Source of the DNA: Candidatus Dormiibacterota bacterium
GTDB taxonomy: Bacteria > Chloroflexota > Dormibacteria > Aeolococcales > Aeolococcaceae
Reading direction: 5' to 3'
NCBI GenBank assembly: GCA_963718525.1
Contig: OY970355.1
Span: 1,760,001-1,824,000 of the forward strand
DNA: 64,000 nt
In this document: positions 1 through 64,000 of the stretch, in pieces
Layout: the number at the start of each line of letters is the position of its first letter
Position numbering within the stretch: the stretch's first letter is position 1
Position numbers and translations under genes: made by a program
Notes under the pieces: generated by a model
Database searches by the model: none
What the model saw: the letters and a program-made list of their open reading frames with translations, nothing else
What the model was told of the DNA's origin: nothing

Positions 1-84
1 GTGCCGAGCGAGCAGCCGGTCGATCCGGCGCTCCGGTCTCCTCCGAGCCAGCCCGGCAAGAAGCACCATCACCACCACCACTGA
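1..84 (+). CDS. 3' end of a gene entering from the left edge; ends ...PGKKHHHHHH-stop
   Basis: Frame 1 is open from base 1 to TGA at 82-84; Pro-rich tail followed by six His codons. Confidence 0.5.
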   Translation: MPSEQPVDPALRSPPSQPGKKHHHHHH

Positions 85-125
85 CGGCTCTAAGGGGTAG
101 ACACTTCGGGCGGCATATATAGGTC

Positions 126-601
126 GTGATGAGCGACGCTGCGACGTTCGCCCTGGCTCCACTGAGGACAGCGATGGCGGCCCAATCGGCAGGCGAGGCG
201 ATGCGTGGCCAGAGCGTGATGCTCGACGACGTCTATGCAGCCGAGATTCAGCGGCTTGTCGCCCTGGGCACGGTGCTCGCCGGCGACGGCGCCGCGGGTG
301 AAGACCTTGCTCACGACGCCTTCCTCCGGCTTGTCCAGCGCGTCCGCCGCGATCCCGACTACCTGCGTGGGCCGGCGTGGCCGCTGCTGCGCACCATGGT
401 GGTCCGGCTCGCGATGCAGCGCCGCCGCGCCTGGGCGCGCGAGCTGCGCCGTCTCGCACGCGTGTGGCAGCCGGCGCCGAGTGAGGGCTGGGAGCCGAGC
501 GTCGCGGTGCTGGACTGGCACACCGCGCTGCAACAGCTGCCGCCGAGAATGCGGGCGACGGTGGTGCTGTTTTACGGCGAGGACCTCAGCACCGCGCAGA
601 C
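126..601 (+). pseudogene. ECF-type sigma-70 factor, truncated within region 4
   Basis: Region 2-like (VYAAEIQRLVALG...AGEDLAHDAFLRL) and start of region 4 (ALQQLPPRMRATVVLFYGEDLSTAQT); similarity stops before the HTH recognition helix and the frame runs into non-homologous sequence. Confidence 0.75.
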
Positions 602-1491
602 CCACGCGCGCCGTTGGAACGCAGGACCTCGGCGCGATGGAAGGCGGTCGTGGTCTTCGCTGGGGTCGTGGTCGTCATCAGCGGCGCTGTCGTCGGTGCG
701 TCCATCGCGTTGCGCGGCTCACCGGTGTCCCATCCTGCTCCCGCGAGTCGGTTCGGTCAATGGAAGGCGTTCCAGCTCGACCCGAACGGAGGAAGCAGCC
801 CGGATGCCATCTCCTGTCCCGATGCCAACCACTGCGTCGCGGTGGACTACAGCGGTAATGCAATCGCCTCGACGAATCCGGGCGGGGGAAACGCCGCATG
901 GACGATGACCCCGATCGAGTCGCTCCCATCCATCCCGGGAAATGGACCCGCGGTGATGACCGGCGTCTCTTGCGCCGATCCGTCACTGTGCGTGGCCGTC
1001 GATCAGAGCGGCAACGTCAGCACCTCCACGAACCCGGGTGGCCGAGTGGCCGCCTGGATCGTGAGCGGCATCGACGGTCAGGCGGCCCTCAGCGGCATCT
1101 CGTGTCCCGGCGAGGGCCTCTGCGTGGCGGTTGGTGGCCTCGAGCCCAACCACTCCGGGGTTGTTGTGACCTCCAAGGACCCGAGGGACGGGCCGCGTAC
1201 CTGGACTGTGACGGCCCTTGACAATGCCTCTGCGCTCACCGCGGTCTCGACAGCTCGACCATGTTCGACAGCGTCGCGTGCGTGCGTACACAGTTCTGCG
1301 TCGTCGGCGGACTCTCGGACCACGTCTACATGACCACTGATCCGACCGGCGGATCCGGCGCGTGGATATCGGTGCGCGTGGTATCGCAAGGCGAGGCGGC
1401 GATGTTCGGCCTGGCCTGCCCCAGCCAGGGCTTCTGCGTCGGCGTCGATGGCAGTGGCGGCGTCCACGTCTACACGAACCCGGGCGGGTAG
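602..1491 (+). pseudogene. Membrane-anchored protein with Cys-x4-Cys (SCPxxxxCVAV) repeats, probable anti-sigma/sensor; N-terminus lost and frameshifted near 1248
   Basis: TM helix WKAVVVFAGVVVVISGAVVGASIAL, then repeats ISCPDANHCVAVD, VSCADPSLCVAVD, ISCPGEGLCVAVG (ORF 614-1333); repeats continue in another frame as VACVRTQFCVVGG and LACPSQGFCVGVD (ORF 1261-1491). Confidence 0.65.
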
Positions 1492-1515
1492 CCGGCGCGT
1501 CACATACTGGCGAGC

Positions 1516-2331
1516 ATGGTCGACGTTGCTGACTTCGGTGACCTGCACCTCGTCGACGATGTCAGCAGCGCGGACTGGATCGTCGCCGGCGTGCGCAACT
1601 TCGAATATGACGTCGCGTCGCTGCTGCCAGTCACCTTCGAGGCGTACGCGCGGGTGCTCCACCCTGCGTCCCTCAGCGCCGGGAGTGGCGACACGGTCGA
1701 TGTTGCGTGGTCTGAGGTGGCTGCGGCGAACGGCCGCATCGCCCACGCCGCGATGGAATGGGTCGCCATCACGGGCGACTGGAAGTTCGAGCAGCACGCC
1801 GTGCAACCTGGTGTCTGGGACGCGCCGCCTTCAACGGGGTCCTTGCCACCGCGCAACGCTAGGAGCCTCGCCGACGTGCTCGGGAGATTCACCGCGACGC
1901 CATCCGAATGCTGGTTTGGCGTCTGGGAGGGATATGGCGGCGCTCCGTTTCAGCCCGGGACGGTGCCGCTCGTCGCGATGCCCCAGCGCAAGATGGCGCT
2001 GCTGCGAGGTCCGCTGCATGCGGCGGGCACCGCCTTCTCGGGAATGGGATGGCCCGAGAGCCCGAGTCTGTGGTGGCCGGATGACCACAGCTGGTGCGTC
2101 GCCACGGACATCGACCTGATGAGCACGTACATCGGCGGCAGCGCTCCGTGCGTCGAGGCGGTGCTCGCCGACGAGCGGTTGGAAGCCTTCGCCGTGACCG
2201 TCGACCAGACCGTGCACTGGCGGAGCGACACGATCAATCCCACCCCTGATCCGCCGCCACCAACGCGCGGTGTCAAACCGCACCGCTCATGGCGACGCCC
2301 GCAGCCGAGTCCTGGAATCCTTACGAGTTGA
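1516..2331 (+). CDS. Hypothetical protein
   Basis: 271 aa ORF with GC-rich codon usage, Trp-rich globular sequence (FEAYARVLHP, CWFGVWEGYG, PSLWWPDDHSWCVATDIDL); CATACT 7 nt upstream of the ATG. Confidence 0.75.
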   Translation: MVDVADFGDLHLVDDVSSADWIVAGVRNFEYDVASLLPVTFEAYARVLHPASLSAGSGDTVDVAWSEVAAANGRIAHAAMEWVAITGDWKFEQHAVQPGVWDAPPSTGSLPPRNARSLADVLGRFTATPSECWFGVWEGYGGAPFQPGTVPLVAMPQRKMALLRGPLHAAGTAFSGMGWPESPSLWWPDDHSWCVATDIDLMSTYIGGSAPCVEAVLADERLEAFAVTVDQTVHWRSDTINPTPDPPPPTRGVKPHRSWRRPQPSPGILTS

Positions 2332-2770
2332 GGGCCGCGACCAGCTCCTCCTGGAGATACCCCAGGGCGATGAGCACGCCGTACTCGGGCTTCTGCTTGG
2401 TCGCGTCGGTCGCGGTATCCTCCCAGCCATCGCCCTCGATACCGAGGATCTCCCCGGCAGCGACGCGGAGGTGATTGAAGGCTCGGAGCCATGCGAGCGT
2501 CTGGGCCTCCGTGAGCGGGAGGGTGTCCTCGCCGCCGCTGAGGGCATCCCGCACCATGGTCAGGTCGACCTCGCGGCCCTTCTCGATGTCCGGGCGTACC
2601 CAGCGGTCGTACTCGGCCTGAAGCTTGGCGTCGTCATAGGCGCGCGGCGCGGAGGCCAACGGTGCGGCGAGCCGGGGGCTGAGCGAATCGATGATCCCGA
2701 TCAGCGCCTCGCGTTCGCTCCTGTTGACCTTCACCTGGATCCGCCCGCGGCGACGGAGCACCTGAGCCAC
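2321..2770 (-). CDS. DUF2017-like protein
   Basis: Directly downstream of clpS as in Actinobacteria; motif LTEAQTLAWLRAFNHLRVAAGEILGI...LGYLQEELVAAL. Confidence 0.75.
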   Translation of the reverse strand: MAQVLRRRGRIQVKVNRSEREALIGIIDSLSPRLAAPLASAPRAYDDAKLQAEYDRWVRPDIEKGREVDLTMVRDALSGGEDTLPLTEAQTLAWLRAFNHLRVAAGEILGIEGDGWEDTATDATKQKPEYGVLIALGYLQEELVAALNS

Positions 2771-2790
2771 GTACCGAGCTCCCCGGGAAC

Positions 2791-3102
2791 TCAGGGACGG
2801 CCCAGGGTCGCCTGGAGCCCGAACGAGTGGAGCTGCGCGACGGACACCTCGGCCTGCTCTCGCGGCTGGGTCGCGACCACGGCGCGTCCCTCGTTGTGCA
2901 CCTGGAGCATCAGCCGCGTCGCGGTGGCATGGTCGTAGCCGAACAGGCGGCGGAGCACGAGCACCACGTAGGACATGAGCGTGATCGGGTCATTCCACAC
3001 CATCACGTTCCAGCCGAACTCGCGTTGGTCGCGCTCCTGGCGGCCGGGTGCCTTCGCCGGGGCCGGGGCCTTCGTCGGCGTGGGCGCGGAGGTGGTCGCC
3101 AT
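2791..3102 (-). CDS. clpS: ATP-dependent Clp protease adaptor ClpS
   Basis: VWNDPITLMSYVVLVL...LMLQVHNEGRAVV...REQAE...LHSFGLQATL signature. Confidence 0.95.
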   Translation of the reverse strand: MATTSAPTPTKAPAPAKAPGRQERDQREFGWNVMVWNDPITLMSYVVLVLRRLFGYDHATATRLMLQVHNEGRAVVATQPREQAEVSVAQLHSFGLQATLGRP

Positions 3103-3207
3103 GCACCTAGCGTAGCTCAGGTCCCGTCGTGCGTACCACCGCCGATCGGTTCCTTCCGCCCCCTCCTCAAGCTGCCGGCAACGGGGCTCCCGAAGGAGCG
3201 ACGTCGC

Positions 3208-3528
3208 TCAGGCGGCGCGGAAGTCGACGACGCCCGCCCACGCGGACGGAGTCCGTGAGGGCTGGGCTGCAGGAGCCGTTGTCGGTGCCGCCACTCCGTC
3301 GAGCACCGCTTGCAGCGGAAGCTCACAGTTGTGGCACACGATCCAGATGGGACCCGGCTCGCTGACCCGTCGTTCGAGACGGTGGCGCTCGCCGCATTCC
3401 TCGCAGGTGATGGTCACTCGCATTTCGTGGCGCAGCGTCGCACGGCGGCTGCGACGCCTCGCTGATGGCACTGTCGCGGGCGCGGCAACTCCCTGCAACG
3501 AATCGGCGAAAGAGGGCCGATCTGCCAT
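3208..3528 (-). CDS. Small putative zinc-ribbon protein
   Basis: Two CxxC pairs (CEEC...CHNC) in a beta-rich core; start chosen at ATG 3528. Confidence 0.6.
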   Translation of the reverse strand: MADRPSFADSLQGVAAPATVPSARRRSRRATLRHEMRVTITCEECGERHRLERRVSEPGPIWIVCHNCELPLQAVLDGVAAPTTAPAAQPSRTPSAWAGVVDFRAA

Positions 3529-3673
3529 GGGTGATACACTCGGCGAGATCGTGATGGCATTGGCGCAAACGCGCCATTCACCGCTCAAATACGATCATTT
3601 GAAGGCGAAAGCCCGCATCCCTGACCGGCGAGATGGATTGATCTAAGGCAGGAGTACGAGCCAAAGGAGTGCA

Positions 3674-5191
3674 TTGACCCCGACGACGGCCCAGGAGCCT
3701 GAGACGCTCACTATGGAGGACCTCCTGCGGGAGGATCAGAACTCAATCAGGGCCCTGGCCCACGGTGACATCGTCGATGGTGTCGTGGTCCGCGTCGATC
3801 CCGACGAGGTGCTCGTCGACATCGGTGCGAAGAGTGAAGGGATCATCTCGAACCGCGAGCTGTCGGCACGCGGCGAGCAGCCCGTCACCCTCAACTCCGG
3901 CGATCAGGTCAAGGTCTACATCATCCAGCCAGAGGACGAGCACGGCAATGTGGTGCTCAGCCTGCGCAAGGCGCGCGCCGAAGGCATCTGGCAGGCGGTC
4001 GCGGAGAAGGAGTCGGAGGGCGAGATCCTCGACGCCGAGGTTCGCGAGCAGAACAAGGGCGAACTCATTGTCAACATCATGGGGCTGCGCGGATTCCTGC
4101 CCAGCAGCCAGGTGGCGCGCCAGTTCAGCGGCAACCTCATGGAGCTGGTCGGCACCAAGATCCCGGTCAAGATCCTCGAGGTCAACCGCAAGCGCAACCG
4201 GCTCATCGTGTCGCAGCGCGCGGCGCAGGATGAGGATCGCGCGCGCCAGCGCGAGGAGCTCTTCGAGAAGCTCAAGGTGGGCGACGTCATCACCGGCAAG
4301 GTGAGCGGCGTGACCTCGTACGGTGCGTTCGTCAACCTGGGCGGCGCCGACGGGCTCATCCACATCAGCGAGCTCTCCTGGGACCGCATCAACAACGTGA
4401 GCGACGTGCTCACCGTCGGCGATGAGCTGTCGGTCAAGGTCATCAAGCTCGACCCCGAGCTGTCGCGCATCAGCCTCTCGCTGCGCCAGATGTCACAGGA
4501 TCCCTGGGACACCATCGAGCAGCAGTTCCCGCCGGGCAAGGCGGTCCCCGGCATCGTCACCAAGACCAAGAAGTACGGGGCGTTCCTCCAGATCGCCGAC
4601 GGCGTCGAGGGACTCCTGCATATCAGTGAGCTGTCGTGGGATCACGTCGAACGCACCGAAGATGTGCTCAAGGTCGGCGAGGAGGTCGAGGTCATGGTGC
4701 TCAGCGCGGACAAGGTTCGCCGCCGCATCAGCCTCTCGCTGCGCCAGCTGCATGGCGGTGGACCGACCGGCGAGGGCGACGAGATCACCCCACCCTCATA
4801 TGACTATCCCGAAGATGACGATGACGAAAGCGAGACCGTTGTCACGGCGGTAACGCCGATGGCCGCGGCGCTCACCGACGCGGGCGTGGAGGGCACCACT
4901 CGCGCATCCGTTGAGGAAGCTGTCGCGGCCGGCACCGCCACCGCTGAGGAGATTGCCGCTGACAACGCGTTGGCGGACGACGCCGCTGCGTTCGACGAGG
5001 TCGCCGATGACGCCGCCGACGACGTCGAGTCAGAGCTTGAGGCTGAGGTCGAAGAGGCCGCTGAGGCGACTGCCGCGGACGAGGCGGGGGCCGCCGAAGG
5101 CGCGGAAGGCGCACCCGAACCTGCGCCGGACACGGCGGCTGTTGCGGCCGCCGAAAGCGCCGATATCGAGGCTGCGCAACCCAAAGCCTAG
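3674..5191 (+). CDS. rpsA: 30S ribosomal protein S1 (four S1 domains plus acidic tail)
   Basis: VDIGAKSEG, GLRGFLPSSQ, YGAFVNLGGADGLIHISELSW, YGAFLQIADGVEGLLHISELSW; AAAGGAG SD before a TTG start. Confidence 0.95.
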   Translation: MTPTTAQEPETLTMEDLLREDQNSIRALAHGDIVDGVVVRVDPDEVLVDIGAKSEGIISNRELSARGEQPVTLNSGDQVKVYIIQPEDEHGNVVLSLRKARAEGIWQAVAEKESEGEILDAEVREQNKGELIVNIMGLRGFLPSSQVARQFSGNLMELVGTKIPVKILEVNRKRNRLIVSQRAAQDEDRARQREELFEKLKVGDVITGKVSGVTSYGAFVNLGGADGLIHISELSWDRINNVSDVLTVGDELSVKVIKLDPELSRISLSLRQMSQDPWDTIEQQFPPGKAVPGIVTKTKKYGAFLQIADGVEGLLHISELSWDHVERTEDVLKVGEEVEVMVLSADKVRRRISLSLRQLHGGGPTGEGDEITPPSYDYPEDDDDESETVVTAVTPMAAALTDAGVEGTTRASVEEAVAAGTATAEEIAADNALADDAAAFDEVADDAADDVESELEAEVEEAAEATAADEAGAAEGAEGAPEPAPDTAAVAAAESADIEAAQPKA

Positions 5192-5382
5192 GGCGCAGGC
5201 ACCAGGCCGGCGACCGTCGCTGTTGTGCATAGCGACGTGGTCGTTTCGACGTGGGCACCAGCCCGTATTTGCAAAGTTGCTTAGCTGTCGACCCACCCGG
5301 GTACTATGGGGGACGTTACGGCAGTGCCCGGGCTCTGACCCTTTCCATCCACGGGGGGGCCGGAAGGGCAATGGAGGCGGTT

Positions 5383-7914
5383 TTGTACCCGTTCGAGCGC
5401 TTCACCGAAAGGGCGAAGAAGGTGCTCACGCTTGCGCAGGAAGAGGCCGAGCGTTCGCACCACTCGTACATCGGAACAGAGCACCTGCTGCTTGGTTTGC
5501 TCCGCGAAGGGGAGGGACTTGCGGCCAAGGTCCTGAACAACCTCGGCGTGGAGATCAACAAGGTTCGCAGCACGATTGAGTCGGTGCTCGGCCGCAATGA
5601 GCGGATCATCATCCAGCAGATCATCCCGACGTCGCGCGTGAAGAAGGTCATCGAGATCTCCTTCGAAGAGGCGCGGCGGATGGGCAACAACTATGTGGGC
5701 ACCGAACATCTTCTGCTCGGTCTGCTCATCGAGGGTGAGGGCATCGCCGCCCACGTCCTCGAGGATCTCGGCGCCAACCTCGAGAAGGTTCGCGGCGAGA
5801 TCGACAAGCTGCTCCACGAGTCCGGGATCGACGAGGAGTCGAAGGAGGCGCAGAAGAAGCCGTCCAAGACTCCGCTGCTCGACCAGTTCTGCCGCGACCT
5901 CACCGACCTTGCCATCAAGAACTCGCTGGACCCGGTGATCGGCCGCGCTATGGAGATCGAGCGCGTCGTGCAGATCCTCAGCCGGCGCACCAAGAACAAC
6001 CCCGCGCTCATCGGTGAGCCGGGCGTTGGCAAGACCGCTATCGCGGAAGGTCTCGCGCAGCAGATCATCCTCGGCAACATCCCCGAGTCGCTCATGGGCA
6101 AGCGCGTGCTCACGCTCGACATGGGTGCGCTGGTTGCGGGCACCAAGTACCGCGGCGAGTTCGAGGAACGGCTCAAGAAGATCCTTGACGAGATTCGTGC
6201 GTCGCGCGAGGTCATCCTCTTCATCGACGAGCTGCACACGCTCGTCGGCGCCGGCGCGGCCGAGGGTGCGATCGACGCTGCGAACATCCTCAAGCCGGCG
6301 CTTGCGCGCGGCGAGATTCAGTGCATCGGCGCCACCACGCTCAACGAGTACCGCAAGTACATCGAGAAGGATGCAGCGCTGGAGCGCCGCTTCCAGCCGG
6401 TGTTCGTCGACGAGCCGTCGCTCGCAGAGACCATCGAGATCCTGCACGGCATCCGTCCGTTGTACGAGAAGCACCATCGCGTGAAGATCACCGACGACGC
6501 GCTCAAAGCAGCTGCGGAGCTGTCGGTGCGCTACGTCAGCGACCGCTCGCTTCCGGACAAGGCGATCGACCTCATCGATGAGGCGAGCGCGCGCGTGCGT
6601 ATGAAGCTCACCACCACGCCGGAAGAGCTGCGCTCGATGCAGCGTGAGATTCGTGAGCTGCAGACGCAGAAGGAAGAGGCGATCGCGGCGCAGGACTACG
6701 AGACCGCGGCCAACTTCCGCGACAAGGAAAAGAAGCTCAAGGACAAGTACGTCTCCGAGGAGACCAAGTGGCGTGACGAGCTCGGTGCGACCGTCCCGGA
6801 CGTCACCGAGGAGCACATCGCCGAGATCATCTCGTCGTGGACCGGCGTGCCGGTCTCGCGCCTCGTCGAAGAGGAGACGTCGCGCCTGCTCCGCATGGAA
6901 GAGGAGATCCACAAGCGCCTCATCGGCCAGGACGATGCTGTGAAGGTCATCTCCCAGGCGGTGCGCCGTGCGCGTGCAGGCCTCAAGGACGCCAAGCGGC
7001 CGATCGGTTCGTTCATGTTCCTCGGCCCGACAGGCGTCGGCAAGACCGAGCTCTCGCGCGCGCTCGCGGCCTTCCTGTTCGACAACGAGGACGCCATCAT
7101 CCGGCTCGACATGAGTGAGTTCATGGAGCGCCATTCCACCGCGCGACTGGTCGGGTCGCCGCCAGGGTACGTCGGCTACGACGAGGGTGGCCAGCTCACC
7201 GAAGCCGTGCGCCGTCGCCCGTACTCGGTCGTGCTCTTCGACGAGATCGAGAAGGCGCACCCCGAGGTTTTCAACATGCTGTTGCAGATCCTCGAGGATG
7301 GCCGCCTCAGCGACGCCAAGGGCAAGGCGGTCAACTTCGCCAACACGATCATCATCATGACCAGCAACCTCGGTGTGCACGGGCTGAAGCTCAACATGTC
7401 GCTCGGGTTCCAGCCGGCCGTGCCGGATGAGCGGGCGTCATCGTCGGAGCACGGCAAGATGCGCGACAGCATCATGGACGAGCTCAAGAAGCAGTTCCGT
7501 CCCGAGTTCCTCAACCGTGTCGATGCGGTGGTGGTCTTCCAGCGCCTCGACCATCCGCAGATGCGCCAGATCGTTGATCTGTTGCTCGCCAAGGTGGCGC
7601 TGCACCTCGCAGCTCAGGAGCTGACCTTCACCGTCTCCGACGAGGCCAAGGAGAAGCTCGTCATCGAGGGGTTCGACAAGATCTACGGAGCGCGTCCGCT
7701 GCGACGGGTGATCCAGCGCGTCATCGAGGACCCGCTGAGCGAGGAGTTGCTCCGCCTCAAGCACGGGCCCGGCGATACGGTGATCGTCGAGGTGGTCGAA
7801 GACGAGGTGAAGATGCGCCTCGTGCCCAAGGGCGTCCGCCGCGAGAAGAAGGAAAAGGCCGAAGCGGTCGCCAGCGCGGCGGCCGGTCCGCCGAGCGCTC
7901 CTCCCACGGAGTAG
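5383..7914 (+). CDS. clpC: ATP-dependent Clp protease ATP-binding subunit ClpC
   Basis: Two ClpN repeats (YIGTEHLLLGLL), Walker A motifs GEPGVGKT and GPTGVGKT, short UVR-type middle domain; GGAGG before TTG 5383 (ATG 5371 is an alternative start). Confidence 0.95.
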   Translation: MYPFERFTERAKKVLTLAQEEAERSHHSYIGTEHLLLGLLREGEGLAAKVLNNLGVEINKVRSTIESVLGRNERIIIQQIIPTSRVKKVIEISFEEARRMGNNYVGTEHLLLGLLIEGEGIAAHVLEDLGANLEKVRGEIDKLLHESGIDEESKEAQKKPSKTPLLDQFCRDLTDLAIKNSLDPVIGRAMEIERVVQILSRRTKNNPALIGEPGVGKTAIAEGLAQQIILGNIPESLMGKRVLTLDMGALVAGTKYRGEFEERLKKILDEIRASREVILFIDELHTLVGAGAAEGAIDAANILKPALARGEIQCIGATTLNEYRKYIEKDAALERRFQPVFVDEPSLAETIEILHGIRPLYEKHHRVKITDDALKAAAELSVRYVSDRSLPDKAIDLIDEASARVRMKLTTTPEELRSMQREIRELQTQKEEAIAAQDYETAANFRDKEKKLKDKYVSEETKWRDELGATVPDVTEEHIAEIISSWTGVPVSRLVEEETSRLLRMEEEIHKRLIGQDDAVKVISQAVRRARAGLKDAKRPIGSFMFLGPTGVGKTELSRALAAFLFDNEDAIIRLDMSEFMERHSTARLVGSPPGYVGYDEGGQLTEAVRRRPYSVVLFDEIEKAHPEVFNMLLQILEDGRLSDAKGKAVNFANTIIIMTSNLGVHGLKLNMSLGFQPAVPDERASSSEHGKMRDSIMDELKKQFRPEFLNRVDAVVVFQRLDHPQMRQIVDLLLAKVALHLAAQELTFTVSDEAKEKLVIEGFDKIYGARPLRRVIQRVIEDPLSEELLRLKHGPGDTVIVEVVEDEVKMRLVPKGVRREKKEKAEAVASAAAGPPSAPPTE

Positions 7915-7944
7915 TCAGCCGCGTCAGCGATCCACCTTCGCGGC

Positions 7945-8994
7945 GTGGTCCTCCCCGGCGAGGAGATGCTCGACCTCTGGGTCGACGGTGATCGGATTTC
8001 GCACGAGGCAATCCCTGGCGCCGAGACCGTGATGGATGGCGGCTGGCTGCTTCCGGGATTGGTTGACGTGCACACCCATCCGGGCGCGGACGCGCCTGGC
8101 GATCCCCTCGATGATGCGCTGCTGCGTCGAGATGCCGAGGCGCATCGCGATTCCGGCGTGACGCTCTTTCGCGCTCCGGGCGCGGCGGGACGATTGCCGG
8201 CGTGGCTCGGCGACGATCCGGATCTCCCGCGTGTCCAGTCGGCGGGACCATGGCTCGCGACAGAGAAAGGATTCTTTCCCGGGTGGGGGCGTCGCGAGAG
8301 TTTGGAGATGCTCCCGGACGCCGCCGTCGAGGAAGCCAAGGCGTCGGGCGGCTGGTGCAAGGTCATCGCGGATTGGTCGTTCGACGACGAGCCGGTCCGG
8401 CGCTATGGCCCGACGGTGCCCCCGGATGTCCTTCAGGAGATCGTCATGCGCGTCCATGCCATCGGCGGTCGCGTGGCTGTGCACAGCCAGCACGAGGACG
8501 GATGCTCGGCTGCCGTTCTCGCCGGAGCGGATTCGCTGGAACATGGCATGCATCTCCGCCTGGATCTGCTCGATCGGATGGCTGAGCAGGGAACCGTGCT
8601 GGTGCCGACGATGTGCGCGTTCTCGGGCATCAAGGACAGCCTGCGCCGGCAACCGCCGGAACCCGACGCCTGGGGGCGTTGGAGGTCGGTCGGATGGGAG
8701 CGGCATCCCAATCTTGTCCGCAGCGCATATGAGGCGGGCGTGACCATTCTCGCCGGCACAGATGGTGCTGCCGGCATCATCGCCGACGAGGTCGATTGTC
8801 TGGTGGCGGCAGGCGTGCCCGGAGATGTCGCCGTCGGCGCCGCGTCGTGGCTCGCGCGATCCTGGCTGGGTTTCGGCGGCCTCGAACATGGCGCCCCTGC
8901 GGACATCGTCGGTTACGACGAGGATCCGCGCGCGCATCCCGCCGTGCTCCGCCGACCCACCCGCATCATCCTGCGGGGCCGTATCGTCCGCTGA
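7945..8994 (+). CDS. Amidohydrolase family protein
   Basis: LLPGLVDVHTHP, VAVHS, DSLEHG, ILAGTDG and GAPADIV metal-binding motifs; true start uncertain. Confidence 0.88.
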   Translation: MVLPGEEMLDLWVDGDRISHEAIPGAETVMDGGWLLPGLVDVHTHPGADAPGDPLDDALLRRDAEAHRDSGVTLFRAPGAAGRLPAWLGDDPDLPRVQSAGPWLATEKGFFPGWGRRESLEMLPDAAVEEAKASGGWCKVIADWSFDDEPVRRYGPTVPPDVLQEIVMRVHAIGGRVAVHSQHEDGCSAAVLAGADSLEHGMHLRLDLLDRMAEQGTVLVPTMCAFSGIKDSLRRQPPEPDAWGRWRSVGWERHPNLVRSAYEAGVTILAGTDGAAGIIADEVDCLVAAGVPGDVAVGAASWLARSWLGFGGLEHGAPADIVGYDEDPRAHPAVLRRPTRIILRGRIVR

Positions 8995-9108
8995 GCTTCG
9001 ATCGGGAGGGACGCCCGCGGTCGGCGCGCTAGTAACCACTGAGCTCGTTGGCCGCCTTTCCAGCGCTCTGTATCGTGCGGCCCATCTGTCAGCGATATGG
9101 AGGGACGC

Positions 9109-9795
9109 GTGGTGACGTTCATCAACACCAACGGGATGGCATTCTTCGGACCAGGCTCGGAGTGGTTCTGGGCCGCGCTCCAGTTCACGGCCCTGCTGGT
9201 CACGTTCATCGCGATTTATCGCCAACTCCGAATAGGCCGGAGCCAGCGTGCGGTTGAGCAGGTCGCCCTGTATACGCGCCAGCTCGAGGACGAGCGTATG
9301 TGTCGCCATCAACTCGCGATCCTAGTCGCCCTCCGCGACGGCGCATCGATACCCCGCGCGGCAGGGAACGCGATTAGCAACTACTTTGAAACGTTAGGCT
9401 CGCTCGGCCGGAGCGGGCACCTTGACATGCAGCAGCTTTGGGGCTTGTTCAGCCTAACTGCCGAAGGGTGGTGGACGATCCTGCAGCCGTACACCCGGGA
9501 GGCCCGCGCTGAGCTCGGCGACACCGTCGGTGAGAACTTCGAGTGGCTTGTCGGAGCGTTTGAGAGGATGGATCGTCGAGGAAAGACAACGCCGGCGCTA
9601 GACGCGATTGTTGCGAGATGGCTTGTGGGTGGCGCGATTGAACGCCTCGAAGACAATATCCGGGTCGAGCAGGAGCTTCGCGCCGTGATCATCGCGTCGC
9701 CGCACGGCCGCGACGCTGCCCAAGTAGCAGCCGCTGCATCGGCTCAAACTCCCAGCCCGACGGCTCAAAACGAACAGAGCCCCCAGGCCGACTGA
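9109..9795 (+). CDS. Hypothetical protein with N-terminal TM helix (DUF4760-like)
   Basis: GGAGG before GTG; TM WFWAALQFTALLVTFIAIYRQLR; NYFETLGSL...GHLD...ENFEWL pattern. Confidence 0.6.
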   Translation: MVTFINTNGMAFFGPGSEWFWAALQFTALLVTFIAIYRQLRIGRSQRAVEQVALYTRQLEDERMCRHQLAILVALRDGASIPRAAGNAISNYFETLGSLGRSGHLDMQQLWGLFSLTAEGWWTILQPYTREARAELGDTVGENFEWLVGAFERMDRRGKTTPALDAIVARWLVGGAIERLEDNIRVEQELRAVIIASPHGRDAAQVAAAASAQTPSPTAQNEQSPQAD

Positions 9796-9917
9796 CCACA
9801 CCGTGAAGGAGTGCAGATCGCGAGGTCGAATGCGCAAATCATCCCCGCCTTGTCTGATCTGTTGAACTGCATCGGGAGGTCGTGACCGCCGCCCTTGACG
9901 TGGGGTCGCCAGCGCAC

Positions 9918-9938
9918 CGAACATACGTTTGCTATGCT
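9918..9938 (+). promoter_or_regulatory. LexA (SOS) box CGAACATACGTTTG next to a -10 element TATGCT, upstream of uvrA
   Basis: Matches the Gram-positive GAAC-N4-GTTY consensus and lies ~100 bp upstream of uvrA. Confidence 0.8.
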
Positions 9939-10028
9939 CTGACGCCATGGCTCTCGCCCTGACCCAACGTCTCCAATCCCCACGGCACAGGTTGGTCATC
10001 GACGCCACTTGGGTACGCTAGACGGTCA

Positions 10029-12947
<2,919 letters not shown>

Positions 12948-12948
12948 T

Positions 12949-12974
12949 CGCACCCCGTTGACACATGGGGTGCG
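12949..12974 (+). terminator. GC-rich hairpin just after the uvrA stop (terminator or operator)
   Basis: CGCACCCC-N10-GGGGTGCG perfect 8-bp inverted repeat; no U-tract. Confidence 0.4.
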
Positions 12975-12990
12975 CTAACGTGGTGGAACG

Positions 12991-13284
12991 ATGACCTCCA
13001 TGGACGGCGAGGATCGACGCCTGCGGCTCAGGCGTCTCGACGATTGCCTCGACGTGCTCGAGCAGGCGCACGAGCTCAACCTCACCGAGGTGAGTGAGCG
13101 CATGGCCGAGGCGTTGAGTGAGCGCGTGCCCACCGTGCACCCCGGCATGCTCATCGCCGATGCGATCGAGGAGGTGCTGCGCCAGCAGGAGCCCTACATG
13201 GTGCAGATCCGTCCCGAGGTTTCACGCAGGGTGCGCCGCCGGCGCGACCCGTTCGACGTGAGGCTGCTGCTCCAACGCCGCTGA
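12991..13284 (+). CDS. Small hypothetical protein
   Basis: 97 aa ORF with typical codon bias filling the uvrA-UPF0182 gap. Confidence 0.65.
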   Translation: MTSMDGEDRRLRLRRLDDCLDVLEQAHELNLTEVSERMAEALSERVPTVHPGMLIADAIEEVLRQQEPYMVQIRPEVSRRVRRRRDPFDVRLLLQRR

Positions 13285-13330
13285 GCCCACGGCGTCTGCG
13301 GGACGTTCCGCAGGTACACTCGGTGAACTC

Positions 13331-16300
13331 ATGAGTGCCTTCGGCTTCGATCCCGAGCAGATCTTTGCTCGGCGGCGGTCCCGGCCGAGGATCGTCAGGC
13401 CGCCGGGGCAGCTCCGGCGGCGGATCATCATCTTCGGCGTCATCGCGGCGATCGTGGTGCTGCTCATCGTCATTCGATGGCTGCTCGGGCTGCGCGCGGA
13501 ATACCTCTATTACCAGAGCGTCGGCCACACCAACGTCTTCTGGACGCCGCTGATCGCGCACATCGTCCTGTTCTTCATCGGCTTCGCCATCGTCGCGGTC
13601 ATCTTTGGCGCGGCGATTGTCGGAATCTCCTTCGCGGCGGCGAATCTCGACCGGCGCGGGCGCCGGATCGTGATGTGGGGCGGCGGGGTGATCGCCGTGC
13701 TCGCCGGGATCGCCGGCGGGTCGACCCTCTCCGGCGAGTGGCAGGACATCCTCGTATGGCTCCACTCGGTGCCCTTCGGGGCCACCGACCCGGTCTTCCA
13801 TATGGACTACTCGTTCTTCGTCTTCACGCTCCCCGCCATCGACGACTTCATGGGCCTGCTCTGGGGAGGGGTGATCCTCGGCGTGCTCGCCTCCATCGCC
13901 ATGGCGGTCGTCGCGATCACGGTGATGAACGCTCCCGAGGAGCTGCCCCTGCCGCTCGAGCCGCCGCCGGGGCGATCCCCGGAGGATGCACTCCGCTCGG
14001 CGGTGATCACGGGTGGCATCGGGGTTGCAGCCATCTTCATACTCGCCTCGCTCGGCGCCCACTTCGGCGTCTATCACCTGGCCACGAGCTCGCACATGAC
14101 CGGCACCGGCACCACCGGGACGCCGTACGTCGGCCTCGACGCGACCCAGCGTGCCGTGATCCAACCGGTGCTCGGGTTCCTCCAGGTCCTCGCCCTCGTG
14201 CTGGCGATCGTGACCCTGGTGCTCGTCGGGCTGCGCTGGCGGCGTGCGTCGACCGGCACCGCGATCGCCTTCGCGTCGATGCTCGGCGGGTGGCTGGTGG
14301 TCGCCGGGCTCACCCAGGGTGTGCCGGCAGCCGTCTACCAGGCAACCAGCGTCGGTCCCAATGAGCAGACCGCCCAGACCCCGACGATCGGCGACTACCT
14401 GACCACGAGCCGCTACGCGTGGGCGATCGAGAGCAGCGGATCGAATCCGCAAGTGGAGCCCCGGACCTTCGGACAACCTCACGCACCGTCGCTCACTGAT
14501 CTCGAGTCCGATCTCGGCACCCTGCAGAACGTGCGCATCCAGGATCCCACCCAGCTTCCCGACACCCTGGCGCAGATCGACCGCAGCCGCAGCTATCAGA
14601 CGTACTCGACGATCACCGTTGACCGCTATCCCAACGCCGCCACCGGGGGCGACACCGAGGTCATGCTCGGGCCGCGGGAGATCGCCGAGGGAGACGTCCC
14701 CAACGCGTCCTTCGTGAACACCTCGCTGACCTACACACATGGCTACGGCGTGACCGCGGTCTCGGTGAACGCCGTCGCCGGCGAGGGCAAGCCGCAGGTC
14801 CTGGTCGGACAGCAGCCGATGACCCAGGTCACCCCGGGCTCGCCACCCGACCTCTCGTTCGACAACTCCACGACCGCGGATCCGGCCATCTATTGCGGGC
14901 TCGACACGACCCAGAGCGTCGTCTCCGGCACCACGCAACCGGAGTTCAACTATCCGTCGGGGAGCGGCGACAACACCGTTCATGGCACCACCAGCGAGGT
15001 CGGGATCCCGATCACCAATCCGATCGACAAGCTCGCGATCTCCCTCGAGGATTTCGGCGGCTTCAACCTCTTCCTCAACAACTCGCTCACCGCCAGCAGC
15101 CGGGCGCTGGTCAACCGGCAGATCGCGACCCGCATCACGTCGATCGCGCCCTTCCTCACCGTCGACGGGGATCCGTACATCGTGGTCGATCCCGGCACCG
15201 GCCACCTCATGTGGATCGCCGATGCGTATGTCAAGTCCTCGCTCTTCCCCGAGTTGTACCAGCAGAGCGACGGCACGTCGTACATGCGCAACGCCGTCAA
15301 GGCGGTGATCGACGCCAAGACGTGCGCGATCACCCTCTACGCGGTGAACATGAATGAGCCGATCACCGCGGCGTGGAACGCGATCTACCCGGGCCTGCTC
15401 ACCCCGCTCAGCAACATGTCGACCTATCTGCGCTCGCATCTGCGCTACCCGGAAGACCTGTTCAACGACCAGGCTCAGGCCTACGCTCAGGTGCACATCA
15501 CGAGCCCAACCGTCTTCTACAACGGCAGCGACCTGTTCAACATCGCGCAGGTGAGCGTCAACGGGACCAACCAGGCGACCACTGCCTACTACGTCGAGGC
15601 GACGCTCCCCGGCACGAACAGCCCGCAGTTCGTGCTGCTTCAGACATTTTCTCCGGGCGCGAGCGGCGGTGGCACCACCGCGAACAACATGACCGCATGG
15701 CTCGCGGCTGAATGTGACTACACCGGCACGAACGAGCCCAAGCTCGTCTCGGTCCGTCTCAACAACGCGGACAACGTCCTTGGTCCGCTGCAGTTCGAAA
15801 ACAACATCAACACCAATCCGACGATCAGCTCGGAGATCACCCTGCTCAGCCAGCACGGGTCGACGGTCACGCTCGGCAACATCATCATCCTGCCGTTCAA
15901 CAACGACTCCTTTCTGTACGTCCGGCCGCTGTATCTATCTGCCGCGTCCAACGGTGGTACCGCGTTTCCACAGTTGCAGGAGGTCATCGTCGGCGACCAG
16001 AACGCCGTGCAGCAGGGCACCTCGTTCAGCGCGGCGGTCGCGAATTTGATCAACAACGGCCTGCCCGTTCCAGGCCTGCCCACCACCGGCACCACCACGG
16101 GGCCGACCCCGTCACCGTCGCCCACCACATCGCCGAGCCCGGGCACCACGCCAACACCCACCACCACACCGACCGGCACCATCCAGGCGCAGATCATCGC
16201 CCTGGACAGCAAGATCGTCGCTGACAACGCGGCTGCGGAAACGGCCCTCATGGCCGGCAACTTCACCGCGTACGGTGCCGACGAGGCCAAGGTGCAGGCG

Positions 16301-16360
16301 GACCTGACGGCGCTGCAGAAGCTGCTCGCCCAGCAGTCGCCGGCAAGCCCGTCACCGTAG
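13331..16360 (+). CDS. UPF0182 family membrane protein
   Basis: FGATDPVFHMDYSFFVFTLP, YTHGYG, IAPFLTVDGDPY, YMRNAVKAVIDA, HLRYPEDLF, LYVRPLY motifs; multiple N-terminal TMs. Confidence 0.93.
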   Translation: MSAFGFDPEQIFARRRSRPRIVRPPGQLRRRIIIFGVIAAIVVLLIVIRWLLGLRAEYLYYQSVGHTNVFWTPLIAHIVLFFIGFAIVAVIFGAAIVGISFAAANLDRRGRRIVMWGGGVIAVLAGIAGGSTLSGEWQDILVWLHSVPFGATDPVFHMDYSFFVFTLPAIDDFMGLLWGGVILGVLASIAMAVVAITVMNAPEELPLPLEPPPGRSPEDALRSAVITGGIGVAAIFILASLGAHFGVYHLATSSHMTGTGTTGTPYVGLDATQRAVIQPVLGFLQVLALVLAIVTLVLVGLRWRRASTGTAIAFASMLGGWLVVAGLTQGVPAAVYQATSVGPNEQTAQTPTIGDYLTTSRYAWAIESSGSNPQVEPRTFGQPHAPSLTDLESDLGTLQNVRIQDPTQLPDTLAQIDRSRSYQTYSTITVDRYPNAATGGDTEVMLGPREIAEGDVPNASFVNTSLTYTHGYGVTAVSVNAVAGEGKPQVLVGQQPMTQVTPGSPPDLSFDNSTTADPAIYCGLDTTQSVVSGTTQPEFNYPSGSGDNTVHGTTSEVGIPITNPIDKLAISLEDFGGFNLFLNNSLTASSRALVNRQIATRITSIAPFLTVDGDPYIVVDPGTGHLMWIADAYVKSSLFPELYQQSDGTSYMRNAVKAVIDAKTCAITLYAVNMNEPITAAWNAIYPGLLTPLSNMSTYLRSHLRYPEDLFNDQAQAYAQVHITSPTVFYNGSDLFNIAQVSVNGTNQATTAYYVEATLPGTNSPQFVLLQTFSPGASGGGTTANNMTAWLAAECDYTGTNEPKLVSVRLNNADNVLGPLQFENNINTNPTISSEITLLSQHGSTVTLGNIIILPFNNDSFLYVRPLYLSAASNGGTAFPQLQEVIVGDQNAVQQGTSFSAAVANLINNGLPVPGLPTTGTTTGPTPSPSPTTSPSPGTTPTPTTTPTGTIQAQIIALDSKIVADNAAAETALMAGNFTAYGADEAKVQADLTALQKLLAQQSPASPSP

Positions 16361-16380
16361 CCGGAGGCGGCCAGGAACCG

Positions 16381-17319
16381 ATGAGCGATGCGATTGAGAT
16401 TGCACCCGGGATCCGCCAGCTCGACACCCTGCTCGGCGGTATGGAGCAGCTCACCGCCGGCTTCCTGATCGACGGGCCGATGCCCGCGCTGGTCGAGACC
16501 GGATCACAGTCCAGCGTCCCCGCCGTGCACGCCGCACTCGATGCGCTCGGTCTCGGGCCCCTCGACCTGCGCTGGATCATCGTCACCCACATCCACCTCG
16601 ACCACGCCGGAGCGGTGGGGGACATCGCCCAGGACTTTCCCAACGCCACGGTGGTCGTGCACGAGCGCGGCGCCCGCCACCTCGTCGACCCGACCAGGCT
16701 CATCGACAGCGCCTCGCGCGTCTATGGACCGCTGCTCGACGGGCTCTACGGGCGGATGACGGCCGTCCCCGAGGAACGCCTCATCGCTGCCGGTGACGGC
16801 TTCCGGATCGACGTGGGCAACGGACGGGAGCTGACGCTCGTGGATTCCCCAGGGCACGCCAAGCACCACCACGCGGTGCTCGACGAGCAGACCGGCACGC
16901 TGCTCGTCGGTGACGCCGTCGGCGTCCTGCTGCCCGACCTCGGTGTGCTCCGGCCGGCGACCCCGCCGCCCGACTTCGACCTCGAGCAGGCGACCCACAG
17001 CCTGCATCGATTCGCGGAGCTGCGCCCCGAGCACATGGTGCTCACCCACTACGGCCCGGTGGCAGACGCGCAGGCCACGCTCGCCGAGGCCGAGGATATG
17101 CTGCACCGCTGGGTGGAGGTCGCCGAGCAGGTGATCGACAGCGCCGCCGACGCGGGAATCGACGACGTCGCCGATGCGCTTGCCGCGGCGTTCGCCATCG
17201 ACCCCGAGGGTCTGCCGCACGGGATCCGCGAAAAGGCAGAGGTCCTGAACGGCGTGCACAGCAACGCGGCCGGCATCGTTCGCTACCTGAGACAGCGAGC
17301 CGCGGCACCCGTCGAATGA
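16381..17319 (+). CDS. MBL-fold metallo-hydrolase
   Basis: THIHLDHAG, SPGHAKHH, LVGDA, THYG. Confidence 0.9.
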   Translation: MSDAIEIAPGIRQLDTLLGGMEQLTAGFLIDGPMPALVETGSQSSVPAVHAALDALGLGPLDLRWIIVTHIHLDHAGAVGDIAQDFPNATVVVHERGARHLVDPTRLIDSASRVYGPLLDGLYGRMTAVPEERLIAAGDGFRIDVGNGRELTLVDSPGHAKHHHAVLDEQTGTLLVGDAVGVLLPDLGVLRPATPPPDFDLEQATHSLHRFAELRPEHMVLTHYGPVADAQATLAEAEDMLHRWVEVAEQVIDSAADAGIDDVADALAAAFAIDPEGLPHGIREKAEVLNGVHSNAAGIVRYLRQRAAAPVE

Positions 17320-18383
17320 CCACCGCGGCCCGGCCGCGCGACCGGCTCATCGCCGCGGTGGTGCTGAGCGCGGTGATCGGCCTGGTGGGCGGCGGCCTCG
17401 CCGCCTGGGGCATCTACGCGCGCTTCGGGCCCGTCGAGCGGGTCACCCAGCAGACCATCGTCGGCTCCGGGAACAGCGGCACGCTCACCGCCGGCTCGAT
17501 CGCCACGGCGAAGTCGGCGTCGGTCGTCGAGGTGGTGACCCAACCGGTGACTCCGGCGTCGCTGCTCACCGGGCCGGCCGGCATCGTCGACGGCTTCGTG
17601 GTCTCGGCGAGCGGCCTGGTGGTGACGAGCATCCATGCGATCCAAGGCGCCGCCACGCTGCGCATCACCACCGCCGACGGTCACAGCTATCCGGCCACGA
17701 TCGTCCGGGCCGATCCGACCCATGGGGTGGTCGTGCTCCAGGCGGACGGGGCCCAGGGCCTGACGCCGCTCACCTTCGCGAGCGTGCTGCCGCGGATCGG
17801 TGACCTCGCGATCGGCGTCGCGCACGCGCCGTTCGTTCCCGTAATCGTGACCACCGGGACCGTGAGCGCGATCGGGGTCAGCGTCACGCTCTCGGGCAGC
17901 GCGCAGCCGCTCCGCGACGTGCTCACCGTCGACGCCATCCCGGATCCGCGCCAGGACGGCGCTCCGCTGCTCGACGGCAACGGCGACGTCATCGGCGTCG
18001 TCGTCAACGCGGGCAGCGCCGCCCCGGGTGTTGCCGCGCTGTCGATGACCGCTGCGGCGAACCTCGTGGTCGAGGCAACCGGCGGCAGCGCCACGCCGAC
18101 GCCGGGGCTCGGCGTCCAGGCGCAACTGATCGACCCGGCCACCGCCGCAGCAGCCGCGGTGCCGGTCGGCGCGCTGATCCTCTCGGTGACCACCGGCGGT
18201 CCCGCGGCAGTGGCCGGCCTGCTTCCCGGGGACGTGGTCACCGCCGTCGGGAGCACGGCGATCGACGCCGACCACCCGCTCGACCCGACCACGCTGGGGC
18301 TCGCCCCCGGTGAGCCGGTGACGCTCACCGTGTTTCGGGACGGGAAGTCAAGGACCATCCAGTTGACGGTCGGCAGCGGCTGA
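17316..18383 (+). CDS. HtrA/DegP-like (S1C) trypsin + PDZ membrane protein with degenerate catalytic triad
   Basis: N-terminal TM; GFVVSASGLVVTSIH; RQDGAPLLDGNGDVIGV in place of GNSGGPL; PDZ GGPAAVAGLLPGDVVTAV. Confidence 0.8.
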   Translation: MTTAARPRDRLIAAVVLSAVIGLVGGGLAAWGIYARFGPVERVTQQTIVGSGNSGTLTAGSIATAKSASVVEVVTQPVTPASLLTGPAGIVDGFVVSASGLVVTSIHAIQGAATLRITTADGHSYPATIVRADPTHGVVVLQADGAQGLTPLTFASVLPRIGDLAIGVAHAPFVPVIVTTGTVSAIGVSVTLSGSAQPLRDVLTVDAIPDPRQDGAPLLDGNGDVIGVVVNAGSAAPGVAALSMTAAANLVVEATGGSATPTPGLGVQAQLIDPATAAAAAVPVGALILSVTTGGPAAVAGLLPGDVVTAVGSTAIDADHPLDPTTLGLAPGEPVTLTVFRDGKSRTIQLTVGSG

Positions 18384-18411
18384 ACCCCCAGACCCGGCAC
18401 ACTGGAGTCTC

Positions 18412-20773
<2,362 letters not shown>

Positions 20774-20874
20774 AACCGGCCCGCAACGCGGCACGGGCGC
20801 AGTTCGTTACGCGAAACCGCCCGTGCAAGCGCACGTTGCACCGTCACTCGACAAGATTGACGGAGGCACTCTCG

Positions 20875-22065
20875 ATGACCCCGACTCGCGCCGCACTGGC
20901 CATACCAGCAGCACTGGTGGTTCTTTCCGGTTGCGGGATGGCGGCCGCACACAATCCCAAGACAACCACGGTTTCGGTGGCACTCCCCGCCTCCGCGCCC
21001 GCCATTTCACCGGAGCGCCTGACCCGGCCTCTGAAGGTGATCGCTGCCACACCCACGTACGTCGTCGCGACGGTCGGGACCGGTGGCAGCAGCGAATGGC
21101 TGGAGATCATGACCCCGTCGGGCGCGGTTGTCGCCAGGACCGAGATCAACCCGACTGAGACATGGATGACCGCGGCCGGGGCCGGCGGCGCGTACTGGAC
21201 CGCGAACGGCGCGGAGTACGAGCTCAGCGTCTCGGGAACGGTCCGCAAGCTCGGGGTCGTGCCGAGCGATGCGAGCAGCGTCCTCATCGGACCCGACGGC
21301 AGCTCCTACGCGTATGCAACCTCTGACACGTTGAACTCCGACCCGGGCAACTACTCGATCCGGAACAAGATCGTCGTGGTGCACCCGGGTGCCCCCGCCA
21401 AGGTGATCGGCGAGCGCATCGCGACCGCCGCCGATCCGTGGTCCGGGCAGTCCGGCTGGGACTACTACCTGGTGAGCTGGACGGATGCCGGCATCGCCTT
21501 TGCCCGCGTGCCGACGGGCGGCTGTGGCTGCCGCAGCTTCGACATGCAGATGCAGTCGGCATACTCGGCCATCATCGATCCCGTCTCGCTCGGCGAGACC
21601 ACGGTGACGGCCAGCACCTCGTGCCCGCTCAGTGACATCGGCCCGGCCCTCGAGGCGGTGTGCTTCGACGGCTCCTATGCGACGGACGCGATCCGCTTCT
21701 CGTCCGGCGCCACCGTCATCCACAACTACGCGCTCTCCGGCAAGAACTTCGCCGGCGACGCGCTGTTCTCCGATGACGCCAGCCAGCTCGCTTACATCAC
21801 CATCCCGATCACCGAGGATCAATGCAACGGTACAGGCGGGCCGATCACGGCGACCCTGCGGGTCATGAACGTCGCGACCGGCACCGTGGTGAGCCGCGCG
21901 ATGGGCGACTTCGTTCCCTCCGCGTGGGCCGGTGGGGTCATCTTCGGCTCCGTCACCTCTGCGTCCGGCGCCGATTCGTGGCTGGTCGGTGTGAACCCCA
22001 GCACCCTGTCGGTCACCCGCCTCAGCCCCGACACCGCGAATACGGGAATCGTCGGGATCATCTAG
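20875..22065 (+). CDS. Putative lipoprotein, beta-rich and Cys-containing
   Basis: GGAGG SD; signal MTPTRAALAIPAALVVLSGC with LSGC lipobox; CGC motif. Confidence 0.7.
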   Translation: MTPTRAALAIPAALVVLSGCGMAAAHNPKTTTVSVALPASAPAISPERLTRPLKVIAATPTYVVATVGTGGSSEWLEIMTPSGAVVARTEINPTETWMTAAGAGGAYWTANGAEYELSVSGTVRKLGVVPSDASSVLIGPDGSSYAYATSDTLNSDPGNYSIRNKIVVVHPGAPAKVIGERIATAADPWSGQSGWDYYLVSWTDAGIAFARVPTGGCGCRSFDMQMQSAYSAIIDPVSLGETTVTASTSCPLSDIGPALEAVCFDGSYATDAIRFSSGATVIHNYALSGKNFAGDALFSDDASQLAYITIPITEDQCNGTGGPITATLRVMNVATGTVVSRAMGDFVPSAWAGGVIFGSVTSASGADSWLVGVNPSTLSVTRLSPDTANTGIVGII

Positions 22066-22086
22066 CTCCTCCGCTACGCTGGAGTC

Positions 22087-23094
22087 GTGAGTACGGCTGC
22101 ACGCGGAGACGTGGCTGCGGAGAAGATGATTCGCGGCAGGAATCGCGGCCTCGAGTTGCTACGCGCAACCGAGGCCGCAGCGCTGTCTGTGGGTCGCTTC
22201 CTCGGTCGCGGTGACAAGGCGGGCACCCGCGACGCCGGTCATGCGGTGATGGAGGAGGCGCTCACCGGCATGCCCTTCGAGGGCCGGGTGGTCATCGGCC
22301 CCGAGGGCTCCAACAACCGGCTGACCACGGGCCGGACGATCGGTGCCGGTCGCGACCGGGTCGACCTCGCGGTGCTGCCGGTGGACGGCATCAGCCTCGT
22401 GGCGGGCGGGCTCAGCCAGGCGCTCAGCCTCGCCGCCGCGGCCGAGACCGGCGGGATCCTGCTGCCGCCGCCGGTCGCGTACATGCACAAGATCGCGGTG
22501 GGCCCGGAGGCGCGCGGCGCCATCGACATCGGCGACACGCCGGAGAACAACCTGCGCCGCGTCGCCTTCGCCATGAACGTGCAGGTGCAGGACCTCACCG
22601 TCGTCCTGCTCGACCGCCCCCGCCACCAGGCGCTGCTCGAGCGCCTGCGCGCGCTCGGGGTGCGCGTCGCCATCGTCAGCGACGGGGACGTCGGGCTGGC
22701 CATGATGGCCGCGTGGCCCGGCTCGGGCATCGACGTGATGATCGGATCGGGTGGGACGCGCGAGGCGATCGTCGCCGCCTGCGCGATGCGCTGCCTCGGT
22801 GGCGAGCTGCAGTGCCGGCCCTGGGTGCGCCACGAGGACGAGGCCGCGGCGATGCGCGAGGCCGGCTACGACCCCGAGGCGTCGTTGAGCATGGAGCAGC
22901 TCGTTCCCGGTCGCGAGATCAGCGTCGCGGTGACCGGGATCAGCGGTGGCGGCCTGCTCCGCGGCGTGCGGTATCACAACTGGTGGGCAGAGACCCACAG
23001 CCTGGTGATGCGCGCGCAGAGCGGCACGGTGCGCGAGATCATCGCCAAGCACCACGTCGCACTCCAGCCGGACGAGGCCCGCAAGGTCCTTTGA
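22087..23094 (+). CDS. glpX: Class II fructose-1,6-bisphosphatase (GlpX) homolog with degenerate active site
   Basis: RATEAAAL...GRGDK, YMHKI, LDRPRH, SDGDV, LLRGV; the GEGE and DPxEGT motifs are altered. Confidence 0.8.
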   Translation: MSTAARGDVAAEKMIRGRNRGLELLRATEAAALSVGRFLGRGDKAGTRDAGHAVMEEALTGMPFEGRVVIGPEGSNNRLTTGRTIGAGRDRVDLAVLPVDGISLVAGGLSQALSLAAAAETGGILLPPPVAYMHKIAVGPEARGAIDIGDTPENNLRRVAFAMNVQVQDLTVVLLDRPRHQALLERLRALGVRVAIVSDGDVGLAMMAAWPGSGIDVMIGSGGTREAIVAACAMRCLGGELQCRPWVRHEDEAAAMREAGYDPEASLSMEQLVPGREISVAVTGISGGGLLRGVRYHNWWAETHSLVMRAQSGTVREIIAKHHVALQPDEARKVL

Positions 23095-23978
23095 CGCCCG
23101 ACGCGGCGAGGGCGGAGGCACTGCTCGAGCCTCCCTCGAGAGCGCTTCGCGCGGGCATGTGGACAGCAAGCCTGGGGCTGCGAATGCTCGGCTCGGGCCG
23201 GTACGCCATCGGCGACGTCATCGGCACTTGCATCTATGCGGGGTCGCCCAGGAGCCGCAGGCGCTGCGCCGCCAATCACCGGCGCCTCGATCCGGCGCTC
23301 GACGCGCGGGGGGCGCGGCGCCGCGCGCTCGCGTCGTTTCGCAACTACGCGCGCACTTCGGTCGACTTCGTCTGGCAGTACGGGGTGCCGCCGCATGCGA
23401 TGCACCGGCATTTCCGCGCCTACGGGCTCGAGAACGCGCATCGGGCGATCGAGGAGCACGGCGGGGGAGTCTTCGCGCTCGCCCACTTCGGCAGCTGGGA
23501 CGTGGCGGCGTCATGCGGGTTCGCCTCGGGGCTGCGGGTCACCGCCGTGATGGCGCCCGTCGGCAACGACCTCGTCACCAGGATCGCCGCCTGGGCACGG
23601 CGCCGCCAGGACCTCGAGGTGCTGGTGTCATCCAACGCGGCGCGCGGGTTGATCAAGGCGGTGCGGAGGGGCAGGTTCGCCGCGATCCTCAGCGACATCC
23701 CCGAGCGCGGCGACACGGTGGCCGTCGATTTCTGCGGCGGCAGGGTGGCCTTCAGCACCGCCGCCGCGTGGCTGGGGCGGGTAGCGAAGGTACCGGTCAT
23801 GCCGGTGGAATGCTTTCGCCACAAGGGGCTGTATCGCCTGGTGGTGCACCCGCCGGTCGCGATCGAGCCGGGGGACACCGACACCGAGATCACGCAGCGG
23901 ATCGCGACGGAGCTGGAGGTTGCGATCCGGCGCAACCCGGAGTGGTGGTACCCGTTCGGCGAGATCTACCAGCCGTAG
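23091..23978 (+). CDS. Lipid/lysophospholipid acyltransferase (HtrB/LpxL/PatA-like)
   Basis: HxxxxD motif AHFGSWD, VDFCGG, IRRNPEWW; TTG start overlaps the glpX stop (TTGA). Confidence 0.8.
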   Translation: MTPDAARAEALLEPPSRALRAGMWTASLGLRMLGSGRYAIGDVIGTCIYAGSPRSRRRCAANHRRLDPALDARGARRRALASFRNYARTSVDFVWQYGVPPHAMHRHFRAYGLENAHRAIEEHGGGVFALAHFGSWDVAASCGFASGLRVTAVMAPVGNDLVTRIAAWARRRQDLEVLVSSNAARGLIKAVRRGRFAAILSDIPERGDTVAVDFCGGRVAFSTAAAWLGRVAKVPVMPVECFRHKGLYRLVVHPPVAIEPGDTDTEITQRIATELEVAIRRNPEWWYPFGEIYQP

Positions 23979-24023
23979 ATTCACGCGGCCGGCCGGTCAG
24001 AGGCTGGGTGCCGTTCCCCAAAT

Positions 24024-24066
24024 TTGCCTTGGAGGCTGTTCGGCTGTAGCATTGTCTTATGACAAT
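24024..24066 (+). promoter_or_regulatory. Leaderless sigma70-type promoter TTGCCT-N17-TAGCAT-N6-ATG with palindromic operator ATTGTC-N4-GACAAT
   Basis: -35 at 24024-29, -10 at 24047-52; inverted repeat 24051-24066 spans the gntR start codon. Confidence 0.75.
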
Positions 24067-24532
24067 AGATAAACCGGCCAGCGCATCGGCGTCACCGATC
24101 GAATTCCGACTGGACCCCGCCTCAGGTGTGCCCACCCACCTCCAGCTCGTGCAGCAGGTCGAGCACGCCATGCGGCTTGGGTACCTCAAGCCCGGCGACC
24201 AGCTGCCCAAGGTGAGGGACGCGGTCGCCTCGCTCGCCATCAACCCGAACACCGTGCTCAAGGCATACCGCGAGCTCGAGATCAAGGGCCTCGCGACCGG
24301 ACGCCCCGGTCAGGGCACGTTCGTCACCGCCACACTCAGCCAGGCCACGCTGCCCGAGCTGACCCGGCTTCGACGCTCGTTGCTCACGTGGCTGGCCACA
24401 GCCGACACCGCAGGGCTGGACGAGGATGGCATCGTCGCGCTCTTCACCAGCGGGCTTCGTGACTTTCGTGAACGTCGCGGGTCCGGCGAACGCCACGGCG
24501 CCGCGAACGGCGACACAGAAGGTGTCGCATGA
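24059..24532 (+). CDS. GntR family (YtrA subfamily) transcriptional regulator
   Basis: LKPGDQLPKVRD...AINPNTVLKAYRELE...GRPGQGTFV; short C-terminal domain; precedes an ABC transporter. Confidence 0.92.
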   Translation: MTIDKPASASASPIEFRLDPASGVPTHLQLVQQVEHAMRLGYLKPGDQLPKVRDAVASLAINPNTVLKAYRELEIKGLATGRPGQGTFVTATLSQATLPELTRLRRSLLTWLATADTAGLDEDGIVALFTSGLRDFRERRGSGERHGAANGDTEGVA

Positions 24533-25446
24533 ACGTCATCGAGACCAGTGGCCTGGGCAAGCGCTACGGCACCACCTGGGCGCTGCGCGACTGCAGCCTG
24601 GCGATCCCCGATGGGCACGTCGTCGCCTTGGTCGGACCGAACGGCGCGGGCAAGACCACGCTGCTGAACCTCACAGTCGGTCTCGCGGCGCAGACCGCGG
24701 GCATCGTCAGCGTGCTGGGTGGGATGCCCGCCGGATCGCCGGCCGCGTTGGACGGCATTGCATTCGTCGCCCAGGACACGCCGCTGTACAAGAACCTGTC
24801 GGCCGCCGACATGCTGCATATGACCCGGAACTTGAACCGCCGCTTCGACGAGCGGTACGCCACGGCTCGGCTTGGCGAACTGGGCATCCCGCTGCAGCGG
24901 ACGGCCGGCAAGCTGTCCGGCGGCCAGCAGGCGCAGCTCGCACTGACCCTGGCTCTGGCGAGGCGACCTCAGCTGCTCGTGCTCGACGAGCCGATGGCGA
25001 TGCTCGACCCGCTCGCCCGGCACGACTTCATGGCGACCGTGATGACCGCGATTGCAGACGACGGGGTGTCGGTGCTGCTGTCCTCGCATGTGCTGGCCGA
25101 GCTGGAGCGGGTGGCCGATTACCTTGTCCTGCTCTCCGATGGGAGCGTCCAGGTGTCGGGTGAGGTCGACGACCTGCTCGCCTCCCACCGTGTGCTCACC
25201 GGCCCCGCCGCCGAAGCCGGCGCATACGCGCCGCGCCTGAACGTCGTGCATGTCCGGCGCGGCGAGGCCCAGGCGCACCTGCTGGTCAGGACCAACGGAA
25301 CCAGCGAGCAGGTACCACCGGGCTGGGAGGCACACCCTGTGAGCCTCGAAGAACTCACCCTGGCGTACATGCGCGATCCCAACGCCGCGGCGCTGCCCGG
25401 CCCGGTGCGCGCGACGGTCGGTCAACCGATCGAGGCAAGGAATTGA
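24529..25446 (+). CDS. ABC transporter ATP-binding protein
   Basis: GPNGAGKTT, LSGGQ, LVLDEP, SSH. Confidence 0.95.
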   Translation: MNVIETSGLGKRYGTTWALRDCSLAIPDGHVVALVGPNGAGKTTLLNLTVGLAAQTAGIVSVLGGMPAGSPAALDGIAFVAQDTPLYKNLSAADMLHMTRNLNRRFDERYATARLGELGIPLQRTAGKLSGGQQAQLALTLALARRPQLLVLDEPMAMLDPLARHDFMATVMTAIADDGVSVLLSSHVLAELERVADYLVLLSDGSVQVSGEVDDLLASHRVLTGPAAEAGAYAPRLNVVHVRRGEAQAHLLVRTNGTSEQVPPGWEAHPVSLEELTLAYMRDPNAAALPGPVRATVGQPIEARN

Positions 25447-26495
25447 GCGCCGCGACCCTGCCCGCACGGGCCGGAGACGACGAGAGGCTGCGGCCCCTGC
25501 CGTGGCGGCGGATGGCCTGGGTCACCTGGCGACAGCACAGGCTCACCTTGGCCGGGCTCGTCGCGCTGCTTGGCGCGGCGGCGGTGTACCTGCTGATCAC
25601 AGGCCTACAGATGCACGATGCCTACGCCTCGGTGGCCGGCTGCCGCCCGGCAAATGCACAGATCTGCCAGCAGGTGGACAACGACTTCTTGAAGACCTAC
25701 GCACCCGGCGTGGGCGTGGTCTTCGGGTTGTTCCAGGTGGTTCCAGCGCTGATCGGCGCGTTTGCCGGTGCTCCGGTGCTGGCGAGGGAACTGGAGACCG
25801 GCACCTTCCGCTTTGCGTGGACCCAGGGCTTCGGACGGGCACGCTGGACCATCGCCAAACTGGTGCCGCTCGCGGTCGCGGTCACCGTCGCCGCCGGTGC
25901 GTTCAGCGTGCTGGTCTCCTGGTACGTGCAGCCGATCTTCGGCGCCGGCGACAACAACGGCCCGCTGTATCCCACCCTGTTCGACCTGCTCGGGGTGGCG
26001 CTCGCCGCCTGGACTCTGACCGCGTTCGCGATCGGCGTCCTGGCCGGCTTCCTGATCCGTCGGGTGATCCCCGCAATCTTCGCCACGCTCGCCACGTGGG
26101 CTGCCCTCGCCTTAGGGGCCGGCCTCTTCTTGCGCGCGCACTACGTGGCGCCGCTGGTCACCAGCAATCCCACCATCCCTGTCCAAGCCTGGCTGATCAA
26201 CCAGGGGTGGTTCCGGGGCGGCAGCCCGGCGAGCCTCGACATGATCAACGCCACGCTGGCTCAGGTCGACGTCCGGGCGGTGACCCCCGAACTGTTCCAA
26301 CCCGGACCCGCGACGCCGGCCACCCTCGGCGACCCCGTGCAGTACCTGATCCGGCACGGCTACACGCAGTTGACGACCTACCAGCCGGTCAGCGAGTTCT
26401 GGCGATTCCAATGGATCGAAGGCGGCTGGCTCTTCGCGCTCTCATTGATCCTCATCGCGTCGACCGTCTGGTTGGTCCGCCGGCGCGCCGCCTGA
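25443..26495 (+). CDS. ABC-2 type exporter permease
   Basis: Six TM segments; GAPVLARELETGTFRFAWTQG motif. Confidence 0.88.
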   Translation: MSAATLPARAGDDERLRPLPWRRMAWVTWRQHRLTLAGLVALLGAAAVYLLITGLQMHDAYASVAGCRPANAQICQQVDNDFLKTYAPGVGVVFGLFQVVPALIGAFAGAPVLARELETGTFRFAWTQGFGRARWTIAKLVPLAVAVTVAAGAFSVLVSWYVQPIFGAGDNNGPLYPTLFDLLGVALAAWTLTAFAIGVLAGFLIRRVIPAIFATLATWAALALGAGLFLRAHYVAPLVTSNPTIPVQAWLINQGWFRGGSPASLDMINATLAQVDVRAVTPELFQPGPATPATLGDPVQYLIRHGYTQLTTYQPVSEFWRFQWIEGGWLFALSLILIASTVWLVRRRAA

Positions 26496-26522
26496 AGCGC
26501 CCGTTCACGGATCGCCGCCGGA

Positions 26523-27227
26523 TCAGTGCCGCAGCGTGTCCGCGCCAGGGTCGGTGCGTGGACCCATGAGCGGCCGCCCCGGGCGCTCGTCAAAGATGAG
26601 GCGCTGATACGCGCGCCGCCAGAAGTGGCCGTACGTGCGCGCGTCCGTGGGCAGGCCCTCGAGGCGGCGGAGCAGGAGCAGCACCAGGATCGCCAGGCAG
26701 CCGCTGCCGAGGATCCAGCCGTGGGAGTTGCCGAAGACAAACGCGACCGCCGGCAGGATGACGAAGCCCACCAGGACCGCCAGGGCGATGCGGCCGCGAA
26801 TCGCCCCCCACGCGAAGCACATCAGCAGCGCGATCAGGCCCGCGACCGAGAGCGCCGCAACCGCGCCGGTCGCGACCGCGACGCCGCGCCCGCCGTTGAA
26901 GCGCATGTAGACCGGCCAGCCATTGCCGGCCACTGCGCAGACCCCGATGAGCATGGATGCGGTCAGCGGGAGCCCGTCGAGCCGCGACGCCAGCACCGGA
27001 CCGAACCCCTGGGCGAACTGGAGCGGCCCCACGATCACCGCGATATCGATGCCGGCGTGGCGGTACACGTTGCTCGTGCCGATGTTGCCGGTGCCGAAGT
27101 TGCGCAGGTCGAGGCCGTAGCGTTTGCGGCGCACCAGCAGCCAGCCGACCGGCAGGCCGCCGATGAGATAGGCCCCCAGGCACCATCCCGCGACGACCCA
27201 TGGGGAGATCATGATGCCGGCAATCAT
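26523..27227 (-). CDS. plsY: Glycerol-3-phosphate acyltransferase PlsY-like (divergent)
   Basis: AYLIGGLP, DLRNFGTGNIGTSNVYR, FNGGRGVA; highly hydrophobic. Confidence 0.78.
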   Translation of the reverse strand: MIAGIMISPWVVAGWCLGAYLIGGLPVGWLLVRRKRYGLDLRNFGTGNIGTSNVYRHAGIDIAVIVGPLQFAQGFGPVLASRLDGLPLTASMLIGVCAVAGNGWPVYMRFNGGRGVAVATGAVAALSVAGLIALLMCFAWGAIRGRIALAVLVGFVILPAVAFVFGNSHGWILGSGCLAILVLLLLRRLEGLPTDARTYGHFWRRAYQRLIFDERPGRPLMGPRTDPGADTLRH

Positions 27228-27246
27228 CCTCGCTTGTGTACGGTAG

Positions 27247-28119
27247 GTGACCGTGAGGGATAGAGCGCTGGTTGTGGACGGCGGTGCCGCGCTGCAGGAG
27301 GACCTGGAGCGCGGTGTTGTCGTCGTGCCCCAGCACATCACCGTCGGGCACCGGGAGTTCATCGACGACGGCAATCCCGAGGCATACGCCGACTTCTACG
27401 CACTGCTTCGCGGCGGAGGTGTGACCGCGACGGCAACGCCATCGCCCGGAACCTACCTCGACGCGTTCCGGCGGAGTGATGCCGAAACGATCCTCTGTCT
27501 CACGATCCCCGAACGCTGGAGCGGGATGCACTCGACGGCGAACCTGGCGGCCGGCATGCTCGAGGCTGAGGAGGGGCGGCGCCGGGTGACCGTCGTCGAC
27601 ACCGGCACTGCCGTGGCAGGGTTCTCGCTGGTCGCACGCTGTGCCTCGTACCTCGCCGAGACGACGCCGGATGCGAGCGCGTGGATTGCTGCAGTCCGCG
27701 CCTCCTGCGAACGCGTTCGCGTGTACGGAGCGTTGGCGACGCTCACCTACGTCGCACGCACCGGCCGCGTGCCGGGACTGTTGGCGGGGATCTCCAACAC
27801 GCTGCGGATCCGTCCCGTCTTCCGGCTCGTCGAGGGAGGCAGCACGGGCAGGGTGGGGCTGACGCGCACGGTCAGCGGGGCGATCCGTCAGCTGGCGGCC
27901 GTGGCAGTCGACGAGCTCGGCCCCGGACCGCAGTGGCTGATGGTGTTCCATGCTGATGCCGTCGACGAGGCCGCCGAGCTCGCGCTCCGCCTCGGTGAGG
28001 TGACGCACGTGGTTCGCGCCGAGACCCTCGAGCTGAGTCCGATGTTCGGCGCGCACACAGGCCCTGGGACGATCGGCTTTGCAGCGCTCCCGTGGCCGGG
28101 CGGAGCACCACCGGACTGA
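27247..28119 (+). CDS. DegV family fatty-acid-binding protein (FakB-like)
   Basis: TATPSPG, WSGM, VVDTG, TLTYVARTGRV, GAHTGPG. Confidence 0.88.
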   Translation: MTVRDRALVVDGGAALQEDLERGVVVVPQHITVGHREFIDDGNPEAYADFYALLRGGGVTATATPSPGTYLDAFRRSDAETILCLTIPERWSGMHSTANLAAGMLEAEEGRRRVTVVDTGTAVAGFSLVARCASYLAETTPDASAWIAAVRASCERVRVYGALATLTYVARTGRVPGLLAGISNTLRIRPVFRLVEGGSTGRVGLTRTVSGAIRQLAAVAVDELGPGPQWLMVFHADAVDEAAELALRLGEVTHVVRAETLELSPMFGAHTGPGTIGFAALPWPGGAPPD

Positions 28120-28167
28120 TCTGAGCGCCGGCGCGCCGCGTGAAGCCACTGGGCATACCATCGATGC

Positions 28168-29241
28168 GTGGTGACGGAGGCAGCTCCTCCTACCGACGAG
28201 CAACGCTCGGTGGAGGAGCATGATCACGACCAATCCGGCGTGGCGCGCCCACGGCGGCGGTGGCTGGCGTACCTGCCGCTGCTGTTCGCCTTTGGTGCCA
28301 TTGCTGCGCTGCTGGTGTATGCGGACCCGCACAAGATCGGCATCGCCTTCCAGCGATTCAACCTTGTCTACGTACCGATCGTCGTCGCGCTCGCGGTCGG
28401 TTTCTACATCGTGCAAGGGGTGCGGTGGTGGACGCTGAACCGCGCGCTCGGCATCAGATTCCCCTTGGTGGACACGGTCTTTCTCACCGAAACCGGACAG
28501 GCGACGGCACTGCTGCCGCTCGGTGAGCTGACCCGCGCGCTGCTGGTATCAAAAGCAGCGAAGGTGCATCTCGGCGTGGTGGTTGCGAGCGAGACGGTGC
28601 AGGAATTGCTGTTCGTGTTCATGCTCTTCGTGCTCGCACTGCCCAAGGCGCTCAGCCTGCACCTCATCGCGATTGCCGTTGCGGTGCCAATGCTTTTCGT
28701 CATCGGCATCGTCGCGATCCTCACTGTCGAAAAGCTGTATGCGCGCGTGCGCCGCATCATCGGGCGAGTGCCATTCCTCAAGCGCATCCGCCCCGCGGTG
28801 GACGAACTGCACCGTGACACGCGTCTGCTGTTCCGGCACGCGGACACGTATCGATACCTGCCGTTGAGCGCCGCCCAGGCGGCGATGGCGGTGACATTGC
28901 TGTGGGCGGTGGCGCAGGCAGTCGACCCGGGCAAGCTCAGCTGGACCAGCGCCGGCTTTGTCTATGCGGTGACCCAGGGGGCTGCGTGGTTGAGCTTCTC
29001 GCCGGGAGGCCTTGGTGCGGTGGAGGCGAGCACCGCCGGCCTGCTGGTGCTGCTCGGCATCAGCTTTGACATTGCCACGGCAATCTCGGTGATGCAGCGG
29101 CTGGCGGACAAGGGGCTGAACACCGTGATCGGTTGGATCTGCTACCTGTTCGCTCGGCGGCGGTACACCCTGACCGGGGCGTCGCTGTTCCGGTTCGAGA
29201 TGCCGCGGGGCGAGGAGGCGGTTGGAGCCGGACCGGGCTGA
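28168..29241 (+). CDS. UPF0104 / lysylphosphatidylglycerol-synthase TM (flippase-like) membrane protein
   Basis: RWW, LGELTRA and SPGGLGAVEA motifs; ~8 TMs. Confidence 0.82.
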   Translation: MVTEAAPPTDEQRSVEEHDHDQSGVARPRRRWLAYLPLLFAFGAIAALLVYADPHKIGIAFQRFNLVYVPIVVALAVGFYIVQGVRWWTLNRALGIRFPLVDTVFLTETGQATALLPLGELTRALLVSKAAKVHLGVVVASETVQELLFVFMLFVLALPKALSLHLIAIAVAVPMLFVIGIVAILTVEKLYARVRRIIGRVPFLKRIRPAVDELHRDTRLLFRHADTYRYLPLSAAQAAMAVTLLWAVAQAVDPGKLSWTSAGFVYAVTQGAAWLSFSPGGLGAVEASTAGLLVLLGISFDIATAISVMQRLADKGLNTVIGWICYLFARRRYTLTGASLFRFEMPRGEEAVGAGPG

Positions 29242-29481
29242 CGGGCTAACGTTCCAATCGCGTCTGAATGTAAACGCGGGTATCCATTTCGGATTTGCCG
29301 ACTGGCGGAAATCTTTACCAATCCCTCAGGAATCGCGGCGGCGGCCGAAGCCTTGCAAGGACCTAAACGCGAATGTGCCAGACGGTAGTGCCTTGCCGTA
29401 TCGAAGGCTCTGCAAGCGACCCTCCGAAATTGGTATCCTCCAGCCCAAGCAGTTTTGCTTCGTTTGCAGGAGGGTCTGGCG

Positions 29482-30108
29482 GTGGATTTCAGGAGAGCAG
29501 CGTGCACAGCGCTCTTGGCCCCGCTTGCGCTCGCAGGGGGGATCTTCGTTTCGACCCTGGGTAGCACGAGCGTCCTCGCAGCCTCGAGATCGAGCGTCGC
29601 CGCCAAAACACCGGCAAGCTCTTCAACGCACCACGAGCACGAGAGCGTCGAGTGCACTCCCGGTAAGGTCGCCGAAAAGCATGGACAGTGCGCGGTGGTC
29701 TTCGTCGACAAGAGCAACGCCGAAAACTCGGTCGGACAGAAGGTGTGCTTCAGCGTTAGCAACGACGCCGGGAGCGTACAGACCGGTACCGGGAATTGCG
29801 CGTATATCAATAAGAACGACAAGGCGCTCGGAACCTTCACGACCAGCGGCAGCTACTGCGGCAGAGCGACCATCACGGCGGTCGAGCCCAACGAGGGCGA
29901 TGAGCAGGCCCATCACACCACGATCACCATCGTCTGCCCGACTAAAGCGACGACGACCAGCGTCACGGTCCCCGCGGCGCCTCCGTCTTCACCCATGGGT
30001 TGGCTGCTAGGCGCGATGGGCGTTGGCATTGCGCTCCTTACGGGTTACGCCGTATGGACTCGTCGTTGGTTTGCTGCAAGGAGGCACGGGGCCCGCCAGT
30101 CTGCGTGA
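29482..30108 (+). CDS. Secreted Cys-rich Ig-like protein with C-terminal membrane anchor
   Basis: AGGAGG SD; signal peptide; six Cys in the mature part; Thr/Pro linker, TM and Arg-rich tail; resembles 58820-59341. Confidence 0.75.
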   Translation: MDFRRAACTALLAPLALAGGIFVSTLGSTSVLAASRSSVAAKTPASSSTHHEHESVECTPGKVAEKHGQCAVVFVDKSNAENSVGQKVCFSVSNDAGSVQTGTGNCAYINKNDKALGTFTTSGSYCGRATITAVEPNEGDEQAHHTTITIVCPTKATTTSVTVPAAPPSSPMGWLLGAMGVGIALLTGYAVWTRRWFAARRHGARQSA

Positions 30109-30234
30109 GCGACCGCGGGTAGCCCGGAACCCCAGCCACAGCTGATCGGCGCCCCGCCAAGAAAGCGTCGGCGAAAGCGCAGTCGCTGGCCGATCCCACG
30201 CAGGTGGACCGTCGGAGGTGGCCTCGGCATCCTC

Positions 30235-32037
30235 ATGGCGCTCATCGCCCTAGCCGTCGTAGCTGTCGTTAGGTATCTTCCCGCCTACCAGGCGCTTCAG
30301 CAGGGCCGCACCGAGGTGCTAGGGGCCGAGGCGATGCTTCGCAGCGCAGGGCTCGATCCCACAACCGCCCAACTCACCGCGGCCACAGCGATGCTGAACG
30401 ACGCGAAGCAAGACTTCGGCTCCCGCTCGTCCGTGATCGACAACGGATGGATCGCCGGAGCACTCGCCGGCCTTCCGGGAGTCGATCGCCAAGTGGCCGC
30501 CGCGCGCTCCTTGCGGCACGCCGGGGAGGACGGCACGAACCTCGCCCTCGACCTCATCCCGTTGCTCCGTAACCTCCACAGCGGTTCGGCAGCCGGCGGC
30601 GCGGGAGTGATCAAGGAGCTGGCATCACTCGGCGACGTCGAGAGGGCCGCCATCAATCGGGCGCTCGCGGATCTTGGTTCGATGGACGCCGCGGTGAGGT
30701 CGATCCCGACGGGTCCGCTGCTGGGGCCCATCGCACATGCGCGGACCGACGCCCAGCAGGCCGAGCAACGCCTCGATGGCCCGGTGCGAGCCGGTCTCAC
30801 CATCCTGGAGAGGCTGCCCAACGTCGTGGGAACCGGAACGCATCGCTATCTGATCCTTCTGACGAACCCCGGCGAGGAGCGGGGTGGGGGAGGCTTTATC
30901 GGCGCTGTGGGAGTGGTTGTCTTCCAGGACGGTCAGCTCGTCAGTTCGAACTTCATGCCTTCGAGCTTTTCCGACAAGGTGGTGACCAACATCCCGGCGC
31001 CGGCACCCATCAGGGAAATCACGGGCACCAACCTCGTTCTCGCGGATTCCGACTGGTCACCCAACTTTCCAACCTCAGCGGCCCTCGCTTCCAAGTTCTA
31101 CACTCGCGCCACCGGGCTGCCGATCGATGGCGTGATCAATGTCGATCCTGTCGCGCTCTCCTACGTGCTCCAGGTGGTTGGCAGTGTCCAGGTGCCCCCG
31201 TATCCGCAGGTCGTCAGTGCGAGCAACGCCCTCCTCGAACTCAACTACATCATCAACGCGGCGCGCCCGGGGGATCCTGGCAAGGTGTACCTCGCGCCCT
31301 TCGGACATGCGGTCGTCGATGCAGCACTCAAGACGCCGCGGAGTCAATGGCTGTCGCTGGCGATAGCATTGGAGCTCGGCGCTGCCGAGAAGCACATCGT
31401 GGTCAATTTCGTCAATGCGCAGTTGGAGCAACTCGTTGTCAGCGCTGGGATTGGCGGCGTGCTGCCCCAAAAACCAAGTGGCGATGCCGTGCTCGTTGTC
31501 GACTCCAATCTATCGGGAACCAAGGGCGACCTCTTTGTCACACGCCACTACGATCTCCATGCAACGGTGAATTCGCAGGGACATGTGCAGGATCGACTGA
31601 CCCTCACCTACCACGATCCTCTCGAGACAGCGCCGGCGAATGCCGCGCTACAGCTCAACTCGGGTGGACTCTATGAGGACTACATCAGGGTGTATCTCCC
31701 ACCGTCGGCGAACTTTGATGACCTGCTGGTCAGCCAGAATGGAGGACCCGCGATTTCAGAGAGTCCGGAGGACTTCGGCGTCGAGAACAACCGCCAGTGG
31801 GTGGCCTATCGCCTCATTGTCGACGTCAACGCGACGATTTCCGTGGCGTTTCTGTATGACGGTTCCTTTGCACACGTGGCATCCAATGGATCGGTTAGTT
31901 ACCAGCTCGCATGGGAAAAGCAAATCAACGCGCTCACATGGCCGGTCAGTGTCGACATACAACTCCCCGGCGGTCACAACTACGCGCTTCAAAGCGATCT
32001 GAGCGTGGACCGCATCTGGAGGGTCAGCAGCGGCTGA
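30235..32037 (+). CDS. DUF4012 domain membrane-anchored protein (true start probably near 30105)
   Basis: YLILLTNPGEERGGGGFIG, DSDWSPNFPTSA, IDGVINVDPVALSYVL, NLSGTKGDLFV. Confidence 0.85.
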   Translation: MALIALAVVAVVRYLPAYQALQQGRTEVLGAEAMLRSAGLDPTTAQLTAATAMLNDAKQDFGSRSSVIDNGWIAGALAGLPGVDRQVAAARSLRHAGEDGTNLALDLIPLLRNLHSGSAAGGAGVIKELASLGDVERAAINRALADLGSMDAAVRSIPTGPLLGPIAHARTDAQQAEQRLDGPVRAGLTILERLPNVVGTGTHRYLILLTNPGEERGGGGFIGAVGVVVFQDGQLVSSNFMPSSFSDKVVTNIPAPAPIREITGTNLVLADSDWSPNFPTSAALASKFYTRATGLPIDGVINVDPVALSYVLQVVGSVQVPPYPQVVSASNALLELNYIINAARPGDPGKVYLAPFGHAVVDAALKTPRSQWLSLAIALELGAAEKHIVVNFVNAQLEQLVVSAGIGGVLPQKPSGDAVLVVDSNLSGTKGDLFVTRHYDLHATVNSQGHVQDRLTLTYHDPLETAPANAALQLNSGGLYEDYIRVYLPPSANFDDLLVSQNGGPAISESPEDFGVENNRQWVAYRLIVDVNATISVAFLYDGSFAHVASNGSVSYQLAWEKQINALTWPVSVDIQLPGGHNYALQSDLSVDRIWRVSSG

Positions 32038-32038
32038 C

Positions 32039-34624
32039 TTAACTTTGGGCCGCCGCCTTCCTTGCGGCGGCGTGGCGCCGCCCGACTGAAGCTTTACCGG
32101 CTTCCACATCCTGAACGGCAGCCGGCTGAGGATTTGCAACGATATCGGCGGCCAGGGCCACAAGCGCGGCGGTGAAGCCCTGGCGATCTATGCGACCACT
32201 CGCGAAGTCTCGAGCCAGCCGTTCGAGTTGATAACCGAGGAGCGACGGAGCTGTCGGCGACTGAATCTGGAACACCCGCGGGTGCGCCGTCTGGACGCGG
32301 TGTTCATGATCGTAGATCAGCTCTTCGTGAAGCTTTTCCCCGGAACGGAGCCCTGTGTACTCGAGTGCGATGTCAACATGCGGCCGCAGCCCGCGTAGAC
32401 GGATCATCTTGTACGCGAGGTCTTCGATCCGTATGCGGTCGCCCATGTCGAGCATAAAGACATCATTCGCGACGCTCAGGCTAGCGGCCTCGACGATGAG
32501 CGCCGCCGCCTCCTCCGGATGCATGAAGTACCGCGTCATGTCGGTGTGGGTGATGGTCACCGGGCCGCCCAATTCGATTTGTCGCTCGAACGTTGGGATG
32601 ACGCTGCCCCGGCTCCCGAGCACATTGCCGAACCGCACCACGGTCATCCCTTCATCGGTTACGGGTGCGGCGTGGCCATTGCTCTTTGCCTCGCGCAACT
32701 CGTGCACCAGGATCTCGGCCATACGCTTGGTGGCGCCCATCACCGACGAGGGGTTCACTGCCTTATCGGTCGACACCAGCACGAAACGCCCAGAGCCGCA
32801 CTGCGCCGCGGCGTCAGCCATCACCCAAGTGCCCCACACGTTGGTCCACGCGGCTTCGTGCGGATACAACTCCATGAGCGGCACGTGCTTGTACGCAGCC
32901 ACATGGAAGATGATCTGCGGATGCTCGGTCCGCACAACATCGAGCATTCGTGCGCGATTGGTGACGTCGCCGACGACGATGGACAATTCCGCCTCGGCTC
33001 CGAGCGCCCTGATCTCGACCGCGAGATCATAAAGGCCGCTCTCGTTCATGTCGACGGCGACGATACGGGCCGGGCGGAGGCCCAGCATCTGGCGGATCAA
33101 CTCAGACCCGATCGATCCGCATGCTCCTGTCACAAGTACCGTCTGGCCACCTACCAGACCGCGGCAGCGCTCGTGGTCCAAAGCGGCCGCCTGGCGGCCG
33201 ATGAGATCCTCGGCTCTCATGTCGCGGAGCAGCGCCGCAGAGTAGCGATCGCCCATCCAGTTGACGAGGTCGTGCGCCACCTTGATCTGAGCAGCGGTGC
33301 CATGGGCAAAGGCCAGGATGTCGCGCATGTCGCTCCCGGTGGTACTCCCCATCGCCAACACAATGACGTCGACATTCTCCTTTGCGACGAAGGCCCGCAG
33401 AACGCCCCGTCCGCCGACCACCTTGATGCCGTGAACCGTGAGCCCGTGTTTGCTGGAATCGTCATCCAGGAAGCCAACAACCCGGTAGCGACGTCCGTCG
33501 GCGTGCGTTCGGAGCCGGCGGACGAGTAGCTGCCCGAGTTCGCCGGCGCCGTACACAACGGCACGCGTCGGCTGCCGAGGGCTCGACGACGACTGAGGGT
33601 TCACCAGGCCGGAGAGTGCATGTGGAATCCTGCTGCGATAGCGAAACACCACAAACCCGACCGCGCTGAAGCAACTGCCGACCAGGACAACACTCAGGGG
33701 AAGTGGGCGTAAGGGGGCACCGGGATGGAAGAGGTCAAAGAGCGTTGCCGCTCCGGTGGAGATTAACGCTGCCACAGCAATTGGAAGCACCTCAACACCC
33801 GCGGCGTACTGCCACGCGCGTCGGTGGAGCCGGAACCCCACGTTCACCAGCGCGAAACCGACAGCCGTGAGTGCGATGGCGCGCGCAGCAGCGGCGTCGC
33901 TCTCTGTTCCATACGGATGAGCGGCGTCGAGGAAGCGGAGGAGATAGACAAGGACGAAGCTCGCGGTCGCGATGATGGCGTCGGCAAGAAACCACGGGAG
34001 CGCCCTTCGCACGACGCGCACCAACACACCAAGGAGGCGCGCCATCAACCAACCGGCCGCGCGGGCAATGATCCAGACATCGGTTGCCACGGTACGGTGC
34101 TGGATGTAACGCAGCTCGACGAGGCGATCGCTTGCGACCCCCTCGTCGTTGTCAATTGGATCGCCGGTATTGCCTGCTGCGATCGACCGTCCGTGAGCGC
34201 GCCAGGCAGGGGAGACCAGTCCCGGCCGAACCTCCAGGAGCCGTGCTGCCGACGGCGTCAACCACGCGGAATCTGCGACGGTAGCGGGGCGCGGTCCAAC
34301 CATGCTGAGCTGGCCCCTGAGCACGTTAACAAGCTCAGGAAGTCCGGAAATGCCCAAGACGTCCAGGACGCGCCCTGCTCCACCCGATGACAGTCGGATG
34401 AGCCGGAATGGTTCTCCGCCCTTTCCTGCGCGCTCCTCGCGAAGGAACGCTCGGGAATGCAAGACCAGCTTCAGATAGATAGCAGCCAGGCCGATGATCG
34501 GGCTCGAGAGCGTGAGGGCGATGGCTGCAACCGCGAGGTCGAAGAGCCGCCCACCTCGGGTATCCCGTGCGATCACATACCTCCCTGCGCGCTCCGGCTC
34601 CCCTTCCCCGGTGGACCTTACCAA
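32039..34624 (-). CDS. CapD/PglF-like UDP-GlcNAc 4,6-dehydratase with N-terminal degenerate sugar-transferase domain
   Basis: VVYGAGELG, GFLDDD, TGACGSIGSEL, AAYKHVPLME, STDKAVNP, MGATKR, RFGNVLGSRGSV; N-terminus LPELVNVLRGQLSMVGPRP. Confidence 0.92.
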   Translation of the reverse strand: MVRSTGEGEPERAGRYVIARDTRGGRLFDLAVAAIALTLSSPIIGLAAIYLKLVLHSRAFLREERAGKGGEPFRLIRLSSGGAGRVLDVLGISGLPELVNVLRGQLSMVGPRPATVADSAWLTPSAARLLEVRPGLVSPAWRAHGRSIAAGNTGDPIDNDEGVASDRLVELRYIQHRTVATDVWIIARAAGWLMARLLGVLVRVVRRALPWFLADAIIATASFVLVYLLRFLDAAHPYGTESDAAAARAIALTAVGFALVNVGFRLHRRAWQYAAGVEVLPIAVAALISTGAATLFDLFHPGAPLRPLPLSVVLVGSCFSAVGFVVFRYRSRIPHALSGLVNPQSSSSPRQPTRAVVYGAGELGQLLVRRLRTHADGRRYRVVGFLDDDSSKHGLTVHGIKVVGGRGVLRAFVAKENVDVIVLAMGSTTGSDMRDILAFAHGTAAQIKVAHDLVNWMGDRYSAALLRDMRAEDLIGRQAAALDHERCRGLVGGQTVLVTGACGSIGSELIRQMLGLRPARIVAVDMNESGLYDLAVEIRALGAEAELSIVVGDVTNRARMLDVVRTEHPQIIFHVAAYKHVPLMELYPHEAAWTNVWGTWVMADAAAQCGSGRFVLVSTDKAVNPSSVMGATKRMAEILVHELREAKSNGHAAPVTDEGMTVVRFGNVLGSRGSVIPTFERQIELGGPVTITHTDMTRYFMHPEEAAALIVEAASLSVANDVFMLDMGDRIRIEDLAYKMIRLRGLRPHVDIALEYTGLRSGEKLHEELIYDHEHRVQTAHPRVFQIQSPTAPSLLGYQLERLARDFASGRIDRQGFTAALVALAADIVANPQPAAVQDVEAGKASVGRRHAAARKAAAQS

Positions 34625-34719
34625 ATGGTCTCTAGCAATGCAACCCCACCAAGCGCCCCCCTCCTTTCACCACAATCTCGGGCCTATGGAGCAAACTCGT
34701 CACCCGTATGGAAGGCTGA

Positions 34720-35397
34720 TTGACAGTGAAGACACCATTTGGGATCTCTAGTCGAGGACGAGTCGCGAGGGGCTCGGTTGGAGTTTCGTCGTTGCCGCGC
34801 TCCGGATACCGTGGCAAGCGGCTCCTGGACCTTGCCTGCGTCTGCGTGCTTGCACCGCCCGCCGCCGCCATCGGCGCATTCTGCGCGATTGCGGTGCGAA
34901 TGACTTCATCCGGCCCTTGCCTTTTTCGCCAACAACGTGTGGGTCGAGACGGGCAACCATTCACCATTCTGAAGTTTCGTACCATGATCCACGCAGATAA
35001 TCCCCTCCATCCGGAAACGGACCGGATCACGACCGTCGGGGGGTGGCTGCGCCGGAGCTCATTTGACGAGCTGCCACAGCTCTGGAACGTCGTTCGCGGC
35101 GACATGAGCATGGTCGGACCCCGCCCGACCCTCGCATACCAAGTGGATCGTTACACGCCGAGGCAGCGCGGCCGGCTCTCAGTGCTTCCAGGAATCACTG
35201 GCCTAGCGCAGATTCGCGGGCGCAACGGTATCTCGTGGTCGCAGCGCATCGACTTCGACCTCGAATATGTTCAGCGTCAGAGCCTGCGACTGGATTTGAC
35301 CATCCTGTCTCTGACCCTTTTTGCCGTCCTCAAGCGCGAGGGGGTCGAGGGCCACCCGCGAGACGACCCGCTGGCTCGCGTTGACGATGGTGGATGA
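34720..35397 (+). CDS. Priming phosphoglycosyl transferase (PglC/WcaJ-type Bac_transf)
   Basis: KRLLD, FRQQRVGRDG, KFRTM, DELPQLWNV, MSMVGPRP, PGITGLAQ; start uncertain. Confidence 0.92.
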   Translation: MTVKTPFGISSRGRVARGSVGVSSLPRSGYRGKRLLDLACVCVLAPPAAAIGAFCAIAVRMTSSGPCLFRQQRVGRDGQPFTILKFRTMIHADNPLHPETDRITTVGGWLRRSSFDELPQLWNVVRGDMSMVGPRPTLAYQVDRYTPRQRGRLSVLPGITGLAQIRGRNGISWSQRIDFDLEYVQRQSLRLDLTILSLTLFAVLKREGVEGHPRDDPLARVDDGG

Positions 35398-36527
35398 TGG
35401 CCCCGATGCGAATCAAGCTCGCATGTCCTGACGTGGGCGACGAGGAGGCCGAGGCAGTCCGCCGCGTCCTGATGTCGGGCGTGCTGACCAACGGGCCTGC
35501 GATTCGAGAATTCGAGACCGCCTTTGCGCAGAGGCACCAGGTCGAGCACGCGATAGCCTTCGCCAACGGCACGGTCGCCCTCGCGGCGATGTATCTGGGC
35601 CTCGACATCGGACCAGGTGACGAGGTCATCGTCCCTTCAATGACCTTTATCTCCTCGGCGACGTCAGTGCTGCATGTGGGGGCGACACCCGTGTTTGCCG
35701 ACGTGCTACCAGACACGTTTAACGTCGATCCTCGTGACGTTCTGCAACGAATAACGCCGCGCACACGCGCAATACTCGCCGTCCATTACGGTGGTCAGCC
35801 AGCCGACATGGCTGAACTCTCCGACATCGCCCGCGATGCCGGCGTCGTGATGCTCGAGGATGCCGCCGAAGCCCACGGTGCTTCGTACCGCGGGCAGCCG
35901 GTCGGAGGGCTTGGCAAAGCCGCGATGTTCAGCTTTACCCCCACCAAGAACATCACGACCGGCGAGGGAGGGATCGTCACAACCAATGACGGTGACCTCG
36001 CCGCCCGTCTTCGGCTACTTCGCAACCACGGCCAGACGTCACTCTACCAACACGCAGTCCTGGGGTTCAACTGGCGCATGACCGAGATGCAGGCGGCCAT
36101 GGGCGTCGTTCAACTCGGTCGCCTCGACGATATCATCAGGCGAAAGCGCACGAACGCGACAACCTTCGGCGATCGGTTGCGCCTGATCCGCGGCGTGACA
36201 CCGCCAGCAGCGCAACCGGACCGAGAGCACGTCTACATGCTCTTCACGACCCTCCTGGACAGCCGTCGCGACGAGGTGCGGGATGCGATGCTCAGGGCCG
36301 GCGTCGAAGTGCGGCTGTACTTCCCGCCCGCACATCGGCAGCCCATCTTCGCCAACCGCCACGTGGATCTTCCAGTCACCGAAGACCTGAGCAGGCGGAT
36401 GCTCTCGCTGCCGTTCCATACGCGGTTAACGGGCCGACAGTTCGAGGATATTGCATCGACACTTGAAAGAGCGCTGGCCGGTGTCGGCGCGCATGAAACG
36501 TGCCGTGAACCGGCTTGTGATTGCTAG
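35394..36527 (+). CDS. DegT/DnrJ/EryC1/StrS PLP-dependent sugar aminotransferase
   Basis: NGTVAL, EDAAEAHG, FSFTPTKNITTGEGG with the PLP lysine. Confidence 0.93.
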   Translation: MMAPMRIKLACPDVGDEEAEAVRRVLMSGVLTNGPAIREFETAFAQRHQVEHAIAFANGTVALAAMYLGLDIGPGDEVIVPSMTFISSATSVLHVGATPVFADVLPDTFNVDPRDVLQRITPRTRAILAVHYGGQPADMAELSDIARDAGVVMLEDAAEAHGASYRGQPVGGLGKAAMFSFTPTKNITTGEGGIVTTNDGDLAARLRLLRNHGQTSLYQHAVLGFNWRMTEMQAAMGVVQLGRLDDIIRRKRTNATTFGDRLRLIRGVTPPAAQPDREHVYMLFTTLLDSRRDEVRDAMLRAGVEVRLYFPPAHRQPIFANRHVDLPVTEDLSRRMLSLPFHTRLTGRQFEDIASTLERALAGVGAHETCREPACDC

Positions 36528-36985
36528 CGCCGGTGGCGGTCGTTGCGACACCTCGTCGTCGAGGAGCGATGCCACTCGTAGCCGCGCTGGCGATCTGCTG
36601 GCCCGTCAGGTCGTGCGGCGCTATCAGCAAACGCATCTCGAACCACCTGCTGCTCGAGTGCCGACGCCGCCACCGAGGCCTGAGCCATTTGCTGGAGCTG
36701 ACCAGCTTTCATCGGTCCATGGCGGCTGCCCGGATTTGCAGAGTGGAGAAGGTCATGATCGACAGCCGGTCAGCGCCGGTAGGGTGCCGCAGCCGATGAC
36801 GACGGATCCTGGCACGGCGGCGCTGTCTCCCGGTCGGGTCGATCAGCGTCAGGACTGCCGTCGATCACGCCCCTGGCTACAGCCACCTGGCTCGGCCCCG
36901 ACGTGTCAGTTGCGTGTATTCCGAATAGATGCGCCAGACTACAGTCGTCCATGGAAGATTCGATTACGCGAAACGGGCTCCTGCC

Positions 36986-37474
36986 ATGAATTTGTGGAGC
37001 CGACACCTCGGCGGTGTGGATGGCGTCGAGGTCATTCCGGGCCTATGGATGGGGGCAGCTCCGAGTCGGCGCACGGCCCTCAGGCTTGCTCGTGCCGGCG
37101 TGACCCACGCTATCGATCTCCGCAGCTGCGGAGGCGCGGTGCCCGCGACCACTTGGCCAGAGGCCGTGTTCAAACACCGCTATCCCCTGGAGGAATATGA
37201 GGCCCCCGAGATCGTGGAATTGAGCCAGATGAGCAGCGAGGTCGCCAGCCTCGTCGCTCAGGGAGAGGTCGTTTATATCCACTGCCGCGCGGGTGTCCAG
37301 CGTGCACCCTTGGTCGCCTGTGCCGTCCTTATGCAGATGGGCTGGTCACTCGCTGATGCCTACCGCATGGTCAGTGCGAGGCGAGCGGCCACAGCCATGA
37401 GCGGAGACCAGTTGAGCGTGTTGCGGGAATTCGCGAATTGGTTGGGCAGCCAGGCGACCTCGACAACTCAATGA
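36986..37474 (+). CDS. Dual-specificity protein phosphatase family protein
   Basis: IPGLWMG...GVTHAIDL...VYIHCRAGVQRA (CX5R P-loop). Confidence 0.85.
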   Translation: MNLWSRHLGGVDGVEVIPGLWMGAAPSRRTALRLARAGVTHAIDLRSCGGAVPATTWPEAVFKHRYPLEEYEAPEIVELSQMSSEVASLVAQGEVVYIHCRAGVQRAPLVACAVLMQMGWSLADAYRMVSARRAATAMSGDQLSVLREFANWLGSQATSTTQ

Positions 37475-37544
37475 CAAGTGTGGCCCTGTGGCACGACAAT
37501 CATCTCTGCGGGACAAGAAGCCGATGGTCGAAGGGGATGAGAGG

Positions 37545-38312
37545 ATGATCAGAAGTTGGGCCGAGCATTCTCGGGCGTTCTCCGGAAGGTATGTTGCCGT
37601 CACGGGGGCACAAGGCGGAATCGGACAGGCTACGGCAAGGGCATTTGCCGAGGCCGGAGCCACCGTGATCACCATTGACCGGACGCTGGAAGAGGCCAAC
37701 CGCGCCGCGGCCCGGTTACCTCGAAGGACACCCAATGTAGCCCACGCACCGGTGGCGATGGATTTCGCCGAGTCGTCCTCCGTCGCCGAGGGATTACATC
37801 AGATTCGTTCAATCTCACGCAACATTGCGGCTCTCGTCAATGTAGCTGGGATGGCGGAGGATGCCCTCGTGCACATGGTCACTCCGGAATCCATTCGGCG
37901 GCACATGCAGATAAACTTCGAAGCCCATGTTCAGATCACGCAGTACGTCACCAGAATGATGCTGCGTTCAGGTGGGGGGTCGGTGGTTAACGTGTCGAGT
38001 GTGACAGGGATGGATGGGAATCCCGGCCAGTTGGCATACGGATCATCCAAGGCTGCGGTGCTGTCCGCCACCCGCACCTTGTCAATGGAACTGGCTTCAC
38101 GCGGCATCCGCGTGAATGCCGTTGCTCCCGGAATGATTGACACGGACATGAGCAGGGCTTTGGACGATGCGGGCAGGGATCGCATAATGCGGCGAGTCAG
38201 CATGAAACGAATCGGAGGGCCGGAGGAGGTTGCGGCGACGATTCTTTGGCTATGTTCGCCCGCTGCCTCGTATGTCACCGGGCAGACCCTGCGCATAGAC
38301 GGCTGCATGTGA
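37545..38312 (+). CDS. SDR oxidoreductase (FabG-like)
   Basis: TGAQGGIG, VNVAG, YGSSK, IRVNAVAPG. Confidence 0.9.
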   Translation: MIRSWAEHSRAFSGRYVAVTGAQGGIGQATARAFAEAGATVITIDRTLEEANRAAARLPRRTPNVAHAPVAMDFAESSSVAEGLHQIRSISRNIAALVNVAGMAEDALVHMVTPESIRRHMQINFEAHVQITQYVTRMMLRSGGGSVVNVSSVTGMDGNPGQLAYGSSKAAVLSATRTLSMELASRGIRVNAVAPGMIDTDMSRALDDAGRDRIMRRVSMKRIGGPEEVAATILWLCSPAASYVTGQTLRIDGCM

Positions 38313-39067
38313 TGGCGCATCGCCTCCTCGAAGGGCATCGGGTCCTCGTCACGGGCGCGAATCGCGGGATCGGGTGGGCGACGTGTCAGACGCTGGCTGC
38401 CAATGGCGCGCACGTTATAGGTGCCTCACGTTCCAGTGGTGTCGAGTTCCTAACACGGCTAGAGTCTTTGGGCAGCACGTACGGGGTCCAGGTAACGAAC
38501 GTGCAACTAGACCTGACCGACCCTGAATCCCTTAGGCTGGCGTTATCGTACGTACGCAAGTCGGAGGAACCACTTTCGGGTCTGGTCAATAATGCTGGCG
38601 TGACCTACAATGGGCTGTTGCAGATGTCCCCTCTAGAGGCCGCGCGCGATGTCTTTGAAACCAACTTCTTCGGGCTGCTGAGCCTCATGCAGGGCTGTGC
38701 GAAGCTCATGGCGCGGCAGCGTACCGGAAGCATCGTCAACGTGGCTTCCACGGCAGCTATCGACGCCAATCCCGGTAGGTCCATATACGGCGCCTCGAAG
38801 GCTGCCGTGATCACGCTGACCAAGGCGTCTGCACGCGAACTTGGGCCATTAGGTATCCGAGTGAATGCCGTAGCTCCAGGTGTGACCGAGACGGAGATGC
38901 TTGCGACCATGACCGATGAAGTGATCGCCGATGTAGAGAGAACTACAGACCTCGGTCGCCGAGGGCAACCCAGCGAGGTCGCCGAAGCAATCTGTTTTCT
39001 GCTCTCGCCCATGGCGTCCTACGTGAGCGGCCAGGTATTGCGAGTCGATGGCGGGATGCGGCCATGA
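38312..39067 (+). CDS. SDR oxidoreductase (FabG-like)
   Basis: TGANRGIG, VNNAG, YGASK, IRVNAVAPG. Confidence 0.9.
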   Translation: MAHRLLEGHRVLVTGANRGIGWATCQTLAANGAHVIGASRSSGVEFLTRLESLGSTYGVQVTNVQLDLTDPESLRLALSYVRKSEEPLSGLVNNAGVTYNGLLQMSPLEAARDVFETNFFGLLSLMQGCAKLMARQRTGSIVNVASTAAIDANPGRSIYGASKAAVITLTKASARELGPLGIRVNAVAPGVTETEMLATMTDEVIADVERTTDLGRRGQPSEVAEAICFLLSPMASYVSGQVLRVDGGMRP

Positions 39068-39904
39068 ATCTCGACGCTGTGACGGACGCTTCCTTGGCGG
39101 AAATAGCAGCCCGTTCCAGGAGGTCCGTGGTGAGCATTGGGCATGCCGCCGGTGGCATGGGGGCACATTTCGGGCCAGCGCTCTCGTTGATCGAGATAAT
39201 GGCCGTCGTATATGGCATTGCAGTTCGCCATTCGCCGATTGATCGCCTGAAACCGGATCGTGACCGAGTTCATCCTGAGCAAAGGGCATGGGAGCCTGGC
39301 GCTCTATGCGGTGCTTCACGAGTACGGATACATTGATGCAGCAGTCTTGGTCACGGCTGAGCAGGACGGAACCGTGTTACCGGGACAGCCCATCAGGAAC
39401 AGGGAGTTGGGCATCGAATTCTCCAGCGGAAGTCTCGGGATGGGCCTGTCCTTCGGTGTAGGTCTAGCGCTGTCCGCTCGGATGAGTGCTAGCGATCGCT
39501 CAATCTACGTTGTAATGGGCGACGGAGAGACCAACGAGGGCTCGGTATTGGAGGCAGCGATGTCAGCTTCTCACTTCGAGCTGGGACACCTGACGGCGAT
39601 CGTGGACGTCAATAGCCTGCAGTCCGATGGTCCCACCTCGGAGGTCATGGATTGTGACCTTCGTGCAATCTGGGGGGGCTTCGGCTGGGATGTGATCGAG
39701 GTGGATGGCCACTCAATTCCGGAACTAAGGGTGGCCCTTCTTCGTCCCGCTAGTTCGCGTCCTCGGTGCATTCTCGCCCACACGATCAAAGGAAAGGGTG
39801 TGTCGTTCATGGAAGCAGTATCGGAGTGGCACCACGGACGCATGACTGACGCACAGTTCGAGGCAGCCTCGCAAGAAGTTCACTTGGCAGATTTGGCCCC
39901 ATGA
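39064..39904 (+). CDS. Transketolase N-terminal (ThDP-binding) subunit, +1 frameshift near 39267
   Basis: GAHFGPALS...PDRDR in one frame; FILSKGH, GSLGMG, MGDGETNEG, HTIKGKG...WHH in the next. Confidence 0.85.
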
Positions 39905-40956
39905 AGATCCCATCCGCCAGGGGGCTGTCGCGGCTTGGACCCAGAGGCACATTTGGGGTCGCCCTCTTGGACGCGGCTACTGGAAACGATCGAATCGTCG
40001 GCCTCACGGCCGATTTGGCCATCACCGCTGGCATGGAGCGGTTCCGAGCTCAGATGCCCGAGCGCTTCGTCAACGTTGGGATAGCCGAGCAGAACATGGT
40101 GGGAATCGCCGCAGGTCTAGCCGATGATGGTTGGATCCCATTCGCAGTGACCTTTGCGAACTTTGCCGCCATGCGAAGTTGTGAGTTCGTCCGACATCAC
40201 CTTGGCTACATGCAGCAGAACGTCAAGATGGTGGGTATCGGAGCCGGATTTGCGATGGGACAATTCGGCACCACTCACTACTCCTTGGAGGACGTGGCTG
40301 TACTCAGGGCAGTCCCCAATCTGACCATCGTCAGTCCCGCAGACTGTGGTGAGGTGTACGAGGCGGTTCACGCGCTGTCGGTGTCCAGTTTCCCTGCCTA
40401 CCTGAGGCTCAGCGGGGTTCCGTCAATGCCTTCCGTCGCCCAAGAGGGGACCGAATTCCAAATCGGACGTGCTCGGGTACTCCGTGGTGGCTCAGACGTC
40501 ACTCTCGTCGCTACGGGCAGCATGGTCTCTGTTGCCCTTGGCGCGGCCTCTCTGATGTCGGGTCGGGGGCTTTCCGTTGGCGTCCTCAACATGCATACCA
40601 TCAAGCCTGTTGACGAGAAGGCACTTACCCGCCTTATGGGCCAGACAACCGCCCTAGTGACCGTCGAGGAACACTCAGTCTTGGGTGGGCTTGGTGGCGC
40701 TGTGGCTGAAGTCGTGGCCGCCATCCCCGGGGGACCGCCCGTCCTGCAACTCGGGGTACGTGATGCGTTCCCAAAGGTTGGTTCTTATCAATATGTCCTT
40801 GAACAGTGCGGGCTAACGGACCGGTCTGTTGCCGCCGCGGCCGAAGAGTGGCTCACAGCGATAAGCCGGCGGAGATCGCCCGCGGTCTGGGCAACAGCAA
40901 TCAGGCCGTCTGCAACCGGCGCGATCGCCGGCGACGCCGCGGGTTCGAGGGGCTGA
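39901..40956 (+). CDS. Transketolase C-terminal subunit
   Basis: NVGIAEQNM, GTTHYSLED, PAYLRL, HTIKP, VEEHSVLGGLG. Confidence 0.92.
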   Translation: MKIPSARGLSRLGPRGTFGVALLDAATGNDRIVGLTADLAITAGMERFRAQMPERFVNVGIAEQNMVGIAAGLADDGWIPFAVTFANFAAMRSCEFVRHHLGYMQQNVKMVGIGAGFAMGQFGTTHYSLEDVAVLRAVPNLTIVSPADCGEVYEAVHALSVSSFPAYLRLSGVPSMPSVAQEGTEFQIGRARVLRGGSDVTLVATGSMVSVALGAASLMSGRGLSVGVLNMHTIKPVDEKALTRLMGQTTALVTVEEHSVLGGLGGAVAEVVAAIPGGPPVLQLGVRDAFPKVGSYQYVLEQCGLTDRSVAAAAEEWLTAISRRRSPAVWATAIRPSATGAIAGDAAGSRG

Positions 40957-41048
40957 AACGCCCGGGAGAGGGGCGCCTCGCCAACTTCGCGGCCGAGCAA
41001 TCAAACGAGGCGACCATGTCCGCCGATCAAGAGGAGAACGGATCCAAA

Positions 41049-41309
41049 ATGAAGGCTGAAGAGGCTCTCAAGTTGGCCTTTGCCGAGGGTCTGGGGTTGC
41101 CCGTTGATGATGTGGACTGGCCCGCGCTAGCGTATCGCGGCATCCCTGAGTGGGATTCAGTAGCTCACATGCAGGTCGTTGCTGAGATCGAAGATGCCTT
41201 CGATATCATGCTGGAAATTGACGATGTCGTTGCGATGTCGAGCTTCGAGGTGGCCAAAGAGATTTTGACTAAGTATGGCGTTAGTTTCTCCGGTAACGAT
41301 GCTACTTGA
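41049..41309 (+). CDS. Acyl carrier protein
   Basis: Acidic 86 aa protein; WDSVAHM phosphopantetheine-Ser motif; EIEDAFDI. Confidence 0.88.
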   Translation: MKAEEALKLAFAEGLGLPVDDVDWPALAYRGIPEWDSVAHMQVVAEIEDAFDIMLEIDDVVAMSSFEVAKEILTKYGVSFSGNDAT

Positions 41310-42732
41310 CGCCCTCAGAGATACATCCGTAGTGCTGCTCGAGGCGTACTCGGGGCGGCCGGTCACTGCAGGGGCGATACGAAATCGAGCTGCTCAGATC
41401 AGCCGAGCGCCACGCAGGCTCGTCTTCCTCATGGCGGATGGAACCGCGGACTCGGCCCATTGGTTCTTAGCGCTCTTAGAGGCTCGGCATCCGGTGGCGC
41501 TGATTGACTCCGGCATCGCGTGGCCGATGATTGCAGACTTGATCGACCGATACCGGCCAGATCTCCTTGTCGATCCGGCCGGCAAGCACTCCAGGGAGCT
41601 TGCATCCTCGCCTCAGGGTGCTCGTGGTCGCCTCACCGAGCGTACCGTTTGGCTCGCGTCAGACGGCGGCCCGGAACCGCATACGGACTTGGCAGTCCTA
41701 CTAACGACGTCAGGGTCCACCGGGAGCCCTAAGTTCGTGCGCCTTTCCTCGAACAATATTCGCGTAAACGCCGAGCAGATTGTGGATTCCCTGGGCATCA
41801 CAGCGGATGATCGAGGTGTGACGGCGCTCCCGCTGTTCTACTCATTCGGGATGTCGGTGTTGACCTCCCATGCGCTGGCCGGGTCACCGGTCCTCGTGAC
41901 AGCCGCAAGCGTCGTCGAGGAGTCCTTCTGGTCCGATCTAGTTCGCTACGAAGTCTCCGTCCTGCCCGGAGTCCCGGCGACCTATTCGATGCTGAAGCGC
42001 TTGGGATTCGACCGGCGCGATCTTCCGCGACTGAGAGCGCTCATCCAGGCGGGCGGTCGGCTCGATCCGGAGCTTGTAACCTTCTTCCATCGTGTGATGA
42101 CGCGCCGGGGCGGACGTTTCTTCGTCATGTACGGGCAGACAGAAGCATCCCCGCGGATTTCGTGCCTGCCCTCCGAGCGCCTCCCGGAGAAGCTCGGCTC
42201 AGTCGGGCTTCCACTTCCAGGCGGTAAGCTGGCGATTCGTGGGAAGGATGGTGGCGAGGTGGGCGCCGGAACGACGGGTGAGGTCGTCTACCGGGGCCCG
42301 AACGTGATGATGGGCTATGCCGAATCCCGGGACGACCTGGCACTTGGTGATACTTGCGCGGCGGTCTTGGCCACTGGCGACCTGGGATACCTTGATGACG
42401 AGGGATTTCTGTATCTGACTGGCCGGTCCAACCGAATCTGCAAGCTGGCGGGGGGCCGAGTATCACTGGACGATATTGAGATCATGTCGGCGTGGATCCT
42501 GCGCGGCGAAGCCCAGGTCGCCGCCGTCGACGGCGGCGATCTAGGGGTGTCGTTATTCACAACGGCACTAGAACCGGCAGCCATCGATTTGCGACACGCG
42601 CTCGCGCGTGAGCTCAGGGTTCCTCCGAAGCTAATTGTCGTGTGCGCAGTCGACAGGATCCCGCAGTTGCCTAATGGGAAGACCGACTACGCAGCCTTGG
42701 AGCGCTTGGTCCGTGCTGGAGAGGCGAAGTGA
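41299..42732 (+). CDS. AMP-binding acyl-CoA/acyl-ACP ligase
   Basis: TTSGSTGSPK, MYGQTEA, ATGDLG, GRSNR, LPNGKTD. Confidence 0.92.
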   Translation: MLLDALRDTSVVLLEAYSGRPVTAGAIRNRAAQISRAPRRLVFLMADGTADSAHWFLALLEARHPVALIDSGIAWPMIADLIDRYRPDLLVDPAGKHSRELASSPQGARGRLTERTVWLASDGGPEPHTDLAVLLTTSGSTGSPKFVRLSSNNIRVNAEQIVDSLGITADDRGVTALPLFYSFGMSVLTSHALAGSPVLVTAASVVEESFWSDLVRYEVSVLPGVPATYSMLKRLGFDRRDLPRLRALIQAGGRLDPELVTFFHRVMTRRGGRFFVMYGQTEASPRISCLPSERLPEKLGSVGLPLPGGKLAIRGKDGGEVGAGTTGEVVYRGPNVMMGYAESRDDLALGDTCAAVLATGDLGYLDDEGFLYLTGRSNRICKLAGGRVSLDDIEIMSAWILRGEAQVAAVDGGDLGVSLFTTALEPAAIDLRHALARELRVPPKLIVVCAVDRIPQLPNGKTDYAALERLVRAGEAK

Positions 42733-43880
42733 GTAGTCTACCTGCCGCCTCCGCGTCCGAGTTGGATTCGGCCGGCGCCGCGACTTCTCCAGCTCTGGCT
42801 GAGCTCTTTGACAGGCCGCAGTTCTCGATTCCACAGGCTGAGAAGGAGGAACTCCTGCTTGGCGAGCTAACCCATATGGTTACTCGGCATAGGTTGGCGT
42901 GCGATCCATATAGGCGGATCACGGACGCCGTCGGCAGGCCACTGCAAACCTACGCTTCATTGGCCGAATTGCCTTACCTCCCCGTTTCATTGTTCAAGTC
43001 GCATCAATTGTCCAGCGTCCCCGCTGAGGAAGTCTTCAGAGTGATGGCGTCTTCGGGTACTACGGGGCAGGCAGTCTCACAGATAATCCTTGATCGCAAG
43101 ACAGCAGATCTGCAGTCAAGAGCTTTGTCAGTTGTGATGGCCCGGGTCCTTGGCAGTCAGCGAAGCCCCATGGTTATCATAGACACGCCGAGCGTGGTCA
43201 ACAGGAGCAAGTTGTTCTCCGCGCGAAGCGCGGGCGTCCTGGGGATGCTGCCTTTTGGCCGACGTCACTTCTACGCACTCAACGATGACATGGAACTGGA
43301 CGATGCGGGATTGCGGGAATTCCTAGACCGTCACACCGGGCAACGCATCCTGCTTTTTGGCTTCACGTTTATGGTCTGGAAGTATTTCCTTCAGGCCCTG
43401 GCGAAACGCGGGGCTGTCGATATTGATCTTTCGCTTGGTGTCCTCATCCATTCAGGTGGGTGGAAGAAGTTGGCTGAGGAGGCAGTGAGTAACGCACAAT
43501 TCAAGTGTGCATTGAAGGAGGCAACGGGGCTCCGCCGAGTGCACAACTTCTATGGCATGGCCGAGCAAGTCGGTTCGGTGTTCTTGGAGGGTGATGACGG
43601 CTTTCTGTACCCCCCGAGCTTTGCTGACGTGATTGTGCGCGATCCACAGACGTGGGAGCCCGCGCCGGACGGCACGCCTGGCGTCGTTGAGATCCTCTCA
43701 GTTCTCCCGCGCTCCTACCCGGGCCACATCCTGTTGACGGAAGATCGTGGAGTGGTTCACGGAGTTGGTGAGCCGACCGGCGGCTGGGCCGGAAAGCAAT
43801 TGGAAATCCTCGGTCGCCTGCCGAAATCCGAGCTGCGGGGATGCTCCGACACACACGCCTTCGATACGGCTTCAAGGTGA
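42729..43880 (+). CDS. luxE: LuxE-family acyl-protein synthetase
   Basis: LPVSLFK, SSGTTG, HSGGWK, FYGMAEQ, SYPGH.LLTED, C-terminal ELRGCS. Confidence 0.88.
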   Translation: MSSLPAASASELDSAGAATSPALAELFDRPQFSIPQAEKEELLLGELTHMVTRHRLACDPYRRITDAVGRPLQTYASLAELPYLPVSLFKSHQLSSVPAEEVFRVMASSGTTGQAVSQIILDRKTADLQSRALSVVMARVLGSQRSPMVIIDTPSVVNRSKLFSARSAGVLGMLPFGRRHFYALNDDMELDDAGLREFLDRHTGQRILLFGFTFMVWKYFLQALAKRGAVDIDLSLGVLIHSGGWKKLAEEAVSNAQFKCALKEATGLRRVHNFYGMAEQVGSVFLEGDDGFLYPPSFADVIVRDPQTWEPAPDGTPGVVEILSVLPRSYPGHILLTEDRGVVHGVGEPTGGWAGKQLEILGRLPKSELRGCSDTHAFDTASR

Positions 43881-45169
43881 CCACTCTGGAGGATAAACCT
43901 CGCGATGCAGGCACAAGCGAGTTGCCACAGAGTAGTGCGGTTCGCGTCCAGCAACTGCTTCCTACGCGAGAATCGGTCAACCTTATCGACTTGCTAGCTC
44001 AACTGAACTCCACGCCTGTGGTGGCCCCGTTCGATGCATCACGTACGGAATTCATCGCAGACGTTTGCCGACGATTAGGACGCCGGAGCCGCCACCATCC
44101 TGAAGCGCAGGCACTCGCCTTCTGGATGCGGAAGTCGGAGGTGCATCGACTCGCTCAGTCGTTCGTTGAGCTGGGTTCCGACCAGACCGTCCTTATGCCC
44201 CGCGGAACGGTATTCCATATCCCGCCCGCGAACGTCGACACCCTCTTCGCCTACTCGTGGGGACTATCAACACTGGTTGGCAATCGGAATATCGTCCGCC
44301 TCTCCTCCCGCGCAACAGATCAGTCGAACCTCATCGTCGACACCATCCGCGAAGTGCTGGTCGATCATCCGTTGGTAGCTGGTTCATCCTCCATGATCAC
44401 CTACGGCCACGAGGATGCGGCAACGGCCGCGATTTCAGCTAGCTGCGATGTAAGAGTAATCTGGGGTGGTGACGCAACGGTGAATCGGATTAGATCAATA
44501 CCAATCCCCGCGCATGCAACTGAGCTGGTATTTGCAGATCGGTTTTCCATCGCCGGAATCGGCATTCAAGCGTATCAGGCGCTCGATGCACAAGCACGTA
44601 ATCGCTTGGCTGAGTTATTCTTCGTCGACGCGTACTGGTTCGATCAGTTGGGTTGCTCGTCCGCCAGACTGCTGCTCTGGGTTGGCGCCGACGATCCACG
44701 GCCATCTGCGAGCGACTTCTATGATCGGGTCCGCGCGGTTGTGCGCAAGAGGGGGTATGCGGTAGATGCCTCTACAGCCATCGCCAAGCTCGCGCAAGCC
44801 TATCGCACGATGATCGATGCCGAGGTTTCCGGTTACATTGCTCGGGAGAATACGCTAGCCGTGCTCGAGATGGCATCCTTTCCCGACGTTCGCGGGGAGT
44901 TCTGCGGGGCCGGACTCTTCTACCAACTTCACGCCGGGGACTTGGCCGAAATTGTACCTCACATTCGGCGAGCCGACCAGACCTTCGCGACCTTCGGCAT
45001 CCCCGAGGCGGATTTGCGCAGATTAGTCTGGAATCTTCGGGGGCGCGGGATTGATCGAATTGTTCCCTTCGGTCAGGCACTGCATTTCAGCCGATACTGG
45101 GATGGATACGACCTTCTTGCCGAGCTTACGAGAAGAACCACGATTTCGTGGCGGCAGCAGCTTCCATGA
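43877..45169 (+). CDS. luxC: LuxC-family acyl-CoA reductase
   Basis: PRGTVFHIPPANV, GNRNIVRLSSR, IWGGDATV, FDQLGCSS, RGIDRIVPFG...WDG. Confidence 0.88.
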   Translation: MTTLEDKPRDAGTSELPQSSAVRVQQLLPTRESVNLIDLLAQLNSTPVVAPFDASRTEFIADVCRRLGRRSRHHPEAQALAFWMRKSEVHRLAQSFVELGSDQTVLMPRGTVFHIPPANVDTLFAYSWGLSTLVGNRNIVRLSSRATDQSNLIVDTIREVLVDHPLVAGSSSMITYGHEDAATAAISASCDVRVIWGGDATVNRIRSIPIPAHATELVFADRFSIAGIGIQAYQALDAQARNRLAELFFVDAYWFDQLGCSSARLLLWVGADDPRPSASDFYDRVRAVVRKRGYAVDASTAIAKLAQAYRTMIDAEVSGYIARENTLAVLEMASFPDVRGEFCGAGLFYQLHAGDLAEIVPHIRRADQTFATFGIPEADLRRLVWNLRGRGIDRIVPFGQALHFSRYWDGYDLLAELTRRTTISWRQQLP

Positions 45170-45822
45170 TTCCGGGACTAGACGTTGCGATAATCGGCGC
45201 GGGTGGATTCGGCCGGGAAGTTCTACAGTATTGCCGAGACGCTATCGACGTCGGTTGGCCTCATCGAGTCGTGGGTTTCATCGATGACCGCTCTGACGTG
45301 CTCCAACAGTTCGATGTATCCGTCCCGGTCGTCGGCGGACTCACGGACGTTGGAAGAGTCGACGCGCGAGCCTTCATCATCGCGATGGGCGACCCCATTT
45401 TGAGACGCAGAATGGCCGACGTCGTTGCCGACACTGGCGGCATTTTGGTTTCGTTGATTCACCCAACTGCATACTTGTCACCCACTGCGCAGATCGGCAG
45501 CGGTACGTTGCTCTGCCCATACAGTCTGATAGCGGCCAATTCCACTTTGGGATCGAACGTCGCGGTCAACGTCTATGCCTCCGTGGGTCACGACGCCCGT
45601 GTTGGAGACCACTGCGTGATCTCGTCATACTCGGCGGTGACTGGAGCGGTGTCTCTGGGTAGCGAGTCCTTTTTGGGCACTCACTGCACGATTACCCCCG
45701 GAAGGACAATCGGCCGCCGCAGCAAGGTCTCCGCCGGCTCGACTGTCACGCGCGACGCACCGGCCGGGTCGTTGCTTGTTGGGAACCCGGCCAAGGGTCG
45801 GGTCATGTATCCGGTGAATTGA
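45166..45822 (+). CDS. NeuD/PglD-family hexapeptide-repeat sugar acyltransferase
   Basis: IIGAGGFGRE, GFIDD, LIHPTA, SVGHD, VGNPAK. Confidence 0.9.
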   Translation: MIPGLDVAIIGAGGFGREVLQYCRDAIDVGWPHRVVGFIDDRSDVLQQFDVSVPVVGGLTDVGRVDARAFIIAMGDPILRRRMADVVADTGGILVSLIHPTAYLSPTAQIGSGTLLCPYSLIAANSTLGSNVAVNVYASVGHDARVGDHCVISSYSAVTGAVSLGSESFLGTHCTITPGRTIGRRSKVSAGSTVTRDAPAGSLLVGNPAKGRVMYPVN

Positions 45823-46227
45823 TCGACCTCCGGATGGACGTCGAGTTGATCGCGATAGCGTTGGGGCGCCTCGGAGATATCCCTGGGGTGGGCGTGGATG
45901 TCGAAGCGATCGACCGGTTCACGAAGCCAGATGGGCGGCTCTTGACCGCTACGGAGTTGGCGTATTGTGCCGCCCAGGCTGAACCGGCCCAGAGTTCGGG
46001 CCGGCCGTTGGTGCGCCAAGGAAGCAGTGTCGAAGGCGTGCGCTAAGTACTTGCAGTTGGCCCTGCGCGAGATCGAGATCCGTTCTGACCCTTCTGGCCG
46101 ACCGGTCGTCGTGCTTCCGGACAGAGCGACCGAAGTTGGGCTTGCGGCCGAAGTGTCGATCGCCCACGCAGCCGGAGCGGCCATAGCAGTAGCGGTCGCC
46201 GGGGTTCGACCAAATGCCGAGTGCTGA
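45819..46227 (+). CDS. acpS: Holo-ACP synthase (phosphopantetheinyl transferase), frameshifted near 45997
   Basis: GVGVDVEAIDRF...ELAYC in one frame; AGRWCAKEAVSKA...SGRP...VSIAH in the next. Confidence 0.82.
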
Positions 46228-46373
46228 GACCTGCGGATCGTCGGCGCAGTTGAGTGCGGGTGCACTGGTGGGAGCTATCACCGTGCGTGTCGGGCATGCG
46301 CTTGACTTGCTACCACAACCGGATCGTCTGTGAAGGCTACGACTACGCGGTGTTCCGCCCTTCGCCGCCCCGA

Positions 46374-47597
46374 ATGCTAGCCGCCACCGCCGTGCACGAA
46401 GAGCGTTCACCACGCGCCCGGGTCCTCATCGCCGTGACAGTTCCCGCATTTGCCGACGTGCTGATGCGAGGCCAGTTTGCATGGCTGAAGAAGCGGGGCT
46501 GGGATATCACGCTGGTCTCCTCTCCAGGACCTGAGCTAGCGACGGTGGCGCGGCGAGAAGGAGTCGCGGTCGAAGAGCTCTCAATGTCTAGATACATCTC
46601 CCTGGCCTCGGATCTGCGAGCGTTGTGGTCGTTCATCTCTCTTCTGCGCCGCCGCCGTCCGCAGCTCACGCATGTGAACACTCCAAAGGCCGGCTTCATA
46701 GGGGAACTCGCCAGCGTTCTGACAGGCGTCCCGTGCCGCGTTTACACACTTATGGGGCTGCGCCTCGAGACCGCTCGCGGTTTTCAGCGAGCCGTGCTGT
46801 GGTTCACTGAGTGGGTGGCATGTCGCTGTGCCCATGTCGTGATTGCTGTTAGCCCGAGCCTCGCTGAGCGGGCCGTCGCAGTGGGCGTCGTGCGACGCCG
46901 AAAGGTGCTGACGTTTGGTCTTGGCAGCAACAACGGTGTCGACGCCGCACGGTTCATCCCAACGCCCGAGCGGATCGCCATGGCCAATCGGCAACGGCGT
47001 GCGTGGGGGATCGTTGCTGAGGCCCCGGTGATCGGATTCGTGGGACGAATTGTGGACGACAAGGGTATCAAGGAGTTGATCGAGGCGTTCCAAGTCGTCC
47101 GCGCGGCGCGTCCTGACGCTCAGTTGCTGATGGTCGGCGGCATTGAGCCCGGGCTGTCCGCAACAACGCAAGCGACCCTCGACTCACCGGGGATCGTCGT
47201 CACAAATTTGCTAGAGGACACGAACATCGCTCACCTCGTTATTGATGTCCTGGTGCTGCCGACTTATCGCGAGGGCTTTCCCAACGTCCCGCTTGAAGCC
47301 GCCGCCGCTGAACGCCCAGTTGTGACCACGACTGCGACCGGGGCCGTCAACTCCGTCATCGACGGCAAGACGGGCCTCCTCGTGCCCCCCGGCGACCCGG
47401 ATTCGCTCGCGAAGGCAATCCTGATGCTGATCGAAAACCCGGAGCGTGCTCGGACTATGGGGCGGGCGGGACGCCAGTGGGTCGAGAGCGAGTTCCGGCA
47501 AGAGCGGATCTGGCAGGATATTGAAAACACTTACGTCCGGCTGCTGACCGATCGCTCTGGTAGAGGTGGATTGTCTAGTACTCGACGCTCGCCATGA
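46374..47597 (+). CDS. GT4 glycosyltransferase (PglA/CapM-like)
   Basis: HVNTPKAG, GFVGRIVDDKG, LPTYREGFPNVPLEA, DGKTGLLVP. Confidence 0.9.
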   Translation: MLAATAVHEERSPRARVLIAVTVPAFADVLMRGQFAWLKKRGWDITLVSSPGPELATVARREGVAVEELSMSRYISLASDLRALWSFISLLRRRRPQLTHVNTPKAGFIGELASVLTGVPCRVYTLMGLRLETARGFQRAVLWFTEWVACRCAHVVIAVSPSLAERAVAVGVVRRRKVLTFGLGSNNGVDAARFIPTPERIAMANRQRRAWGIVAEAPVIGFVGRIVDDKGIKELIEAFQVVRAARPDAQLLMVGGIEPGLSATTQATLDSPGIVVTNLLEDTNIAHLVIDVLVLPTYREGFPNVPLEAAAAERPVVTTTATGAVNSVIDGKTGLLVPPGDPDSLAKAILMLIENPERARTMGRAGRQWVESEFRQERIWQDIENTYVRLLTDRSGRGGLSSTRRSP

Positions 47598-48230
47598 ACG
47601 GGGCGATTAGTGACGCAACGAGCACTGTCGATGTCGTCGTCGTGAATTGGAATTCTGGCGAGCACTTAGCACGCGCCCTCGCGTCATTGCTGGCGGGTGA
47701 GAGGCCCGACTCGCCTCTTTGCGTAGTGGTCGTCGATAACGCCTCGAGCGACAGAGTGCTTCAACTGGCTTGCCAAGCCCGCCCGGGGGTGAAGGTGGTG
47801 GCCAACCAGCGGGACGTTGGGTTCGCCGCAGCGTGCAATCAAGGGTTCCAGTCGGTTTCGGCCGACTTCATTTTGTGCAGTTTGGCACGGATATTCGTGG
47901 ACGCTATGCGATCTGTGGAATCAACCTCGTCAATGATCAAGGATACCCAGGAGCGTCTTGTGCTCGCTTTCCAACCGCGTCATCGCTGGTTGCATGGTCA
48001 CTCGGCCTGGATCGTATACTCGGGCGGCTCGTCCCGTCACACTTCCTCACCTCAGAAGAGCTCAAGGCGAATCGCGAAGTGCAGCAGGTTATCAGCGCCT
48101 CTTTCATGGTACGACGCACAGCGTTCGAGGCACTCGGAGGCTTCCACGAGCGCTTCTTCATGTACTACGAAGAGGTGGACTCTCCTTGCGGGCGGCTCAA
48201 GCCGGATACGTCGCACTACTTGCCGCCGCC
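47594..48230 (+). pseudogene. GT2 glycosyltransferase, frameshifted and truncated by an IS remnant
   Basis: VVVVNWNS, VVVVDNASSD, GFAAACNQG; second frame FEALGGFHERFFMYYEEVD; third frame LRAAQAGY. Confidence 0.8.
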
Positions 48231-48522
48231 ATCCGCGACTGGTGCCGAGCCCACGGCACCGGCACCGCCTACAACGAACCCGGAAGTCCGCGGCAGAACC
48301 CGTACGTCGAAAGCTTCAACGGCTGGCTCCGCGACGAGCTCGTCTCGCGCGAAGTGTTCGACACCATCACCGACGCGCAGTTGCCCTTCAACGACTGGTG
48401 CGACACCTACAATCGCCACCGGCCCCACAGCTCGCTTGGCTACCTGCCGCCCGCAATCTTCGCGGCGACGCTCCATCAACCTCACCTCTCATAGACCGTG
48501 GCCAACAAACGGGGACCGGCTA
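48230..48522 (+). mobile_element. IS3-family remnant: transposase (rve) C-terminus and right end
   Basis: EPGSPRQNPYVESFNGWLRDE...YNRHRPHSSLGYLPP; terminal-repeat-like CTCTCATAGACCGTGG...AACGGGGACCGG at 48486-48522. Confidence 0.82.
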
Positions 48523-49307
48523 CCTTGACGAGATGAACGACACGCATCCGCGACGGCGAGGCTCCCGTGCTTCGTGGGTCCCGGCGGCGTTCAACCACGT
48601 CCCAAGACGATGTCGCGCGGGCCACGCTGCCCGCCGCGATGCAGCAGCACGCCGCGAGCACTCGTGCTCAGCCGGTGGATATCGCAATGTCGGCGCACCG
48701 AGAAATGTGCGCTCCAGTTGCGCCGCGTTCGCAGAGATCGACACCTTCCGAGAACCTATGCTTCGCCATCGAGGCCGCGCCAATCAGCATTCAAGCGACC
48801 GTCCCCCGTCGGACGCGCAAGGACCTCTTGCTCGCTTCAGGCTCTGCAGTCGCCAGGCGGAAGCGTGTTACCTCACCGACGCTTCTGCGTTCGACGGTCC
48901 AATGTGCCTGCCTTAACAAGGCGCGTAGCCAGGCGGCGCACAGATGGGACGTGTTCAATCAGGGCATCAGCGATGTTGTCCTCGCTTTGCACGCTGGCGG
49001 GAGTCGCCGTTTGGCCTGCCCGGTCGTTGCGCAGCGGCCGCCTGGCGTCGCGATACCCGGCCCGCATGGTCGCTAAGTGCGCCGCCCTCGTCTCGGCGGC
49101 CGCCCGCGCTTTGAGCGGGGAGGCATACTGATTCGTCATGAGCCCTGCCGTCAGATCTGTATACGCGTCTCGGCGAGGGTGGCTGGCCAAAAGAGCCTAT
49201 AAACTCCTCTCAGAGTTGGCGGCTCTGGCGACCCGCCAAGTAGCCCGGGGTGATCCAGTGGTGGCGTTGACGCCTGCTTCCGGGCGAACAGGAGGCGTAG
49301 TTAACGG

Positions 49308-50831
49308 TTGACGCGCCTCATCGTCAACTCGCCAGAGTGGGTCGAGCACAGAGTCATGTCGCGCCGACAAGCGGCACTCGTCGCGCACGTTGTTGTTTCA
49401 GCCGTACTGTCTGGTGTCACGCTGGTTGGGGCGGCTGAATTCCCAGTGGGGCCAGCGCTCGTTTGGTGGGACTGCTTGATGCTTTCCCTCATAAGTATCT
49501 GGCTTGTCGTCTCGTGGCGATTTGCACGCGGCAGTCTCTTCAATCCATATGGGCTGTTCTTGTTTTCTACGCTTGCTTTCAACGCTGGGCAAGTACCCCT
49601 CCAAGTGTTCGGCCTGAACGACAACGGACTCCTGCGGGGTCAATTCACAGCCTATGAGTTACACGCGTCGCTACTCTTCATTGGAGCATGCCTGATCGGT
49701 CTGCAGTTAGGTGCCCTCTTGCGCCTTCAGCTCTCAGGAGCACCGCTGACCGATGGTGGCTCGGTACGAGGCGTGGCGGGCGACGCGGCCGCATGTCGGC
49801 GAGTCGGTCTGGTGATGCTGTGCGTCGGCGCAGTACCGGCCTTCATAGTCCTGACGCGCTCTGTCGGCCTCGCCAACCTAGGTGGTTACATCGCGATTTA
49901 TGCACAACAGGCGAGTACGAGCTTTGATGCTGCGCCGCAAGTTCTAGCTTCGTTCCTACTCCCTGGTGCTTTCTTTCTTCTAGCCGGCAGCGAGCGAGCC
50001 CGCCGCTGGGTGTATCTATCCGGCGCGATCGTAATCGTATACATGTCACTTCACTTGTATATCGGCGACCGGGCGAACGCGTTTCTGCCAGTCATCGCAT
50101 GGCTGTGGATCTACACGAACGTAGTGAGGAGACTCCCGGGGAGGTTGCTCCTAATCGGGGCTATTGTGACTGTCATTGTGATATTTCCGGTGGTTGGTCA
50201 GCTCCGGAACCTTACTGCAAGCGGCAGAGTAGAGCTAGGCGTTGTCGCGGCCTTTCAGTCGGTAAACAACCCCGTACTTGCGACCGTGTCGGAGACAGGG
50301 GGGTCAATGGAAACCGTCGTAGCGACGATGATACTGATACCAGAGCGTCGGCCGTTCGATGTCGGAGTGGGGTATGCATACGCCCTCCTGACTATCGTGC
50401 CCAATCTCTTCTGGGCAGTCCATCCGTCGATAGCGCATGGCAGCTACGACGATTGGCTGGTCGCCGTTTTTGCCCCGACTGTTGCCGCAGCCCACGGGGG
50501 ATTGGGCTTCTCCTATCTCGCCGAGGCATACGCGAACTTCGGATGGCTGGGTTTCACTATTCCATTCATTTTGGGATTCATGGTGGTGTGGCTGGAAGAT
50601 TGGGCCCGCGGACGCGGAGTCAACTCCCGCTACGCAGCCGTCGGTGCCTGCTTGCCCGCGCTGTTGTTCTGGGCACGAGCCGAAGCGTCGTTTGAGATTC
50701 GCACCTTCATTTGGTACGCTGCCATCCCATTCTTTGCTGTCATGCTGCTTTCGAGGCGCTCGCGCCGGGTGGATAGAATTGCGGTAGAAGCACTACAATC
50801 GAGCCGTAGCAGCGTCGGCCCCGGCATATGA
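49308..50831 (+). CDS. wzy: Wzy-type polysaccharide polymerase
   Basis: ~11-12 TMs, GDR motif, large loop ending GLGFSYLAEAYANFG; inside a polysaccharide locus. Confidence 0.82.
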   Translation: MTRLIVNSPEWVEHRVMSRRQAALVAHVVVSAVLSGVTLVGAAEFPVGPALVWWDCLMLSLISIWLVVSWRFARGSLFNPYGLFLFSTLAFNAGQVPLQVFGLNDNGLLRGQFTAYELHASLLFIGACLIGLQLGALLRLQLSGAPLTDGGSVRGVAGDAAACRRVGLVMLCVGAVPAFIVLTRSVGLANLGGYIAIYAQQASTSFDAAPQVLASFLLPGAFFLLAGSERARRWVYLSGAIVIVYMSLHLYIGDRANAFLPVIAWLWIYTNVVRRLPGRLLLIGAIVTVIVIFPVVGQLRNLTASGRVELGVVAAFQSVNNPVLATVSETGGSMETVVATMILIPERRPFDVGVGYAYALLTIVPNLFWAVHPSIAHGSYDDWLVAVFAPTVAAAHGGLGFSYLAEAYANFGWLGFTIPFILGFMVVWLEDWARGRGVNSRYAAVGACLPALLFWARAEASFEIRTFIWYAAIPFFAVMLLSRRSRRVDRIAVEALQSSRSSVGPGI

Positions 50832-50841
50832 TGGCGACGCC

Positions 50842-51480
50842 TCACTGACATATCGAAAGTCCCGTCGAACCGTTCCGTCTCCTAAAATGTTCAAGGGCTC
50901 GTTCGATAGAAGGGGGTGTAGAAACGCCGCGACCACACCCTGACCTCGGTCCGGGGGCTGCCCCTCGCGTAGACGTTAGAGCACCGCAGGACGTTCGATT
51001 GGATTCCGTAAAGTTGTTAATACGTCGAGATGTGCTTCTCGGAGGCAACTTTGAGAGTCCATAAGACGTGACTGGATTCGTGGGGTCCGACTCGACGACC
51101 AGATGCTGTGAGTGCGTCCGTAGATGGTCCCCCGGACGAAACGAATGTGAGCCGCTCTCAGGGTGTTGTCGAAGGGCTCCGGGAATTGTAAGCAACGGAC
51201 GCAGCGCTAGGTGAATATCGCGAACGGCTCCAGGTTCGACTGTGCCGGGAACAACCCACCAGCGCGGTAGATCACGTGACGCATTCCGCGGCAATGCCCC
51301 ATCGACGGCGCGGTGATCCGAGGCGTCGGCGATAATGACCTGCGCGTCGGAGACGCGCCCCTCCGAGTCCGGCGAGCGGGAGCGCGTGGGTACAGCAGTA
51401 TCGAAGCCTGTGCCGCTCAGCGACGGAACTGCATTGAAACCGATGAAACCATTTCCGACGACCAGCACGCGTTCTGCCAT
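50842..51480 (-). pseudogene. NAD-dependent epimerase/dehydratase, multiply frameshifted and truncated
   Basis: VLVVGNGFIG and ESDPTNPVTSYGLSK separated by out-of-frame segments. Confidence 0.7.
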
Positions 51481-52142
51481 GTGCGAACCTGGCGGGCCTG
51501 CTGGTCAGAGCGTCGAGGTCTCTCACCAATTGCAGGCACAAATCGCTCAGCCATCGCTTGTCCCCTTGCCAGCGGTGTCAGCCTGACCGATCGCGACGGC
51601 GTGAGCTCGTTGAGACTAGGCGATTCGTCATGCGTGAACGCTCGACAGTGCTATTCTGGGCGACGCACCGCACCATGCGAAATATGTTTGCGCTGGAGCC
51701 TCATGTCTACTCCGCCCGAGGCAGGCGCGACGTTCTCGGTATCCGGCAGCCTCGAGGACGGCGCCCTGCTCCACCGCCACGCAGGTGGCAGCATCGAGGG
51801 AACACTCTCGGTACGGCGTTCGAACCTGCTGTCAGTAAAGCTGGATTTTTCATAATTCCGCCGACCTCGCGTCGACAGAGCGAATGAACCAGGGAGGCAC
51901 GACACAAGGTGCGGCGACCCATATGTGGCTCTCTGCTATTGGGCGAGCGAGCTTGGCTACCCTTGCGCAGATAGGAAGATGTTCGCGGTGTTGGCCACAT
52001 GCCCAGAAGCGTACAGGCGTGAGCCACGTAAGTGCAGCATGAAGAATCGCCTTCGCCGTTCCGCTTCGCCGCCCGCGCCCTCGAGGATAAACGCTCGGTG
52101 AAGTCGCGCAGGCCTAAGAGTACAAGACATGGGTTCGCATCG

Positions 52143-53399
52143 ATGCGTATCAATGCAGCGATGAACCTGTTAGGGGCCGCGACCTATAGCTTAGGTCAAT
52201 GGGGGATTCTTGTCGTCATTGCCAAGTGGGATGGGGCCAGTGCAGTCGGTACCTACGCGTTAGGGCTGGCTGCAGCGGCACCCATCGTGCTCTTCACCAA
52301 CCTGAACTTAGCCGGTGTACTTGCCACCGATGCTCGCCACGACCTGACCTTCGGCGACTATCTCAGTCTTCGTCTCATGTCAACATCGCTCGCCTTGGCC
52401 ACGATAGCGGGAGTCGCGGGCTGGATGTTTTCGTCGGGCCGACTGGTTGCTGCAGTTGTTCTAGTCGTCGGCTTGGCAAAGGCCGTGGACGCTGTGGCCG
52501 ACATATTCTACGGCCGGTGCCAACAGTTCGAGCGCACCTGGCCAGTTGCCGCCGGTATGTTCACAAATGGCGCTGTCTCTCTCGTTGCCGTAGTGGTCGC
52601 CACCATCCTCACCCGAAATGTTATCGCGGCGGCCATTGCGTCGGCTGGCGGCTCGTCGGTGGCCATGCTAGTAGCCATCTATCTCACCCGGAGATCTCAA
52701 AACGACGATCCGTCTCGTAGCGAGAGTTCGCGTCCGCGCCTGGTAGCCGCCAACCTAGTGGGACTCGTGAAGATCGCACTGCCCTTGGGGGTAGTTATGT
52801 GCTTGATATCCTTGAACGCCAACATCCCCCGGTACTTCATTGCGCAACTCCTTGGCCCCGGCACCCTAGGTGGATTTGCGGTCGTCGCCTCCATCCAGTT
52901 GCTTGTTGTCACTGTGCTGTCGGCTGTCGGCCAATCTTTCGCCCCACGGATGGCGAAGGCGTTTGAAGCACATCGGAGAAGCGACTTCGTCAAACTGCTT
53001 TATCAGTTGCTCGCCATCGCGCTGGCGCTCAGCTCCGCCCTACTTGCGATCAGTCTAATTGTCGGAAAGCAACTGCTAGCGCTCCTGTTCCGGCCCGAGT
53101 ACACGCAGTATCAGGGGCTCCTAATCCTCCTCAGCGCCGTTACCCTGGTGGGCAGCGTTTCAATGTGTTTGGGCTTCGCCGCCACCGCGGCGCGCTCATT
53201 CGTCAAGCAAGCACCTGTGTACCTTGCGACTTCAATCGCCATAGCCGTCGGCTGTGCGGTGCTCATTCCAAGGGTCGGAATCACCGGCTCCGCGTGGGCC
53301 ATGTTCATCGGTTCCGCCATATCCACGACCGGCAGCTTCCTGATCGTTTTCGATCGACTGCGATTGATTCCCCCAGTCACTGCGGCGGTGCCATCGTGA
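52143..53399 (+). CDS. wzx: Wzx-type oligosaccharide flippase
   Basis: ~12 TMs; VGTYALGLA, ALPLG...SLNANIPRYFI...LGGF. Confidence 0.85.
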   Translation: MRINAAMNLLGAATYSLGQWGILVVIAKWDGASAVGTYALGLAAAAPIVLFTNLNLAGVLATDARHDLTFGDYLSLRLMSTSLALATIAGVAGWMFSSGRLVAAVVLVVGLAKAVDAVADIFYGRCQQFERTWPVAAGMFTNGAVSLVAVVVATILTRNVIAAAIASAGGSSVAMLVAIYLTRRSQNDDPSRSESSRPRLVAANLVGLVKIALPLGVVMCLISLNANIPRYFIAQLLGPGTLGGFAVVASIQLLVVTVLSAVGQSFAPRMAKAFEAHRRSDFVKLLYQLLAIALALSSALLAISLIVGKQLLALLFRPEYTQYQGLLILLSAVTLVGSVSMCLGFAATAARSFVKQAPVYLATSIAIAVGCAVLIPRVGITGSAWAMFIGSAISTTGSFLIVFDRLRLIPPVTAAVPS

Positions 53400-54550
53400 T
53401 TCGCGTGCTGCACGTTGTGGGTGGGCTCGGGTTAGGTGGCGTCGAGCAATGGCTCGTGCAGGTCATGCGCGCGATAGACCGGGATCGCTTTCAGTTCGAT
53501 TTTGTCGTGCATCAGGACGCCGAAGGGATGCATCTCGGGGCCGCGCGCGACCTAGGCGCGCGCGTAGAGGTGATTTCTCTTGCCGACGAGCATCGGGGGA
53601 GCTTGAGACGCGCCGTTCGCACTGCTCAATACGGGCGTGATCTGCTGCGTATTCTCCAGATGCGCCATTACGACGTCGTTCATGCGCATCAACACCACTT
53701 CAGCAGTTTCGCGGTCCTCGCAGCCAAGAAAGCTTCGGTTCCGATCAGGATCGTTCAAAGCCACACCGATACAGGCCCTGTGGATCGGCGAGCGGCCTTG
53801 GCTCGCCGCGCGTACTTGCTGGCTGCGGGCGTTTGCATCCGCAGGTACTCGACTGGTCAGCTAGCGGCGAATGAGTTGGCCGCGCGATCCTTGTTCGGGA
53901 GGCGTTGGCGTGCAGAATGCCGGATCCTTTACTACGGGACTGATGTCCGGCGATTTGTCGAGAGCGCCGACCAACACGAGTATCGGAGGGCGCTGGGGCT
54001 CGCTCCGGACGCTTGGGTCGTTGGACACGCGGGCCGCTTTGTCGAGCTGAAGAATCATCGGTTTCTGCTGAGGATCGCAGCGGAACTCGCGCTCATCGAG
54101 CCGCGCTTCCACCTGCTTCTTGTAGGGGATGGACCGCTGCATGGTGAAATGATCAACCAAGCGAATGAGTATGGCCTGTCGGAACGTGTCACGTTTCTCG
54201 GTAGCCGGCGAGACGTTCCAGAACTCATGGTGAACGCGATGGACGCGTATCTGATGCCCTCCTTGTATGAAGGACTCCCAATCGCGGTCGTCGAGGCTCA
54301 GGCTGCGGGCCTTCCTTGCTTGGTCTCCAGTTCCGTCTCGGCGGAGACCAAGGCCGTGCCAGGTCTGTTTAGGCAGCTGTCGCTAACCGCTTCTCCATCG
54401 ACTTGGGCCGCCGAATTGCACGCTTTTCGGCCGGTGGTTGACCGTAAGGTGGCGCTAGAGCAGGTCGAGCGCGGACCATTCAACATAGCCAATAGTGCGC
54501 GAGCTTTAACATCATTCTATGAGGAACAACGGTGCCATCTCGGCACTTGA
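53396..54550 (+). CDS. GT4 glycosyltransferase (EpsF-like)
   Basis: RVLHVVGGLGLGGVE, HAGRFVELKNH, PSLYEGLPIAVVEAQAAGLP. Confidence 0.9.
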   Translation: MIRVLHVVGGLGLGGVEQWLVQVMRAIDRDRFQFDFVVHQDAEGMHLGAARDLGARVEVISLADEHRGSLRRAVRTAQYGRDLLRILQMRHYDVVHAHQHHFSSFAVLAAKKASVPIRIVQSHTDTGPVDRRAALARRAYLLAAGVCIRRYSTGQLAANELAARSLFGRRWRAECRILYYGTDVRRFVESADQHEYRRALGLAPDAWVVGHAGRFVELKNHRFLLRIAAELALIEPRFHLLLVGDGPLHGEMINQANEYGLSERVTFLGSRRDVPELMVNAMDAYLMPSLYEGLPIAVVEAQAAGLPCLVSSSVSAETKAVPGLFRQLSLTASPSTWAAELHAFRPVVDRKVALEQVERGPFNIANSARALTSFYEEQRCHLGT

Positions 54551-54927
54551 AGCCGGCGATAACGTGTCGACTGAGGCCCGCACGGGGCTCTATCGTGAAC
54601 GACAGCCAAGGTGGGAGTCCTTGTGCGCACTCCAGCAATCCGACCTATCGCACGTGCCGGAGGTGTGTATAGATGAAGCAGAGACGGGCGTACGCGCGCA
54701 CGGCGTCTTTGAGCGCCATCTAGGCACGCAGAGTGCTCCGGGCGCCTTGAGGGCGACAGGCAGGAAGCTCGATCGTGTAGGTAAACCGTCGATCTGGCCG
54801 GCGCCACTCGCGACACCGAATGCGTCACAGCCACAGCGTTGCACGAACTCCGCCAGCGCGCCACGAAATGTCGAGGTGTTTCTTCCGATGCTCGCGACGA
54901 AGAATACGCACGGGCGCGGTGGTTGCA

Positions 54928-55839
54928 TCACTCGGCACCTACCGCACCTTGGTTACGTGTCGCCGCGTCCCAGATTGAGCGCCAGGACGACCGCTCGACA
55001 TCACTGAGCGGCTGATACCTATGCACTAGGAGCGATTCTTCAGTGCCTGTCGTGATTGCGGCCACGTCGACGCTTGCACGCAAGAGTTGCGCGGGTATTG
55101 CGATGAGGGCGCCGCGATGATCTCCAAGACGCCACCTAATCTCGGCCAGATGGAGCGCCAAGTGCCGCCGCGCACGGAGTTGCTTGCGCATGCGGAGGCG
55201 GTTTTCGCGGTAGCCGACCAGAAGGTCGGGTGAGTTGGCATATCGGGCGGTCCGCGATGCCCGTGCGAGGAAATCTTGATCCTCGCACAAGCGCGCGGAT
55301 GGACGATACCGGAAGCGCCTGAAGAGAGCGGTCTTACCGAAGAAGGTCACGTGAGGCAATGCAAAGCCCCGATGGGGGTGCGCACAGATTTGTTCGTGCA
55401 TCAGCGGGCTCCTACGACAGCCGATCGCAACCCCCCCATCCCTGAAGATGAGGATGCTCCCACCCACGAGATCAAGTCTAGCGTCGGACACGATCCGTTC
55501 CAGTTGGATGGCGAAACGCTCCGGATACGCGATATCGTCCCCGTCCATCCTCGCAAAGAACTCTGTGTCAGTCCGCTCGATTACTTCGTTTAGCCGCACC
55601 GCGATTTCCTTGTGGTGTTGGTCGACGACTGCATGGATCCGTTTATCAACTCGAGCAGCCTCCATCGCCAAGTCGACAGTCCCATCGGTTGAGCCATCGT
55701 CAACAAGCTCGAGACTCCAGTTCTCGAAGGTTTGCGCCTGAATAGACGCCAAGCTGGCTGGGAGCGTGGCCTCGCAGTTCCACACAGGCATGGCGATAGT
55801 GACCGTGGGAGTAATCACAGGGTCTCGGCCATTTCGCAC
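54928..55839 (-). CDS. GT2 glycosyltransferase
   Basis: IAMPVWN, VDDGSTDGT, ARMDGDD, CEDQD. Confidence 0.88.
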   Translation of the reverse strand: MRNGRDPVITPTVTIAMPVWNCEATLPASLASIQAQTFENWSLELVDDGSTDGTVDLAMEAARVDKRIHAVVDQHHKEIAVRLNEVIERTDTEFFARMDGDDIAYPERFAIQLERIVSDARLDLVGGSILIFRDGGVAIGCRRSPLMHEQICAHPHRGFALPHVTFFGKTALFRRFRYRPSARLCEDQDFLARASRTARYANSPDLLVGYRENRLRMRKQLRARRHLALHLAEIRWRLGDHRGALIAIPAQLLRASVDVAAITTGTEESLLVHRYQPLSDVERSSWRSIWDAATRNQGAVGAE

Positions 55840-56094
55840 CGCCGCGTCGGTGAGTGGCGACTCGCTGATCGCTCGCGATACAACTCGTAATGAGAAAGGA
55901 GATCATCGGCGGCTTGGTCGATGTCGATGCGGCTGCCCAAGATGCGTCTTTTCCACTCTTCTCGAGTCATTTGAGGCTGTTCCGCTGCACGGGCCAACTC
56001 GCCGGCGCAGATCCGAGGATACGTTCCCGAGGAGCCCATGACGCAAGTTGGGGGGTCGCAGCATCCTCGTCGGTAAGTCTCGCGCGTGAACGCA

Positions 56095-56500
56095 CAATGG
56101 TCCCAGCGCCTCTGAGCAGTTCTCCTGCGCCAACGCCTTCCACTCGGCCGGAGTGAATGCCGAAGGCGGATGGCTGCATGCCCTGACTTGAGTGTCGCGA
56201 GCATTCCGCCATTGTATGGGGATATTCCGACGCCGCTCGTGTCATCGCCGGCCTTTCGATGAAGATCGGCGGCTTCTCCCCGCCGGGCCACCCGCCTTGC
56301 GCGCGATGGAGGCAGGGCCGCGAGGTGCTAGTGCATCGCCACGCCGGTATCGAACGGACACCCATGGTGGTGTACGCGGCCGTTCTCATGCTGGGCTGGT
56401 CACTGACGGACGCATATCCGCATGTTACCGAGCCCCGTCCCGAATCGGCGCCGACTAACGGCCAGCTGGCCACCCTCATTGCCTTGGCTGCCGAGCTCTC
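56095..56500 (+). pseudogene. Degenerate second dual-specificity phosphatase
   Basis: EVLVHRHAGIERTPMVVYAAVLMLGWSLTDAY aligns with EVVYIHCRAGVQRAPLVACAVLMQMGWSLADAY; catalytic Cys replaced by Arg; 5' part broken; boundaries approximate. Confidence 0.65.
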
Positions 56501-56865
56501 GGCGCGTGAAGACTCGCCCTCGCCCCAAGGTACTCGCCGGTATCGGACGCTGGAGTCCCGCAGGAGGTGCGTGTGCTCAGGGTCTGAGCGGCGGTTATCG
56601 AAGCAATCTCGGAGCGCGTCGCGCAACTCGGTCTCAGCAGAGCGCGGTGGCATCCGAGGCACGAGGGGACTTGAGGGTCGCCATGTCCCGGGGCATGCTT
56701 TCTGAGTAGAAGCGTGGCCACTGTTACGTGATGATGCGCTCCGGCGCGGCCAAGTAGAGGAGGCGCCAAGACTCAGTCGAGGGGGTTTCGGCTGATGGAC
56801 GGACATGGGTGAGGATCCGGAGTGAGCTTCCCGCGGAACGGCTTGGTGTCAGCTATCGGCTGACG

Positions 56866-58776
56866 TCATGAGCAGGCGGACTCGATCAGGCGCCGCCGCA
56901 CGATCTCGGGCTCACTCTCATTGGCGAGTGATTGAAGAAGCGCCACCAGGGACGCGAGGTCCTCGCGATTGATGATGCGATTGCGCGCGATTTCGCTAAC
57001 CTTGGGGTGCTCTGTGGATGCTGGCGATTCGGACGCGCCCACCAGGGCCTCCTGCATCCGCTCACCTGGCCGCAAGCCGGTGAACACGATCTCGATGTCC
57101 TCCGGCACGCGCAGACCATGCAACTGCGCCAGACGCGTGGCCACCTTGACGATGGGCACATCCTCTCCCATGTCGAGTACATAGATGCAGCCGGGCCGCG
57201 CAATAACGGCGCTCTGCAGAACGAGGCGCACGGCCTCGTCCACAGACATGAAGTAGCGATAGACGTCCGGGTGGGTGACCGTCAACGGGCCACCCCTCGT
57301 AATCTGCTGCTCAAAGCGCGGGAGCACGCTCCCCCGGCTGCCGATCACATTGCCGAAGCGCACTGCGGTAAACAGGGTCTTTGAGTCCCGGAGGCTCGCC
57401 ATCATCAGCTCGCCGAGTCGTTTCGACGCACCCAACACGCCGACGGGGTCGACGGCCTTGTCGGATGAGATGAGCACGAAGGTCTCGACAGCCGCCTGCT
57501 CAGCCGCATTCGCGCAAATCCAGGTTCCGAGCACATTGACCCGCACGGCCTCGTGTGGCTGACTCTCCAGGAGGTCAACGTGCTTGAGGGCAGCAGCGTG
57601 AATAACGACCTGAGGATGCATCTCGTCGAAGACACGATGAATACCCGCCTCGTCCTGTACCGTTCCGAGTCGTAGATGGAGTGCCGTTCCTGTCGGCCCC
57701 AGGGCGTCTCGAAGATCGGTGAGCCCGCTCTCGTTGTTGTCAAACATTGTGATCGAGACTGGGTCGAGCGAACGGATCTGACGCACGAGCTCGCTGCCGA
57801 TGGACCCAGCGGCGCCGGTCACCAAGATCCGCTTGCCCTGGAAGCCGGCGCGCAGTGCCTCTATGTCGACTGCGACCTCAGCACGGTCCGTAAGGTCTTC
57901 CATAGCCACGTCGCGAAGCGGCAGCCGCCCTGCGCTGCCGGTGAGCAGCTCATGCATGGAGGGCATGACGAGCACGCGCGCCCCGCCCATGCTGCCCATG
58001 CGGCTCAATACGCGAATCTGGTCGGGTGTCAGAGAGGGCACAGCGATGGCGAGGTTCTGGGCGCTCGACCGTTTCAAGATGGCGGCGATGTCATCGCGAG
58101 AGCCGAGCACCCGAAGGCCGGCGACATCGCGACCGATCTTGCGGCGATCGTCATCGAGGAAGGCGACAGGACGGTACCGCCCACGCTCCTCCTGTAGCTG
58201 GTGGAACAGGGCCACGCCTGCCGAGCCTGCGCCGAAGATGACCAGGGGCTCGCCCCAGGTTCTGCGCGGCACCGCCGTTTGCAGGCGCGAGAGTCCCATG
58301 AGTTGGCCAATCGCCAGATAGCCGAGGCTCCCGCCAATAGCTAGTGCCGATAGGGGGATCGGACGATTAGCACGCAACGGTCCCAGCTCCACAACGGCGA
58401 TCAGCAGCACACACGTAGCGACGGTGAGAGCGAGCTGCACCATATCCCGCACTGACGCGAACCGCCAGACAATCCGGTACGAGCGGAAGACCAAGACGCT
58501 CGCGGTGTAGGTCGCCGTGATGACGCCGATGCTCAATAGGCTTCGAACACCGACGTACTCACTGGGGATGCGGCCGCCGTAGCGCACCAAGAATGCCAAT
58601 GCGAAGGCGACGTTGAGGATGATGACCTCGACGAACCAGTCGAAGCCATGGATGCGCAGGCCATCGAGAAGGTAGATCAGACCGGCTCGCTGCGTTGGCG
58701 GCGAGGGGGGCGCAGCGACGTCGCTCTGCCTGATCTCCCGTCCCTCCTCTGCGGTCGCGTCCTTAACCGTTGACAA
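56866..58776 (-). CDS. Second CapD/PglF-like nucleoside-diphosphate-sugar dehydratase
   Basis: IFGAGSAG, AFLDDD, TGAAGSIGSEL, SSDKAV, RFGNVIGSRGSV, GLRPGE. Confidence 0.9.
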   Translation of the reverse strand: MSTVKDATAEEGREIRQSDVAAPPSPPTQRAGLIYLLDGLRIHGFDWFVEVIILNVAFALAFLVRYGGRIPSEYVGVRSLLSIGVITATYTASVLVFRSYRIVWRFASVRDMVQLALTVATCVLLIAVVELGPLRANRPIPLSALAIGGSLGYLAIGQLMGLSRLQTAVPRRTWGEPLVIFGAGSAGVALFHQLQEERGRYRPVAFLDDDRRKIGRDVAGLRVLGSRDDIAAILKRSSAQNLAIAVPSLTPDQIRVLSRMGSMGGARVLVMPSMHELLTGSAGRLPLRDVAMEDLTDRAEVAVDIEALRAGFQGKRILVTGAAGSIGSELVRQIRSLDPVSITMFDNNESGLTDLRDALGPTGTALHLRLGTVQDEAGIHRVFDEMHPQVVIHAAALKHVDLLESQPHEAVRVNVLGTWICANAAEQAAVETFVLISSDKAVDPVGVLGASKRLGELMMASLRDSKTLFTAVRFGNVIGSRGSVLPRFEQQITRGGPLTVTHPDVYRYFMSVDEAVRLVLQSAVIARPGCIYVLDMGEDVPIVKVATRLAQLHGLRVPEDIEIVFTGLRPGERMQEALVGASESPASTEHPKVSEIARNRIINREDLASLVALLQSLANESEPEIVRRRLIESACS

Positions 58777-58819
58777 TAGTCCTTGCGGGAACGACTAATT
58801 GCCCTTCGGCGAGCCTAGT

Positions 58820-59341
58820 TTAGCCGCGAAGACGCCTTAGCGATAACCCGCCGCCAGCGAGCACCAGCACAGCTGCAGCGAACAAGCCCCAGAGCCAGGT
58901 CGGTGTGCTTGGTGGTATCGCGCCGGTAGGGGGTAGCGTGCCGCCCGTGCAAGGCACCGTGACCGTCGCGGAAGCCGTGGCGGGTGCACTCGTTGCGGTC
59001 ACGGTAAAAGTGCCACACCGCGTGGTCCCACAGGACACGGCGGTACTCACGTTGCCGCTCGAGTTGGTGCTTCCCGTCGTCGGGCTGGCCGAACAGGTGC
59101 TCAGCCCAGCTACGCCAAAGCTGACGAGAGCTCCGGTCACCGGCTGCCCGCTGGCGTTCACGAAGTTGAATTCGTAGGCGCAGGACTTACCGGGGGCGAC
59201 CTTCGAACACCCCGAGACGAGGGTGGCGCTGGCGGCTGGCGGCGGGTACGCCAAGACCAAAGTGGTTACGGCCAATACGGCCGCGCCGGCGAGGCCCACG
59301 CTGAGAGCCAACCGTCCGAGGGGGCCCGGGCCCAGTTTCAT
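58820..59341 (-). CDS. Small LPXTG-anchored Cys-rich Ig-like (Big_1-like) surface protein
   Basis: Signal peptide; VNASGQPVTGALVSF...STNSSG Big_1-like pattern; LPPTG + TM + RRLRG sorting signal; GGAGG SD. Confidence 0.82.
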   Translation of the reverse strand: MKLGPGPLGRLALSVGLAGAAVLAVTTLVLAYPPPAASATLVSGCSKVAPGKSCAYEFNFVNASGQPVTGALVSFGVAGLSTCSASPTTGSTNSSGNVSTAVSCGTTRCGTFTVTATSAPATASATVTVPCTGGTLPPTGAIPPSTPTWLWGLFAAAVLVLAGGGLSLRRLRG

Positions 59342-59414
59342 GGTCACACGTGATCCTCCACCCCCCCTTCTTGAGGTGACCAGTGCACCCTAGCACACCT
59401 GTACGTTTCTGACG

Positions 59415-60020
59415 CTACGTTTCCGTAGCGATCACGATGTAACGGGGCTCGTACGCGGTGTAAGACACGCAGGTCAGTAGGGTCAGTTCCGGGAACGCCG
59501 TCGGCGCGAGCACCGACCAGTCATTGAAGCTCACCACCTTGAGTGCGGCCACGCGAAACACGAGCTGTGAGCCGTTCTTGAGGATCACGCGGACCTGGTC
59601 GCCCAAGTGCAGAAGATGCAGACCCAGGAACATCCCTCGCTGATCGTGGGCGTAGTAGACAGCGTTGCCCGGCGCGCCGGGCTGAGCAGTGCCAGGGTAG
59701 TGAGCCGCGAGGTCGATTGGCACGTGGATGCCATCCCCTGGGACGACGCCGATGTTGATCTGGGCCGCCGGCACGATGATCCGAACCGTCACTGATATAC
59801 CGGCCGGCAGGGGAGTCGACGTTGGGACACCTGACGACGGAAGGTCTAGTGGTGGCGAGGCGACATAGGCGGGGTCAGATGGTGCGGGTCGCAGCGCAAA
59901 GACGAGCGCCACGACACCGGCCAGGAGCGCCACCGCCATGACGCTGAGGATCCGGAGTTGCCGAGGGGTCAGTCGGCGTCCCCGCTTAGCTCGGCGACGC
60001 CGAATCTGTGGGTCGCTCAT
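59415..60020 (-). CDS. Sortase
   Basis: N-terminal TM; HYPGTAQPGAPGNAVYYAH; LTLLTC; downstream Arg (EPRYIV). Confidence 0.9.
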   Translation of the reverse strand: MSDPQIRRRRAKRGRRLTPRQLRILSVMAVALLAGVVALVFALRPAPSDPAYVASPPLDLPSSGVPTSTPLPAGISVTVRIIVPAAQINIGVVPGDGIHVPIDLAAHYPGTAQPGAPGNAVYYAHDQRGMFLGLHLLHLGDQVRVILKNGSQLVFRVAALKVVSFNDWSVLAPTAFPELTLLTCVSYTAYEPRYIVIATET

Positions 60021-60118
60021 CAATTCAGCATGGTAGCCTAGGCAAACGTACAATCCTCGCGAGAGCGCGCTCGCGCGTCCAGCCAAGAGACGTAGCTCCT
60101 GAGGAAGGCGACCCACTA

Positions 60119-61807
60119 ATGCAACCGCAGCAGCTCCGAAAGCTCGCCCGGCGATGGGCCATTCCGGTGGCGTTCATCACCGTTGTAGCCGGGATCATCG
60201 GCTTCGCCGTGGCTAAGCATGCAACCCCGATCTATCAGGCGGATGCCACGGTCCTTGTCGTCGCCGGGCCGCAATCGACTAACAATTCGGCCGTCCCGCT
60301 GAGCCCTGACGAGGCCACCGCCACCGCGGCCGCGCTCATGAAAGCGCCACCGACGCTGCAGCAGGTCATCAATGAGCTCCATCTCGGCGTCAATACCGAC
60401 CAGTTGGCCAAGCAGGTCACTACTACGCCCGAGACGGGTACGGAGCTGGTCGATGTTGCGGTCCAGGATCCCAGCCCGACAAAGGCGGCCCTGATCGCCA
60501 ACACGCTGGCAACCGCCTACTCCGATGCAGTGACCAACCAGAACGCCCTGCGGGTAAATAAGTTGGGAGCGGCGCTGCTGCAGCAGATCGCGAACGTGAC
60601 CAATACCTTGCAGAGTGAGGATGCACAGCTTGCCAAGGCCGACAGGCAGCACGCCGACACGACTGCGATCACCGCCGAAATCACCGGCACCACGAACCTG
60701 CTAAGCACGCTTACCGCCAACTACAGCAACTTCCAATCGACGCAGGAGCAGAATCTCGTGACCGTATCGGTAGCGGCGCCTGCCTCGGTGCCGGTGACCC
60801 CGGTTTCGCCGAAGGTGCTGCTCGACGTGCTCCTCGCCCTTTTTGCGGGCCTGCTGGTCGGCCTGGGGGTAGTCGCGGCATTTGAATACTTCGATCAGGG
60901 CCTGCACACCGAGCAGGATGTCCGAGAACTCCTCGGCGTCACGTGCCTCGCGATCGTGCCACGATTCGAGCCCAACCAACGATCCGCGGCGAGTAAGCGG
61001 CGCCAGCGCAGCGCCAATGAGGCCTATAGCCGCTTGCGCACCAACCTCCTGTTCGCCGAGTTGGACCGGCCGCTCAGGAGCATCGTGGTCACGTCCTCGC
61101 GCGCGGGCGAGGGCAAGACGCGGACCGCGGCCAACCTCGCGGTCTCCTTGGCGGCGAGTGAGAAGTCTATCCTGCTGCTCGACGCGGACATGCATCGCCC
61201 GTCCCTGCATCGGATGTTCGGACGGCCCCTCACCGGCGGCATGTCGGACATGCTCCTGGCCTCAGGCCGGGGCGCCCCACTCCTCGATAGTTCCTACGCG
61301 ACCGCTTACCGGCACCTCTCCCTTGTGACGTGCGGGGTGCAGCCGCCGAATCCGTCGGAGCTGATGGCGTCGCCGCGGGCGGCGGCCCTACTCCAAGGGC
61401 TTGAATTCCAGCGAGACGTGGTCGTCATCGATACTCCGCCGGTGCAGGCGGTCACAGACGCGCTCAGCATCAGCGCGCACGCAAGCGGCGTGATCGTGGT
61501 GGTGGAATCTGGCAAGACCAACGCCGATCAGGTGCGCGCCGTCATCGACTCTCTGCACAAGGTTGGCGCCACAGTGCTCGGTGTCGTGCTCAACAAAGCC
61601 AACCAGCGCAGCATGCGCAGCTACTACTACTACGATTACGGACCATCCAGTCAGAAGTCATCCGATGTTGCCCTTGTGCCGCCCCCACCACCACCGCCGC
61701 CGGCAAGTCCCGAAGGCAAAGGGAACGGTGTGTCCGTCAATGGCGAGGCTCACCGCGGCGCGAGAAGCGAGAAGGAGCGGTCGATTGAGAGGTCGGAGGT
61801 CCAGTGA
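60119..61807 (+). CDS. wzc: Wzc/CpsCD-type polysaccharide co-polymerase tyrosine autokinase
   Basis: Wzz-like N-terminus with 2 TMs; SSRAGEGKT, LLDADMHRP, IDTPP; Tyr cluster SYYYYDY. Confidence 0.9.
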   Translation: MQPQQLRKLARRWAIPVAFITVVAGIIGFAVAKHATPIYQADATVLVVAGPQSTNNSAVPLSPDEATATAAALMKAPPTLQQVINELHLGVNTDQLAKQVTTTPETGTELVDVAVQDPSPTKAALIANTLATAYSDAVTNQNALRVNKLGAALLQQIANVTNTLQSEDAQLAKADRQHADTTAITAEITGTTNLLSTLTANYSNFQSTQEQNLVTVSVAAPASVPVTPVSPKVLLDVLLALFAGLLVGLGVVAAFEYFDQGLHTEQDVRELLGVTCLAIVPRFEPNQRSAASKRRQRSANEAYSRLRTNLLFAELDRPLRSIVVTSSRAGEGKTRTAANLAVSLAASEKSILLLDADMHRPSLHRMFGRPLTGGMSDMLLASGRGAPLLDSSYATAYRHLSLVTCGVQPPNPSELMASPRAAALLQGLEFQRDVVVIDTPPVQAVTDALSISAHASGVIVVVESGKTNADQVRAVIDSLHKVGATVLGVVLNKANQRSMRSYYYYDYGPSSQKSSDVALVPPPPPPPPASPEGKGNGVSVNGEAHRGARSEKERSIERSEVQ

Positions 61808-63699
61808 CGCGTCGGGGCGCCAGGCATCGTGATACTGACAGCGATCGGCCAGGTCAGGGCATCCGTCTGCTTGGTCCATACGAGGGTGTACTGCTCCGGT
61901 GCCTTTGAGATGTCGGCAAATGGACCTTCGTAGTTGAGTGTGATCGTGGCATTGCCGCCATAGGGGACAATCAGCCAGTAGCCGATTTCCTCGCGCTGGA
62001 AGTCGAAGCTGACAGCTTCTGGTGCCACTTGCTTCGGGGCACTTCCGTCGATGCTGACGGTCAATGCGTCGACCTGTGCCGTCTCGGGGACGACGACTTG
62101 CACGTAGTCGCGGTACGCGCCGCCTGAGTTGATCATCAGATGCGCGTTCGCGGGATTCTTCTGTATCGGGTCTTGGTAGGTGATAGCGAGCCGGTCGTGC
62201 ACCTGGCCGTCGGCACCCACCGATGCCTCGAAGCTGAGCTGCCGGGTCACGAAGAGATCGCCCTTCGTCCCCGAAAGGTTGCCGTCGGCAACCTCGAGTG
62301 CGTCTGACAACGGCGAGACGACCTGTCCACCAGCGCCGGCGCCGGTGACCAAATCCTCGAGCTGGGCGTTAGCAAAGAAGAACGTTATGTGTTTCTGTTG
62401 CGCAGACACGGCGAGGCTCTGGGCGAGCGCGGGCATCTGTCCCAGCGGCGCATGGAGGAGTCGGTCGAGTACGGCACGGCCGAAGGGCGGCAGGTACACC
62501 TTGCCCGGGTCGCCGGGCCGCGCTTTGTTGGTGATGTAGTTCAGCTCCAGGAGCACATTGCTACCCGTGATGATCTGAGGATACGGGGGCACTGTGATTT
62601 GGCCGGTGATGTCCAGAACGCCCGCAAGCGCCACCGGATCGACCTCGATGACCCCATCAGGGTGCACGCCGGTGGCGGCTGTGTAGATCCGCTCCACGGC
62701 GGCAGCAGCGGTGGGAAAATCGAGTGACCAGCCTGCGTCCGCTAGCTCCCAGGGGTGGCCGCGAAATAGGTGGACATTCAGAGGGGTCGGCGTCGGGATA
62801 TGGGTGACCAGCGGGTCGCTGAACGTCGAGTCTCTAAAGGTGTTCGCGGTCAACGCGCCATCGTTGAAATCCAGCTGCCCGACGGCGCCGATGTAACCCC
62901 CACCGGGTCGCTCCTCACCCGGATTGGCGAGCAGGAGCAGGTAGGAGTGGTGCCCTGGACCGATCGCGGCCGGCAGCGCCCGCAAGATAGAGATCGCGGG
63001 TAACGCGGCAGTGACGAGGCTAGCGCCGTCGCGCTGCAGGGTCTGGCGGGCTGACTGCAGGGGACCAAGGAGCGATTCGGCAGGGATCTTCCTGATGTCG
63101 CTGCTCAGGGCGTTGAGCCGCGACTGCGCGGACGCGAGTATGGGTGCGCTCTGGGTGGCGATGCGCGCCATGCGCTGCAGGAGCGTCTGTTGTGCGGTGC
63201 CAGGATCAGCCAACTGCGCGGCGAGCCCGACCAGGCTGGCGCCCGCCGCGGCAGCGTCCTCCCCCGCCGTTCGAAGCGAGCGCGCTGCCTGCAGCTGGTC
63301 TCCCACCCACGGCAGGCGAGCCGAAATGTCGGCGATCCAGCCGTCGCCCAGGATGCTCGACTTGGCTCCAAAGTCGGCCGCCGCGCTGACCAGTAGGGCG
63401 TTCGCCTGGTCGATCCGATGCGGATCGATGTGTGTGAGATCACCGACGAGGAGGGTTCGCGCTTCCTCAGCGGCGTTGCGCCCCTGCTGGAGAGCCTGGA
63501 CGGCGGGCACGTAGCGCGCGCCGACGTCGACCATCCCGGCGGCAACGAGGACCGCGACCGCGAGCAGGGGCCAGCGCAGGGTGTGCCAACCCAAGTACCG
63601 CAGCCACCTCCGCCGCTGGCTTCGCTTTCGCCTCCGCTTCTGGCCACCACTCGGTCGCGCCGTAACGATCTCATCCAAGGAACGGGGAGAGGAGGGCAC
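61750..63699 (-). CDS. Second DUF4012 domain membrane-anchored protein
   Basis: YLLLLANPGEERPGGGYIG, PDGVIEVDPVAL, NLSGTKGDLFV; clear paralog of 30235-32037. Confidence 0.85.
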   Translation of the reverse strand: MPSSPRSLDEIVTARPSGGQKRRRKRSQRRRWLRYLGWHTLRWPLLAVAVLVAAGMVDVGARYVPAVQALQQGRNAAEEARTLLVGDLTHIDPHRIDQANALLVSAAADFGAKSSILGDGWIADISARLPWVGDQLQAARSLRTAGEDAAAAGASLVGLAAQLADPGTAQQTLLQRMARIATQSAPILASAQSRLNALSSDIRKIPAESLLGPLQSARQTLQRDGASLVTAALPAISILRALPAAIGPGHHSYLLLLANPGEERPGGGYIGAVGQLDFNDGALTANTFRDSTFSDPLVTHIPTPTPLNVHLFRGHPWELADAGWSLDFPTAAAAVERIYTAATGVHPDGVIEVDPVALAGVLDITGQITVPPYPQIITGSNVLLELNYITNKARPGDPGKVYLPPFGRAVLDRLLHAPLGQMPALAQSLAVSAQQKHITFFFANAQLEDLVTGAGAGGQVVSPLSDALEVADGNLSGTKGDLFVTRQLSFEASVGADGQVHDRLAITYQDPIQKNPANAHLMINSGGAYRDYVQVVVPETAQVDALTVSIDGSAPKQVAPEAVSFDFQREEIGYWLIVPYGGNATITLNYEGPFADISKAPEQYTLVWTKQTDALTWPIAVSITMPGAPTRHWTSDLSIDRSFSLLAPR

Positions 63700-63881
63700 C
63701 GCGTGGAGTGTAGTGGGCGTTTGGGAGCGTGACAGCTTGGGCGCTGGCGGTCACGGCCTGATAGCGCCGAGCCACCGATCCGGCCTCCGACGCCGATTCC
63801 TCGGCTGTACCGCGCTGCGCCGCTTTAGTAACCGGAACATCCGCCCGATGGTCACGACAGCCGTCGAATCATGAGTCCACG

Positions 63882-64000
63882 ATGAAGCGTTGGTTGATGA
63901 GCGCGCTCCTGACGGCGACAGCCTGTGCTGGGTTTGGGTCGACGTCAGCCAACGCCACGACCGTCACCACTGTCAGCGGGCGGTTCGTCGCGCTGGCTGG
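63882..64000 (+). CDS. 5' end of a secreted protein (runs off the window)
   Basis: MKRWLMSALLTATACAGFGSTSANA-TT signal peptide with AxA cleavage site; frame open to the edge. Confidence 0.55.
   Translation, partial: MKRWLMSALLTATACAGFGSTSANATTVTTVSGRFVALA

Follow-up and report, generated by a model that had tools for sequence, protein, structure and literature searches.

The VC0248-VC0252 genes of Vibrio cholerae O1 (wbeK-O / rfbK-O) go, according to the published descriptions, with N-(3-deoxy-L-glycero-tetronyl)perosamine and include a LuxC/LuxE fusion (wbeN), a reductase and, encoded by wbeL, a 471-aa protein that has an ATP-binding domain (PMC3441752; PMC9915646). There, the N-acyl substituent of a 4-amino-4,6-dideoxy sugar is attributed to the genes as a set, as we propose below for a different locus, and the pathway is homology-based in that case too. 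The preliminary description of our locus, which knew of no defined product for similar genes, had overlooked these tetronate genes. The flagellin islands of Aeromonas group II and Enterobacteriaceae, as reported, share with our locus a five-gene core (ACP, FabG, AMP-synthetase, luxE and luxC) adjoining an amino-sugar pathway but differ in that the reported sets contain no transketolase, start with the ACP and lie in a pseudaminic acid/flagellin context (PMC7874193; PMC4875605). A cassette with a transketolase pair has already been printed for Dickeya zeae, as annotation only (PMC4522980; PMC7575072). Compared by annotation, the D. zeae cluster resembles ours in its split transketolase, two FabG-like SDRs, ACP, hexapeptide acetyltransferase and 4-aminotransferase, and differs in that it adjoins fliC, includes an FkbM methyltransferase and has its aminotransferase annotated as vioA; because it is reported to lie beside fliC, flagellin is the presumed target. 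The cassette analysed here is a further instance of this already described, biochemically uncharacterised type.

Profile searches with Pfam and NCBIfam in the window, that is, the whole 64,000-nucleotide stretch of DNA analysed, matched every gene named in the preliminary description, all on the plus strand and in the order given there. The run opens with a small PglC-like phosphoglycosyl transferase (PGT; 34720-35397; Pfam Bac_transf, 5.8e-56) and a DegT/PseC/PglE-type sugar 4-aminotransferase (35394-36527; PF01041, 4.4e-120; best NCBIfam match PseC, 292 bits, below its cut-off), followed by a dual-specificity phosphatase (DSP; 36929-37474; DSPc, 4.2e-12) and two FabG-like SDRs of the transketolase-accompanying type (37488-38312 and 38246-39067; Pfam, NCBIfam and SDR tree), the second of which probably starts near 38312 rather than at 38246. 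Next come the N (ThDP-binding) subunit of a split transketolase (39064-39904; Transketolase_N), its non-canonical C (Pyr plus C-terminal) subunit (39901-40956; Transket_pyr and Transketolase_C), a dedicated ACP (41016-41309; a weak PP-binding match, E 0.0025, with a WDS phosphopantetheine site), an ANL-family AMP-ligase (41275-42732; AMP-binding, 1.2e-44), a LuxE-type acyl-protein synthetase (42729-43880; PF04443, 1e-48, 166.6 bits against a cut-off of 24.9) and a LuxC-type acyl-thioester reductase (43841-45169; PF05893, 1.8e-23, 83.5 bits against a cut-off of 21). A PglD/NeuD-like amino-sugar N-acyltransferase of the PglD/PerB/VioB family (45148-45822; TIGR03570, 182.7 bits against a cut-off of 160.8), an AcpS-type phosphopantetheinyl transferase (45834-46227; ACPS in Pfam and NCBIfam) and a GT4 glycosyltransferase (46254-47597; Glycos_transf_1, 1.1e-30) complete the run, many adjacent genes of which overlap by 4 bases. 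The absence of luxAB, luxD, ketosynthase and FkbH, also stated in the preliminary description, holds for the 57 ORF translations scanned (some overlapping one another), none of which matched these families.

The sugar branch extends beyond this run. On the minus strand and outside the span originally delineated (34720-47597), where it had been missed, lies a PglF-type UDP-HexNAc 4,6-dehydratase (32039-34624; Polysacc_synt_2, 1.3e-98, residues 496-788; PseB/FnlA-type NCBIfam matches) with an extra N-terminal Bac_transf-like domain (2.3e-21, residues 26-190). The bacillosamine-type set (PglF/E/D/C) is complete with the Polysacc_synt_2 dehydratase, the DegT aminotransferase, the PglD-like acyltransferase and the small Bac_transf PGT, and a Wzy-type polymerase (49308-50831, plus strand; O-ag_pol_Wzy, 1e-40) belongs to the same locus. 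Judging by family membership, the dehydratase would supply a 4-keto-6-deoxy sugar and, together with the aminotransferase, yield UDP-4-amino-4,6-dideoxy-HexNAc; the PGT would transfer the finished sugar to undecaprenyl phosphate, after which the polymer would be built by GT4 and Wzy. The explanation that we favour, and consider somewhat better than an even proposition, is that the run forms a cassette for an acyl side chain within a Wzy-dependent surface-polysaccharide locus of this soil bacterium; the cassette would build a small polyhydroxy acyl chain, extended by two carbons by the transketolase, and place it on the 4-amino-6-deoxy-HexNAc. The setting does not match that of a flagellin glycosylation island, which adjoins flagellin/Maf and nonulosonic-acid genes: the profile scan of the window gave no match to NeuB, Maf or flagellin, and that of the 3.34-Mb genome (88.9% complete) none to Flagellin_N. 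The DSP is present as originally listed, but its inclusion as a pathway member did not hold up, as tblastn found no counterpart in any of 80 related loci; it is probably a regulatory phosphatase. A second DSPc protein (56259-56705) and a Wzz/BY-kinase (60008-61807) are also encoded in the window.

Two genes of the run, those for transketolase-N and AcpS, are each split across two frames in the window sequence, which had escaped notice, and a GT2 gene 3' of the run is interrupted by an IS remnant, so that the locus may not produce the full polymer. Taken together, these disruptions might suggest a decaying cassette with transketolase-N and AcpS as pseudogenes, a reading that we find hardly credible, since the remaining genes are all open and the extra base at 39269 (transketolase-N) is absent from the Logan contigs of sequencing runs X1 and X2, that at 45995 (AcpS) from those of X1-X4, although X1 is possibly the source sample and would then not be independent evidence. 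With the extra base thus absent at each site from the contigs of two to four runs, both frameshifts are assembly errors rather than signs of pseudogenes; without its extra base, transketolase-N is an open frame of 279 aa.

The 80 related loci come from many phyla, and their gene content was assessed by tblastn. All 80 contain the core of ACP, AMP-ligase, LuxE and LuxC, and SDRs are present in 66. In an Acidimicrobiaceae MAG (locus L011), the ten genes from the first SDR to AcpS (SDR-SDR-TKN-TKC-ACP-ligase-LuxE-LuxC-PglD-AcpS) recur in unchanged order, with identities of 49-70%, together with a GT4 orthologue (38% identity); on this comparison, the arrangement of the run is not due to chance. 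LuxE-LuxC fusions of approximately 755-790 aa are common among the relatives, and ligase-LuxE fusions were found twice. The ACP belongs to the same family as the 79-aa ACP of 52 loci, with a WDS/DS motif in all 52, and the AMP-ligase is probably an acyl-ACP ligase. In Photobacterium, the acyl-accepting residue of LuxE is reported to be Cys364 (TRxxKGCxLS) and the catalytic residue of LuxC Cys296 (PMC9157457). The window proteins belong to the same families as the LuxC-LuxE reductase of luminous bacteria (PDB 7XC6) and keep both catalytic cysteines: in LuxE, LRGCSD aligns with QKGCSL of 7XC6_E, within a C-terminal [KR]GC motif found in 65 of 65 relatives, and in LuxC, Cys272 in DQLGC occupies a column that is Cys in 71 of 71. 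However, similarity to 7XC6 is low (E 0.0081 for LuxC, 1.5e-16 for LuxE) and luxAB and luxD had no match among the scanned ORFs of the window; its LuxE/LuxC pair probably acts on a short, polar substrate rather than on myristate.

By gene descriptions, the window fits a tetronate-type module, with ACP, AMP-ligase, LuxC/LuxE, a reductase and an acyltransferase adjoining 4-amino-6-deoxy sugar genes; the V. cholerae side of this comparison draws on published descriptions, and we take the V. cholerae set to include an ACP and a hexapeptide acyltransferase as well. The V. cholerae system, as described, differs in its fused LuxC/LuxE, an iron alcohol dehydrogenase instead of an SDR, the lack of a transketolase and the use of GDP-perosamine. 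Across the comparison set, the core usually adjoins a 4-aminotransferase and an N-acyltransferase, either PglD-like or GNAT, in three different sugar pathways. A PglD-like gene is present in 26 of the 80 loci, a GNAT cluster in 26, and the NeuB/Pse set, a setting like that of the flagellin islands, in 25 of the fetched loci; what the loci share next to the core is thus a pathway for a 4-amino-6-deoxy sugar together with an N-acyltransferase.

The acyltransferase of the window matches PerB (4EA7, 1.5e-24), and its catalytic His aligns with the PerB residue mutated in 4EAA. Since the solved relatives (PerB, VioB and PglD) are all named acetyltransferases, the enzyme may accept only acetyl-CoA, in which case the sugar would be ordinary diNAcBac and the ACP-bound product would be used elsewhere, for instance in O-acyl decoration or as a metabolite of its own. 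The 54 loci with no PglD-like match fit such plain acetylation as well. We nevertheless consider it unlikely, because the PglD-like gene lies directly between LuxC and AcpS in the window and in loci L011, L008 and L009, and the PglD-free loci mostly have a GNAT adjoining the cassette.

Not every cassette includes the split transketolase: it is an optional element, present in 6 of the 80 loci, which belong to Pse-type, dTDP-sugar/Arn-like and Bac-type sugar pathways; in the window and in five of these six it sits between the SDR(s) and the ACP/ligase. In a quick tree of the SDRs, all 12 from transketolase loci fall outside a clade of 46 SDRs from transketolase-free loci (SH-aLRT 98), and in a FastTree phylogeny of LuxE the transketolase label requires five changes. 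These trees indicate modular exchange, with the transketolase travelling together with its own SDR type.

Among solved structures, the C subunit is matched best by the split transketolase of Carboxydothermus hydrogenoformans (PDB 6YAJ; 2.1e-68), which has the same two-chain form. In E. coli TktA numbering, the window enzyme keeps the ThDP/Mg and catalytic residues H26, H66, D155, N185, H261, E411 and H473, with H100 replaced by Gln, and H26, D155, N185, E411 and H473 are kept in all seven cassette transketolases (the window and the six loci). By contrast, the phosphate-binding and acceptor C2-OH residues of canonical transketolases (H461, R520 and D469; for H461, as for R358, the role is the one that we take it to have) are kept in none of the seven: in the window H461 is Gly, D469 is Phe and R520 is Gly, the last column varying with the alignment (G in two, V in another, R in none). 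All three residues are retained in E. coli TktA, the 633-aa transketolase of the same genome and the C. hydrogenoformans enzyme. The altered signature recurs in 22 of the 25 nearest cluster representatives, and in 73 of 150 overall. Laboratory changes at S385, D469 and R520 are reported to redirect the E. coli enzyme away from phosphorylated and towards non-phosphorylated aldehydes (PMC5073344); in our alignment, S385 coincided with a gap. The residue pattern points to a remodelled acceptor pocket in the cassette transketolases.

Two other roles for the transketolase, both raised in the preliminary description, are disfavoured. ThDP enzymes form branched sugars, and a 4-keto sugar is produced by the adjoining genes, so the enzyme might act on the sugar nucleotide and attach a C2 branch in the manner of YerE. 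This is improbable given that the transketolase accompanies the acyl genes in all three types of sugar pathway and co-varies with the SDR rather than with sugar genes, and that the same 4-keto group is required by the DegT aminotransferase. Loading of glycolyl on an ACP has precedents in the quinocarcin and naphthyridinomycin pathways, and here, too, a transketolase-like enzyme adjoins an ACP; yet the lipoyl/E2-type partner needed for this reaction had no match among the 57 translations, and LuxE/LuxC and the ligase would be left without function, which makes this role very doubtful.

In the acyl side-chain pathway that we favour, LuxE would adenylate a small carboxylic acid, probably a hydroxy-dicarboxylic one (L-malate would be our guess), and hand it as a thioester to LuxC for reduction to the aldehyde. 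The split transketolase would then move a C2 ketol, from a donor at which we can only guess, onto this non-phosphorylated aldehyde without an alpha-hydroxyl, and the transketolase-type SDRs would reduce the new ketone; at the same step in transketolase-free cassettes, a single SDR would convert the aldehyde to the alcohol. The AMP-ligase would load the remaining carboxyl on the dedicated ACP, made holo by AcpS, and the PglD/PerB-like enzyme would N-acylate the 4-amino group, with the acyl-ACP as its conjectured donor. The order of these steps may differ, since TabE, an enzyme of the LuxC cluster, is reported to reduce acyl-ACP directly (preprint 10.1101/2025.08.11.669332). A ketosynthase-free line of this kind had been put forward from the start, and it fits the comparative data in the conserved core, the aminotransferase and acyltransferase neighbours and the position of the transketolase, with its altered pocket, inside the acyl module; both the making of the hydroxylated acyl unit and its transfer to the sugar are conjectural. 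The Aeromonas and Enterobacteriaceae papers instead propose a fatty aldehyde or alcohol that gives rise to a 'liposugar' (PMC7874193; PMC4875605), consistent with the reported reduction of myristic acid by LuxE/LuxC of luminous bacteria (PMC9157457). We regard such a product as quite improbable here: neither a ketosynthase nor a dehydratase of fatty-acid type nor an enoyl reductase was found among the scanned ORFs of the window, the V. cholerae counterpart is associated with a C4 acid in the published descriptions, and the unexplained masses of the Aeromonas glycan, 376 and 102 Da, indicate no lipid.

Returning to the short polyhydroxy acyl chain, one might speculate, as a possibility that we hold only tentatively, that the cassette family is a two-option machine acting on one C4 precursor, of tetronate type without the transketolase and of 3-deoxyhexonoyl type with it. 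In the former case, L-malate would be reduced at C4 to 2,4-dihydroxybutyryl, the tetronate of V. cholerae, the mass of which suits both the otherwise unexplained moiety of +102 Da and the pseudaminic acid of 376 Da (316 - 42 + 102) of Aeromonas piscicola. In the latter, malate semialdehyde would receive a C2 ketol and be reduced to 2,4,5,6-tetrahydroxyhexanoyl, a carbon skeleton identical to that of the 2-methoxy-4,5,6-trihydroxy-hexanoyl group reported on the flagellin nonulosonic acid of Treponema denticola (PMC13439194). The methoxy group would be provided by FkbM methyltransferases such as those found in a Lysinibacillus locus and annotated in the D. zeae cluster, and the absent 3-hydroxyl would account for the loss of D469 in the natural cassette transketolases. 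If this is true, the polysaccharide encoded in the window would bear a 4-N-(3-deoxyhexonoyl) amino sugar.

Each gene of the run named in the preliminary description was recovered by Pfam and NCBIfam, in the order given there and on the + strand: a small PGT (34720-35397), a DegT aminotransferase (35394-36527), a DSP-type phosphatase (36929-37474), two FabG-like SDRs (37488-38312 and 38246-39067), the two parts of a split transketolase (TK-N, 39064-39904; TK-C, 39901-40956), a small ACP (41016-41309), an AMP-ligase (41275-42732), LuxE (42729-43880), LuxC (43841-45169), a PglD/NeuD-family acyltransferase (45148-45822), AcpS (45834-46227) and GT4 (46254-47597), with 4-base overlaps at several of the gene junctions. 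The ACP gave a weak PP-binding match (E = 0.0025) and is a member of the 79-residue carrier protein of the cassette family, in which the DS site is present in 52 of 52 sequences, mostly in a WDS(V/I)AHM-like context. The early remark that luxAB, luxD, ketosynthase and FkbH genes are missing was borne out: among 57 ORF translations scanned, some of them overlapping, there was no match to the luciferase, LuxD, ketosynthase, FkbH or lipoyl/E2 families. Pfam likewise gave no family match in the 401-base gap between the DegT and DSP genes (36528-36928; ORFs 36521-36799 and 36430-37200), and the counts of promoter-like (5 versus 3.4 +/- 1.8 expected) and terminator-like sites (11 versus 8.9 +/- 3.3 expected) in the 34400-49400 region are uninformative. 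The dehydratase required by the sugar pathway is encoded beyond the span originally described, by a PglF-type gene on the - strand (32039-34624; Pfam). Its product of 861 residues is a fusion of a Bac_transf-like domain (residues 26-190) with a PglF-type membrane dehydratase; the counterpart in L011, a related locus from an Acidimicrobiaceae MAG, aligns only from residue 182 onward, so that the fusion is not common to L011.

In the window, TK-N and AcpS are each broken across two reading frames. We compared positions 38900-46400 with contigs of four public sequencing runs: X1, which carries the whole stretch on one 36,963-base contig and may be the source sample, in which case it is not independent; X2, a second sample; and X3 and X4, peat metagenomes that contain relatives with ~8% divergence. 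The X1 and X2 contigs have one base fewer at 39269 and one fewer at 45995, X3 has one base fewer at 39267 and at 45995, and X4 has one base fewer at 45995, the place of the TK-N difference (39267-39269) lying outside its coverage. Without the extra base TK-N is an open frame of 279 residues, and both genes are single-frame and intact in relatives such as L011. Judged by these contigs, the two frameshifts are assembly errors; the alternative that TK-N and AcpS are pseudogenes was rejected on the contigs that do not have the extra bases and, given that the genes of the relatives are intact, the cassette is not decaying. With an A>G substitution at 40748 seen in all four runs, the two insertions bring the window assembly to ~3 single-base errors in this 7.5 kb relative to the probable source run. 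Both inserted bases fall in GAGTTC; a systematic GAGTC basecalling error was rejected because GAGTC is merely mildly under-represented genome-wide (4674 versus ~5659 expected), and we treat the common context as a coincidence. Like errors elsewhere could produce spurious frameshifts and may be part of the reason for the completeness figure of 88.9%. In another related locus, L059 from a Selenomonadaceae MAG, TK-N and the AMP-ligase are each in two pieces (6671-7419 and 8700-9987) and are whole in the sister MAG L069, the breaks being probably an assembly error or recent decay.

The run lies in a polysaccharide locus spanning 30-64 kb of the window, which is bracketed by two DUF4012 genes (30235-32037 and 61750-63699) and also contains Wzy, more glycosyltransferases, another PglF-like gene, another DSP-type phosphatase (56259-56705) and a Wzz/BY-kinase, the Wzz/ParA-type tyrosine-kinase-like gene at 60008-61807. 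The two phosphatases and the kinase may be a control pair with an unusual phosphatase type, in which the DSP would be the regulatory partner of the kinase; a counterpart of the DSP gene is absent from all 80 related loci. Third-position GC is 0.63-0.78 in the locus, and 0.63-0.75 across 28000-56000, versus 0.85-0.92 in most upstream housekeeping genes, not every upstream ORF reaching such high values, which is consistent with acquisition from outside. LuxE was not found among 24 genomes of the same genus, where the lone match (E = 9.3e-4, 18.5 bits) is not LuxE, and was detected at E <= 1e-30 in one of 400 other sampled genomes of the phylum, with 34% identity; given this near-absence, the locus is accessory, and it was probably acquired. 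Neither flagellin nor LpxC was found in the genome, a single contig with a marker-based completeness of 88.9%; the target is thus a polysaccharide rather than flagellin or LPS. In the GT2 gene that follows GT4 (47594-48916), the GT2 domain does not extend past residue ~100 and covers positions 2-84 of the 168 in the profile, and an rve_3 integrase-core remnant (4.5e-22) occupies another frame of the same stretch (47937-48494). This glycosyltransferase seems to have been cut by an IS fragment; clear IS ends were not found around the remnant, where the inverted-repeat search gave one 16-nt pair only.

A scan with LuxE yielded 80 loci (44-74% identity) from Actinomycetota, Bacillota, Pseudomonadota, Planctomycetota, Acidobacteriota and other phyla. 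By tblastn, the ligase, LuxE and LuxC are present in all 80 and SDRs in 66, and the PglD-like gene occurs in 26, AcpS in 6 and the transketolase pair in 6 (L011, L022, L033, L045, L059 and L069), all six being among the 62 loci whose flanks reach 5 kb or more on both sides. Neighbourhoods were derived by clustering 1129 ORFs and searching the cluster representatives with Pfam. In 25 loci the cassette sits within a pseudaminic-acid-type set consisting of PseB, PseC, GNAT, cytidylyltransferase, NeuB and often Maf; in other loci the PglD-like gene immediately follows LuxC, and L011 repeats the ten-gene order of the window at 49-70% identity. In every case the recurrent neighbour is a 4-amino-4,6-dideoxy sugar pathway with an N-acyltransferase, which is the best support for the cassette supplying an alternative N-acyl group. 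A five-gene core common to the window cassette is present in the flagellin glycosylation islands of Aeromonas group II and Enterobacteriaceae, where it was interpreted as synthesising a fatty acid, possibly for a liposugar (PMC7874193, PMC4875605). The transketolase variant also has a prior annotation in print, in a Dickeya zeae cluster that one paper judged unrelated to flagella (PMC4522980, PMC7575072). Although the preliminary description knew of no defined product, the tetronate genes VC0248-VC0252 of Vibrio cholerae O1, among them the LuxC/LuxE fusion wbeN, accompany N-(3-deoxy-L-glycero-tetronyl)perosamine (PMC3441752, PMC9915646). The window holds a further member of a known cassette family, in the polysaccharide locus of an uncultured soil bacterium: the reading first offered, a ketosynthase-free line building a hydroxylated acyl unit that the PglD-like enzyme moves to an amino sugar, stands in outline but overstates the novelty.

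The individual enzymes retain the expected active-site residues. Photobacterium LuxE accepts the acyl group on Cys364 and LuxC has the catalytic Cys296 (PMC9157457); the C-terminal cysteine of the window LuxE aligns with that of Photobacterium (RGC versus KGC), the motif being present in 65 of 65 relatives, and Cys272 of LuxC (DQLGC) occupies a position where all 71 sequences have Cys. Relatives commonly carry LuxE-LuxC fusions, 755-790 residues long, and two fusions of the AMP-binding ligase with LuxE (the related proteins P0023 and P0031) hint at side-by-side action of the cassette's two adenylating enzymes. The acyltransferase is nearest to the perosamine N-acetyltransferase PerB (1.5e-24), followed by VioB and PglD, and its histidine lines up with the position of PerB that is mutated in entry 4EAA.

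TK-C is most similar to the C chain of the Carboxydothermus split transketolase (2.1e-68), and a search of the ESM Atlas with TK-C returned generic transketolase/DXS clusters only. We aligned the transketolases of the window and the six other loci to E. coli TktA (NC_000913.3). H26, D155, N185, E411 and H473 are retained in all seven, and H66 and H261 in six, the exception being L059, which is broken there; with these ThDP and catalytic residues in place, the enzyme looks like a ketol transferase recognising a C1-hydroxylated donor rather than DXS-like. H461, D469 and R520 are retained in none of the seven, being replaced by G/S/R/K, F/I/S and G/A/S, respectively; R358 is retained in five, and the S385 column lies in an alignment gap and was unscored. 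In the E. coli enzyme, we take H461 and R358 to bind phosphate and D469 to read the 2-hydroxyl of the acceptor. The controls, TktA and the 633-residue transketolase of this genome (C1:1498553-1500454), retain R358, H461, D469 and R520, and the corresponding His, Asp and Arg are present in the Carboxydothermus enzyme. Among the best 150 of 1794 representatives of 50%-identity clusters (E <= 1e-30), 73 have none of the three residues, 35 are canonical, 40 mixed and 2 gapped, and the triple loss is found in 22 of the top 25, indicating a sizeable natural subfamily rather than a one-off. S385 contacts the substrate phosphate in E. coli transketolase, in which S385Y/D469T/R520Q was evolved stepwise in the laboratory from phosphorylated towards non-phosphorylated aldehydes (PMC5073344). 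The transketolase add-on would represent a ketol transferase remodelled in nature, at just those positions that enzyme engineers mutate.

The transketolase pair separates the SDR(s) from the ACP/ligase, all on one strand, in the window and in five of the other six loci; in L033, an SDR-TKN-TKC unit lies right after LuxC on the opposite strand. The settings, which serve different sugar routes, are a Bac-type set in the window and L011, a dTDP-sugar/Arn-like set in Saccharibacillus and a Wzy_C set in Selenomonadaceae. Kurthia zopfii and a Lysinibacillus have the pair in flagellin/Maf/Pse islands, and the Lysinibacillus locus also encodes an FkbM methyltransferase. In a quick IQ-TREE analysis of 59 cassette SDRs, the 46 from loci without the transketolase form one clade (SH-aLRT 98), outside which all 12 SDRs from transketolase loci fall; on FastTree trees of LuxE, 5 changes are needed to account for the transketolase label, with all 65 rows or with the 53 well-flanked rows. 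LuxE thus tracks the host group, and the transketolase and its own SDR are gained or lost jointly, replacing the ordinary SDR. The two options would compete for one intermediate, the LuxC-made aldehyde, which would either be reduced to the alcohol by the ordinary SDR or be extended with a C2 ketol and then ketoreduced; the transketolase exchanged with its own reductase would be a plug-in at the aldehyde step.

The pathway to tetronate, the acyl group of perosamine in Vibrio cholerae O1, was reportedly first proposed in a 1995 Gene paper, and to our knowledge the enzymes for unusual N-acyl groups have since then been homology guesses. The literature searched, with subscription journals mostly outside its coverage, contained no biochemical characterisation of the cassette. 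A tentative and rather doubtful proposal is that the cassette acts on L-malate, giving tetronate without the transketolase and a 2,4,5,6-tetrahydroxyhexanoyl group with it. Reduction at C4 would yield 2,4-dihydroxybutyryl (tetronate; increment C4H6O3, 102.03 Da), and with the transketolase, a C2 ketol added to malate semialdehyde would give 2,4,6-trihydroxy-5-oxohexanoate, to be ketoreduced to 2,4,5,6-tetrahydroxyhexanoate. The loss of D469 would be in keeping with such an aldehyde acceptor, which has a CH2 beside the carbonyl. The glycan of Aeromonas piscicola has a 102 Da moiety that is unexplained and agrees with the 102.03 Da increment, and the 376.14 Da pseudaminic acid derivative of this organism corresponds, by our own arithmetic and with a 316 Da reference of our choice, to 316.13 - 42.01 + 102.03 (the 102 and 376 Da masses are from PMC7874193). 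On the flagellin nonulosonic acid of Treponema denticola, a 2-methoxy-4,5,6-trihydroxy-hexanoyl acyl group has the skeleton of the predicted tetrahydroxyhexanoyl plus one O-methyl (PMC13439194). The predicted product would add +162.05 Da to the carrier protein with the transketolase versus +102.03 Da without it, and the cassette is also carried by organisms that can be cultured, such as Dickeya zeae and Kurthia zopfii ATCC 33403 (L022). N-acyl groups of unusual type on the amino sugars of cell surfaces influence antigenicity, phage receptors and flagellar assembly.
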